A stretch of 63,992 nucleotides of DNA, the filler included, from Folioceros fuciformis (taxonomy: Eukaryota): the NCBI GenBank assembly GCA_049999805.1. It is 4 parts of 3 records of this genome, joined end to end, with 100 filler letters (N's around TTAATTAATTAA, not from the genome) between each part and the next. Parts side by side here need not be neighbours in the genome. Positions count along the whole stretch, not along the records: positions 29,435 to 41,010 come from JBNGIO010005635.1; 3 more parts are not named here. One strand, 5' to 3'. A program made the position numbers and the translations under genes. Of this stretch, positions 1-63,992 are shown one piece after another (the stretch's first letter is position 1; each line of letters begins with the position of its first letter). The notes below the pieces were generated by a model. That model was given only the letters and a program-made list of their open reading frames with translations. It was not told the DNA's origin and did no database searches.

Positions 1-2506
1 CAAGGGAACAATCCCATAACAATTCTCACAAGAATTGGGCGCCTCCATAGTGTGATTAAGGGAGGGTCACTACCCATGGAAATTGGGTATCCCGTGCTAG
101 GGAACAGGGTAGGACAAGTCTCTCCGAAATTCTTAGTGAAAGGAGACAGTTTTTGCATTGGGAGAATCCTAACAACCAAATTGCAGCACGGGAACAACAT
201 GGCCTTACTTTGCCCAGGCAAGGAGATGCGCCTCCCTATATCAATCCCAGAGTAATAGTTCATTGCTTCCATGAGATCAATGAAAGGATCGATGCTGTAA
301 CCTGTATGCTTGAGAGCCTGCAGCAATTGAGGGAGGAAACCCTAAATGTTTGGAGGCCATAGACGCCTCCACCACCCGAAAACTATAACGGTAAAACTTG
401 AATGCTACATCGCTTCGAGCCACAAGACACACCTGCCAGAGAAGGTCACATCTGTTGGTGGTGAATTGGCTTCATGTGAAGCTTGATAACCATGCAGGTT
501 ATAAAATAACTAACTAAGTGGCGCTAAAATACCTAGAAGGTTGTTGTTGTAGCTAGTGTTGTGAGTAAGTGAGTGTTGTGAGTGTTGTGTAGCCACAGTC
601 CACCTACAGGCACAATAGGGCAGGTATTAAAACACTTCTTCCGCTGCAATGGCTACTAACACAGCCAACATATCACGAGTTGATTACATAGATCGATTCA
701 ACGAAACTAAGTATGACATCTGAAGAATAAGAATGAAGACTACTTTTGAGTTTAAAGAGATATGGTAGTATGTGGATGGCACATTACCTCTTCCCATAGT
801 TGTTGTAGCCACAAGTAATACACCAGTTGTCACTCAGGCTGATGTTGACGGATGGAACCGTGGAGATAAAACAACTAAGCATCTTATCATCAATGCCCTA
901 GACAAGAGCATGATGGATCATGCTACAGGTTATGACACATCCCGGAAATCTGGGATGGCCTGGCTAATCTCTATCAAGTACAAAATGTCATGACCCTTGT
1001 AAAAGCAAGGATGAATTTTCAGTCCTTGCGATTGAAAGAAAAGAGAGTGTTTCGGCTTACCTAGGCAAATTTATGTATCTTCGTTCACAGCTATCACTCC
1101 TTGGGTCTAAGATGACCAAGCTGGATGCAGTTGCACAATTGCTGGCCAGTCTCCCTCAAAGCTCAGAGAGTTTTGTTTCACAACAAAACGAGCCTCTCTA
1201 GACAGCTTTGGCTGCAGTTGCAACTAGTGGAGCTTCAACACTCACAGTTGCAGCTCTCTCTGCTTCAATGCTACAAGAAGAGACCAAGAGAAGAGTGAAC
1301 ATAGCATCATCTTCTATTGCAAATTCTGACAAGGTTCTCATGGCAGAAAGGAAGCCAAGATGGAATAAGAAAGGAGGGCAGGGTAAGCTTGCCAACAGTA
1401 GCTACAACAAAGGTGATAAGAAGAAAAGGAAGGGAGCTTGTAACTGGTGTAAACTTGAAGGGCATTGGGAGCCGGATTGCTGTAAGAAAAGGATAGGTGA
1501 ACCCTGCAAAACCAAGCCTCATGAGACACATGTTGTTGAATCGACAAGCACGACTGTACCTTCAATCATGACAGTCTGCTTCCTTTCCACTCGTACATCA
1601 CCTTCCTTGTGGTACTTGGACTTAGGAGCATCTGCGCACATATGCAACAATAGGAGTTGCTTCACAACATTTGCTGCTGATTCCTTAGGGCAAGTTGTTG
1701 TTGTGGCTAATGATCGATTAGTTGCCGTGAAAGGCAAAGGGATTATGATCTTGCACACATTTGTAGGAACAAATGTACACTTGAGAGATGTTCTTTATGT
1801 ACCCTGTATGACTAAGAATCTGGTGTTAGTGAAGGCCCTTACCACTAATAATAGTGTCACGCTCCTGTTCACAAGAAAGGGCTGTACATTCTAGAACTCT
1901 TACCTGTAGGCTCTTCATCAGCTTAGCCGAGTGGATGTAGGGTTGATTGCATGGCAGACTCTATCTCCTCAAGAACCCTCTTGTGGCATATGCGCTTTGG
2001 CCACATGAATCTCCCTAAACTTCTACATCACACACAAGCTAATTATTGTAGAACACTTGAAGGACTCCCTAAACTAGGGAAATAGCTGCAAGTTTGTGAG
2101 GCTTGTGTCATGGAAAAGCACAAGCAGCTACCCTTCAATAACACCAAACCCACACGGGCAACCAATTTGTAAGAATTGCTGTATGCAGATATATGTGGGC
2201 CATTAAGTGTACCCTCCCTTGGTGGAGCACAATATTACCTAGTCATTGTTGATGACTATAGTAGGTTAACACACACATATCCACTGACGATGAAAAGTGA
2301 TGCATTCAGCACCTTCCAAGATTATAAAATAATGGCTGAATCTTAGACAGTGTCTAAGGCTTTTGCTTGCGGACAAACAATGGGGGAGAGTTCAGTTCAA
2401 ATGAATTCAAGGATTGGTGTAAGGCTCTAGGGATTATGCATCAATACACTGTACCTTACACATCCCAACAGAATGAGGTAGCAGAGAAGAAAATTGGGGA
2501 CATAGC

Positions 2507-3619
2507 TGATAGAATAAATAATCAATTAGGGCACTACTCATTAAGGTGCCTGTAAATCCTAGAATTAGGGATAATTTACTTCTAGGATTAAGATAGTTAT
2601 CTATGCAATTACGCAAGTAGTTAGTTGTTATATTTGTTACAACAACCTTGTAACCACTTTGTAACGGCTTGTGTTATAAGAGCACCTACTCTGATACCAT
2701 GATGAGAATCAAAAATTGCTCTCTTGCACACAAGAACTTACATTATGAACTTACAGAGCCACCACGAATTTCTGTTTTCTCTCATAGCAGACTTGGGCCC
2801 CAGAATTCGCAGCAAACTCCAGCGATCCCGTGCGATGGATGTGCACAAACCAGTAGGGGATAGCGGCGCCCAGATTCGTGCTCGGAATTTGCCTTCCACA
2901 CGGCCAGATTTTGCACAGATGTGCGCCAAAATTGGGTGTTGGTTTTGTTCCTACGCGGTCAGCAATCTAGCGCAATTTTGCCAAATTTCAGCAATTTAGG
3001 TGCGGCCAGGCATCGTGTATAGGTGCGCGCCTCACCGGCTCACTCCCGTGGCTCAAAATCGGGTCGCGATCCCCTCCACGTGCGCCCATTCTTTTTTTCT
3101 CCACTTGCCGCGTTCGGTCCTACCACACACAACACTACTTTTTGTTAAGTGCCCGTTTCATGTTGCAACCACTGAAACAGGACTTCCTACCCGTTTTTTT
3201 TAGGGCCTTCTTAGGTTCAGCTTTTCTTTTCCCTTATTTATTTCTTTTGGGTATTAATATACATATAACTGAAAAAAAGGGGAACGAGGAGGGGATAATA
3301 TATGCTCATTATAAAATAGCTTTAGGCTACAATATTATCCTAAAATTTACCATCCCCTTATTTCATAGTGAGTGGGAGTGATGGAATAAATAATCAATTA
3401 GGGCACTACTCATTAGGGTGCCCGTAAATCCTAGAATTAGGGATAATTTACTTCTAGGATTTGAGATAGTTATTTAATGCGGTTACGCGAGTAGTTATTT
3501 GTTAGATTTGTTACAACAACCTTGTAACCACTTTGTAACCGCTTGTGTTATAAGAGCACCTACTCTAGCACTATAATGTAAGTTCTTCTGTGCAAGAGAG
3601 CAATTTATGATTCTCATCA
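2507..3619 (+). mobile_element. TRIM-like non-autonomous LTR retrotransposon inserted in the Copia integrase
   Basis: TG...CA ends, TSD ATAGC (2502-2506 and 3620-3624), direct LTRs starting at 2507 and 3379, PPT AGTGAGTGGGAG 3367-3378, iMet PBS present but inverted, non-coding interior. Confidence 0.9.
3379..3619 (+). repeat. Intact 3' LTR of the TRIM (241 bp)
   Basis: Near-identical to 2507-2692; its last ~50 bp match the reverse complement of 2700-2747. Confidence 0.9.
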
Positions 3620-6600
3620 ATAGCAAGTGTTGCAAGGACCATGCTCCATGCCTCCTATCTTCCAATGCCCCACTGGGCTGAGGCTACAGTCATAGCCACC
3701 TACCTGATGAACAGGATGCACCCATCAGCCATATCCTTAAGAACAACACCATTTGAGTTATGGTACAAGAGAAAACCTGGAGTGGCACACCTCAGAGGTT
3801 TTGGATGTCCAGCTTGGGCCCTTGTTCCCCTTCAAGGCAGGCCTAAGCTAGCTGACAAGGCAACCCGACATATATTTGTCGATTATGGAGATCAGGTGAA
3901 GGCTTATAGACTGTATTGACCCTCCACTTGCCAACTAACATATGCTAGAGGTGTTGTCTTCAACGAAGCTTCTATCATTGAGCGGGCAGTGGGAGTAGTA
4001 GGAGTCTTTGCAGCAAATGGAGATACCGACCAGGCCTCACAAGAATCAATTATGGACGAAAATCCAGACTTAGGAGGTGGCAGTTCACACACGTACCCAA
4101 AGGACGATAATGATGAGGACGACTCCTGATCCCTATGCTGGTTTTCAATTGCCAACTCTAGGAGTGCTCTCAGGTTTCCGACATCCGTACATTGATCACA
4201 CACGTGACCCAGGACATCGTAACATAGGCCTATACCCCCTTGCCAATGCACCAGTAGATTATGTAGACGATGAGGAGGAGCTGCAGGACATTACAGCATG
4301 GCCACATTTGACCCATGCTCCCGTGCCTGCAGGACAAGACCTGCATCGCAATCATGGGCAAGGAGTCAACCATGGCCAAGGATGGCCGGCAGAAGGCTTG
4401 CGTCCGTCCTACAGGTAACCGCTATCTCCAGATGGTCAGACCGGGCGAGGCTCCGTTGTGCTCAGCTCACCTCTGGCTGGCCATGCCAGCCCTAGAAGGT
4501 GGGCGCACGATGATTCTTATAAAGGATTGGCGGCAGATCCCGTGGTGCAGGCAAGTGGTGGCGCGAGTGAACGAGCGTGGCTTGGGACACGTACAAGGGC
4601 ACAGCGGGAAACAGCGGGTGAACGGGGTGATGTGGAACCTGGAGCGCGGGATGAAGCGCGGGCTGAAGATGTGGTTGGGCCAGCGCCTCCCCGTCGCTCA
4701 TCTACACAGGAGCTTGGGGCTCCCGTTCGTTGGTCACCGGAACCTCCCGTATCCAGACCACGTACACGTACACGGGCACTAATGGATATTTTAGCTAATA
4801 CTAATGCTAGAAATATGATCGATAATGCAGAAATGGCTGAAGAAAATATAGAAGATAATTCTATTCATGCTGGTTTCACTAATTCACCTTCAACTAATCC
4901 TAGGGCTCTCCTTGCATATGCTCTTCTGACAGTTGATGGTGAACCTGCTACCTATTGAGAGGCCTTGGATGGACTTAATGGTGCTGCTGGAAAGTGGCAA
5001 TAGAAATTGAGTACAATTCTTTGCTTAAAAATCATACATGGGATTTAGTTTCACTTCCTCCTGGTAGTAAACCCATACTTTGCTAGTGGGTCTTTAAGAC
5101 CAAATTAAATGTTGATGGTTGTATTGAACGTTATAAAGCTAGGCTAGTTGCTAAGGGCTATAGCCAAGTAGCTGGCGTCAATTACCAGGAGACTTTCTCG
5201 CCGATAGTTAAGACCCAATCCTTAAGGGTCCTTTTAGCTTTATCCGCATAGTTGAACTTAGAAATCCATCAGATGGATGTCTGCACTGCATTCTTGTATG
5301 GAGAACTTGAGCTGAAAATATATATGCAGCAACCTGAGGGTTATGAAGATGTTAATGTGGAGTTAGTTTGTAAGCTACTAAAGTGCCTTTATGGTTTAAA
5401 ACAAAGTGCTAACAAATGGTTTTATAAGTGTGATGGTCGTCTTAAGCTTATTGGCTTTACTCTAAGCCATGTTGATACTAATGTTTATTGTCTAGCTGAC
5501 GGCTCCAACTTTATCATTTTAGCTTTACATGTTGATGACATATGTATGTTTGGTACTAGTATGAAGTTAATTAACTCTATTAAGGATATGCTTCAGGCCA
5601 AATTTGATATGAAGGATATTGGGGTTCTTCGATGGTGTCTCAGGATTCAGATTCTTCGAGATTGACCTAATGGCCGAATATTTATGCATCAACAAAAATA
5701 TGTAAGAAAAATCTTAACTTGTTTTAATATGCAAATAGCTAGGCCTGTATCTACTCCAGGGGCAATTGGTATTCGGTTATCTTCTGAGGATTGCCCACAA
5801 TCTGATGTTGAGCGTGAGGATATGCTTACTATCCCTTAAGCTGCTTGTGTGGGTTGTCTCCTCTATTTGGCTAATTGGACTATGCCAGATATCATGTATT
5901 CTGTTAATGCTACTGCTCAATACCTTCAAAACCCGGGCAGGAAGCACTGGATAGCAGTGAAGAGGATCCTGAGGTATGTGAGTGGTACCTCAACATATGG
6001 CATGTGCTACACTTCTACAAGTCGAAAAGAGTTCGAGCTATCTGGATATGTAGATGCTGATTGGGCCTCTGACGCCAACCCGCGGAAAAGTATTTCCGCA
6101 TACTGTTTTATGTTAGCTGGCGCCTCCGTAAGCTGGAGATGTAAGAAGCAAACAAGTCTCGCTTTGAGTTCAACAGAGGCGGAGTATAAAGCTCTTACTA
6201 AAGCAGGTAAAGAGGCTGAGTAGGAGCGTTCTCTTCTAAGTGATATAAAATGGCCCTAGCCTCAGCCTACATTGCTTAATTGTGATAACATGTCAGCTAT
6301 AGCTTTAGTCGCTAATCCTGTTATCATGCTTGTACTAAGCACATTGAGCTATATCACCATTATATATGCGAGGTTACTTCACAAGGAGTGGTGGTAGTGG
6401 CTTATGTAAATACCGAGGATAATATTTCCGATATTTTACCAAGTCTCTTCCGACTTATAAACACAATAAACATACAGAAGAACTTGGAGTAATTGATGGT
6501 AGTCATATCATCACTTTAGCAAGATGAAGAGGCCAAGTCAACGACAAAAAATAGTACTTTCCAAGCTTAAGTAAGGAGCTGCTAGGTGGTGAGAGTAGCT

Positions 6601-6683
6601 AAAGCTAATATGAATTAGATCCAATTGTCAAGTCAATTAGGAGTCCTTAAAGCAACCTTAGTGTGCCTAGAGCTCAGTGGGAG

Positions 6684-7138
6684 TGTGAAAGAGTGCATCT
6701 CTAGTCCACTAAATTAAGCATAGGATTTGGGACGTTTAGTAAAATACATGAGATAGTTTTTGTTGTATTTTCTAGTTACTTCAATTATGAAAAGCATTAT
6801 GTGCAAGTCTTGTACGACTTTTGCGTTGTCACTCTATTCTAGCTTCTCCTGGTTGTGCTGGTGTTTGGTTTTCCTATGCCTTCGACAGTCGTGGCCTGGA
6901 TTGCATGCATGTCTCCTAAACAAGAAAGTACGGTTCGACTACTCTCTACCCCACCGAGACCACAGGTCAGGAGACTGGCTGTAACGTCTATAGCTCGTCG
7001 ATCCAACATCCGTGCGCATCAGATTCTGAGTTTAATAGTTATATTTCTTCATGTGATAAGGTTTTTAATTACATTATTGCTGATTCCCTCGGGTCTGAAA
7101 GGTCAAATATTCTTCTACGTCAAACGTGTTTCTCAACA
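6684..7138 (+). repeat. Probable 3' LTR of the Copia element
   Basis: Purine tract AGTGGGAG then TGTGAAAG, ending ...TCTCAACA; no matching 5' LTR seen, and a second PPT+TG at 7157-7169 makes the boundaries uncertain. Confidence 0.35.
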
Positions 7139-7764
7139 AGCGATGAGCATCTCTACGGAAGGGGGAGTGTCGAAGTGAAAGCAAGGCCACTTGGTTTTTC
7201 TCTATTAAAAAATGCAAAAGTATCTGAAAATTCAGCCCGAAGGCTAGGCTTCCTCCACAAGGGCAGCTTCTAGCAGAGCCCACTGAGACAAAACATTCCA
7301 AACCCATTTTCGGGTAGTGGAGCCTAGGCTCACTATGTTGCTGCTATCAAGAATTCACGGAAGGAGAGGTTTTCAAGACGCAAGAGGGTGGGCAGGTTGA
7401 CACCACACAAGGAGCTTGCTCGATATGTCACGAGGGCCTGAGGGCCAGCCTGATAACGAGCTGAAGAACCATCAGGAGGGCACAGAGTCCTGCCGGGACT
7501 GGCAGTTTCATCCAACTTGAATTCTCGAGATGGAGTGTCTACCACACTTCTGTGAGCGAGAAGAAGAAAGATACATGCTTCGACGCATCAACAAACTTCC
7601 TGGATGGTAAAGGTTCTGGCTACAACTGATACACCAGCTCATCCTAAACCCTAACAGTATACAGCATAACATCCGCCACCTTGAACGTCCATTGCGTCAA
7701 GAATGATTGTGTCAGAACTTGAAGGACTTCTCCCGCCTTCAGCCTTGCCTATCAGGTGCCGTTG

Positions 7765-8464
<700 letters not shown>

Positions 8465-8639
8465 GCTTGCGATCTAAGTTTGCGGAAACAGCAGCTCAGG
8501 AATCAGTTCTCAACAGGACGCTGCATTCTATGCCCGTTGTCGCCAGGAAAATTGTAGATAGTCCAATGCCCGACAGTATCACTAAGGACGCTTCAGGTCG
8601 GTCGATGAGCGGACATATTTAGACAAAAAACAGTAGGTT

Positions 8640-10560
8640 ATTGGAGGTGGATCATATTCGAGCAAAGAATTTTCCTACGACAGAGGCATCCACCAAGACA
8701 AAGACCACGCTCTTGGGTAGCTGATGCTCCAGCTGTTTCGATTGCCCCAACTTCCGGCAGATGGACTGTTCCTGATAGAACGATCGGATTAGTGATGCCA
8801 TGATGTGCTTGAGTCTTCAGCAGGAGGTACAGCAAGGAATTTTACGTTGCATTTTTTATTTTCAGGTAGTTAGAAGCCGTGAAAGTTCACGAGCAGCTAT
8901 GCAGCCTGCAGCTGTATACATCAGCACATGTTAAAAGCATCGAGCATGCCATTTGGGGCTTGCTCGATCCCCTCACAGAGATGCTACCTTTAATTTCAGC
9001 ACGTCATGCTACGCCAAAGATCTGAACAGAGTGCCATTTTGCAGCATGTCCTATGAAAATAGATTTGAGGTAACAGAAGCCGATTTCGGGGCCTGGACTT
9101 TCACCCCTCACCAAGCCTGTTCCATGCAAACCGAAAGAGCACCATATGCCCACGAGCCAACAGTACAGCAGGTTCTCATCTGCTACGACTCACCGTACTT
9201 AAAGCAAACAGCTCGTCCCCGGATAGATTGAAGTGACAACCATCCTGCGGCAAGGAGGATAGGATATCACGTCATGTACATGGTATGCCACAGCATTCTC
9301 CCGATCACCAAGGAAAAGAGAGTGAAAAAATGCGACTGGAATTCGAAAAGCCACATCTGGACAGATAAGCCAAGTACGATCGTGTCGAACACCTCCACGG
9401 GATGCCCGCATTCCGAAGTCACAAACACGGGAGCCTGAGCAGCTTCCTACTGTCTAATCCCGAGCATACAGTCGGAGCAGCATTCAAAAGCTGCAGAAAG
9501 TATCTCCTTCTCCTTGCACCGGGAAAGATGCGTGTACCTGCTCGTCATGGAAAGCTAGTCCATTACCTGTCCTGATACATGGACTCCAATTTTCTCAGCC
9601 CCTGACTTACAGCATTGGAAGAAAGAACAATTCCCTCAAAAAATGCGCTGGATTGCTGATAGCTCCTCCTCATGTTGCTCCAGAATTCCCGAACCCTCCT
9701 ATCCCTCTTCATCACAGAAAGGTTTGTCCACATAACGGCATTTGGTTTGGCCACCCTGGTGAACACATCCATGGCCTACTCTAGCCTAGCTCGACATGCA
9801 TACATTCGCAGGGTATGGTTCCCCAAGTGTGCATCCGACAAGACCCGAATTTGACATTGAGGCTATGAACTAATCGACCCACGACCAGATCCTTCCTAAC
9901 TGTGCACAGTTTGTGCACAGTGTCAGCCAGAGACTTAGGAATAGCAGAGACCATCTCCGCCAAAGCCTCCAGGGCTCGCACGGCCTCAGCACGCTCCCCC
10001 TTCTGATGTAACGTGCTCACTGTTACAGCCATAACCACGGCCATTTCCTATACTTCACACCTGCCATGCTTAGCCTTATCCAGGGAGCTGGACCTGGAAG
10101 GACAGGGACCAAACTCATCTGCATATCCAAGGGAACACGACCTGTTCATCAATCCGAGCTGACTCCAACATGCTGCTTAACCACAGCACCTCACCAGACC
10201 CCTTCAGCTTGAAGCCAGGCGATCGGGAGCTCGTCTTTACCTGGCCTGTCGCCCCGTCACATGGTAAAGAGCACGCCTCCCAGGTTCAGTATGATCCAGG
10301 AGAGCTCCACTTGGGAAGGAGAGGCAGCATAACATATCTGCAGAGCGAAGAGAACGAAAGCTCGTCTATTGTCCCAGCACATGGGAGGGCCCAAAAGTGA
10401 ATGTTGCCGCCAGAGGTCCAGCTCCTTCTTGTGCTCTTGCTTGTGCCAACGGCCATGGCGCATAACCGATCCCACCCACGCATAGCTGCACAATGAACAA
10501 GAGGACATGTTGCCTGTGCCAATAGTGCAATTATTCCACAAGTTGGGTTGCTTCCGCCCA
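8640..10560 (-). pseudogene. Heavily decayed PLS-type PPR gene remnants
   Basis: Fragments such as MDVFTRVAKPNAVMWTNL and KLCTVRKDLVVGRLVHSL plus E-domain-like pieces, scattered across frames with stops. Confidence 0.5.
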
Positions 10561-10770
10561 TCCTAGTTTGTGCCCCACGCTAGCGGTAGTAAATTTTTGC
10601 GAACAGCAGCTTAGAATGCAACTAGCTCACTGTAGTGTGAAGGACATACGTCTCAAAGATATATGACAATATCAGCTGCATGCAATTCGGGGGTCTTCAT
10701 AGTGCCATTGGATCACTTTTGAGAATCAGTTCTGCGCGATTTGCAGTCATTTCTGCGTTGTTGACCGGCG

Positions 10771-13700
10771 ATGGAGGCTGGGCAGGGCCGTCAAGATGAA
10801 GATCCTGAGCGCAAGAAGAAGAAGGAGGAGAAGGTGCGGCCGCTATCTGCTGCTAACCTGTCGCAGAGCCGCCATTTGTGTTGTGTTTAGGGGGCAGGAT
10901 CTTGCCGCCCTGTCTGATTCAGATTCCAACATTTTCTACAGGCCAGGGAGAAGGAGTTGAAGAAGCAGAAAGCTGCTCAGAAGGCAGAGGCAGCAAAAGC
11001 TGCCAAGGCCGCACCAGATGGGCCAGGGAAGAAGAAGGATGCTAAGGCCAAGCGGCCTGCAGAAGAGGTGGCTGATCCTCCCACGCCAGCTGGCCAGAAG
11101 AAGCAGCTGGCGGCTCTCATGGCCCCGTCCTACAGCCCTAAGGCTGTGGAGAGGAGGTCAGCTTTGGCATGCAGCTCTAGTGATGCAACTTGTAGCTGCT
11201 CGCCTTCTGTTGTGGTTCTCATTCTTCGGTTGTTGATGCAGCTGGTATGAGTGGTGGGAGGAATCGGGATTTTTTGTGGCCGACAACACGAGTACCAAGC
11301 CGCCGTTTGTGATTGTAAGCATTTTTCTCACTTCTGCTTCGTAGGCTGTGGAAGCAAGGATGTGGCTCAGCCCAAGTGTGGGTCCTACTGTAGGTAGTGC
11401 CCCCGCCAAACGTGACTGGTGCCCTGCACATTGGTCATGCCTTAACTGCTGCCATCCAGGTAAGAGATGATACCTTCTGGTTGGCGACTGAAGCATTACC
11501 GGAGGGCTCACTGGTTCACCGAGTTCTTTTCTGTTCTCTTAGGATTCCGTGGTCAGATGGCACAGAATGAGAGGTTACAATACTCTTTGGGTTCCAGGCA
11601 TGGATCATGCTGGCATTGCAACGCAGGTATCAACGTTCGCATTGCTCCTGCTGGTTCCACCATTGAAGTGTCGGCTTTCAGGGTTTAAGTTCTGTAGTTT
11701 CAGGGTTAGTGTAGGGTTTCAGGGTTTAAGGGATGTCAGGGCAAGGTACCGTGTCCAACTTTCTGCACCGTGACTACTGCAGGTAGTTGTGGAGAAGAAG
11801 ATCATGAGAGAAAGTAATCTGACAAGGCATGACATTGGTAGGGAAAAGTTCGAGGCAAAGGTACTCAGCTTGTGAACTGTGATACCCCGTGACCTGAAAA
11901 AGGGAATGTTTCCTGAAATATCGTTTGAGGCAGGTATGGGAATGGAAGAAGCAATATGGTGACACCATCTCGAGACAGCAAAGGAAAGTGGGGGCCTCGC
12001 TTGACTGGTCTAGAGAAGTATGTCTCTTGCATACCATCTCGTCATATATGTCATTGGTAGCCAGTGGTTTTGGAGAGTGATACGCCGGAGCATGTTGCAG
12101 TGTTTTACAATGGATGACAAGTTGTCCAATGCTGTAACCGAAGCATTTGTACGCCTGTATGACGAGGGCCTGATCTACAGGTTAGTATTGTCACCTTTAA
12201 ATCAGCGCCAAATGTCCTTCCGCACTATGTATGTATTCTTTCACTGCTTGTGCCTGACAAAAATGCACTGCAGGGATGATCGCCTCGTAAACTGGGATTG
12301 TACCCTTAAAACCGCAATCTCGGATATAGAGGTACCTCATTGCAGCATTTTCAAACAACACTCTCCTTACTGCGCTGACTTTCTCTCTATACGTGTATAT
12401 CTTCAAGGTGGACACGCATTTTGATCCAAATAACCCCCTGGGGCTGACCATTTTGGACCCTCCATCAGGTGGAGTATAAGGAACTAGAGAAGAGAGACGC
12501 AATTAAGGTACCAGGTTATGATGAGAGAGTGGAATTTGGTATCATCACATCTTTCGCATATCCGTTGGAAGGTGGGACTGGGGAAATTGTAGTAGCAACC
12601 ACTCGACCAGAAACTATGCTTGGTGATACAGCGGTAGCAGTTCATCCAAATGATGATAGGTATCGACATTTGCATGGCAAATTTCTCATCCACCCGTTCA
12701 ACGGGAGAAGAATCCCAATTATTTTAGATGCTGAGCTAGTGGACATGGCATTTGGAACTGGTGCGGTGAAGGTGGGTTTAGAATTAATTGCACCCGCGGT
12801 TTACTGGTTGTACGGCTGTTGGGATTTTTGACCCTTCATGCTGAGCATGTGACTTCATGTTTGTTCTTGGGTTTCTCCAGATCACCCCAGCGCATGATCC
12901 AAACGACTATGAGGTCGGTAAGCGGCACAACTTGGAGTTCATCAACATCTTTACAGATGACGGCAAGATCAACAGCAGTGGGGGACAAGAATTTGAAGGC
13001 CTAAAGCGGTTTGATGCTCGAATGAAAGTCCTCAAAGCATTGGAATCGAAGGTGGGGCATGGCATCCTTTTTGATGTGGTGTATGAGGATGGCAAAGGGG
13101 GTTTTGCACTTTGAGTGAGTTTGAGCTCTGGGTTCTCGGAAATTGATGAGGTTTGGATGTGGATCACAGGGACTTTATAGAGGAGTTGCAGACAATCCTA
13201 TGAAGCTTGGAATATGTTCCAGAAGCAATGATGTTGTGGAGCCCTTGGTCAAACCGCAGTGGTATGTTGACTGCCAGCAAATGGCTACGGACGCTAGCAA
13301 CGCGGTCAAGGAAGGCAAACTCAAAATCCTACCAAAGCTGTTTGAGGACACCTGGCATGCGTAAGTTATCCAAGTTGGTGCTTGATTGAATGTGTAGATG
13401 TGGACTGGTTTGCACATGCTGGATTGTGCAGGCAGGTAACTGAACACCAAAGGGAGCCTATGTTGACTTCGTTGTATAGTAGCTAGTAGCACCGATTTGC
13501 ATGACTGGAGATTGTTTTGGCGGATCGATCTGGTAGTGTGCTATTTCACAGGAGATAATTCTGGCGATCAATCTGGTAGTGCACTGTTTAACTCAAAGTG
13601 GAATTTCTTGCAGAAATTGAAACACCTCGTTCGCAATCTTGCAGATGGCTCAGGAACATTCGGCCTTGGTGCATATCGAGGCAGTTGTGGTGGGGTCATC

Positions 13701-15854
13701 GTGTCCCTGCATGGTATGCTCATTTTGATGACGATGAGCTGGAAGGAATAGGGTCCTATGATGATCACTGGATCGTCGGTAGAAACGAAACTGAAGCCAA
13801 TGCCATTGCCAATAAGAAGTTTGCTGGGAAGAAGTTCCGGCTGGAACAAGATCCTGATGTTTTGGACACATGGTTTTCGTCGGGGTTGTTCCCGTTCTCT
13901 GTGATGGGCTGGCCAGAGGAGACAGCGGATATGCGCACATTCTACCCAACATCTCTCCTTGAAACCGGACATGATATTCTTTTCTTCTGGGTAGCTAGGA
14001 TGGTAATGATGGGCATGAAGCTGACAAATGAAGTCCCGTTCAAACATGTGAGCCTTCCGTACTTGTTTTTGAGTTTGATAACTGCCTTGACTCTTCCTTT
14101 GTATGATTGCTGACAGCAGTCGTTCCTCGCAGGTTTTCCTTCACGCGATTGTGAGGGATGCCCAAGGTCGCAAAATGTCAAAGTCTTTGGGAAATGTGAT
14201 TGACCCCTTAGAAGTTATTTCAGGTATTACGTTGGAGGGCCTTCAGAGCAAGCTCACACAGGGTAACCTTGAGCAAGCTGAAGTAGAGAGGGCATCCAAA
14301 AATCTGGTGGCAGATTATCCAAATGGGATCATCGAATGTGGTGCTGATGCTCTTCGGTTTGCCCTTGTCTCCTACACAATGCAGGTTAGAACAATTCTTC
14401 GTTCATTTAAGTTCATACTCTTCTGAGGTGGCGTTTCTAATCACGATAGTAACCTTTGTGTCCTCTTGCAGCCGATGAAAATAAACCTCGATATTCAGCG
14501 GGTGGTGGGCTACAGGCAATGGTGCAACAAACTGTGGAATGCCATCCGCTTTGCGCTGATGAAACTCGGAACAGACTTCGCCCCTTCCAAGTCTATTGAT
14601 GTGGCTTCGCTACCATTTAGCTGCAAATGGATCCTGTCAGTGCTCAATAATACGATCTCCAAGACAAATGAGGCTTTTGCAAGTTATGACCTGACAGAAG
14701 CAACGACGGCTATTTATTCCTGGTGGCAGTATCAGTTATGTGATGTCTTCATCGAAGTCATAAAACCAGCTTTGTCAAGCAACAGCGATGAGGCAGATGC
14801 TGTTGCGACTAAGGCTGCTGTGAAGGACACTCTATGGATTTGCCTGGACACAGGCCTCCGGCTCCTGCATCCACTCATGCCCTTCATAACCGAGGAGCTA
14901 TGGCAGAGGCTGCCTCGAAAAGATCCCGTATCGTCGATCATGGTTGCAGAGTACCCATCCGCGCATGAGGTTGGTTGTTCTAGCATGGCTGGTACTGAAG
15001 CAAGGCTGTGCACCTTGTTTGTGAACCTGTGTGCCCACTAAACATTTGATGTGTGCAGCATTGGTCAAATCTGAAAGTAGAGACGCAGATGGGACTGACC
15101 GAATCAATTGTAAGGTCCGCAAGAGGGTTGCGGATGGCGAATGGTTTGCAGACTACGCAGAGGTAATGATCCACGAACATTGCTTGAATAATTTTTCTAA
15201 GCTTTGCAAGCAAGGTAGGCTCCTTTCTTACTTTCTCCTGAACCCTCCTTCCTGGAACAGGGAAGAGGCGGAGTTGTTTGTGGTCTCGAAGGACTCTGCT
15301 ATCTCGGCTGACATTGTCAGCCACGGCGTCCCCGTGATCTCAACCTTGGCATCTGTATCTGTGAAGGTGTGTGTCTCCGTGTGCTGTTGCCGTGCTTCAT
15401 GGATGTTGCCAGGCTTCAAAGACTGACAAAGTAAGGTGGGGCTTCCATCCTTTTCATCCAGGTCCTGGAAGACTCGGACCAACCTCCGGCGGGGTGTGCT
15501 GTTGCAATCGTGAACGCAAATGTGTCAGTGTACTTGCTCGTCAAAGGTCGGGTGAACGCTGGTTTGGAAATAGCCAAGTTGAAGAAGAGGAAAGATGAGC
15601 TTCTGAGGTAAGATCCGGCTGACCACCCCTTGGAAACCCCATGTCCGCCCATAGCTCCTCTCATGTTGCACGGCCCCTCTTGTCTCTGCGGTCACAGGCA
15701 ACAGGAGGCACTGACAGCGGCGATGAGCAGCTCGGGCTACGCGAAGGCTCCAGCTTGCGTGCAGGCCGAGAATAACGCCAAACTAGCGGAGTTGGCGACG
15801 GAGCTGGGAATCGTGGAAGAAGCAACTTGCAACTTCCAGGCCCTGGTGATCTAA
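10771..15854 (+). CDS. ValRS: Valyl-tRNA synthetase, cytosolic type, multi-exon
   Basis: [13 protein letters not shown] (HIGH), [49 protein letters not shown] (KMSKS), [14 protein letters not shown]-terminal coiled coil; short GT-AG introns; Lys-rich N-terminus from ATG 10771. Confidence 0.95.
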
Positions 15855-16439
15855 GCATGGCGCAGGCAGCTTTTCTTGTGACTGTGATTCGTGACTGGAA
15901 AGTCGTGCCAGTACCATTGTTCACGGGCGGGCGAATTCGCCCTGCCTACAGTTTTGTACACCATTGGACTCGATTTGTGTTCTCTTTTCCCCTTGCAGCA
16001 TCGTAAGCCAGTGGTGCGATCAGCATTATCCTTTTCCACAATACTCACCTTCTCAACCACCTGAATACATCGGGTAGTGGTTTATGATGGCCAAATCCGA
16101 AGAAAGCCCTTCAAAGCTTAACATAATCTCTGATGGCTAATCGTGCCCGTAATGCACACTGCCTCCGGAGTCGGGGATGCGGCTAGCAGGTTCAGCGTGC
16201 GAGGCTGCTCCTTGCGGGCCTGTGCCTGCAACGAGCAGCCTTGGCCGCCACTGCCTCCTTGGCCCGATGCTTAATTCTGGTCACGCTGGCGAGGGCACCG
16301 CGTCCGGGGACAATCTCATCCCCACGACATGGCACTTCTTTCAAGCGGACAGTCCCAAGTCAGGGCGGGACAGAAGCGCTCAGCCGCTATGATGCGCCAC
16401 GCTCTGCCCGCATAGGACTTCGGCTGGCCGCTGCCGACA

Positions 16440-17260
16440 CTGGACTCTAGGGCGAAGCTCCTTCTCCTTCGGATTCCGCCTGCCCCGCCTACTCCGAATG
16501 GATCTACGACAACCTGGCGCCGTGGCGGCAGCCCGGGGTCTCCCTAGCCAACGTCCTGCCGGCGAAGGAGTTTGCGGTTGCCGAGTTGTGATGCTGCACG
16601 GAGACTGTACGTCGAGTACTGTAACCGCTGCATGCAAGGCCGGTCCCTCTTCACCGTCTGGTCTCTGCCCCTTCTCCTGGAGCGATTCCCCGGCCGAATG
16701 CTCGACTCGTATCTCATGTTCGACTGGATGGACCGGCCGCCGATCCGCAAGGAGGGGGATGAGCACCGGCTCCAAGGAGGCGTCCCGTCTCCGCGCTTCC
16801 GCTACTGCAGCTACGAGGACCACTTCAACATCCCCTTCCCAGACTTGTCCTTCTGGCGCTGGCCAGAATCCCGGCTCCGACCACGGGCCAGCAATACGCT
16901 ACCGGCCACAAATCTTCCAGCCACACAATCTTCGACCGGGGCTGCCTGCTTCCTCCTAAGCATTATCTGCCGGTGGAGCGTGACCTGCTCTACGACAACG
17001 TCAAGCGCCTGGTGGAAAGGGGAAAACGAGTTCCTCACTAGATGATGATGGCTATGGCCGCAACCTCCTGGGATTTGTTGTTGAAGGACCTGAGTAGTAT
17101 GGACAATGCGTACAACGATACCCAAATCTTCTTCACCGAGTACTTCCGAACTGCTCACATAAAAGCCCTCCGTTCCTCGCCGAGCCGAGCCGCTTGAGGT
17201 GCCAAGATCCTGTGCACGACCACAACTTCCCGACGTTATAACCTTCTGGCTGCCTTTACT
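16440..17260 (+). pseudogene. Glycosyltransferase family 90 (CAP10/DUF821) pseudogene
   Basis: CPAYSEWIYDNLAPWR, RLYVEY..CMQGRSLFTVWSL..LLERFPGRM..LMFDW.DRP, FRYCS..HFNIPFPDLSFW, then C-terminal KHYLPV and MDNAYN..FFTEY; frameshifts and an apparent internal deletion. Confidence 0.8.
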
Positions 17261-18412
17261 TCCCTGCACTATCCATTGCGTGTCAGGATATCAAACAAGC
17301 ATCTTCGATTGCAGGCTAACAGCCGAATCCTTGGATGGAACTTGACACAGATGCTTGCTTGCTTGTCTGGGTCAAGCTGTTCACTCACTGTTGGGAGAAG
17401 GATGTTTACTACTAATTAATGTGAAGCCTTCCAACCAAACCTCTTGCAAGCCCTGCATCCCACGTGAGCTCAATCAGTATCATTGAATGAGATCTGTGCA
17501 TTGCGTGTGTGCTTTGATGATCCATTCCATCATCGTCCTGACCCCTCTGCATTCAGCGAGGAGTCCGAGGTAGAAGGAAATGTGTAACAGCTATGACATG
17601 TATGCATGAACGTACATATGTACACACATTCTATCCGCCATGAATTGGAATGGAAGACGCGAGATATCTGGAAGAAAAGACAGAACTGCAGGGCTTGCAG
17701 GTGGCAAAGAGTGGAAAGAGATAGGCACCATGTGCGACCCGGTGGGTTGCTGAGCCGGCCACATTCTGGCTGTCAGCCGCCCCCCTTTTCAAAATTCCGT
17801 TTAGAGACGCGTATTAGAATTTAGGGTGCGCCTGGCATTTTCAAACCCACCTCCGGTTAGGTTTGGCAACGGCACCCGCCCAGGGGCGGTACGGAGAGCA
17901 TCGCGGCCGTCTCTGCGCTCTTCCCGCCATGTCTTCTTAACTCAGGTTACGCCTTACTCGCCGAGATCTACTCCTCGCTCTTCGGCTGCGTTACTCCCTG
18001 CAGGTTCGCATTCCTCACGGCCCGCGCACTCCCTGCCGTTGCCGCCGTCCGCCCTCCGCTCTGCTGCTGCCGGAGCCTCGTTGCACCTCAGTGTTCCAGG
18101 CGCGTTTCTCTCAGCTCGCCCTTCTGCCAAGGTTTGCTACGCCCTGTCCTGCGCTTCCGATGCACCACGGGATGAGGATGTTTGGTGCTGTTTTCTAGGA
18201 GTCCGGGACTGGTTGTAGCTGGCATCTGGTTCGTTTCAGTGCCTCCCTGCTCTTCATTGTTCCGGCCTGCGCTTCTACGGCTACGGTTCCGCTTTCGGTC
18301 AACGGGTTTGAGTCGGTTTCGAAGCAGAAGTAGCGGGAGGTGCGGTGCTCTGAGAACAGCGCTTTAATCCAATGTCTTGTCGGTTGTCTTGCATTGCAGG
18401 ATCTCTGCCAAG

Positions 18413-19955
<1,543 letters not shown>

Positions 19956-21082
19956 TCTATTCTCGGTAGGGGTGAAGTGACCTCCTGGTTTTGTCACGTC
20001 GTTATGTGTGAGGACATTTGAATCTGGGGTTTTGCATCTCCCGGAACTTGTGTTTTATCCAAGTTTCGTCGTCGAGAAAGTTAGTGCGCGCTATGCTTGC
20101 TTGACCTCTAATAATTACTTTGTCAATTGCTGTTCTCTTTTTATCAATGTACGGTGGTGAACCCTTAGTTCACTTAGAGCTGTACATTATGCGAGCTCGT
20201 CGCTCGCTTCCAAGTTTGAGCGTACGAAGTTTTCTTCACTCTAAACTAGCCAGCTGTTGCGTACTAATTCTCCCCATCCTCGCTCGCCCTTGGCGGCCGG
20301 CGCATCTTCTGATCAGGGGTTATGCATTGGGTCTGGTGCCGTGGGCATCCTGCGTCTCGGCGCTGTTTTCACAGACCACTGTAGCCTTTTCACCTACGTC
20401 TGCGCCACTTGGCGGGCCTCGAGTGCAACGCGTGAGAATCCTTCTCTCACTAGTTCAAATCTATCCAGTCTAACGGGCCTTTTTTCACTTCCAGAAATTT
20501 ATTGCGCCCGGACAACTGGTGTAGAACGAACGTCTGCTGTGCCGAACGGTTTCTTCGCTTGGAGAAATCTGTCGTTCACAGACAACAGGTCATCTGAAAC
20601 GCCGAACGCCTTTACCACATCCTTGAAGAAATCTGATGCGCCGACCTCTTCTTTCAGTGTTGCACCATATGCTTTCTCACTAGGAAAAAACTTCCGCCCA
20701 GGGCATTCAATTCGCTGTGAGAAACCCATTGCGTTCTAGAGTTCAATACGTTTTCACTTAGAACAGAACGCGTTGTTGGGTCTACCCCGAGAAATCTCTG
20801 GCTTCTCCTTTATTTGAAATCCGACACGTCCTTCACGAAGTAAGAACGAATGAAAGGCAGACTCTGCCCTCGTCACAATTGCTGCTGAACGTGTATACAT
20901 GTTTTTATTGCAACTCTGAAATTTTCTAACTCTAACTTCGAATCATGCGCCAATTCTGGAGAGAGTATTGTTCGACCGTCACAATCCTGTACACTATCCA
21001 CATGTTGAAGGCTTATTCACAGTGCCACTCATCTTTTTCCGACTCATCCCTGGCTAATTCATCGAAAATTAATCCGCCGGAT

Positions 21083-23690
21083 TTACGGGTAAATAGGCAA
21101 CAAGCTGCCCAGCATCCAGTCCCAATGGCCAGGCCGCAGATTGTTAGGTGAAACACCCTCGTTGTCATGCACTAAGGGATCAGCACCCTTCTCAACCAAA
21201 AGCTTCGCTACATTCTCATGCTCGCAAATTGTTGCATAATGTAATGCCGTCTGACCTTCCTGATCCTGCATACGAACGACAATTACTGAACAAGCAAAGC
21301 CTTAAAGTCACATCCCTCTAGAGCACAGGCGAACTTGCAAACTAGATTGAGCAACAATAATATGCATGGACCTGAAACAAGAAGCACACAGATGCTTGCC
21401 CTCGCAATACAGCAAGTATAGCAATACCTTCGCATGGATTTCTGCTCCTTTAGAAAGTAAAAACTTGACAGTCTCTAAATGCCCGAGATCCGCCGCCCAG
21501 TGCAGTGCTGTGCGCCCATGGGTATCTGAGAAATAGGGCCATATCAGTTATTGTGCAAGAGGGAACTCTCCCGCCATTTCAGAAATGGCAGTGACCCTGG
21601 ACAAAATTGAAGTGTATAGTTTACGACGTCTGCCTGCCGACAGAAAGTTTCTGTCAAGCGGTCTTCAACAAGGATACAGATGTACATAGCTTCATTCATG
21701 TATTCGAACTTAAAAAAGCATCTTTTGATTGGGACACGCAGACAAGGATAAACGAGACAACAGATACCTTTCTGATCAACTGGTTGACCCTGGTCCAAGA
21801 GCTGAGAAAGCCCGGCACTATCACCATCTTTGGCGAAGGCATGTATTGCTTCCAGGCTTCTAACAGGAACCAAAACGAAAGGAATTGAGGAACGATAGCA
21901 AGGGGTCCAAATACTCTCTACAAAAGGGAAAAAATATGGAACTCCCGACAAGAATCTACGTGGCACGTTGCCCTACAGCTGACTTCCTCAGGAAAACATA
22001 TAATCTCATTGGAAGTGTTAGTATGCTCACCCGGAGTCGCTACTGCCTTCCTCTGACACTAAAGTGCTGAAGACTGGACCGCCAACACCACTGGGCTTCC
22101 TCTTGCTTCCACTTGTTTGTGACAGAGAGCCCCCACTTGTGTCCGCCTGCTGAACACATTTCAGGCTAATGTCATTTGTTTGTCGTCGACCACACGAGGG
22201 TAGGCCTGATCGCTCTAGAACGAAAGATGACCGTGAATTCAAAGATGAACTTACTTTCTCAGACAGTTGGTTCCAGTTTGGGCTGATCTTTGAGAGGACC
22301 TCGATATAACGCATCATTGCCTCCTCCGGACTTATGTCCCCTAGCTTCTGCCAAGCATTCCTTGCACAGCCAAAAATGGTCCCCTCCATCACTCATGCAT
22401 GCCAGCTCTGAAGCCCTGCCAGTGATACTTTGGTCACGGGCATTGTCACCACCAGTCAGATTTGGACGGGGTTCTACACATATGCACCAGTTTCTTTACA
22501 CCAAGCTTTAACCCAAACGCAGCAGATAGGCTGGACATTCCTGTCGACCTACACCTTGGATTGTTACCTCAGGCTGCGCCAAATAGAAATCAGGTCCAGG
22601 ACAGCAGAGGAGCTGTTCAACGACCAGTGCCCCGAAGCTATTAAGGGGCAGAGTTCTCTGTGAGGGCTTTACTCAGTAAGTTAGAAGAGAGGTGCAGTAA
22701 GCCCAGCATATGCAGCTGGCCAATGTCTAGCAAAGTTGATGTCTTGCATCGACTTAGCTGACTGGAAATGGTCTGCGATATATAGAACTAACGGTGCTCC
22801 TAGCAAGAGGAACTCCAGCACATATTTGTGACGTGCTTCGCTGGCAAGCTGTTCACAAGGGGCTAACATAGTTGCGGACAACAACAAGCACAACTTTCGA
22901 CGATCACGCAAAGAGCACAACTTAAGTTGGAAGAACCTATCAGGCACCACGACAAGAATTGTAAGGATGGAAGTTGGAGCACACAAGAGCTTACATACCA
23001 TTTGGACCGAGCAGTCAAGTTGATCATCGATGGCTGGGGGGTCCGACAGGGCCCCTCCGTTGCCACCTTGTAGAGCGCATATAATTGCAGTTGCATGTCC
23101 TGCGATGTCTTGGTCCCCATAGACGTTGCCATGGTGGCCACAAAAGTAGATGCAGCACCGAATTCCTCTTCCAATTCAGAGCTCTCCACACCCTCCCAGT
23201 CATCACTATCATTCTCATCAAGCTGATCAGCTCCTGCAGCCGCCTCAGGCTGTGCTGACACGGCGGCAACGGCAGACTTTTGGCTCGGGTCTCCATCACC
23301 CGCAAGAGGCTCGCTTCCGACAGTCGCCGCCTCCACGGCAGCCGACCTGGGCACCTGCTCATCCGAGGAGCTACTCTCCACCTCCGACGGCGCCTCCCGC
23401 TCCTGGTGAACGTCAACATCAAGAGACTCAGAAGAATCGTCTTCCTCGTCCACCCGCTCTGCACTCTCCTCGCCATCAGATGAATCCAAATCACCATCGA
23501 ACCCGTTCTGGTCCCCGGGAGCCAATCGCTCCTCCGCCGGGGAAGACGCAGGGGGTTCGGCCGCCCTGGCACGCTCCACCCGCAGATTATCGCTCTTGAA
23601 GGCAGTCAGCAGCGAAAGCAGCTTGGCAAGCATGAAGGCAAAGACGAGAGCCATGAAGAAGGCGTGGGCAGCCTCCCGCCAATCCGCCAT
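21083..23690 (-). CDS. ACBP: Membrane-anchored acyl-CoA-binding protein with ankyrin repeats (class II, ACBP1/2-like); exons ~23690-22999, 22360-22255, 22150-22031, 21859-21768, 21525-21428, 21265-21083
   Basis: MADW plus N-terminal TM, FKSDNL, DDWEGVES, LQLYALYKVATEGPC, KWNAWQKLG, GPVFST, ankyrin GRTALHWAAD and GQTALHYA. Confidence 0.93.
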
Positions 23691-24495
23691 GGCCAGCATG
23701 ATGTGACCCTGCTTGCTCTAGAGCGTGATGAGGCTAATGTCGGCTGACGCAGACGCAATTGACGGTAGGGGAAGAGAGGAAGACAAAAAGTGGGCACGGC
23801 GACAGCCAACGACAGGCAGAAGCACGAGATGGTATGCTGGAAGGGGAGAGTGCTGTCCAGTGCAGTCCACTCTACTCCAGTCGCAATGCATTCACGCTCC
23901 TGCGCTTCCCTGCCTCCCCGCTCGAGCCCAATCCTATTTAATAATTCAACATGCATAAATATATGCACCGACTACTCAACATCACCATGCAGAGTGTTCG
24001 ATGCTTCATGCCAGACGGATCCCCATACATGTAGCATCCTGTATGTTATCCGGCTTTCTTCCATGTATTAAGCTTATGTGGTACAGGAAGTTGCATACGA
24101 CTACGCCCCTGTTCTCGTACGAATTCGACTCTTGACACGTCAGGAGAACGTCTCGAATTGCTGGGTTCAACAGCTGCTGCTATGTGCGGAGCATTGACGT
24201 GCAAGCCTTGAAAGAAATTCTTTTTCTTTGATCACTCAATGCCGATGCTGAGCAGTAGGTTGCTGGCAGCTGGGAGCGCCTCTGTTGCTGGCAGATGCTT
24301 TCAGGATCTGGCATCAAACAGTCTGTCAGGAAACTTCTACTCAGCTGAACTTCAACTTCCTACATGGGCAGCTTGGATTTGCTCGGACGTTCGATACTTG
24401 GACGTCTTCAGTGCCGAATGCTACCCACAAGTTTGATCGTTTGAGGCACAGCTGTGCGAGGTGCTTGTGAATGCAAGAACGTAATGGATTTGTAG

Positions 24496-27400
24496 TTAGT
24501 TCACCATTTGCAGGCTGAAGTGACCTTGGAATACGTTGGACGCAACATTCTGACATGTTTGTAAACAAGATCGTAGTTTTGAACTTGACCTGTAAGTGAA
24601 AGGTTTTGGATATGATAATTGCTCGCTTAATTCAAGAAGCTTGGAATAAATCTGGTCTGATTGCTCGTTACTTCTGTCGCCTACAAGAAACACGTGAACC
24701 CTCTTCTCGTGCTCGATCCAACTCTGGCCAGGCTTTCTCTTCCATGGACCTGTACGCACTCGAAGCTCTTCTATTGTGTTACATAGTCTACTTGCTTCCT
24801 CCCACATGTTGGCCTCATGGTAGATGTTCAGCATCATTAAGTACGCTGATGTCTGCTTTGGTTCCAAGCTCACGGCCTCCTTGAAAGCATGCTCGCCTAG
24901 TCCTACGTTGCCATGTTTTCGACAGGAGCCAAGCAAGGACAGCCACAATGCCACATCGGGTTGCATAGGCATTTCCTGAACCAAGTCTTGGACTTGACGG
25001 AAGAGCCCTGCACGGCCCAAAAGGTCCACCAAGCTGACGTAGTGCTCCAAGGTCGTCTGGATGCTGGGATCTGCTTCCATGCATTGAAAGTATTGGATAC
25101 CTTTCTCTACCATGCCTGCATGACTGCAAGCATTCAAAACAGCAACATATGTGACTGCATCGGGCTTTACGCCTTTTCGTTGCATTTCTTCGAAGCACTG
25201 AAGACATCTATCAGAGTCCCCTAGTTGGGCATACCCTGCAATTAGTGCGGTCCATGATACAATGTCCTGCTGGGCCAAGGTATCAAACACGAGCTGTGCA
25301 TCAAGCAGGCTACCACATTTGCTGTACGCATGGATCAGAGTGGTTGCTAGAACAGTAGTTAGCTCCACTTTACCATTAATTATATCGCCATGTATCTGCC
25401 TACACAGGCTAAGCGCTCCAGCGTTGCTACACGCTTTCAGGATAGACAGAAATGTTGCTTCATCAGGAATCACAGATGCTTTTTGCATCTCGTCGTATAG
25501 CTGCATAGCCTTTTCGTGATGTTCCTGGTCAACATACCCCGCCACCAATACATTCCACAAAACAACATTATCCTGTGGCAGTGTGTGAAAGACAGAAAGG
25601 GCATCCATCATGCTCCCACACTCCGCATAACTATTTGCCAACGTGGTGCCCACAAAGAAGTCGGAGATATAGCCCCTCTTGAGAATTTCAGCATGAGTGA
25701 CTCTAACCTGTTCAAGGGCGTCTGGTTTGACGAGCTGTCCGTTGACAATAGTCGAATCCTCGGTAGCTGCCAACCTGCCACATGCTTTCAGGACACTGGC
25801 AAAAGCCTGACCGTCTGGCTTCACACCTTTGACCCGCATTTTTGCATAAAACTGTAATGCCTCAGCACCCTGTCCTTGTTCAGCGAATCCTGATATCATT
25901 GCACTCCATGAGACTACATCTTGCTGAGGCATCTTGTAAAAAACATGCTCCGCATCAATCATACTTCCGCATTTCGAATACATATGCACCAGCGCAGTAC
26001 CCACAAATAAGTCTAGTTCCTGACTACACCTAGCAACATCCGCATGAATAGTCCGGCCCAGTTGCAGGCAATCTTTCTTGAGCATTTGACCGATAACTGG
26101 TGTCCCTGTTCCCGCTAGGCCACTGCAGGCCTTGAGCGCACTCACAAAAGTCTGGTTGGTCGGCTGCACACCTTCCTGTTGCATGCGTGCATACAGATGC
26201 AGAGCCTGTGGATAGTTTCCCTGATGGACACTTCCTGATATCAAAGCATTCCACGATACCACGTTGCGCTTGGACAAAGCGTCGAACACATGGCATGCAT
26301 CTTCCATGCTTCCGCATTTGGCATACATATCGATCAAGCTGGTGCCAACAAAGACATCGGATTCATAACCTTGAGTAACCGCAATGGCGTGGACCACCTT
26401 GCCCGTCTGCAGGGCATGTGGTTTAACAGATCGCCCATGCGCTGTAGTTGTCTCTTGTTCCTGGGCTGAGAGGCTCCCACATGCCTTCAACACACTAGCC
26501 AGAGTCCACTTGTCTGGAGTGAAACCTTCATTCTGCATCTGGTTAAAGAGCTGCAAGGCCATCCGGCCATCCTCGTTCTGAACGTATCCTGCTATCATTG
26601 CACTCCATGATACCACGGTGCGTCGGGTGAAAGCATCAAAAACAAGTCTCGAATCCAACATACTTCCGCATTTTGAATACATATGGACAAGAGTGTTGCA
26701 AATGAACGAATCTGATGCAAGCCCCTGGGCAACAACTTTAGCATGAATCATCTTACCTCCATGCAGCGAGTTGCACTTGATAGCCTGACTGCCTACAACT
26801 GACGCCTCTTCTTTACAAGCAAGAATACCACATGCCTTAAGTGCGCTCACGAAGGTCCAGTTGTTAGGAGCTACTCCTTCCCCCTGCATACATGCAAAGA
26901 GATCCAACGCTTCCTCAGCCTGACCTTGTTGCACATATCCAGCTATCAACGCATTCCAGGACACGACATTACGCTGTTGCAACCCGTCAAACACTTGTCT
27001 GGCATCCAACATGTTCCTGCATTTCGCATACATATCGACCAGTGTTGTCCCCACGAAAACATCAGACTCGTAGCCCAATCGAGCGATTTCAGCATGAATC
27101 AACTTCCCCCGTTTCAGGGACCCCACTTTACGTGTCTGTCCAAGAAGAACCGTATCTCCCTCCAACACTGCCAAGCTGGTACAAGCTTTAAGCAAGCTGA
27201 CGTACGTCCGTTCATTCGGCACAACCCCGGCCTCTTTCATCCTCTCAAACAGTTGAAACACCTTCCCACCGTCTCCCTTCCTGGCATTCTCAGCCAGAGT
27301 AGCATTCCACGTCCTCACATCTGCAGGCCGTGTCCCAAAGACAGCCTTCTCTGTACCTACATCCGACCTCAAGCTCTTACTCCTGGACTGCTCTAACCCT

Positions 27401-27504
27401 TGCATTCTTTCGACGCCAGTCGCGCTCGATCCTCCCTCATACCTCACTCGGCACATCGCTACATTCACAGTCACGCCAGGACAAGCCCACCAGATAACTG
27501 TCAT
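24496..27504 (-). CDS. Intronless PLS-class PPR protein with E1/E2/E+ region and no DYW domain (probable organellar RNA-editing factor); start codon uncertain
   Basis: Repeated DVFVGT.LVDMYAKC / VVSWNALIAGY / TFVSALKAC triplets; EHYVSLVDLLGRAG, WLSLLGSCRKHGN, PG box KPGQSWIE, VFLVGDRS; no HSE/CxxC/DYW. Confidence 0.92.
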   Translation of the reverse strand: MTVIWWACPGVTVNVAMCRVRYEGGSSATGVERMQGLEQSRSKSLRSDVGTEKAVFGTRPADVRTWNATLAENARKGDGGKVFQLFERMKEAGVVPNERTYVSLLKACTSLAVLEGDTVLLGQTRKVGSLKRGKLIHAEIARLGYESDVFVGTTLVDMYAKCRNMLDARQVFDGLQQRNVVSWNALIAGYVQQGQAEEALDLFACMQGEGVAPNNWTFVSALKACGILACKEEASVVGSQAIKCNSLHGGKMIHAKVVAQGLASDSFICNTLVHMYSKCGSMLDSRLVFDAFTRRTVVSWSAMIAGYVQNEDGRMALQLFNQMQNEGFTPDKWTLASVLKACGSLSAQEQETTTAHGRSVKPHALQTGKVVHAIAVTQGYESDVFVGTSLIDMYAKCGSMEDACHVFDALSKRNVVSWNALISGSVHQGNYPQALHLYARMQQEGVQPTNQTFVSALKACSGLAGTGTPVIGQMLKKDCLQLGRTIHADVARCSQELDLFVGTALVHMYSKCGSMIDAEHVFYKMPQQDVVSWSAMISGFAEQGQGAEALQFYAKMRVKGVKPDGQAFASVLKACGRLAATEDSTIVNGQLVKPDALEQVRVTHAEILKRGYISDFFVGTTLANSYAECGSMMDALSVFHTLPQDNVVLWNVLVAGYVDQEHHEKAMQLYDEMQKASVIPDEATFLSILKACSNAGALSLCRQIHGDIINGKVELTTVLATTLIHAYSKCGSLLDAQLVFDTLAQQDIVSWTALIAGYAQLGDSDRCLQCFEEMQRKGVKPDAVTYVAVLNACSHAGMVEKGIQYFQCMEADPSIQTTLEHYVSLVDLLGRAGLFRQVQDLVQEMPMQPDVALWLSLLGSCRKHGNVGLGEHAFKEAVSLEPKQTSAYLMMLNIYHEANMWEEASRLCNTIEELRVRTGPWKRKPGQSWIEHEKRVHVFLVGDRSNEQSDQIYSKLLELSEQLSYPKPFTYRSSSKLRSCLQTCQNVASNVFQGHFSLQMVN

Positions 27505-28234
27505 CCAGCCCAACGAAATCCCTCTCGACCGTAACGCTTCCTTCCTGCTATCTACCAGTAATCCGTTCGAATTTGGCTCCAGCTCCAGCACTCCTCTCAA
27601 ATCCGAATGAACCTCTCTCGACCGCACTGCTTCCAACCTAGCTTGACAGCGTGCCTGCAACCTCCAGACATTGGAAATGTGCTAAACACTGGCGACCATC
27701 TAGAGTCCTTCGATCTCAATAAGGTCTGAGGAGCAGTCTAAAATCGCTCCTACCTCTTGCTCCATCCCGATTGCTCTCGACACTATCGCAATTGACCAGC
27801 ATCGCTGCTACACCCACTTGCCGACTAACTCGATTCCGAACGAAGATCCACAAGAAGCGAGTGAGCAGAGAATCCAAACAGCTGCTGAAATGAGCCTGCC
27901 TTGTCCGTATACGCGAAATCCGATTCCAACCGTTTCAGAGGCCTATATTACCAGGACGTCAGGACCCGACTGCCCGGTCCCATGAACTCACTCACTCACT
28001 CGACCTTGGGAATAGGAAACGTCAAATATTCTCTACCGTCCGAACAAGTCTAAATACTTCTAGATCTTCTACAGTAATAATACATTATTATAAAATAAAA
28101 ATTACAACAAGTCACGAACCCTGGTTCTCTCTATAACATGAACACTGTAAAATTTAATAATCTTAAAAGGATTCTATTTTTACAACTTTTTACAATAAAT
28201 GTGACTGTTAAACATTTGATTTTGTTGTCTGACC

Positions 28235-28738
28235 ATGACTTATCTCAAATATGCAAGATCAAGTAAAAGCCAATTGAGTGTATTTATTATTTTCTCTCAC
28301 ATTTGTTTGGGAATTGGAACACCTAGTTATCGGTTAATTCACTATGAGTGCGACACAATCATGGTTTTGCCGTTAGTGCAAAAATTTATAAACGTAGCAA
28401 TTGATGAACTTATTAGGGACACAGTGTTAGCAAGGGAAAGAGTTTTTGATAACGCAATACTCCCACATTATGGAGCATATTCAACCCCGGTTCTCCCAAT
28501 GGGACCAAGATTTTGGGGAGTGGTCACTTGTTATAAGAATAATAGAACTATGTCCACATGGTCGGATTGCACTGAATGTCTTACTAATATTAAAATTTTG
28601 CTTTTCAGATTATGCAATGGGGTTCCAAATACAGGATATGTTTTGGTAGAAGATTGTTATCTTAAGTATTCAATAATAAAACCATTAGATTACTGCCCAT
28701 CAAATCCATTCCCTATAGTGGACATAGATTTGTGGTGA
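28235..28738 (+). CDS. Single DUF26/Gnk2 (stress-antifungal) domain secreted protein
   Basis: Hydrophobic N-terminal segment; FWGVVTC...DCTECL...LC...GYVLVEDCYLKYS matches the DUF26 Cys pattern; intronless and AT-rich. Confidence 0.75.
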   Translation: MTYLKYARSSKSQLSVFIIFSHICLGIGTPSYRLIHYECDTIMVLPLVQKFINVAIDELIRDTVLARERVFDNAILPHYGAYSTPVLPMGPRFWGVVTCYKNNRTMSTWSDCTECLTNIKILLFRLCNGVPNTGYVLVEDCYLKYSIIKPLDYCPSNPFPIVDIDLW

Positions 28739-29334
28739 ACATGGCTTGAAAGAATTTCTTCAATATAAATCACATATATCTACTAACAAAGACGATTGTA
28801 ATTATTATCATAAATATATTCATAGCATTAGGAATAAATTCATACATAATAAAAACTTATTTATTTTAATAAATTTTATTTACATCCATAACAAGTAAAA
28901 AAATAATCATGAAAAATTGTAAAACAATTTAGAAAAAAAATCTGATAAAAATATAAAAAATGAAAAAGTAGAATCATAGCATTAGAAAGCATTTCTATTA
29001 CTTGAAAAAAAAGTAACATTGTGTTGTACACGAACGAACATTAGAACTAGAGAGACTAAAACTTGATTTACGAGACTAAAAAAAAACTTTCTTAAGCACA
29101 AGGGTTACGAAGTCTTTGATCGAGATTGTTAATAATCATGAAGTTCATACAAGTGTAAGTTAGAGAAATGGAAGATGCATACATATGCGTAATTGATAAT
29201 TGATAGCCTTTGTTCATGTCTTTTAGCCTTTGGCTTTATTTGAGTTGTTCATCCAATCTTTGGAGTAGATGAGACTTTCCATCATTTTTTTCAATAATAA
29301 GAAAATATTATTCGTCTTTTGGAGTGAATGAGAC

Positions 29335-29433
29335 NNNNNNNNNNNNNNNNNNNNNNNNNNNNNNNNNNNNNNNNNNNNTTAATTAATTAANNNNNNNNNN
29401 NNNNNNNNNNNNNNNNNNNNNNNNNNNNNNNNN
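29335..29433. other. Assembly gap with artificial TTAATTAATTAA linker
   Basis: N-run with an embedded all-frame stop linker. Confidence 0.95.
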
Positions 29434-29480
29434 NCTCCTTCGTGGGAACGAAACCCAATGTCTCAACGACAGTGGGATAA

Positions 29481-31229
29481 GTGTGGCCACTAAAGGTAGA
29501 ACTCGTTGGCAATCAGTGCCCGGGTTTTGCCTCCACGGTCGCGTCGCAGGGGTACAAGCGGTGGGGCGTCCCGGGCTCGGCTCCTATGAAGGCACCTCGG
29601 CGGAGCACGTTGGGTGGCCTACGTGGCCAAAAATTGATGACTAAGAGCGGTAGCGGGGCCGACTTGGATGCCACTAAGAGCACGCATGGCAGGGGCCGGA
29701 ATCGGAAGGCTCCCTGCAGCGATGGGGAGGATTGCAAAGTTGGAGATGCTGTCGAGGGAGACCACGAGGGGGAGTCTGAGGAGGGGGAGGACTCTGCCTC
29801 GTTCATGGATGATCACAGGTTGGTGTATGAGGCTGAGGCATTCAAGCGCAAGAGGATTGTGAAGGGCGTGGCAGAGTTTTTCGTTAAATGGGTTGGGTGG
29901 CCAAAGAAGGCAAATACATGGGAGCCGTATGAAAATGTTAAACATCTCCTCACAGAGTTTGGTCCCATTCTTGAGGAGGGGCATATCAAACGTGGGTCTC
30001 AAAGCAAGCGAAAAGGAATGACACTTGTACTATGATTGACTCCGTAAAAGATGCAGAAGGAACATCCGACGCTAGTATGAAACCTGAGGGCTCAATAGGA
30101 CGAGTGGGAGGTGATGACCAGTCGGACCCTGCCCCAATGGATGCTGGCCATGCTGGCAGCCTGCCAAACATTGACATGGAGATAGCTCATCAACCCAATC
30201 TTGATAGGTGTGAGACGGCACATGTGGGTATAGAAGAGGCATCACATGCAAGAGACCCATGTGTAGTGGAAAAAGGAATTTTGGACAAGGAGTTGCCAGT
30301 CATTTCTATAGAAAGTCGGGAGGACAGTCCTCGTGTTGATAACAAGCTCTCTGAGCTGCCTGCATGATCCATTTGAAGCTTACGATGATGGCAAAGTGGA
30401 AATTGCCTATAGTGATGGGAAAGCCAGCAATGATTGTGTCACTGGAGCCAAGAAAAGAAAGAGTGGGTCTGTCAAGCGAGTTGTCCTAAGTTTAGATGAT
30501 GTGGAAAACAGAAAGTCATCTATGCCTGAACCTTATGGCTCTTAGTATGAGGTTGCTGAACTTGTGGATGGTGCAGTCGTATGGGAAAGAGGATTGGCAG
30601 ATGGTTTGCAGCTTTTTGGCGAGGGTTTGGAGGATGAATCAAACACGAATACTCTTCCAAATGATGCTTTTGAAGAGCTAGGGAGTATGGTTGCAGCTCT
30701 ATCGGGATGGGGTGCTCCCTTTGGCCGGATCCATGTTGCATCCGCACATGTAGGAAACAAGTCCAGGCCTTACTACATGGGCTACTTGGCCTCACCGGTG
30801 GAACAAGCAAGAGATAGGAACGGGTAGGGGTGCTTGATGCCCCGGGGCTGGTGTAGGCAGCTCCACATCTCCCTATTTGTGTTTGTCAAGCACAATAGGA
30901 TAGTTGTGGAGAGGCCAGAATACGGCTTTGCCACCTACTTCTTTGAGTTGGTGTAGACCATACCCTACACATGGCAAGTGAAACTAATGGTGACTGTGCT
31001 GGGTTATGCATGCGTGGGGTGAGCAGCACTGATGGAGAACAAGCCACTGGTGGTCAGTGAACACTTGTATGAGGACCAGGCTGTCATACTGGAGGGCCAT
31101 GGGTGGACAAGAGGCAGTGGCATTGGAACGTTGCTAAACATCTACGATCGTGTTGTACATGATTACCACATGGGGGAAGGTGAAGTAATTGCAAGGGAAG
31201 TGGCTGTAGATTGGTTGGGGGGGAGCTAA
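29481..31229 (+). pseudogene. Decayed intronless ORF: acidic N-terminus, LHP1-type chromodomain, LHP1 hinge motif and an unidentified C-terminal domain; TE-associated
   Basis: YEAEAFKRKRIVKGVAEFFVKWVGWPKKANTWEPYENV; TGAKKRKSGSVKR; two compensating frameshifts and four in-frame stops link the listed ORFs 29481, 30032, 30333, 30564 and 31032. Confidence 0.75.
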
Positions 31230-31264
31230 TAATGAGTTCCAAAAGACCAGCTAGCAATTTTTTC

Positions 31265-32094
31265 ATAGGCCGGAGTTAGGATTAGGTTCTTGGTGGGTGT
31301 GTGAAAGATTTTTGAGCATGTGAACTAATGTTGACACTGGTAGGTAGTGATGGGTAGTTCTTGGCCAAGATAGGTTAAGGGGCCAGCCCTATCATTTAGC
31401 AGGGGGGCAGTCTTCGGTGTGATTCCCCTTGTTCGTTGAGTGCAGGCTCCCGGATTAGGGTGCTGATCTGGTGTGAGTGTGCTGCTTGGGCTTGATCCCC
31501 TTGCCACTAAGGGGGATGTGGTGGATCCTTGGTTTGCTAAGATCTGTGTGGCTAGATCTGCGGGTGTGGACCCTCCTTGCATGCTGGCTGAGGTGCCTTG
31601 ATGTCCTTGGGTGAGGCTTCCGATGTAAAGGTTGGGGAGCTGTGAGCCAAGAGGGCTATCCGGCACCTAGACCTCATGTCTCTGCCTTAAAGTTGCAGGT
31701 GGGGAAGCTGTCGTGTCACAAATTTCAAGAGTTGAAGTGTGGTGTTGAAGGCAATTGTGAAAGCTGGATGTGAAGGAGGAGCTGAAGTTGAAGACTTGGG
31801 CTGGGGGTTGGTGGAGGTCGAGTGAGAAACATTTGGTTGCTAGAGTGACTGTGAAGCTGGGCATACATTGGGGGTTTCTTTTTTTCCAAATGCTGAGATA
31901 GCTTGTGCATGCCATAGGAATAAAGTTAGGAGTTAGGCCTAACCACTATAGCACTGTTAGGTTGAGTAGGGGTTGGTAGGTAGGATCAGGCTAGAATAGC
32001 TTAGTTTGGTTGCCTTGACACGAGATCACTCCATTGGGAACGAATCTCAAGACTGCAATGACAAGATGGTTAATGTGGACCTCTTTGTGACACA
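31265..32094 (+). repeat. Diverged copy of the ~1-kb LTR family (copy A)
   Basis: Collinear blocks shared with 42819-43876 (GGAGTTAGG.TTAGG, TGCAGGCT, TTGAT.CCC.TGCCACTA.GGG, CCTTGACAC.AG.TCACTCC.TTGGGA.CGAAT); ends approximate. Confidence 0.7.
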
Positions 32095-32108
32095 TTAGGG
32101 GTGGAAGG

Positions 32109-34197
32109 TGTGTAAAACAAGCGTAGGTGAGAGCATACGGAACTCTGATAGTTGGAATTAACAATAATTGCAATAACAAAAATGTTTAAATACTATCTAT
32201 GTGTCTATTGACCAGACAACCCTAAATCCATATAACCTGAATATAATTAACTATGCATTAGGTTTAACTTCTAAGCTAACACCCCCTCTTAAACTAACCA
32301 CAATTAATTTAAAATGTGAACCCTGAGATGAGGGACTTCCTACAAGGACCAGGGAGTTGGGCATCACGAGGAACAGTCTCTCACTCGCGCACACTTGAAC
32401 GTAATTCGGTGGTTGGAGCCGATGATCCAGCTTCTGTTCTGCAATCAAGGCCGCGACTATAAGAATGGAGCTCCACCTCACTGTGCTTACCGCCAAATCT
32501 CAACTTGCGCTCTTCATCTTCACTCGTCTGTGGATTTATTTATTTTTTGTTAAAATTTGTAACGGCTGCAAAAAACTGATTGTGTTGTTACTTGTGCAAC
32601 TCAAGTCATTTGGGAGGTGCAGAATACACGTTCACACAAATTAGCGGAGGAGCACAAGCTTCCACCACCCCTCTTCTATATGAGTAACTGTCACTCAAAT
32701 AGGCAGAGTGGTCCCTCAGTCCCATGCCCTCCATATGATAATAATGTTTGCATTGGGGCAACCCTTTTGTGAGGATGTCGGTAGTGTTTCCATTTGTCCG
32801 TATGTACTCCAATTTAAGAACACCTTTGTGAACCACATCTCATATGTAGTGGTGTTGCACTTCGATATGCTTTGTACGAGCATGAAATTTTAAGCTCTCT
32901 ACTAACTCAAGGGCTGCGATGTTATCGCAGAGCACAAGAGTGGGCTTCTCCTACAGCTGTCCCAAATCCTGGAGGAAGTTGCATTCCCATTCGGCCTCTT
33001 TTGCTGCTTCAGTCAAATATTTATACTCAGCTTCAGAGGAACTGAGAGCAACAGATGCTTGCTTTTTGCAGCTCCATGTGACTGCTGCTGAGCCCAATAG
33101 ATAGCAATATGTGGAAAGACTCCTATGTGCATCGGAATCTGAGGCCCAGTCAGCATCTATGAAGCCTCTCAAGATCAGTTGCCTTTGTCCTATGCTCTTG
33201 TACGTAAGTCCATACTTGTGCATACCTTTGAGATAACGAAATGTCCTCTTGACAACTACCCAGTGTACACTAGCAGGATTTTCCATAAACTGCAAAACTG
33301 TACTAATAGCATATTGTATGTCAGGTTGAGTTCAGTTCGCAACAAAAATCAGAGACCCAACAACATGTCGTTAAGGTATGTCCTGCATGTCCAACTTTTC
33401 AGCTTGTGACTTTGGGCATTGGTTCTTGGTCAATTTCGTGCCAGCAGCATAGGGAGTGGTGGCTGGCCTGGCCTCATCAAGGTTGAACTTTCTAAGTATC
33501 TCGTTTATGTACTTGTACTGGTGGATAAATAGTAACCCTTCTTCGCTTACACAAAGCAATTGGATTCCCAAACAAAATTTTAGCTCCCCTATGTCTTTCA
33601 TGTCGAATCTGCTGCTGAGTTTGTCCTTCACACTTGCTAACAACTTTTGATCGTTTGTGGCAAATATAACATCATCCACATAAAGTGCCAAGATGACGAT
33701 TGATGCTCCTTGAGTAAGCTTGTACACATTGTTGTCGGCTGCATTTTGGATGAAGTCAATGCTGAGCAGGTACAAGTGCATTGTAATATACCAAACACGC
33801 CCGCTTTGGTTCAAGCCGTATATGCACTTCAAAAGCTTTAACACTTTGTTCGAATGCTACTTGTCTTTGTAGGCTTCAGGGTACAACATATACAGCTCTT
33901 CTTTGAGGGCACCATACAAGAAGGCAGTGCAAACATCCATCTGCTATAGGTCAAGGTCAAACTCAGCGGCATAAGCAAGCAGAATTCTGATGGACTGTGT
34001 ACGAACAATAGGCAAGAAGGTCTCTTGATAGGCAAGGCCTTTCACTTGGGTAAACCCACAAGCTATGAGCCTTGCTTTGCATCTGGCCACCCGTCCATGT
34101 GCGTTGAGTTTGATTTTAAAAACCCACTTACAATTGATCGCCTTTCTTCCAGGCGGGAGGCATGCAAGTACCCATGTCTTATTTTAATGAGGGATTG
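32109..34197 (-). mobile_element. 3' half of a Ty1/Copia element (RT, RNase H, PPT, LTR sequence)
   Basis: LPPGRKAINCKWVFK, ALYVDD, GFIDADWA..TWSCKKQ..ALSSSEAEY, DILTKGLP; purine tracts followed by TG at ~32667 and 32281 on the minus strand; cut at 34197 by an inserted LTR. Confidence 0.9.
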
Positions 34198-35174
34198 TGT
34201 GGAGTGATTTCTTACACCCAAGAACCACCAAAGGGCCACACTTTCCCTTATTGTCGTTGCAGTCTTATGATTCGCTTCCAAGGGAGTGAACTAGCGTCAA
34301 GGAACACCTACGGCTGTCTACTCACACTTCTACCTATCAACCGGTCTCTAGGCCTGACCACATACACCAACAAAAAGGCCAGAATCCTAGCCTATCTTCA
34401 AATCAACCCACAAAACTCACACTCTAGCTCTTCAGTCCTTCAGCTCTTCATGATTCCCACCTCAATCCTCCCTTCTCCACTTCAGTCATTCACCCTTCAC
34501 TTCAACACACACTCCTGCACCTCAGCAACTCACTCTTCACTTCACTGCACTTCACTGCACTTCACTCCAGCTCTCCCTCTCTTTGCTTCAGCTATCCCCA
34601 GGAAATTGGGACACAACGACCTCACTCCTTGCAGTCTTCAAGGATGGTGTGGATATTATGACTGGATAGCCCTCCTGGCTCACGGTCCTATCACTTCACT
34701 TCAGCCAGCCTACAAAACATTCAGCCCTTGCGGATCGGGCCACAAGGATCTCGGCAGTCTTGGGATCCTCCACGTTCCCCTAGTGGCAAGGGGAATCAAG
34801 ATCTCGGTTCAGTCTCAAACCGGCTCAATACCCTAGGCCGGGAGTTCTGCACACAAGGTCAAGGGAAATTGCACCGTAGACACCCCCTCTCAATGGCAGG
34901 TCTCCCCTCTTATACTGCCTAACCCTCCATCTCTGTCTACTAGAGTTAACCTGAATCAACTACCTAACCACCTCTCCTGCCCTAAGCCATTCTGCACCCA
35001 GTTCTGACCTAGGTATGACCTAACCTAACCCAATCTAGGTCTGACCTAATCCGGAGCTAACCTAAACCTAACCTAAGTCCAACCCAGACTTAAACCTAAC
35101 CTAAATCTGACCTAGACCTAACCAAGGTCTAACCAAGACTTAATCCCAACCAAGGAGAGGGGTGCTTCTCAACA
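34198..35174 (-). repeat. 3' LTR (copy B) of a probable Gypsy-type element inserted in the Copia RT
   Basis: Minus strand PPT GGGAGGGGAGAGGGG then TGTTGAGA...CACTCCACA; same termini as 42819-43876. Confidence 0.85.
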
Positions 35175-35468
35175 CCCCTCTCCCCTCCCGGATCAGATCA
35201 TCTCCCTCTCCTCTCCCGGATCATATCATTTCCTCCCCTCTGATCATCCTGCATTCTTCGGAGTCTTCCACCTTTAGGCCCTTCCCTCCATCCTGTGTCT
35301 TCCCCCTGGGCAGTCACCTACTCGGTGTTAGGCTTGCTGGCTTTCCAACCAGCCATCTAGCCAGTCTTCGGCTGCTAGATCCGGTCGAGACCCTTCTGTT
35401 CACCCCGAACGAATGTCCATGCAGAACCGCCGATGGGGGGGGAAGCTGATCTGCACTGCACCTGGTTT

Positions 35469-35761
35469 TGTCAATAGGATCGACTCCAATCTACGTGCAA
35501 GTGTAGGAGAGGAGAGGAGAGAAGAGAGGGTGGTATTGGTGATCACAACCATGAAAACAATACACATCACCATTGTCTTACTATGGAGGTCCGAGGTCTC
35601 CATTTAAGTAGTACATTTAGGGCTACACAACTTCCAGGTTCAATATGGGATAATCTACACTATCCTAAGTTCACTAATAACTAGAACTAGTCTAGTATGA
35701 ACCCAACTGGGATAACTAACACCACATGAGTTTAGCTCATATAGAGCTCGATAACTCAACA
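35469..35761. mobile_element. Solo LTR (293 bp)
   Basis: TGTCAA...CTCAACA flanked by a perfect 5-bp TSD GGTTT (35464-35468, 35762-35766). Confidence 0.8.
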
Positions 35762-38244
35762 GGTTTGACCGGGATTCGGAACAAGCCGCTCTCCTTGGTT
35801 TGCAATGCCTAAGTGTGAGTCCATCCATGCCTGGGTGCTCTCGAATTCGACAGCTTATCCTCAACCACTGCCTGAAATCAGCCAGCACGCCGTGACTCCC
35901 CTCGCTCTGCTTCCAGCCAAACTGCAACTGTCCCTTTGCTTGATCTTTGGCTGATAGGTCCAATTAGCTCAACCATAAACCCGTCCCGACCTGCCCCAAC
36001 CTGGATTGGCTAGGTAGCTAGCCCGTAGCCTGTTTGTTGCCTCCCTGGGCTGGGTCAGGCTAGGCTGCTAGTTAGTCTCCTCAACATCCAGCCACCCTAC
36101 CAGCTGGCCCTCAGTATCTTTGTTGGCGAATAGGCGGCACAGGTTGATGACCGACAGCTCCGTGAAGCTCTGTGGACTCCACATGCTGAACAGGTCCGAG
36201 GAAAATGATAGGATTTCTTTTTTTAGAATCTCTAAGTGAATTATGTAGTGAAATGGTTAGAAGATTAGATTAGTAGCTAGATTAATGGTGAGTTGATTGG
36301 GTCTAGGAGGGTGTGTGGTAGATAGACACGGGCTCGAGTTCCTTAGGATAAGGTAACAGAGGAACAGAACCCTAGAACGGGTCATGGGAGGTGAGCCGGG
36401 GCTCTCTCTGGCTGATGCTGGTGGAAGTGGGAGACGGGGATAAAGGTGCCTGGGGCCGAGGGTCTGAGAGCAGGCGGTCACGCAGGGAGGGCCTAAGGTT
36501 GTGGGAGCATCAGATTCGGGAAAGCTAGCCAGCCAAATGGCCAGGCCAGGGGGAGCGTCGACTCAGGGTAAGTAGGTTGGAGAGTAGCCGGATCAGGAAT
36601 GGGCCGGCTGTTCGGCTAGCCACACTAATCGGCTGACTTGACCTGGGCTGAGGACGGGCCTGGCTGGCGGAATGTAGTCAGAGTCGGGGCGGCGCGAGGT
36701 TGGTCGGCTATGCATGCAGAGCCAGCCAGCTGGGAACTGTTGGGAGCAACAGCTGGGTGCAAATGGGTTGGTCGGGCAATTCGTTGGTGGGCTGGCATCC
36801 AGGCGGTGGTTGCAGAAGACAGACCCGACCCGTCAGCAAGTAGTTAGGCAGCTGCCTGGTGGCTGGCTGGGACGGATCTGGATGGATAGCAGGTAGAGGC
36901 GAGTCGGCTGGTGCTAGGCAGGCGGCTTGGCTGATCGGCCAGATAGCGGCTGGCTTGCAAAGGCCGGCTGTGGGCAGCAGCCAAGCGACTGAGGAGTCTG
37001 TGGGCGACCAATAGATCAGGTAGGGCCGGTGGCTGGAGGACCCAGCAGGATGGCCAGGGTTGGATTCGAAGGCCGGGCAGTTAGCTGAGGCTGGCAGCTG
37101 GCCGGGTTCGGACTGGTAGGGTAGGCGGCCAGGCTGATCGGCGGGAAGGCCGGCTGCAAGTGGATCCAGGTAGGTAGGCGCCTGGCCGGATCACCAAGGC
37201 AGACGGTGCGGAGAAGCAGGTCGGATTGGCAAGATCTGGCCTGCGATTGGACCAGCCAAGTGGTCGGTAGGCTGGATGGATCGCGGCCAAGTGGGTGGTA
37301 GGCCGGGCAGACGAGTCCGGCCAGGCAGTCAAACAGCCACCGGTTGGCTGGCGGCTGGCGTCTGGCTGAGGGGAGTACGGGCCGGGAGGGATCCTGGCGG
37401 GTGGCGGGCAGCTAAAAAGCTTAGGCAGCAGCCCAGACCGGCCCGGCTGCTGAGAAGCAGGTAGGCAGCCAGCAGTTGGCCCATCAAAGCAAGGCGGCTA
37501 GCGGGCTGCGTGTGATCCAGACCTGGTAGGCTGGATCCCAGCTGCTGCAAGAGACGCGCATCCTGGCAGCTGGCTGGATCGCGGCCGGGCCAACCAGGCA
37601 AGCAGACCCAGGCACTAGCCGACCAGGTGGGCAGCCAGAGGCCGATGGGATCCATGCACGGTCCGATCAGGTTGGCGGATCCCGAAAGGCAGGAGGTCGG
37701 CTAGCAGGCGGGTTGTGTTGCTGGATCAGCCGACTAGCGACCAGATCTAGGCGACTAGGCAGGCGGGCTGATCAGGCTGTGCGGGCTGATCAGGCTGTGC
37801 GGGCCAGGGGGATGAGCCGATCGGATGTGGAGGAGCTGTAGGGGGTGCTGCGCAGGGCTAGCTGGCTGAGCGGGAGGTGGCGGCGTTAGATCTACAGGAA
37901 TAGTAGGCCGGCACCGAATCCGAGCTGGGGTCTTGGCCGGATCAGACAGGTTGGCTAGCTGTAGGGAGCTAGCAATGGCAGTGGATGGCGTGCGGCCGGG
38001 TGGTGGGCAGAATCGATCAGCCAGCAGACCAAACAAGCAGGTGCTGTTGGCCTGGCAAGGTGATGGAGGCTGGCTAGTTGGCCAGGCGGCTGGCAACAGC
38101 TGCTGAGGTCTAGGCGGCCACCGCAAGTGGGAAGAATGAGATGACAAGGACCGTCCTCAGGAGCCGAGCAAACTCGCACCATGGCTTCGCTGCAGGCAAA
38201 TCGCGGGGATGCAACATGGCAGCGGAAGGTAGGAGCCTAAAGTG

Positions 38245-38454
38245 AAGGTCTCGTTGCTTGGGTCACGACGGTAGCTAGGGCCGGACCACACTGCTATGGG
38301 ACCTGGAAGGAAAGCAAAGGTCTCATTGCTTGGGTCACGACGGTAGCTAGGGCCGGACCACACTGCTATGGGATCTGGAAGGAAAGCAAAGGTCTCATTG
38401 CTTGGGTCACGTCGGTAGCCAAGGCCAAAGCACGCTGCTATGGGACCTGGAAGG
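38245..38454. repeat. 72-bp tandem repeat, ~3 copies
   Basis: AAGGTCTC.TTGCTTGGGTCACG.CGGTAGC at 38245, 38317 and 38389. Confidence 0.9.
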
Positions 38455-38816
38455 GCAGTGCGGACGATGTTGTGGTGGGCCCGTGGAAGCGCTAGGGCAG
38501 GGACGACTTCACCGGCGGGTCTACGAACAAAGGTTGGGCGGCTACAGTTCTAATGGGATCAAGAGGTCGAACTTCCAGCGGGATCAAGAGAGCAAACTTC
38601 CAGCAGGATGTAGAGGGCGAACGGCCCGGGCTCAGGCTAGATCTAGATTGGGTGGCTTGGCTGGCTGGTCGGCAAGCTGGCGGCTAGCAGAGGATGGCTT
38701 GGCTGGCTGATGGAGGCCGGGGTGGAGCCAAGAGTAGGCCGTTGGCCGGTTGGCTGCAGTGGAGCTTGACTAGCAGTGGCAGTAGGCGGACAAGCAGCGG
38801 CAGCATAGCCTGAGAC

Positions 38817-39071
38817 CAATAGCGGCAGCAGGCAGCCCAGCAGCGGTAACATGCAGCCCAGTAGCTTCGGGTTGACTTCGGCTGGCTGGCAGGCAGATCT
38901 AGGCAGCCCAACCTGGCCTGGCAGTAGGCAAGCAGCCCATAGGCAATAGCGGCAGCAGGCAGCCCAGAAGCGGTAACATGCAGCCCAGTAGCTTCGGGTT
39001 GACTTCGGCTGGCTGGCAGGCGGATCTAGGCAGCCCAACCTGGCCTGGCAGTAGGCAGGCAGCCCATAGGC
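38817..39071. repeat. 127-bp tandem duplication
   Basis: CAATAGCGGCAGCAGGCAGCCCAG at 38817 and 38944. Confidence 0.9.
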
Positions 39072-39841
39072 TGGCAGAATCCAGGCCAGGTGGGCGGCTT
39101 TAGATCTAGGCCAAGCGGGCTGCAGGCAGATCTAGGTTGGGTAGGTGGGCTTGTCGTGGCAAGCAGATCCTAGCAGACTGGCAAGCACCCGGGCATGCCA
39201 GTGAGCGGTGCCAAATCTGGGCGGCCAAGGCCGGATCCGGAAGCCAGGCAGTGGCCTGGCTGCAGGACCCAAGCAGAGGCCTGGTGGTGGACTTCAAGGA
39301 GCGTCAGGTGGCAAATCCAGCAGCCAGCTAGGCTGGCTGGCGGCTGGCCAGGTGGGATCCTGGCAGGCAGGCCTGGCCAGATTGCCAGGCAAGCCAATGG
39401 TCGGTGACGGGCTGGCCGGGCAAGTTTGCTGGCGGGCTGGCATCCAGGCGGTGGGTGCAGGAGACGAATCCAGGCGGGCTGAGGGGCGGCAGATCCAGGC
39501 ACTCGTTGGATCCAGGCTGGCTGGCTAGATCATGGCTAGTCGGTGGGATGGCTAAACCGCGACCAGGCAACCAAGCAGCGGCAGCGGGCCGACAGTAGGC
39601 AGGATGGCCAAATCGGCGGCTAGTAGGAGGGTGCTCCGGGCTCAACAAGCGGCGAGCAGATTGGTGGCTGGCCGGGGTGGATCTGAGCTAGGTTGGAGCC
39701 AGGATCCATGCTGATGGTCTGGCTGGCTAGCCAGTAGCAGGTAGGCAGTTGCACAGGCCGAGGGTTGGGGGCCAGATGGGTTGGCCGGATCGACAAGTAG
39801 GCAGGTGATTGGATCGGGGATGGAATTGCGGGGAGACTTGG

Positions 39842-40025
39842 GGAAATCCAAGCAACTCTTGTTTGTGTGCTTGTGTTTTTGGTGCCGATTAGGAAGGCTG
39901 AATCGTGGTTGCACAGACAGGCGGACTGGTTGGTAGAGACTCGAGGAAATCCAGGCAACTCTTGTTTGTGTGCTTTTGTTTTTGGTGCTGATTAGGAAGG
40001 CTGAATTGCGGTTGCGCAGATAGGG
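39842..40025. repeat. ~103-bp tandem duplication
   Basis: GGAAATCCA.GCAACTCTTGTTTGTGTGCTT.TGTTTTTGGTGC.GATTAGGAAGGCTGAAT at 39842 and 39945. Confidence 0.85.
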
Positions 40026-40459
40026 GCGGGCTGGTTGGCAAGGAGGCTGGGCTGGATCGCGGCAGGCTGGCAGACAAGCAGGCATCAAGGTGGCGCTGTA
40101 GGATCAAGCTGGGGCTGAGCCAGGGACCTCTATAGGCAGCTATGGTAGCAGTTGGAGAGTGCATTCGTTAGCAGGGAGAAGGTCCTCACTAAGGGTGAAC
40201 TGGAGTTGAAGGAAAGTTAGAACAATTGGAGGTCAAGAGTGTGGCATTGGATATGAGGGAGACCTTTCAGGAGTCCTTCAAAGAAGGAGCCTGGTTGTTA
40301 AATTTGAAGGGGCCAAGTCTGGTTCAAAAGGTGACAGCCGTAGTGTAGATAGCCGAGACGTGCCCAAGCTTGCACGACACCATGGCAAGCATTAGGAAAA
40401 GAAGCCATAGAGTAGAAGATGCAGAAAACAGGTTTCTATGGAAGTAGCACTCGAAGAAT

Positions 40460-40895
40460 ACTCGCCTAGGCTGCTTGGTCGAGCTGTTGGAACAGGCAAG
40501 AGATATGACCGAGCAAGGGTGCCTGGTGCACTGGGGCTGGGGTAGGCAGCTCCACGCCTTCCTATTGGTGTTTGTGAACCACAACAGGATAGTTGTGGAG
40601 GGGCCAGAATACGGCTTTGCCATCTACTTCTTGGAGTGGGTGCAAACCATACCCTACACGTGACAGGTGGAATTGCTAGTCATTGTGCTGGGGTTATGCA
40701 TGTGTGGGGCAAGTAGCACTAATGGAGGACCAGGTTGTTATATTGGAGGACTATGGGTGGAAAAGAGGCAGTGGCATTGGAATGTTGCTAAACTTTTGCG
40801 ATCATGTTGTACATGGTTACCATACGGGAAGGTGGAGTATAGCAAGGAATTTTGTTATGGCAATGCCCTATGTTGGAGATAAAGCCAACCTCTAG
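40460..40895 (+). pseudogene. Second decayed copy of the unidentified domain seen at 30770-31229
   Basis: EQARD..QGCL..GWGRQLH.FL.VFVNHNRIVVEGPEYGFAIYFLEWVQTIPYT...EDQVVILEDYGWKRGSGIGMLLN..DHVVH. Confidence 0.85.
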
Positions 40896-41010
40896 GTAAG
40901 TAACGGTCGTTAGGGTTAAGTGAAGCGTTATCTAGTCAAGTATAAAAGACACAACTCAAACACTTTTTGTATTCATTTTTATTTGTTTTGATGAAAGTTT
41001 ATCTTGTACG

Positions 41011-41110
41011 NNNNNNNNNNNNNNNNNNNNNNNNNNNNNNNNNNNNNNNNNNNNTTAATTAATTAANNNNNNNNNNNNNNNNNNNNNNNNNNNNNNNNNN
41101 NNNNNNNNNN
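41011..41110. other. Assembly gap with artificial linker
   Basis: N-run with TTAATTAATTAA. Confidence 0.95.
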
Positions 41111-42240
41111 GCCGCACTTTGCTTCTCATACAAGTCACACAGCTTCTGCCATAGCTCGAAACTTGTGGTCTTGTCTTTCACGTTGAAGTAGACCGACTTC
41201 GACACTGTTAGCATGATGGTAGACCTAGCAAGCTCATCTAGATCCTGCCACTCATCCTGAGTCATGCTAACAGGTTTCACTCCTAGCAGCTTGATGGGCT
41301 TGATCTGCTTCTTCTGTACTAGAACATTATACACTTGTTCTTTCCAGAACGGGAAGTTAGTACCATCTAACTTCTCGATATTGAACACGACGTTTTTGAG
41401 GAGGTCATGCTTCAAAATCGATCCAAATCAACCAAAAGGCTAGTTTGAAATTGGTCGAAATGAAATGTAGATTCTACAGGTTTCCCTCACAACTTCTTCC
41501 GAATCGTATGTCCACAACTTGGGCCTCTGTCGCTCATAACAGGAATGTCCTCCTATGTCTGATCGAGATCCTGACTTCCTCAGCCGGGGTCAATACGGCG
41601 CCCACACACTCGCTCCCGGCATCTGCGATTTGTTCACTTTCCGGCGCTCGTCAATCGGGTCCTCGCTTCACTGGCACGCTCGTTTCGCGCATCACGGGCA
41701 CCCACGTGGTGCCCGGTGGCGCCTAGGTGGCACCCGAGTGGCGCCCAAGTGGTGCCCAAGTGGCGCCGAGGTGGCGCCCGGTGGCGCCCAAGTGGCTCTC
41801 ACATGGCTCTTAGGTGGCGCCTGCATGGCGTCAGGGTGGCGCCTGCATGGCGCCCCTCCCCCTCCTAGATGGCCATCTTCATGGTCTTGCTCCACAACCT
41901 GCTCTGATACCACTTGTAGGACCACTAAAGGAGCATGGTGGAGGAGAGGAGAAGAGGAGGTAGAGAGGAGAGGAGAAAAAGAGGTCACATTGAGAGTGGT
42001 TGGCAAGGGAGCTCAAGGGGTATTTATACCCTCTAGAAGAGCTCCCTAGGAAGCTTCACAAGAAGCTCACAGGAAGCTGCGCAAGAAGCTTCCTACAGAT
42101 TAGCTTAAACTAATCTAAACTAATGATACTTAACTAGACACTAATCTTAGACTAAACACATTAGTCTAAGCACATTAACTAGACACTAATCTTAGACTAA
42201 ACAAATTAGCCTAAGCACATTGGGCTTTAATAACCCTACA
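41111..42240 (-). mobile_element. 5' end of a Ty1/Copia element: LTR 41915-42240, iMet PBS 41901-41912, gag N-terminus running into the gap
   Basis: TGTAGG...CCTACA inverted termini; TGGTATCAGAGC on the minus strand; IEKLDGTNFPFWKEQV..W..LDELARSTI.L..LWQKLCDLYEK. Confidence 0.9.
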
Positions 42241-42818
42241 AGGTGGAAAGGGCCAACCAGACCCCTGAAGATTGGATCAAGGGGGCGGGGCTAGAAGTTG
42301 GGGATTCAGGGACAAGGTGGAGGGGGAGCAGCTCAAGTCTGGCTCCGGCTCGAGTCTAGCTTTGAGCAGGGAGGCTGCAGTGGTCTGGACAGAGGTTAAG
42401 GGGCGCAGCCTGCCAGGAGAATACGTGCAGACAAAGCTGAGGGACGTGCGAACTACCCTATCCAGGTATCAAAGTCAGGAGTAATGCATCTCTCCTGTCC
42501 TGTGGTAAGCCAGATGACATAAGTGGCCTTTGGCTCTCCATCCACGAGCAGCACGCCTGGCTGCTTGTAGGCGGAAAGCCTAGTATAGGCGTGCTGTTAG
42601 CAGGTGGGAAGCCAAGTGATGGTTATGTTGGTAGAGATGGTGGGTTGTCGCTTCCAGTGCCAAGCTTACAAGGTGCCCACGCAAGGGCACTAGATGGGTA
42701 GCTCTGCTGGGTCATGGGCCTTGGCCAGCAGACTGGAGGGAAGGGTCTGAAGATGGTGGGTCTCTGAACGATTGCAGATGATCTAAGGGAAAGGAGAGGA
42801 TTGGAGAGGGGAAGAGGG

Positions 42819-43876
42819 TGTTGAGAGGCACTCGTGAGTTTTGGCAGTTTGGAGAGGTTTGATTAATTTTGATAAGAGCAACCATGGCCATAAGTCGGGG
42901 TTAGGTTAGGTTAGAGTCGGGTTAGGTCAGAGTTAGGTTTAGGATTAGGTCGGAGTTAGGTTTAGGGTTTTGACGAGTGGAGGGTTCTGTCTGAGGCATG
43001 CTGACCTGGTTAGGCAGTGACAAGGGTTCTTGGGCAAGGAGTTGGGCAAGGAGGTATAAGAGGCTAGGCCTGTCATTGAGGGAGGGGTTTTTTTTGGTGC
43101 GAGCACCCTTGACCTTGTGTGCAGGCTGCTGGGTTAGAGGGTTAATCCAGTGTGCAAATGCACCTCGACCTTGATTCCCCATGCCACTAGGGGAACGTGA
43201 CGGCTCCCAAAATTACTGAGATCTGGGTGACCTTTCTTGCATGCTGGTTGGGTGGTTGGGATACCTTGACGTCCCTAAGGGGTTTCCAAGGCAACGGATT
43301 GCAGGGCTGTGAGCCGAGGAGGCTATCCAGCCTGGGTCTGCACATCCCTGCCTCAAGGACTGCAAGTGAGGGGCTATTGTGTTCCAAAATCCAGGAGTGA
43401 GATGTGAGGGTGAAGGGGCTGAAGAGTTGAAGTGATGGAGTAGAGACTTGAAGTGCTGGAGTAGAGACCTGAGGTCTGGAGTTTGGAGTTGTTGTGATGG
43501 GGCTGAAGTTCTCAACCAGCTGCTGAGGTGGCTGGAATTTAGGGCTAAGAGTGGAGGTCGAGGCTAGGGCTAGGGCCTCCTCTTAGCTGCTGAAGCGGCT
43601 GATACTAGGAGCTGGAAGTGGGAGTTGAGGATGATGTTGAGTCCTCATTCAACTGGGGTCGTGGTTGGTGTTGAAGACAGGGTTCTGATCTTTTTGCTGT
43701 AGTGCGGTTAGGTCTAGGAGCCGGCTGATAGATAAGATTAGATTTGGGCAATGTGGGGAAGATTGTGGGGAACCTTGACACTAGTTCACTCCCTTGGGAG
43801 CGAATTCTAGTACTACAACGATAATAAGGGGGAAGTTTGGCCCTTAGTGGTTCTTGGGTGTAAGTTCCACTCCACA
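42819..43876 (+). repeat. 3' LTR (copy C) of the ~1-kb LTR family, with decayed internal sequence at 42241-42818
   Basis: PPT GGAGAGGGGAAGAGGG then TGTTGAGA...CACTCCACA; no PBS follows. Confidence 0.85.
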
Positions 43877-46742
43877 GTGTGCTCAAGAAATCTTGGAGGT
43901 CCAACCCTGGAACGCAGCAGTGGGCAAGTAGAATCTAGGAAAAGTATTTCTCGGGTAGTGTGAATGTAGCCAACACACACATCAAAGTGTGTGTGCTTAT
44001 GAGGAAGAAGGTGGATACAGTTTTTTACTACTGGATGCCAAAGGTGGGAGACTTCAGAGCCTTGCCTACGCGCTCCCTCCAGATAGGGGCCGCTACGGGG
44101 CACCAGCTTCCCGCTTTTTGGAATACCGTTAAGCTAAGGCCTCGGGTCATGCTGCAGGCGGGGCTGGGGTTAGACGAACTAGCCGGGAGAACGTTTCTTC
44201 AAGGGGCTAGGCACAATATGGTGTGCCATCGATTGGAAGATTCCTCTTCCATCCTGTTTGCGATCACATTGATTGAGTTGGGTGATGAGTGTAAAATTTG
44301 GGACAACAGTGTGTCACTGTGGATGGGGAAACCACAGGTGCTTCCCTACATTAGAGACGCAAAGTTTGGCAAAGGCAGAGTCACATTGGCATCTAGGGTG
44401 GTCTTCAAGGCTCATCTAGGGTTTTTGGGCTTACTCACGGCCCCGATCTCGATAAAACTACCAGGCACTTGGGAGCTCAGATGGGAAGAAGACATGTTAG
44501 TAGAGGACGCTGTGCTTACGGAGGTGGATCTTGACAATGACAAGCGCACCCGAAAAGCAGGGTCGGCATCAGTAAATACTTTCTGCGACCCTCCTAAAGA
44601 GAGCCAAGTTTCAACCAGGAGTTCAAACAAGTTGTTGCGCGGGTTTCAACTTGCATGCCACGTGAGTGCACCCCACGCGAGTGCACCAGCCAGGAGAGAC
44701 TTGAAGGCAGTATTTGATGCCACCAAGCCACATAGCGCCTCAAAGGTGTTACTGACCGCTTGTAGTAAGATTCCCACTGCGGTGGGTTTCTCTTGAGTAG
44801 CCCTGGACACTGTTCCTGAGGGGGTGGAGGAATGGTTGGTGCCCTCTGGTAAGCCTGTGGATGGTGGGAGTGTTCTGGCAGCTTGTAAGGGTGCAGGGCA
44901 GCAAGTTTGGAGACAAGTACACAAACATGAAGCTTTGAGCTCGACAAAAACTTTTGGGTCAGGCTCTCGTGAGATTGCTGCACTGGAGGATCAAGGCCTG
45001 GTGGTAGGTGCGCCTGTCGGGCATGAAAGTAGGAGGGAGTCGGGGGAGTCGATGGCACACCAGGGAGAGGTTGAGGATTGCCAAAACAACCCGATTCGGC
45101 AATAGGCTCTAGGGCCAGGCAACGACCTTGTTCACTATCAAGGGCTGGAGGTTGGTGGTGCCTCTCTGACCGTGCAAGGAGAGGAGGCGCCAGTGGTGGT
45201 CGAAAAGCCTGCAAGGGTAAGGGCGGTGTAGGATAGCGAGTCTGGGGGGTCAGTTGGTGTAGAGAGCTGTGCCGATTATTTGGCTCTGGAAGGATCCTTG
45301 GTGCTGGATCCGGCTGTTCATCCCTCTGGCCTTTTGGCGGTGGGCTTTGGGCTCCTCCCCGTGCCGGCAAGGGGAGGCGAGGGAAGCACACTTCAGGAGT
45401 AGACGGAGGGTGGATCCATCCGCGAAGCAGGTGTGGACGGTCTGGAAAGCCATCCTAGCAGGCGACTTCAACAAGCCTCTCCTGGGGCTCTGAACGACTG
45501 GCTTCTACAGGCATGATCCAGCGAGGCTTCTCCAGAACCGGGGGTTTGGGGATGTGGGGAAGTGGTGCAAGAATCTCCCATTGAGATGGTTTGGGAGGAC
45601 GAGGTCCTGGCTGCGAGGATTGCTGTCGAGGCAGTGGTCCAGCCTGTCGGGGGGGGGTCTTGGTGTCGGTGCAAGCATCATTGTCGCTGTCTTCTCTCAA
45701 GGATCAGAAGAACTGCTCCGATGAGAGAAGACAGAACTGCTCCGATGAGAGAAGAACTGCTAGATCTAGATCGGAGCAGTTCTAGCCACTGGTGCAGCTA
45801 GGATTGGGTGGAGGACGTCCCGAGGGCTGGCAGCAGCCATATGACAGGTGATCACAAAAACCTTGGGGTCGCTGTCAAAGATCGTGCTCCTTTAGTGAGG
45901 CATCTGAGTGAGGTGAATGAATGTCGACAGCTAGACCTGGGTGAGGCGAGTGCATTGTCGATTCTCGGTGATGGAAGTATCTAGGCAGAGTTTGTCCAAG
46001 ATGGCGAAGAGAGATTGGCTTCTTGGGTGCCCGCCACGTGCAAGAAGCCACCCCTTGGGTCAGCCCCTGGGGAGGCGGTCGTGGATCATCAAGTGGAGAA
46101 CCCGGCGGCCATGTTAACGATGGGATCTTAGGAGATGGGTAGGCAGGAAGATGGTGCTCGGGGTGACTTAGTAGCAAAGGGATGGGCGGTGCAAGCAAGA
46201 GGCAATAGGGTGTCACCGGGAGTGGAAAATAGGTCTGGAATTCTGTCTCATGAGAATTTCCTGGCCCACAACCTGGCTGTGAAGATTCAACAGCCTGCCC
46301 CTTTGACCAAACAATGAGAGGAGAAGACCGAATCGGTCGAAAGGATTTCCAGGACGAGGGCGGTGCAGGTCGGCGCCTATGGGGAGCTATTGGGTGCAGA
46401 GGAGGGGCCTGAATTGGTCAAAAGGCCGGTAAGGGCAAGGGAGGCATTGGACGGTGTCTCGGAGAAACTGCTGGGTGCAGAGGAGAAGCCTGAGTCAGAA
46501 AAAAGGCTTGCAATGGTAAGGGCGGTGCATGACGATGTTTCTAGGGAGCTTCTGGGAGCAGAAAGCAAAGCCAATAGTTTGGCTCAGGAGGGATCCTTGG
46601 CTATGGCTTTGGCTGATCAATCCACGGGCCTTTTGGCAGCGAGCTGAGGGCCCCTCTCCCTGCCGACAAAGAGAGACGAGGGAGGAGCTATTAAGGAGCC
46701 TCCGGTGCGGGGGCCCAACCGTGAGGCAGGGAAGGACGGTCT
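43877..46742 (-). mobile_element. Decayed TE-like coding region, possibly Ulp1/C48-protease-bearing (MULE/CACTA-type)
   Basis: IHLLPHKHTHFDVCVGYIHTTREILFLDS resembles the Ulp1 His..Asp core; internal repeat 45290-45443 vs 46590-46742. Confidence 0.3.
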
Positions 46743-46842
46743 NNNNNNNNNNNNNNNNNNNNNNNNNNNNNNNNNNNNNNNNNNNNTTAATTAATTAANN
46801 NNNNNNNNNNNNNNNNNNNNNNNNNNNNNNNNNNNNNNNNNN
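46743..46842. other. Assembly gap with artificial linker
   Basis: N-run with TTAATTAATTAA. Confidence 0.95.
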
Positions 46843-48928
46843 GTCCAACAGCAGGGCTATATGAGACTGGAAGTTGGGATCAGGATGGAGCAAAATGAGG
46901 CTAAGGGAGAGGAGAGGAAGAAAAAAACAAGAAGAGGCTAGGCGGATGGCTGAGACGCGCATCCCCAATGCCTCCTGCAGCATCCCAAACGACGCTCGAA
47001 TCTCCAACAACGCTTGATCTGCCAACTCTCTCAACCTCAACAACATGATCCTGCACACCACATCCACCCAAGAATCCACCCTCCTGCCTACTACTCAAAT
47101 CCATAGAGACAACAAAACTGGGAGCTGGAGAGGGGAGGGGGAAAGGAAGCGGAGCAAGAGGAGAATGGAGGAGGAAGGGAGAAAGGGAGAGAGGGAGAGG
47201 GGGATGGGGGCGGCCGCAACCCTTGCCTATAGCCCTAGCTAGGGCACAGCCTCAATGACCGTTCAGGCTAGCCAGGCAATCAGCCAGCCTGACCCCTGAT
47301 ACTGACATACCCTCTCGTTCGTTTGTTCACACCATTATTTTATTATTTAATATCATTCTAATCATTATTTTGTTATTTAATATCATTCTATTATTATTTT
47401 ATTATTTAATAATTATATCTTTAATTAATATTAAACTAATCACTAGACCTAGACTCAAACTTTCCCAACCCTATGGCCCAGTACCGGACCTAAACTTTCC
47501 CATGTCTAGGACCAGACCTATACCACTTTAATAACCAAACCAACTATTTCCTAGTCAATGAACCTAATTAGCACAAAGAAAAAAAGGAAAACTGACCAAA
47601 AAATAAAGAAAAATTAGGAAAAAGAAGTAGAAAAAGAAAACCAAACCATACCACTATTAACCCTTTTCAACCAAAACAAACTACTACCCCAAACTTTGGA
47701 GGTTTACATGCCCCTACTGCCCATAAGTGCAACAAAAAGGTTAGCCCGTGCGTTCATGACAGCCCTGCGTCTTTAATGCTCCTTCATTACGTTAAGATGG
47801 AATTTATCAAATTTACCCATCATCTCTTTCATCTTACTCGCTTGTTGTTCCACCTTCTTGGCTGCTGTCTTAGCCTCCTTCCTTGTCTGCTCCGGGTCTT
47901 TCTTGGCATGCACAGCCTCTTGTTCGCCCTTGCTAGCTCCTTGTTCTCTCGTACACGACTCTTCTTCTTTTCCACTTCACCTCTGAATTTCTTCTTTTTC
48001 CCCCTAGCGCACTCCTTTTCCGATGATCCTTCCTCCATGCAATCCTTTGTAGCATCTTTTGACAAGTTCTTTTCTTCTGAGGAGGATGAGGAAGTCCTTG
48101 TTTTTTTTCTTTTGCGGGACTTCCTCCTATCCTTCTTGGTTTTCTTCTCCTCCCTTCTCGTTTTCTTCATCTCCTGCAAGTCGGACTCTTCATAATCTAG
48201 TGCTGCCCTGGTTGCTCTGTCCTAACTCTTCTCCACTTGCAGCCTTATATGCCTCCCCATCTTAGAACCCAGCCCCTTAGCGAACCACTCTATTGCCTTA
48301 GTTTTGAATGAGGACCACTACGATCATGCTGACTGTAAAACCTCTCAACATATGCTTGTAGGGTTTCCTTCTTCTTCCGACACAACCTCTCAAGTTTGGA
48401 CAAAACATAGCTCTCCACATCAATTCCCCTAAACCTCTCACAAAAAGCGTCCTTCAATGCTTGAAAAATGATTGGGGGTGTCGCTGACTTCAGGTACTCG
48501 TGTGTGTACCACTTGGCTAGCCCTCCTCGAAGAACTCCATAAAACAGTTGGATGCGCTGTGCATCGCCTACCTCCTGGTTAGCAATTGTCAGCTGCTCAA
48601 AACACTCAACAAACTCATCAGGATCCTCATACCCCTTCTTCTCTCCATATAGTGGATAAGGTTGCTTGGTGGTGACAGCAACCGGCACTATGGTGGACAT
48701 GACTACCATGGATGACCCAGCAACCGTGGTTGATCCAGCAACGTTGCCTATAAGAGTTGGTTGGACTACAATAGTCTGCACACTCCTAGAAGAAAGATCA
48801 GAAGGCAAGGTTGGATCAAGGTCCCTTGGCCAAGCATCTCGGCCAAGACTAGAGTTTGGGGATCTTGCTCCAATAAGATCGAACCCCCAACCCCTAGTGG
48901 ATTCCTTACTCCCTTCCAGCAAGTGCAT
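46843..48928 (-). mobile_element. Ty3/Gypsy gag remnant followed by a PPT and probable LTR starting at 47708
   Basis: EDPDEFVECFE..LFYGVLRGGLAKWY..F..LKDAFCERF (retrotransposon gag); minus strand GGGCAGTAGGGGCA then TGTAAACC. Confidence 0.7.
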
Positions 48929-48989
48929 CTTCCGATTGGGCCCTTCTCAGCTCCTGGTCTACAGCCCTTTGCAACCTTTCCATTGCTTG

Positions 48990-49392
48990 ACGTTGTTGCT
49001 TTGCTTGGCTAAGTTACACAAAGGAGAAGCGGGAGGACATTTTGCTGCACACATCACGTGCAGGAAAATTTTTGAAACAGGGTACTGGTGGCCGAGCATG
49101 TATAAGGACACAAGAGAGTTTGTGAAGGGTTGTGATGCTTGCTACCAAGTGGGCAAGCAGTCAGCCACCACTCAATGGCCTTTGGTTCCTATCTTGGCCT
49201 TAGCCCCATTTGAAAAATGAGGGATTGACTTTGTGGGACCTATCGAACCCAAGACAAGGACCCACCAGAATCAGTACATCCTTGTGGCCACCAATTACTG
49301 GACACGTATGGTGGAGGCACAAGCTCTGCAGGTAGACACAGCTCATGTGGTGGCCAAATTCCTGTACGAGCAGGTGATTGCTCATTACGGGT
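48990..49392 (+). mobile_element. Ty3/Gypsy integrase fragment (H2C2 zinc-binding region and start of core)
   Basis: LHKGEAGGHFA..T.RKIFETGYWWPSMYKD..FVKGCDACYQ..PFEK*GIDFVGP. Confidence 0.9.
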
Positions 49393-49400
49393 GAAAGATG

Positions 49401-49846
49401 ACCAAAGAGTGGAAAGATGACCAACGACCTTAGTGTGCACGATGGGGAGGAAGCACCCAAGGGGAGGTATCTATGTATTGTGAGCTGTAATCACCCACTC
49501 ACATTGAGGGAGGGGGAGCAGGAAAGCTGCTCCTTTCGTCGATCTTATGTGAAGTGAGCCACCAAAGAGTGGAAAGATGATCAGTAGCCTTGGTGTGCAT
49601 AATGGGGAGGAAGCACCCAAGGGGAGGTATCTATGTATTGTGAGTTGTGATCACCCACTCACATTGAGGGAGGGGGGGCAGGAATGCTGCTCCCTTCATC
49701 GATCTCATGTGAAGTGAGCCACCAAAGAGTGGAAAGATGACCAGCAACCTTGGTGTGCACGATGGGGAGGAAGCACCCAAGGGAAAATATCTATGTATAG
49801 TGAGCTATGATCACCCACTCACATTGAGGAAGGTGGAGCAGGAAAC
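49401..49846. repeat. 160-bp tandem repeat, ~2.8 copies
   Basis: ACCAAAGAGTGGAAAGATGA at 49401, 49561 and 49721. Confidence 0.95.
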
Positions 49847-50669
49847 CTGAGAGATGTGGAGCCTATATGTTGGGAGGAACTAGAAACCCAACCTACTAGG
49901 CCAGTACTAGACTCATCCTACGACACGGGTAGGGAAGAAGATGGAGGAGTAGTTCCTCTCGCGAGCAAAAGGAGGGGGAACATGGATGGGAATGTTTACG
50001 TCCTCCTTGCTCTTCAAACCCATGGGCCCATGGCAAGGACTTTTCAAGGTTCGTCAAGGAGGGCACAAAGGTGTATGATATCTAGTTATAGGGATGAGGG
50101 TTCTTCCCCTTTTCTTAGTGGTGGCCTTCTTTCGACAATGCATATCCATTGCTTTGCAAAGATCATTGGCCAATGCGGTCTTTTGACCAGCAATAAGTGA
50201 AGGTCAAGCAACGTCTTCTGCGGCACTAGTGGTAGGTATGTATGCCTTTTTCATATTCCGCATCACAACATTTTTAGAGCAATGCGTAGTTCTAAGAATG
50301 ATGTTCAAAGCTAGTAGTACCCCTTTGGGCCTTGCCCAGGTTATTCCTCCTTAACTTTGGAGTAGATGGGATTTTCCATCCCTTTTTCAATAATAAAAAA
50401 TAATCTTTACCAAGGATGATTACATGCTAGAGAACATGGAAACAAAGTGCAAAAAATGTCTTAAAAAGAAATTGGATATTTTTAAAATCTTTTAGTGGAT
50501 AATAATATATGATAATCTAGAGCCATCGAAAACTTTATCATAAAGTATCGAAAATGAATGGTCTTCAAAGCCTATATATGTGGGGTGAGGTTAGTAGTTC
50601 TACACTTGCTTGCTTTCCACGTCTCTTTGTGGTACTACATCCTTGGTTCTTGGGCTTTCTCTTGCTCCT

Positions 50670-51014
50670 ATGGCTCTTGTGAAGATGTGTATGGTGTTGA
50701 AGCTTGTTTTGCTCATGATGATCTTGGTCTTGGGATTTGGAGGGGCCACGGTAATGTCCGAAGGCGGAGGCGCTACTACCAAGGCTGCTGCAACACACGT
50801 GGATTACGAATTCTGCTCCGATGCGAATGTGGTGGCTATGTGTGCTGGATCCGATTCAAAATTTCCACCTCATCCAACCGATAGTTGTTGTGCGTATTTG
50901 CATTTGGTTGGGACTAGGTGCATGTGCGAAGTTATGAAAGCTCACAATTGCGATCGCAACCAGATGTACAACTACATCCTTGATTGCAAATTTGACATAT
51001 CTCAACATTGTTGA
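50670..51014 (+). CDS. Secreted 8-cysteine-motif protein (nsLTP/prolamin superfamily-like)
   Basis: Signal peptide LKLVLLMMILVLGFGGA; C..C..PTDSCC..CMC..C..C..C pattern; intronless. Confidence 0.7.
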   Translation: MALVKMCMVLKLVLLMMILVLGFGGATVMSEGGGATTKAAATHVDYEFCSDANVVAMCAGSDSKFPPHPTDSCCAYLHLVGTRCMCEVMKAHNCDRNQMYNYILDCKFDISQHC

Positions 51015-51454
51015 TGACTCTGTCAAAAGATGGCTTGCAAAGGCATTTCCATCATGCAACTTTTATGTTCTACATTTAGTTTTGGTTCACATAGTTGTAA
51101 TGGATTTGTTAAGCAAGCCTTGTGTTCAAAAGTTGATGTAGGTATTAATTCTATGCAACTTTTATGTTGAGATATACTTTTAGCGCAGCAGCAAGGAGTT
51201 TGTAATGTTGATAGTAAAGAAAAGTTATTTTCAATAAAAAAATGAAAAAATTTGTGATCTAGTGCATGTAAAAATGCAGTTTTCTTTAGGACCCAAGCAT
51301 GCACCACTTGCAAAATAAAAAGTCATTCATGATGTATATATCCGAACCACTACAAATGTGTGGACCAGAAACATTTACTCGAAGGCCCAAAGCGTCTCCA
51401 TAAGGTAATTCGTACAAGGCTGATCTTTACACAGTCAGTTCATACGTTGATCGG

Positions 51455-51596
51455 TAGAGCAGAGGTCGAGGGTGTCACCATCATTACCCTCGAGCTGACG
51501 TCTACGCAGCTCTAATAAAAGCAGCCAGCACCGGCAGAAAGCAGGCTACAAGACCGTGGTGTAGCGCCTGCCACAGCATAAATGCCGCTTACATCG
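51455..51596 (+). ncRNA. Possible H/ACA-like two-hairpin RNA
   Basis: Hairpin, ATAAAA (ANANNA), hairpin, ACA; pocket spacing is non-canonical. Confidence 0.2.
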
Positions 51597-51821
51597 CTCT
51601 TGTTTGGTCGTGTGAGCCTCATGAGGCTTTCCATGAAGTCTTAACCTAAGGTTTTATTTTGGACAGTGAGCCTGACGACGTAACGCAGATGAGAGATACT
51701 CACCATGCGGTGGGACGTCATGAGTTATCGCCGTTTGCTAATGTTTGTCAATCCCTACAGCTGTTGCCATCGTTGCAGAGCTCATAATACAGTACGTTCC
51801 TCTGCGTTGTGACAGGCCACA

Positions 51822-54800
51822 CTACTGCTTTGAGATTTTCGAACGGCAACTTGAGTTTGATACATTTTGTGATTTAGGAGGTCTGAGGTTGGGGTTTAAG
51901 TAGAGGATTGGTTGTGACCACTGCCTGTAACCATTTACCTCTTCTTTCGAAACTTTGAGGACATCTGATGCCGGGTTCAATCGTGGTACGATGCTTTTCT
52001 CCTGCAACGCCCAGCGGTTTCTTCAGTTTCATCTCACTATTGTGAAGTTATTAGGGTGGTTTAGAGTCTTGGTTATGCTTTTCATGAACAAAGCGCAGGT
52101 GGCCGCACCTGAGATGGTCGAAAGAGGCATTCCAAAGTTACACCTTTCTCTGGTTTAAGCAGGATCAGGAAGGTCAGACGAGAAATTAGTAATGTCGGAG
52201 AAGGCAAAGCTCAGAGAAAACGTTGAACTGGATCGTGGGAGATTGTTATCCCGTCGAGTGTGAAAATTACCATGTTTGAGTCCCATCACTCCTTTCAACG
52301 TCCTCTCCAGTTGCACTGAAGCGACCCACCTCTGTGCAGAATTGCGCGTTGAAACGTTTGTGCTAAACTCTTCTTGCATTACCAGAGATCAATTATTGCG
52401 GCGGATCTGATTTAGTGCACAGAAACGACCTACCTCTTCCGGCTTTGCAGATTTGACTGGCAGGGCTCTGTCTTGGAAGCATTCGACGGGAGGAAAGCTT
52501 TCGTCCTTCATCTGCTGAGGAACATCTGATGAGTTCCCATACCTGTTTGAGTGTTGCCGAGGCTTGCTTCCTTTGTCCTCAGCCTGATAATCAAAAGTCA
52601 GGTCCTCTGATGAGAAAGGCATTGCTATGAAGCACAGAATCCACCCGTGTATCCTTGAAGGCCATGGAGTGAACCTTTTGCTGCGATTCGGTTTCCACCT
52701 TGACTTTCGCTGGGGCGGGGGGATCCTGACTTCTGCTGCCACGAATCCTAGCACCCAACAGGTCCTTGGCAGAGGAGCTTGGTTTGATGTCTTTCTTCGA
52801 GTCGGAATCCTTGATTTTAGAAATGCCTGTCCTCTCTGCGGCTGCGTCAGACTTATGTTCGTCTGACGTTCCACCTTTGCTGCTGTCAGCAGAAGCCTGG
52901 AGACTGGTTTCCTTGCTCTCATAGTTGAAGAGACGGCTCTTGACTTTGTTGTAGTCTGTCTGGAAACAGAGCAAAATGAGTGACTATGTGCTATCAGCCG
53001 CAGGTGCGTCACCAGTTCGAGAGTCAAGTACGTCACATTTACCGCCTTCCGAGAGGAGACATTCACTCCCTTGGATTTGCTGTGGGATAGTTTGGTCCTC
53101 AATTCTGGCTCTAGACGTGACCTGACCATTGGCTTCACCTGCGAATTGAAACCACGGGATTCAGGATGGATACATACGTATTGTTCCACACAATACAATC
53201 ATACCTTGGACCAGTCGAGCTTTTGAGGGGCCATCATGATGGACTTTCGCTTCAAATAGGGGCGCTTTGGTAGGTCAGGGTGTTCACCGTACTCACTCTC
53301 ATCATATTGCTCGTCCAAGCCAGTGGAATGCCCCAGCATCTGCTGCATCTGAATGCGAAAGTTCTGCCCAGGTAGTTAGTAACTAAACAGCTGCTTAAAT
53401 GAAGGACAAGGGGTGAAAGCAGTGCCTCAGCAAGCCTCACCTGTTCAAAACTTTTATCAGTTTGGCTGAACCTCTGTAGCACTTCATCAGCCAGCACTGC
53501 TCTATCAGACTTAGTGGAAGTGCCGTCATCCTTCGGTTGGTAGATTTGAGCATAAGCCCACTCGGCAGATCTCCTTGCAATTTGTTGATATCCAACCGAT
53601 CCTTGCAAGCTCTGATGGCCAGCTGGCTGTGTTGAGTTGGCAACTAAACTGATGTTGGATGTCTTGAGAGCGGTAGCCCCTCTGCGCTTCTTTCCATCTC
53701 CGCTTTGCGCATGGAGGTTGGCGAAATTCAGAGTATCTGGCAGAGAACTTGTGGATGACTTGAGCAATACTGGGTCGCCAAATTTTGGTGGAGCTCCTCC
53801 AGGCACACCAGATGAGCCAGGCCTGGTGGTATAGATGACTAGGGGAGATGCTGGACTTCTTCTTAAAACAAACCGAGCATCTTTCTCTGGACCTGGGATA
53901 TATATTTGGAACACCGTCAAAACCAGAGGTTCAACTATTCGTAGCTTTCCTGTCTCTCTCTCACTGACAACGGAAACACATGGAATGGTGAAAGCTAGAC
54001 ATCCACGACTCCTTTGCCCGTAACCTCAGATGAGACCATGAATTCTATGCTCCCTGCCATCCTAATGCCAGACGAGCATTTCTTAAAAGGAGTCAGCAGG
54101 AAATACTCGGAAGCAATTGCAAGGGTACTGCTAATGATAGTTGCCAGGCAAGCACTTGACCCGCTACAAGCCAAAATTCATATATGAAGCATTCCAAACC
54201 ATTCAAGGCAGTGCGCAGCTGTAAGAGCTTCTGTTGCAGCTGGTTGTATAGTTGCGGTAGCAGATTTGGTGGAGACTCCCGCGCTGGGTCCAGAGACATT
54301 TCCATGAGAAGAGCCCGTATTTCCTGTAGCCCATCGCATTCTTGAGATGTGGAAGAAATTCATGGAACCGGTTATACTAAAAGGTTACTTTTCTAACGCT
54401 GGTTACCCCGAACATGTTTCGATTTGGTGCTCGACATCAGACCGGCAGACTCTAGCAATCATAGAACTTATCAAGGGTTTGCCCAGCCATAGCCGGGGAC
54501 CCTGTATGACACATACCTTTATCTCCATGATCATTGCTTGCAGCCGCCTTGATTTCAATCGATGCCTCACTCTTGCGCCCTCAGTTGCTGCTTGGACACG
54601 CTCCACCAACCTAAGGAACCTATCTGGATATCAAAGGCACAGACAGAGTAGCCCAGGTGAAGCAATTATTTTTTCTGTGCCACAAAATCACCAACAGAAG
54701 GACTGGTTGTGTGGGACTGGTTATCACTATGGTAGTTCACACTGAAAGCTCCCAGGGAAAGTTCCAACTCTACTCTGCTTATGCATGTGGTGAGTCTCAC

Positions 54801-57800
54801 AACCTCTAGTTCAGGACAAGTCGCACTTACTGTAAGTTGGAGCAACCACACCCCTGCTCAGATGTCTTGCTTTTATGCGGTTGTATAAGCTCTGCCAGCA
54901 AATTTGAACAACAGCACACATGTAAGTTCTTATTTGTCTGCGAGGAACGCAGCTCTTTAGACATGGTTGGCTAATGTGTCCGACTTCTAACAAGCAGGGA
55001 TGTTGCTCAACGAGGACTGAAAAGCAAGCGTCAGTGACCAGCTTGATGTGAGCAAGGGAGCAGTTCAGTCTTGCAGAAAGAAAATACCAAAAGCAGAACA
55101 TGATTTTCTCCAAAAAGCCCACAAGAACCTTTAGGCTGCTTGGCCGGTCTATCGAAAAAGAAGAGGCAAGTCTCCTCTGTTGCTTCAACTTTCTCCACCA
55201 CCGCTGAATTGTGATTGCTGCCTGTTGAAGCAGGCTATATCTAGTCTGGACTAACCCTCTCTGGTTTGTCACCTGTGCATTCATGCCCTGACGTGGACCA
55301 AGGAATCAGCACACTTCCTACTCTGTCAACCTATCTCCTGCGATTCATAAGGAGGTTCTTCTTACTCGTAACTTGGAAGCAGTTTGTAGCTTCACGTCCG
55401 GTAGCTGTCGGAGCCACTCTGGCATTTCTGCAAGCCGCAAGGTTGCAATTTGATCCTGCTTCAACTCTGCTCTTTTCTGTTGCATGCATTTCTTCCACCA
55501 TTTCTGGATGCATGATGCAGCACTATGTCTGCAGACTGCTATGACCTGTGAAAAGTCAAACAAAGCCGAAGACGAGGGACAGATTCAGCTAACATTCATC
55601 TAGAAAACATTCATGTTTCACACTTTTTGTGTACTCGCAAATGGGTTCAAGATGACCTTCTAAAACCCTTGAATGCTGCGTCTTAAAGGAGATGAAGTCA
55701 AAGTCAATGGCGTTGTAATACCATGTTTGTCTGCTTTTCCAACTGCCTCCTATCGTCGACGGCAAAAGGCAACTTGTCTTCTTCTGCTGAGGTCTTCCAG
55801 TTTGAATCACCGTCTTTCTATCATCCCACAACACAAATTGGAATCAACTTTCCCCACAAAACTGTCTTCGTTGATGTAAAATTGACCTTGTAAACAGAGC
55901 GAGGCAGCTGCAATGATGTTTATCAGGTTTCGGAGCTGCTTACAATTGATGTCCCATCATCAGGAGGTAACACTGAGTCATCTGCCGAGCACTCTGATAA
56001 ATTGGAGCATCGGGATCCAGTTCTCCCATGAAATGAGCCAGTTAGCTGATGATTGTTAGAACAACCTCCTCTCACTGCAGATGGTCCACCTGACACAGCT
56101 GAGGATGGGGACGCCGAAGTTCCCTGTTTATAACCAACACTGCTTTCAGTATCGAGCAGCACATCTGAACTAAATTCTCTCATACCTGACAGCACCTTCA
56201 GCAGTCTCACCTTGAATTGTGAAAGCCGAATGTGACGAATCATCTCCGTTTCTTCTTCAGAGAGCCAAAGCATTTGTTGTGCTGTCGACCCACCTGAACT
56301 TGGAACAACCGCAAATGTTGCATCCTTAGGCTGTTGCAGAGATTGTGAGGCTGATGTGCACGGTATGTCTGAACAGGGAGGAAACATTTCATACGGCATA
56401 GTAGGTGTGCATTGTGCACCATGGCTGGTATTAGGAAAAGAACGAATGATGTGGGCGTCATGACCTTGTTTCTTCAAAGGGAACAATGCCTCCTGTGACA
56501 GGTACAGATTTGGCTGCGTCGAGGTGGGTTCTTGCCTTGAATGCAAATCCAAGCTGGGCTGCTGGAAGTTGATGTCATATGGGGCCGAGGTCCGAGGAGA
56601 AACTTGCAGGTTATGACGATGGAAAGACATACTTCCATCGCCAGGCTTCAAGTGCATCGGTGCCACCGGCCAGGTTGAATGAGGCTGCACAGGCGCGCCC
56701 GTGCCAGCTGTACAACTAGTGACTGGGTTATCGGGCAGGCAAGACTCTGCAACAAGTTCATAAGGCTGATGCAGGGAGTGGATGGTTCTGTTATGGTTCT
56801 GACCAGGTAGCAGATGACGATGTGGCCAGGGAAACGCGGTGTCCTGCTGTGGGTGCACACCAAACGGTGATCCAGTACTTCTCTCAGCCTTAGTAAAGGC
56901 ACAATTCTCAATAGGCACGGGCGGCACTTGGGAAGGTCTAGACAAGGGGACAAAAGGCTGTGAGCGGAAGTCAGTGGCTGGTATGCTGCGGGGAAAGGAA
57001 GGTGGCTGCATGCTCGGAGAAACGTAGGCAGACGAACCATAGTTCCTCGGCACTGAAGTCAGGTCCAGTGAATAACCACCACCGAGAGGAAATGCAATTA
57101 TGGGTCGGAGGGGATTATCATGCGGCAGGCAGGTCGAGGGTGCACTCTGACATCTGATTCCGTCATGGCAAGGAACTCGGACCGATTCACAGAGGGGTTG
57201 GGACCTATGTCTAGGCTCCAGTCTACCGCAAGAAGGCAAGTCTGCGTTCCTGGTGGTCTCAAGTAGTAGAGATGTCAATGCAGAGATTTCCATGTGGGAA
57301 GATGAGTCAACAGATGGTGCAACTCTTAAGGGGCCCATTCCTCCTTTGGAACAACTTGAACTCGATCCAGACTCGTCTGTTGACAATGTTGAAAATCGTT
57401 CCAGAAACACCTGCTCAGCTGGAGGAATGTCTTTGCAAATGCTCATGGCATGCACTTTAGAGGACCTCAGTTCTTCTGCAGCAACGTCCTCTGAACAACT
57501 GCTACATCCGTCTTTCTGAGACCTGATTTTGCCCCCACCACTCTTGTGCTGTTCCACTGATTGCTTCAATCTGTTTCCCTGTTCTACATGGGCTCGTGGA
57601 GCATAGTATTCCTCGACTGAAGAGCCATTGACAGGCACTTCCCTGGTACATGAGGAAATATGGTGCGCAGGTCTAGAGGCTTTTGGTGGTTCAGGAATTT
57701 TGGAGATATCTCCCTCGTGTATTGAATCATGTTCTGAGTACCCATCATCCATAACGTGCTGTCCCCCACCTTCCGGGCACTCTCTCGATCTGCGTCGGTC

Positions 57801-59384
57801 AGGTGACCTGCTTTTGCTAGGGCAAGCCGTCCCACTTCTGTCAGNNNNNNNNNNGTCAGGTGACCTGCTTTTGCTAGGGCAAGCCGTCCCACTTCTGTCA
57901 GGTGACCTGCTTTTGCTATGGCAAGTGGTCCTATTCTCCTTATCAACAATCAGTGACAGCGACGTATAACAGTGGCCATTGTGGTTTGGAGAATGGAATT
58001 TCTCTCTTCGCAAATCCAGAATACCCTTCAATTTGTTCCGGAGGGAAACTGGTCTAGGTCCATCCTGACCATCAGAACCCAGAAGTGGTGGGGCTGACTT
58101 GTCACGATTTCTACCGGTAGCCTGCTTGTCAGAATGATGGACACATGAGCCAAATCCCAAAGGAAGACCATTGAAAGAACAGCAGCTCTTCAGCTGTTGA
58201 GACTCTGACGTCTCATGCTCCCCAGAGTCTTCAGGACAGCTTGGAGAAGACACATGACCCTCCAATCCATTAAGCATGTGATGCGTTGATTGGTGAGACT
58301 GCAGCTGTCCACATGGAGCATCGCTTTCCTCGCCATCGTGGGATCCATCATACCGAGAGGTGCTGTGACATGGGGGATCTTCACCTGAGCAAGCGTTCTC
58401 ATGGGAATGCAGACGGTCCTCCGCCTGAGAAGCAGACACATTGCTTCGCTTCTGCATTTTCTTGGGAAGTACAGCAGATCTCCCCACTACATCTTTTCGT
58501 GAGGCTTTTTTTTCCTGACTAAGCCGCAGCCCATTGTGACTTAATCCATGCTTGGATCGAAACATTATTGGCATGCGGCGTAACTTGCTCAGACAGCGCT
58601 CTTTCATATGGAATTCCTTCAATATAGCTCTGAAACCAGTTGCCTGAACCGGAAACTGACCTTCATCTACAACTTCAGTCTCCTTTCCAGGGCTCTCTTC
58701 ATCCTCCTTGAGCAGTTGATAGTCAGATTTGAAATGGTTCTTCCCCGTCCATCCTACCATAGCCTCGTGCAAGGGCTCCTGCCTTCCAGGGCCTTCATCA
58801 GCCGAGCAAGAACTGGAATTGTCAACCTCTAAGGATGTCTGGGCAGACACCAATTCATCGTCGACCACAACATTGGCAACAGTAGCCAGCCTGTGGTCAA
58901 AACACTTCTGCAAAGCCAGAGCAATTTTTTTGGCTGCTGTGTCTTTGGGCAATCCATACCTACAAGCCTTGTCACTAACATCCGAACTATTTTGACAGCT
59001 TTCTCTGCCATTCCTGTCATCTTCACAGAGGTCCTCAGCCTTTACATCTTGCCTGTTGCCAAGAAACGGCTGCTCTTCTCTACAAAATGCTTGCTTCTGC
59101 GGCAACATCCTGCTTGGGTTCAAGACCGTAGTCTCATCCTCCCCTCGCTGATCCTCACAAGGCTGAGTACCATGCCAGTCATTCTCTTCCGTGGTACAGA
59201 GATTTGTGTCTAATGACAGAGCTGCGGGCTCCTTCACACTGTTATCGTGCTCTTCATTGCTTTCCATGGAAAAAGCCAAGCCAAAGGGTTCCAGATGGCT
59301 TCTCGTCCAGCAGCTTGCCATGGATGCCTGACTTGCAGGATCTAGAGCCAACTCTTGACTCTTAGTCTCTTGTCCTTCGACCAT
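51822..59384 (-). CDS. Large multi-exon gene of unknown family: ~3.4-kb Ser/Pro-rich disordered exon followed by short exons with IQ-like calmodulin-binding motifs; ends uncertain
   Basis: 1158-aa ORF 55923-59399; AASCIQKWWKK, AAITIQRWWRK, RVQAATEGARVRHRL in GT-AG-bounded segments. Confidence 0.55.
57798..57917 (-). repeat. In-frame 42-bp coding tandem repeat (DRSGTACPSKSRSP) spanning a 10-N gap
   Basis: GTCAGGTGACCTGCTTTTGCTA repeated three times; copy number unresolved. Confidence 0.85.
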
Positions 59385-59529
59385 TACACCTGAGTTCACA
59401 AGTAAAACCAGTGTGAGTCTTATGATCTTCAGGATTCTTCAACTAGCCATCCTACCCCAAGAAGCTGATCTTAACCCCATGCATGTTCTTGGTTTCTTTA
59501 CCACTTCGCTTTTCACCATGTGTCTTGTA

Positions 59530-61050
59530 TCAAACAGCATCCATACCAGAGGACAATCCGTCAGGCTCCCGCAGGTGTTGCGTGTCTTCGTTTGGGATTT
59601 CCTCGCCATCTGTTCCTCCCTGTACTTCACCTATTTGGGGCCCCTTCTGAGGTCCAAGCGGTTTCTCCATTTCATCTACGTCACTGTTTTCACTCGACAA
59701 GCGTTTCTTGCAATTTCTGCTTGCACTGGGCACACAAAGAACATCATCCTGCACAGCACGAGAAGTGGACTCGCTGTCACAACTCTTGGATGCTGAAAAC
59801 AATCTCTCTGCGTGCATGAAAATATCTCCCACATACTCTTCCCCACATATTGATTCATCTTCATTCTTCTCTGTCACTGTCTGGTTGGCTACCATTACAG
59901 TACCGGGAGTGTCATGACCATTACAATCCCCTTTCGTCCTTCTGCTGCTCATCTTGCCGCCCTTTGTCCTAACCCCATTCCTCTTCCACAACTTCTTCAA
60001 CCCAATGCTAAATGGTCTCTGACCCACTGCAGCGACACCTCCTTTCAGCGAGATAAAGCTGCGGGCAACCGGAGCCCTTTCAGATTTTTCACAGATGTCA
60101 AAGAAGCCGGATTTCAACCAGGCCTTTGTGTTCCTTCTCTTGTCAATCACATGACTTCGCTCCCTCAACATTCTTTCAATGCTCAAAAGGTTCCTTCTAT
60201 TCTCAACATCATTCCCTTTACTCCGCCGCGGTTTCTCCTGCCTACCACGATTCATGCTCAGACCACCATTATCTTTGCCCTGGACAAGAACCTCTGCATT
60301 CTCTGCCCGCCTGGAGTCTGACTGTGCTACCTCGTCTTCAGCAGACATGCTAGCCACGCTACCAGCCCTCACCTTGTCCAGCTGTCTTCTCAACAGGGCA
60401 TTCTCCCTCCAGAGAGCTTCCCTGCATTCCTCCTGCTCCCGGATCTTAGAAGCCATTTCCTGAAGTCGTGATTCACTCAGATCTTTAAGAGTGGTGTGTT
60501 CCAGTCCAAGGAAGCCCCGATGTTCGCTTGTCTGCTCTAAAAGCACATTGAACACCGAGTCGTTCTTTTGCCTACGGCTGTCAAATTGCTCTGCCAATTG
60601 CCTGCTCTTATGGTTCCAATCAAGCCTTTGCCCTTCGACTTCCGTAACTGCCACTGGGTCAAGCTTCTCGTCCATCACACTCCTTCTGGACTTCCCCGTT
60701 CTCATACCGTTCCTAGATAACAGCTCTCTGAACTCAATCCTGATCCTGTAGGGAGACCTAGAGCGCCTGGATTGGTACCTCTTAGGAGGCATGCATGTCT
60801 CTGACAACGTAGCGTAGTCTTTCAAATGAGTTATGCTTGTGCCATTACCCCCACTTGTAACAACCTCTTGATGCTCAGTGCACTTGGGCTTAGAACTGCT
60901 GGTGAAAGTGAAGATAATGCCTTCCCCACTCCCTCCATTCAAGATACCTGTGTTCTCCAAAATGGCATTTCCCCACCCAGAAGGCAGTGCGCTCACTTCG
61001 TCTGCGCTTGCAACATGGCCTGGGGATCTGTTGTGGCTTTCACAACTCAT
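59530..61050 (-). CDS. 506-aa ORF with a predicted coiled coil; separate gene or upstream exon of the IQ-motif gene
   Basis: Long ATG-started ORF; LQEMASKIREQEECREALWRENALLRRQLDKV heptad pattern; no family recognised. Confidence 0.5.
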   Translation of the reverse strand: MSCESHNRSPGHVASADEVSALPSGWGNAILENTGILNGGSGEGIIFTFTSSSKPKCTEHQEVVTSGGNGTSITHLKDYATLSETCMPPKRYQSRRSRSPYRIRIEFRELLSRNGMRTGKSRRSVMDEKLDPVAVTEVEGQRLDWNHKSRQLAEQFDSRRQKNDSVFNVLLEQTSEHRGFLGLEHTTLKDLSESRLQEMASKIREQEECREALWRENALLRRQLDKVRAGSVASMSAEDEVAQSDSRRAENAEVLVQGKDNGGLSMNRGRQEKPRRSKGNDVENRRNLLSIERMLRERSHVIDKRRNTKAWLKSGFFDICEKSERAPVARSFISLKGGVAAVGQRPFSIGLKKLWKRNGVRTKGGKMSSRRTKGDCNGHDTPGTVMVANQTVTEKNEDESICGEEYVGDIFMHAERLFSASKSCDSESTSRAVQDDVLCVPSASRNCKKRLSSENSDVDEMEKPLGPQKGPQIGEVQGGTDGEEIPNEDTQHLREPDGLSSGMDAV

Positions 61051-62519
61051 GCTCCGACTTCGATCAGGAAGGACAAGTCACAATATGGAGACCTGGAGGC
61101 AGCACATGTGAAGCTCAGAATCAGAGCAGATAGCAACACACCGTCGAGGACAAGCTCCTCCTTCGCGACCACTCACAAGAAAGCTTCTCACTGCTTAGCC
61201 GAGCATTTTCAAGAAACTAATCCACTTCTGATGATGCTCCCGTGAAGGCTGAAGGTTGGGCCACTTTTCTAGCAATTGCCCTCCTGAACACCCATCATGC
61301 CAGGGCATGGAGGCACACATGGTTGGGAAGACAAAGCAAGGGGGCACTAGGCCGCATTGCTGGTGCAAGTTTGCATGGCCCACGTAACTACTTAGAAGCA
61401 ACGGGACGATGAGGGTAGGCGGAGCCACTGCAGCCACTGCCTTTCTGGACGAAGAAGGACGAATAGGTGGCAAGAAGGCAAAAGAAAGTCTCCAGCAACG
61501 GTTACAGGGCCCCAGCTTCACCACCGCATACTTTGCTTAACAGCCAGCAGGTCGGAGATGGAATCTTGTGCGCCATGGAGAACACTGTGATGTGAGGTGA
61601 ACTGTTCAAGTGGACCGCCATCCTTCGCACACACGCATGGGCTTGCAGGGACCACCACACAACAGCATGGAAAGATTAGCCCCCATGTTGATCTCGTCGA
61701 CAGCCTTTTTCCTCCTCCAGCTTCTAGTGCTCGTTTTCGGAAGCAATGCTGATTCGGAGAGAACATCAGCTCAGCCCAGCTACTGCAGGTAGGTGTTCTA
61801 CCAATCACAACCTCACTATTGTGGGGGGCGACTTGGAAGTTGATGCAACTTTGAAGATGATAGTTGTATCTACTTTTTTGGGTACGATAGTAGTAAGTGA
61901 GTGGTCAATGCTCGCCGATGGGAGGCTCGATAATTCATCATCACGTCTGTCCTGAGTTTCACGATGTGAGGATGCGTTCTTCGCAATTAGCTGCAGAGTT
62001 GAAAAATTGAAGACGTTGGTTAGCTACCTAGTTCAAATATTGAGGACTATTTGATCGCTCATTTTGCACCGATGACACAGGAGTGGAGATGAGCAACAGA
62101 ATGTCCGATGATCTCTGGCCTGGAGAGCCTTGCTCTGAAAGCTTGGATCATAAGTTCTACCTTTCGGATTCGGAGGGACTGCCTTCTGTGCCTCTCAACA
62201 CCGCAGGTTGGTGCATTGCTGTACCATTGGCTGGGAAAGCAAGCCTTGCAAGGTTCCTGATGTCCTCATGAGGAGTTGTATTGCCTTCAGAGTCGAATTG
62301 TAGTGAAGAAGCATGCGATCTCTTCAATATCGACGTACTGTCGGCTGGCAAGTATTCGGATTATTCGCTTTCGAGAGCTCAATGCGCGGACTCGCCACCT
62401 GATCGCAGTGTGTCGCATGTAAGATGTATGCTCTCTCATTCTTTCAGTCCTCTGTAATGGAACTTGGCGCGTACTTTTCCTCGTGATGGTGCCACTGGCC
62501 TTTGAAGCTTATTGTGTTG

Positions 62520-63150
62520 GCCTGCTCCCAAGAGCGATCTAACTGCCGGGCCTTCGCCAGGTCCAGTTCAAGGACACCAGGGGCCGGCAGGCACGTTTTC
62601 TTCAGGTACGGTGACATAGCTCTGTATGTCTAGTTGCTCCTTGGACGCGTAGACCTGGATTGTGATCGGATAGTGGTGTCCGTGTCACAGCTCGCCATGA
62701 ACGTGGCAAGAGTGTTCAGTCATGCTTCGTGGAGCCTAGGCTATTAGACGAGAAACGGGCAAGGAAACATGACTATCCGGAAGATCTTGTAGAAGTCGAA
62801 GCCGAAACAGAAGCAGAAGATGCGAAGGAGGAAGGAAGTCGAATGGTTCCTGGTTCTAATCTGGCTTTTGGTTGTGCTGTGCAGCTACTCTACCAGGACC
62901 ACCTTGGTCACTGAGGCATTCACCACCGAAGGAGCTTGCCAAACTGACAGAGTTCCAAGAAGAGTTGGTGCAGTTAGCTTCACAGTTGAATGGTGATCAC
63001 TTGTTGAACAGCTATCCCAACATTGGAAAACTCCTGAACGTGGGGCAAGCGAATGCATACACTCGAGACCATGGCTAGATTCCTGGAGGAGGGTAGGAGG
63101 GCACTGCGGAATGGTGGGAATAGCACAATGTTGTAAGGCTGATGCCATCT
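62520..63150 (+). pseudogene. C-terminal remnant of non-specific phospholipase C (NPC, phosphoesterase family)
   Basis: TLPGPPWSLRHSPP..AKLTEFQEELVQLASQLNGDHLLNSYPNIGK..V..AN.Y, then frameshifted ARFLE; the rest of the gene is not recognisable. Confidence 0.75.
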
Positions 63151-63284
63151 GCTTTACCAGTAACCCTCAGATATTTGGGTCTACCCCTTACGTCGGTGCG
63201 TCATGGTAGGGTTTGAAGGAACTGACTTGATGCAGTATCCAAACCAAACCGTGGAGTTGATGAGTTAACTGGTCACATGGAAAA

Positions 63285-63992
63285 ATGGACGGGATGCCTC
63301 CAGCCAGGCCAACTGCTAGACATGCGGTCTCCCCGAGACACCATGTTGAAGCTCATTGCTACCCCACCAAGGGACGTCGCAGTGTCAAGTGCTTTGCAGT
63401 GGGGAAGACAGGGATTGCATCTGAGCAAAGAGTCCCGGCTCCCAGTAACTTGGGCCCGGATCCAGTTGGGTTTTTTAAGGAGAAGAATCTCACCTCGAAA
63501 GCCTTCCCGCAGTATTTGCGTGAAAGGTACTACTCTTTCAAGCTCTGTATGGTGTATTGTTTTAGTAAACATGAAACGAAAGTAGCTGGAGGTGAAAACT
63601 GTGGTTGGTTCAGGACTTGGAATTTGAAGCAGACATAGCATAGGAAAAGGGGAAAATTTTCTCCTGAGCTGCTGCAATTGTTGTCCAGGTACAAAGCTTT
63701 GACGGACTTGAGAATGCTGATAGCTGAGCAGGATGACAATCTTCTTGCCTTCGCATCAGCGTACGTGACGCTTTGTGTACCTCCTTTGATGGTCCACAGT
63801 GGTGAGGGTTGGGAAGGGGGGATTGACCCGCTAGTATGCATCGCAGATATGAGGATATGGGTCTCCATCGAACTCCCTTTCATGCTGTTGAGCTTATTGA
63901 ATGGGCTCCAGGTAAAATTTGTTCTCTTCGTTTTCACTTCTGGTGAACAAGTGCATGCATCCATTTTGTAGTAGCTGCATCCTATATCTTGG
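63285..63992 (+). CDS. SBE3: Plastid 1,4-alpha-glucan branching enzyme class III (SBE3/AtBE1-like), 5' exons 63285-63526, 63689-63760, 63847-63911; continues beyond the window
   Basis: Transit-like N-terminus, DPVGFF..KAFPQYLRER|YKAL.DL..FASA|YE.MGLHR..H.VE..EWAP; GT-AG introns keep the frame. Confidence 0.8.

Follow-up and report, generated by a model that had tools for sequence, protein, structure and literature searches.

How the front half of a plant chromatin reader came to be joined in frame to a foreign domain, next to LTR-like sequence, and whether such a frame ever served a mobile element, are the questions raised by a locus of Folioceros fuciformis (GCA_049999805.1). LHP1/TFL2 is the plant HP1-family reader of H3K27me3, and the locus, found in a stretch of 63,992 nucleotides (hereafter the window), carries an LHP1-type front part followed by a domain of an uncharacterised protein family, here called X. 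Altogether, the evidence makes it very probable that the locus is a dead chimera copied from two host genes, one LHP1-type and one of the X family, which have their sources at separate loci, were joined at 30583-30585 and have since decayed. The window was compared with contigs from three runs with the same species label, of which X1 and X2 are DNA; that X4 is RNA is a guess. The assembly may derive from the sample behind X1 and X2, so that these two runs are not independent of it. The LHP1 region 29621-29899, which lacks extra DNA cover, was kept out of the evidence. The features of the window are the following:

29335-29434, no strand: probable join, where pieces assembled separately meet; TTAATTAATTA stands between two runs of 44 N each
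29435-29506, + strand: terminal piece of a left repeat, very abundant, resembling the 3′ end of a repeat R and cut by the join
29481-30035, + strand: frame A, first ATG at 29586
29507-29520, + strand: weak PBS-like motif TGGCAATCAGTGCC, by eye 10/12 positions plus one indel against TGGTATCAGAGC
29549-30585, + strand: LHP1-derived part with a 37 nt leader, ATG at 29586, acidic tract, chromodomain, basic patch and hinge
29823-29951, + strand: chromodomain, both W of KW.GW aligning with those of LHP1
29975-30367, + strand: frame B
30014-30017, + strand: first frame break (A to B); in X1 and X4, the alignment of the other LHP1-type locus breaks into two here, at 30014/30017
30312-31229, + strand: frame C, the same frame as A, ending at 31227-31229
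30361, + strand: second frame break (B to C), one extra letter compared with the other locus, seen in X1 (14.4 of 25.9), X2 and X4
30441-30479, + strand: LHP1 hinge motif TGAKKRKSGSVKR, an identical 13-mer in proteins P0212 and P0255
30583-30585, + strand: fusion point, a 3-nt overlap (GGG) of the two source matches
30585-31179, + strand: C-terminal domain of the X family, with stops at 30825, 30954 and 31020
31180-31265, + strand: transition stretch with purine run GGGGGAAGGTGAAG, the TAA that ends the frame at 31227, and a similarity to the second X copy that fades out
31266-32119 (3′ end approximate), + strand: copy R1 of the repeat, containing a TATA-like box as well as an inverted pair within it
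34198-35290, − strand: repeat copy R2, TGGAG...CTCCACA, no LHP1 or X sequence adjoining
40451-40847, + strand: second X-domain fragment, shorter and also broken, sharing unusual residues with the first copy
42734-43876, + strand: copy R3 of the repeat, located in a different assembled piece, with neither LHP1 nor X sequence adjoining

The frame starts at 29481, 46 nt past the end of the probable join. The same pattern of N runs around TTAATTAATTA recurs at 41011-41110 and 46743-46842, and an N spacer of this kind is presumably the mark of concatenated contigs. An earlier note on this DNA had joined the pieces into one frame of about 580 codons by two compensating shifts and four stops; this reconstruction holds, giving ~583 codons over 29481-31229 with the in-frame stops all in frame C (30543, 30825, 30954 and 31020). 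With two frame breaks and four stops, the copy is dead, as the note had concluded, and the LHP1 part, which contains both breaks and the stop at 30543, has no open reading frame. At the first break, the other LHP1-type locus appears, judging from record lengths (858-471 in X1), to carry ~387 extra letters. Loss of an intron from the window was considered as the explanation of this split and dropped: the split is no proof of splicing, because an X4 contig seems to hold the same block and because ~387 letters, or 129 codons, suit coding sequence.

The origin of the front part in LHP1, proposed from the start, is borne out by the chromodomain, the basic patch and the hinge motif TGAKKRKSGSVKR, and the acidic tract reported with them is likewise present in the frame. 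Residues 362-466 of the LHP1-type protein P0240 align with 29718-30032 (tblastn, E 2e-14), and the chromodomain matches Pfam PF00385 (E 7.9e-10). Its best matches among 66 in the PDB are the LHP1 chromodomain entries 8xag (E 1.7e-12) and 7vyw (E 2.4e-12), followed by Polycomb/CBX7 entries at ~5e-10, and LHP1-type proteins account for 22 of its 30 best single-domain matches. Single-domain scores were used because a chromodomain tree (151 rows, 80 columns) placed the window on a long branch (1.89) and left its position unsupported; a word-index search of longer proteins with the chromodomain piece gave 22 candidates, none scored. A tyrosine and both tryptophans of KW.GW align with the LHP1 entries 8xag and 7vyw, and we take these three residues to form the aromatic cage. 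In LHP1, W129 is described as a residue of this cage, and the lysine and arginine residues of the hinge are associated with RNA binding and nuclear localisation (PMC5749160). The hinge pattern (G-A-K-K/R-R-K-S-G-S-V-K-R) has 29 occurrences among the 150 best chromodomain matches and 0 in 127 X-family proteins.

The window copy thus shares with LHP1/TFL2 the acidic tract, the chromodomain, the basic patch that follows and a hinge motif identical to that of two orthologues, but its frame is broken, ~129 hinge codons seem to be missing, and it is fused to a foreign domain where LHP1 has its chromo-shadow domain. The absence of the latter, with another domain in its place, had been noticed earlier and is confirmed: tblastn with two LHP1-type proteins (P0231 and P0240) found none in the window at E<=1, and Pfam gave no chromo-shadow match on six frame pieces. 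Chromoviruses (Ty3/gypsy) also have a chromodomain next to LTR-type sequence; unlike theirs, the chromodomain of the window is N-terminal in its frame, is followed by an LHP1 hinge and is accompanied by no reverse transcriptase (RT) or integrase in the frame. The earlier exclusion of a chromovirus stands on this point, as neither RT nor integrase was found in the 10 long chromodomain matches scanned, crude RT/IN patterns occurred in 0 of the 150 best matches, and no chromoviral polyprotein was recognised among these 150.

The second part of the frame belongs to the X family (LOC110739012-like, uncharacterised), which was found across land plants from mosses to flowering plants. Its match to the X-family protein P0008 has an E of 1.8e-51 in the database search and 3.5e-52 in tblastn, with 49.7% identity over 199 aa, and the core motifs WGWCR ... 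HNRIV.ERPEYG.ATYFFEL ... DRVVHD are present in the window copy; RPEYG[FY]A is found in 126 of 127 X-family proteins. Both ends of the domain are cut. The match begins at ERGL (30585), past the near-invariant family start ALQEDAPGLL, which the copy lacks, and the family tail EW.KIGK.LMDG, or a tail exon, was not found in 31100-41010. The second X fragment is 83-85% identical to the first at the nucleotide level in blocks and 75.6% over 418 nt (tblastn E 1.7e-22), and remains similar for ~17-50 nt beyond 31179. The purine run lies at 31172-31185.

The two source matches meet at the fusion point. Contigs of the LHP1-type source, ~94% alike, stop at 30585 without running on into the X domain: X4 record 25 matches 29549-29892, the stretch 30014-30391/30481 is matched by X1 record 3 as well as X2 record 11, and X4 record 26 extends to 30585 before leaving the window. 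Contigs of the X source (X1 record 5, X2 record 13 and X4 record 27), ~89-92% alike, start at 30583 after 675-692 unlike letters upstream, and the tblastn match of P0008 starts at 30585. The chimera itself is represented by contigs with 0 differences: X1 record 4 and X2 record 12 span the fusion point (30552-30926), and X1 records 1, 4 and 6 together bridge the fusion point and the boundaries on either side of the chimera. In X4, no contig was seen to run across 30583-30585 and none to match the window's own copy, which is uninformative on expression. Only two versions of the LHP1 part, the window copy and its source, were seen in the contigs of X1, X2 and X4, although contigs can miss rare copies, and the fusion occurs in 0 of 277 database relatives. 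The copy is apparently a one-off at a single locus. Among 12 listed differences in its LHP1 part, 4 are synonymous and 8 non-synonymous; in the X part, the T at 30954 is a C in 5 other contigs and the A at 31140 a T in 8.

LTR-like repeats physically adjoin the copy on both sides, in agreement with the association first reported. The sequence said to belong to an LTR family ~35 bp after the frame is indeed of a repeat family, a putative LTR, its similarity to R2 and R3 beginning at 31266, 36 bp past the frame stop. R1 has inverted arms at 31407-31427 and 32036-32056. The left piece, of which only ~72-95 nt of repeat are visible, gives its best local alignments among 1040 window tiles with the 3′ ends of R2 (32) and R1 (29), compared with a background maximum of 24 and a score of 19 for R3; against the end of R1, 35 of 46 columns match, with 4 gaps. 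Summed contig depth in X1 reaches 195,626 at 29435-29527 versus ~10 in the neighbouring stretch and 112 at 32039-32131; the contrast with the last of these, of three orders of magnitude, argues that the left piece and R1 may belong to different repeat families, and many contigs leave the window at 29492-29536. The pairing of 29435-29515 with R1 as the two LTRs of one element is weakened by both the 35/46-column alignment and this difference in depth. The PBS-like motif was compared with TGGTATCAGAGC, which we take to be the initiator-methionine PBS motif; at 2 mismatches without indel, that motif has 10 matches in the window where 5.8 are expected, a low specificity. Nearby, RT sequence is confined to an RVT_2 (Copia) fragment at 33374-33856, which lies on the opposite strand, and neither gag nor pol was found in linkage with R. 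A relic of the X domain at the start of R2 and R3 was considered and rejected, the scores being at shuffle level (reached by 322 and 31 of 500 shuffles) and tblastn giving nothing. Scans with Rfam and for tRNAs, both on 29435-32200 and on the full window, returned nothing relevant.

Very probably, the first 1.0 kb comes from the species' LHP1-type gene, with its leader, acidic tract, H3K27me3-reading chromodomain and RNA-binding hinge, and was joined in frame at 30583-30585 to 0.6 kb of an X-family gene encoding the C-terminal domain, after which the copy decayed, losing ~0.39 kb at 30014-30017 and gaining an extra base at 30361 as well as four stops. How the two parts were brought together is less certain than the chimera itself. 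The account tentatively preferred, although it falls a little short of probable, is LTR-mediated retroposition, in which the RT of a retrotransposon would have changed template, where short stretches matched, among three RNAs, its own and two of the cell. The expected outcome is a chimera set between a left LTR end with a PBS-like motif and a right LTR-like repeat, with no poly(A) tail and with the second gene short at its 3′ end. Retroposition is favoured because the left flank resembles the 3′ end of R and is followed by a PBS-like motif, because R1 forms the right flank and has the same orientation, and because of the 3-nt overlap at the fusion. The absence of a poly(A) tail at the copy, the missing tail of X and the lack of DNA-transposon terminal inverted repeats, none of which were found, point the same way, as does the fit to LTR-mediated retrocopies, for which two parent genes, 3′ truncation and absence of poly(A) are reported (PMC5131818). 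Against it, the flanks do not form a matched LTR pair, the left piece scoring 29 with R1 versus 32 with R2, and LTRs should be much more alike in a copy only 6-11% away from its sources. The left LTR body, if there was one, is lost in the join, and neither a PPT nor a target-site duplication was seen; the PBS-like motif is weak, and intron loss, the hallmark of an RNA route, is putative in this copy.

The main rival, which appears rather unlikely, is that genomic fragments were joined at the DNA level without an RNA step, by end-joining, ectopic repair or Helitron-like capture, the nearby repeats being unrelated insertions. The X-source contig of X4 (record 27) departs from the window sequence at 31179, at the letters AAG|GTGAAG, which resemble a splice donor; the window may therefore have kept the beginning of an intron, a point in favour of a DNA-level origin or one without splicing, and the continued similarity of the second X copy past this point, the unmatched flanks and the missing poly(A) suit it as well. 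The 3-nt overlap is equally compatible with end-joining. A DNA-level origin is at odds, however, with the LTR end and PBS-like motif at the left boundary and the same-orientation LTR-like repeat at the right one, with the colinearity of the LHP1 part and X4 contigs over 29549-30585 save one block, and with a lack of terminal inverted repeats and of recognised Helitron ends; an in-frame join in the same orientation would arise by chance about once in 6. A processed pseudogene of the LINE type, made from an LHP1-X mRNA that arose by read-through or trans-splicing and inserted among repeats, would share this colinearity, and the start of the copy within the leader suits 5′ truncation. Chimeric retrocopies are, moreover, common in plants (Wang et al. 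2006, as cited in PMC13317346 and PMC5131818). Such an origin is nonetheless very improbable: there is no poly(A) tail, no target-site duplication was seen, the 3′ end of the X gene, where LINE copying starts, is missing, and the fusion point lies off an X-source exon edge, DNA and X4 contigs both starting 692 letters before the match and looking colinear. That two genes were simply mis-joined in the assembly is scarcely credible. The frame does start 46 nt past a join in repeat-rich sequence, and the bridging runs may be the assembly's own sample, but contigs of two runs span the fusion point and both outer boundaries with 0 differences, and the copy, 6-11% away from both sources, carries its own stops.

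The earlier note had proposed that a retroelement family captured LHP1 and built a chimeric accessory protein, so that an LTR family with R as its LTR would have carried a once-working LHP1::X frame for targeting or anti-silencing, the present locus being a dead member. LTR-like sequence on both sides in the same orientation, the in-frame fusion, the retained tryptophans and hinge motif, and the R-like contigs present in X4 agree with this, and the X core followed by the start of R recurs at 40451-40847 and in several contigs, 5-8 of which have other letters at 30954 and 31140. The proposal nevertheless fared poorly and is improbable: the one other version of the LHP1 part seen in contigs, which can miss rare copies, does not run into X, neither LHP1 nor X sequence adjoins R2 or R3, gag and pol linked to R were not found, the only RT in the vicinity being Copia on the other strand, the flanks are unmatched, 0 of 277 relatives have the fusion, and 8 of the 12 listed differences are non-synonymous. 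A single copy next to a transposable element, which the note itself had held to speak against the proposal, is nearly what was found, apart from the recurrence of the X core with R. It is likewise improbable that R elements carry host-derived frames and that one lineage gained the LHP1 reader and RNA-binding parts as a Polycomb reader, now decayed; if true, a retroelement-borne Polycomb reader could for a time have steered integration to silenced chromatin or shielded the element from it. On the retroposition account, the chimera is most likely a by-product and no accessory gene of a mobile family.

Retroposition can be set against known chimeric elements. Maize Bs1 is an LTR retroelement with a hybrid interior frame derived from three host genes and, like the window copy, this frame combines parts of unlinked host genes between LTR-type sequences (PMC13317346 and PMC5131818). 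Bs1, however, is bounded by proper LTRs, exists in one to five copies sharing switch points, and is transcribed and translated, whereas the window has one visible fusion locus, a putative LTR pair and a dead frame; no copies sharing switch points were seen in X1, X2 or X4, where the other LHP1 version leaves at 30585, although rare copies can be missed by contigs. Closer in structure are the LTR-mediated chimeric retrocopies (Tan et al. 2016, PMC5131818), in which an internal copy of cellular RNA is flanked by discontinuous LTR-element sequence, with a few letters shared at the switch, contributions from two parent genes, a truncated 3′ end and no poly(A). Those retrocopies are young and both of their flanks come from one recognisable element, whereas the flanks in the window are old, dissimilar and partly lost in the gap, and intron loss is putative. 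Pack-MULE and Helitron transduplicates are also chimeric, mostly dead frames assembled from several host-gene fragments, in which introns can persist, but the window has no terminal inverted repeats, and Helitron ends were not recognised, short of a dedicated search. The literature searched, outside subscription journals, gave no description of a transposable element that carries a chimera derived from LHP1.

The locus is one more example of gene-part shuffling in repeat-rich plant DNA, with an unusually clean fusion point and both sources visible. It is also a warning for genome scans, as a striking domain combination next to an LTR turns out to be a single decayed copy; should intact sister copies exist between paired LTRs, they would make this a rare instance of a mobile element that captured a Polycomb reader. 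The X family is possibly worth more than the fusion, being conserved from mosses to flowering plants while having no Pfam model, solved-fold match or named function. The domain had been called unknown, which is right insofar as neither Pfam nor solved folds match it, but the family is known to sequence databases and conserved in land plants. Pfam gave only sub-threshold G-patch matches on the domain and NCBIfam only coiled-coil noise, a profile search against PDB sequences returned 5 matches, none relevant, and the ESM Atlas gave no usable match. An AlphaFold model of the domain has a mean pLDDT of 75.2 and a pTM of 0.76, and 0 of its 368 Foldseek matches in the PDB reach E<=0.001. According to a precomputed Pfam column, a chromodomain is present in 0 of 120 listed long members of the family. 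A NAC domain is fused to the X domain in 24 of these 120, and those named to species are monocots.

The DNA of the window is plant-like, with a G+C content of 0.49. At three places (29335-29434, 41011-41110 and 46743-46842) a short TTAATTAATTA spacer stands between two runs of 44 N; these are interpreted as points where separate assembly pieces were joined. The window looks like several such pieces in a row, and adjacency across the three spacers may be unreal. The chimera sits in the piece 29435-41010, starts 46 nt past a join, and is read in three pieces:

29481-30035, plus strand: frame A, first ATG at 29586
29975-30367, plus strand: frame B
30312-31229, plus strand: frame C, in a frame identical to that of A

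Frame C contains in-frame stops at 30543, 30825, 30954 and 31020 and a terminal stop at 31227-31229. The broken, multi-piece frame described in the earlier note is thus recovered, with A and C in one frame and four internal stops.

The derivation of the front part from LHP1 holds on several lines of evidence. Its chromodomain is a Pfam match (E 7.9e-10), and the best two of 66 solved-structure matches are LHP1 chromodomains, 8xag (1.7e-12) and 7vyw (2.4e-12), followed by Polycomb and CBX7. An exhaustive search finds 942 proteins (E<=0.001). When they are ordered by their highest-scoring single domain, the hinge or chromo-shadow signature of LHP1 is also present in 22 of the first 30, and several of the others in that group are visibly truncated LHP1s. 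The hinge motif TGAKKRKSGSVKR lies at 30441-30479 and is identical in the chromodomain proteins P0212 and P0255; the pattern occurs 29 times among the 150 best chromodomain hits and not once among 127 X-family proteins. According to PMC5749160, conserved basic residues in the hinge of LHP1 bind RNA and overlap with a nuclear localisation signal. Two LHP1-type proteins used as tblastn queries match the chromodomain (E 2e-14) and hinge of the window, and with them no chromo-shadow domain is found anywhere in it. None of the 10 long chromodomain hits scanned contains a reverse transcriptase or integrase. In a chromodomain tree, the window sits on a long branch and its placement is not resolved.

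In place of the chromo-shadow domain stands, at 30585-31179, the C-terminal domain of the X family, which bears out the proposed domain swap. The tail had been called an unknown domain, and as an orphan it does not survive: with its stops written as X, 30546-31226 is similar to members of a family present in mosses, lycophytes, conifers and flowering plants, represented by 7 matches of like length and 212 longer proteins. The top match, P0008 (E 1.8e-51), is 49.7% identical over 199 residues by tblastn, in an alignment that begins at precisely 30585. Family members combine a coiled-coil-like N-terminal region with the C-terminal domain found in the chimera. Among the 120 long members listed, 24 carry a NAC domain (PF02365) and none a chromodomain; the NAC-fused members with species names are monocots, some named NAC domain-containing protein 8. 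No Pfam model exists for the C-terminal domain; its structure model has a mean pLDDT of 75.2, and of 368 matches to solved folds none reaches E<=0.001. The X-family proteins P0001-P0127 bear only 'uncharacterized' names. The family is conserved across land plants, and it is a more useful lead than the chimera itself. None of 277 relatives of either half holds both halves in one protein.

Contigs from runs with one species label were compared with 29435-32200. Contigs of DNA runs X1 and X2, possibly the assembly's own sample, reproduce the window's own copy without a single difference; they cross its left edge (29473-29948), the point of fusion (30552-30926) and its right edge (31110-31370). 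A second version of the LHP1 part, about 94% alike, covers about 29920-30585 and then departs from the window, its loose end at 30585 being seen in run X4; it is the only other version of this part among contigs of X1, X2 and X4. A third set, about 89-92% alike, matches only from 30583, with 675-692 unlike letters upstream (X1, X2, X4). Because one set ends at 30585 and another begins at 30583, separate LHP1-type and X-family loci are indicated; on this contig evidence they exist apart and the window unites them, in frame and with a 3-nt overlap between the two source matches. Several contigs cover the X core and parts of the LTR-like repeat R; at 30954 and 31140, 5-8 of them have other letters.

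By the same comparison, the damage is the window copy's own. The extra base at 30361 is absent from the other LHP1 locus, and the stop at 30954 reflects a T in the window versus C in five other contigs. Residue-changing differences make up 8 of the 12 listed in the LHP1 part. Alignment with the other LHP1 locus splits at 30014/30017, where that locus is, by arithmetic on record lengths, about 387 letters (129 codons) longer; with these codons the hinge would be as long as in P0164, P0231 and other LHP1s.

To the right of the chimera, similarity to repeat R (0.9-1.15 kb) begins at 31266 with copy R1. The other copies are:

34198-35290, minus strand: R2
42734-43876, plus strand: R3

The copies are 65-84% alike and show a TATA-like box, 5' TGGAG, 3' CTCCACA and an internal inverted pair. 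In R1 this pair is 21 nt long and 71% complementary, with arms just past the TATA-like box (31407-31427) and near the 3' end (32036-32056). By eye, R2 and R3 preserve its blocks, and the left repeat has its second arm too (29443-29463); the pair may be a leader stem. R1 and R2 face each other in inverted orientation.

On the left, 29435-29506 forms the end of a further repeat. Among 1040 window tiles it scores best against the 3' ends of R2 (32) and R1 (29), where the background reaches at most 24, and a primer-binding-site-like motif follows it. The left piece and the R1 end are only 35/46 alike, which makes an LTR pair of one young element improbable. The left piece is part of something far more abundant than R1: summed contig depth in X1 is 195,626 for 29435-29527 versus about 112 for the R1 end; beside this 93-nt stretch depth drops to about 10, and dozens of contigs depart at 29492-29536. 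The stretch has no second copy within the 64-kb window and no Rfam or tRNA match; it may be an LTR end, a satellite or organelle-like.

A retrotransposon-mediated origin is tentatively favoured because the chimera starts inside the leader, where it adjoins a putative LTR end and its PBS-like motif, the two genes are united at the micro-overlap, the tail of the X gene is missing with no poly(A), the right end abuts an LTR-like repeat in equal orientation, and no DNA-transposon terminal inverted repeats were found. Origins of this type are described in PMC5131818 and, for Bs1, in PMC13317346. Against it, the two flanks are unlike each other. A polypurine tract (PPT), target-site duplication and intron loss are predicted marks only, on a route to which we give a little less than even weight. 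The X-source contig of X4 also weighs against the route: it departs exactly at AAG|GTGAAG, so that the window possibly keeps an intron start, which would fit either a DNA-level origin or an unspliced template. An origin at the DNA level is the main alternative and somewhat less likely.

A family of retroelements whose chimeric accessory protein works, as envisaged by the earlier note, is not supported and is very improbable: R2 and R3 have neither LHP1 nor X sequence next to them and no linked gag or pol, a nearby RVT_2 fragment lying on the other strand. The chimera is a chimeric gene-fragment copy, an already known kind of object.

That RVT_2 fragment is a Copia-type reverse transcriptase between R1 and R2 (32954-33856, minus strand, E 9.4e-31). 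Much of the gap between R2 and a second X fragment is occupied by G+C-rich tandem repeats (37763-40038; periods 72, 127 and 103 nt). The likeness between the two X copies fades only about 31196-31230. On the minus strand at 41901-42035, GGTATAAATACC is followed after about 110 nt by an exact TGGTATCAGAGC motif; this resembles the primer-binding site and 5' LTR end of a separate, unrelated LTR element. The second X fragment and features noted by eye in ORF translations are:

40451-40847, plus strand: second X fragment, shorter and broken, with odd residues common to the first copy
5252-6220, plus strand: another Copia-like RT fragment (by eye)
18368-19952, plus strand: beta-tubulin gene in pieces (by eye)
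24499-27681, minus strand: open frame of 1061 codons (by eye)

Run X3 differs from 29435-32200 by C>T at 196 places versus 52 for all other kinds summed, and looks like a bisulfite-treated library in which some C positions remain C.
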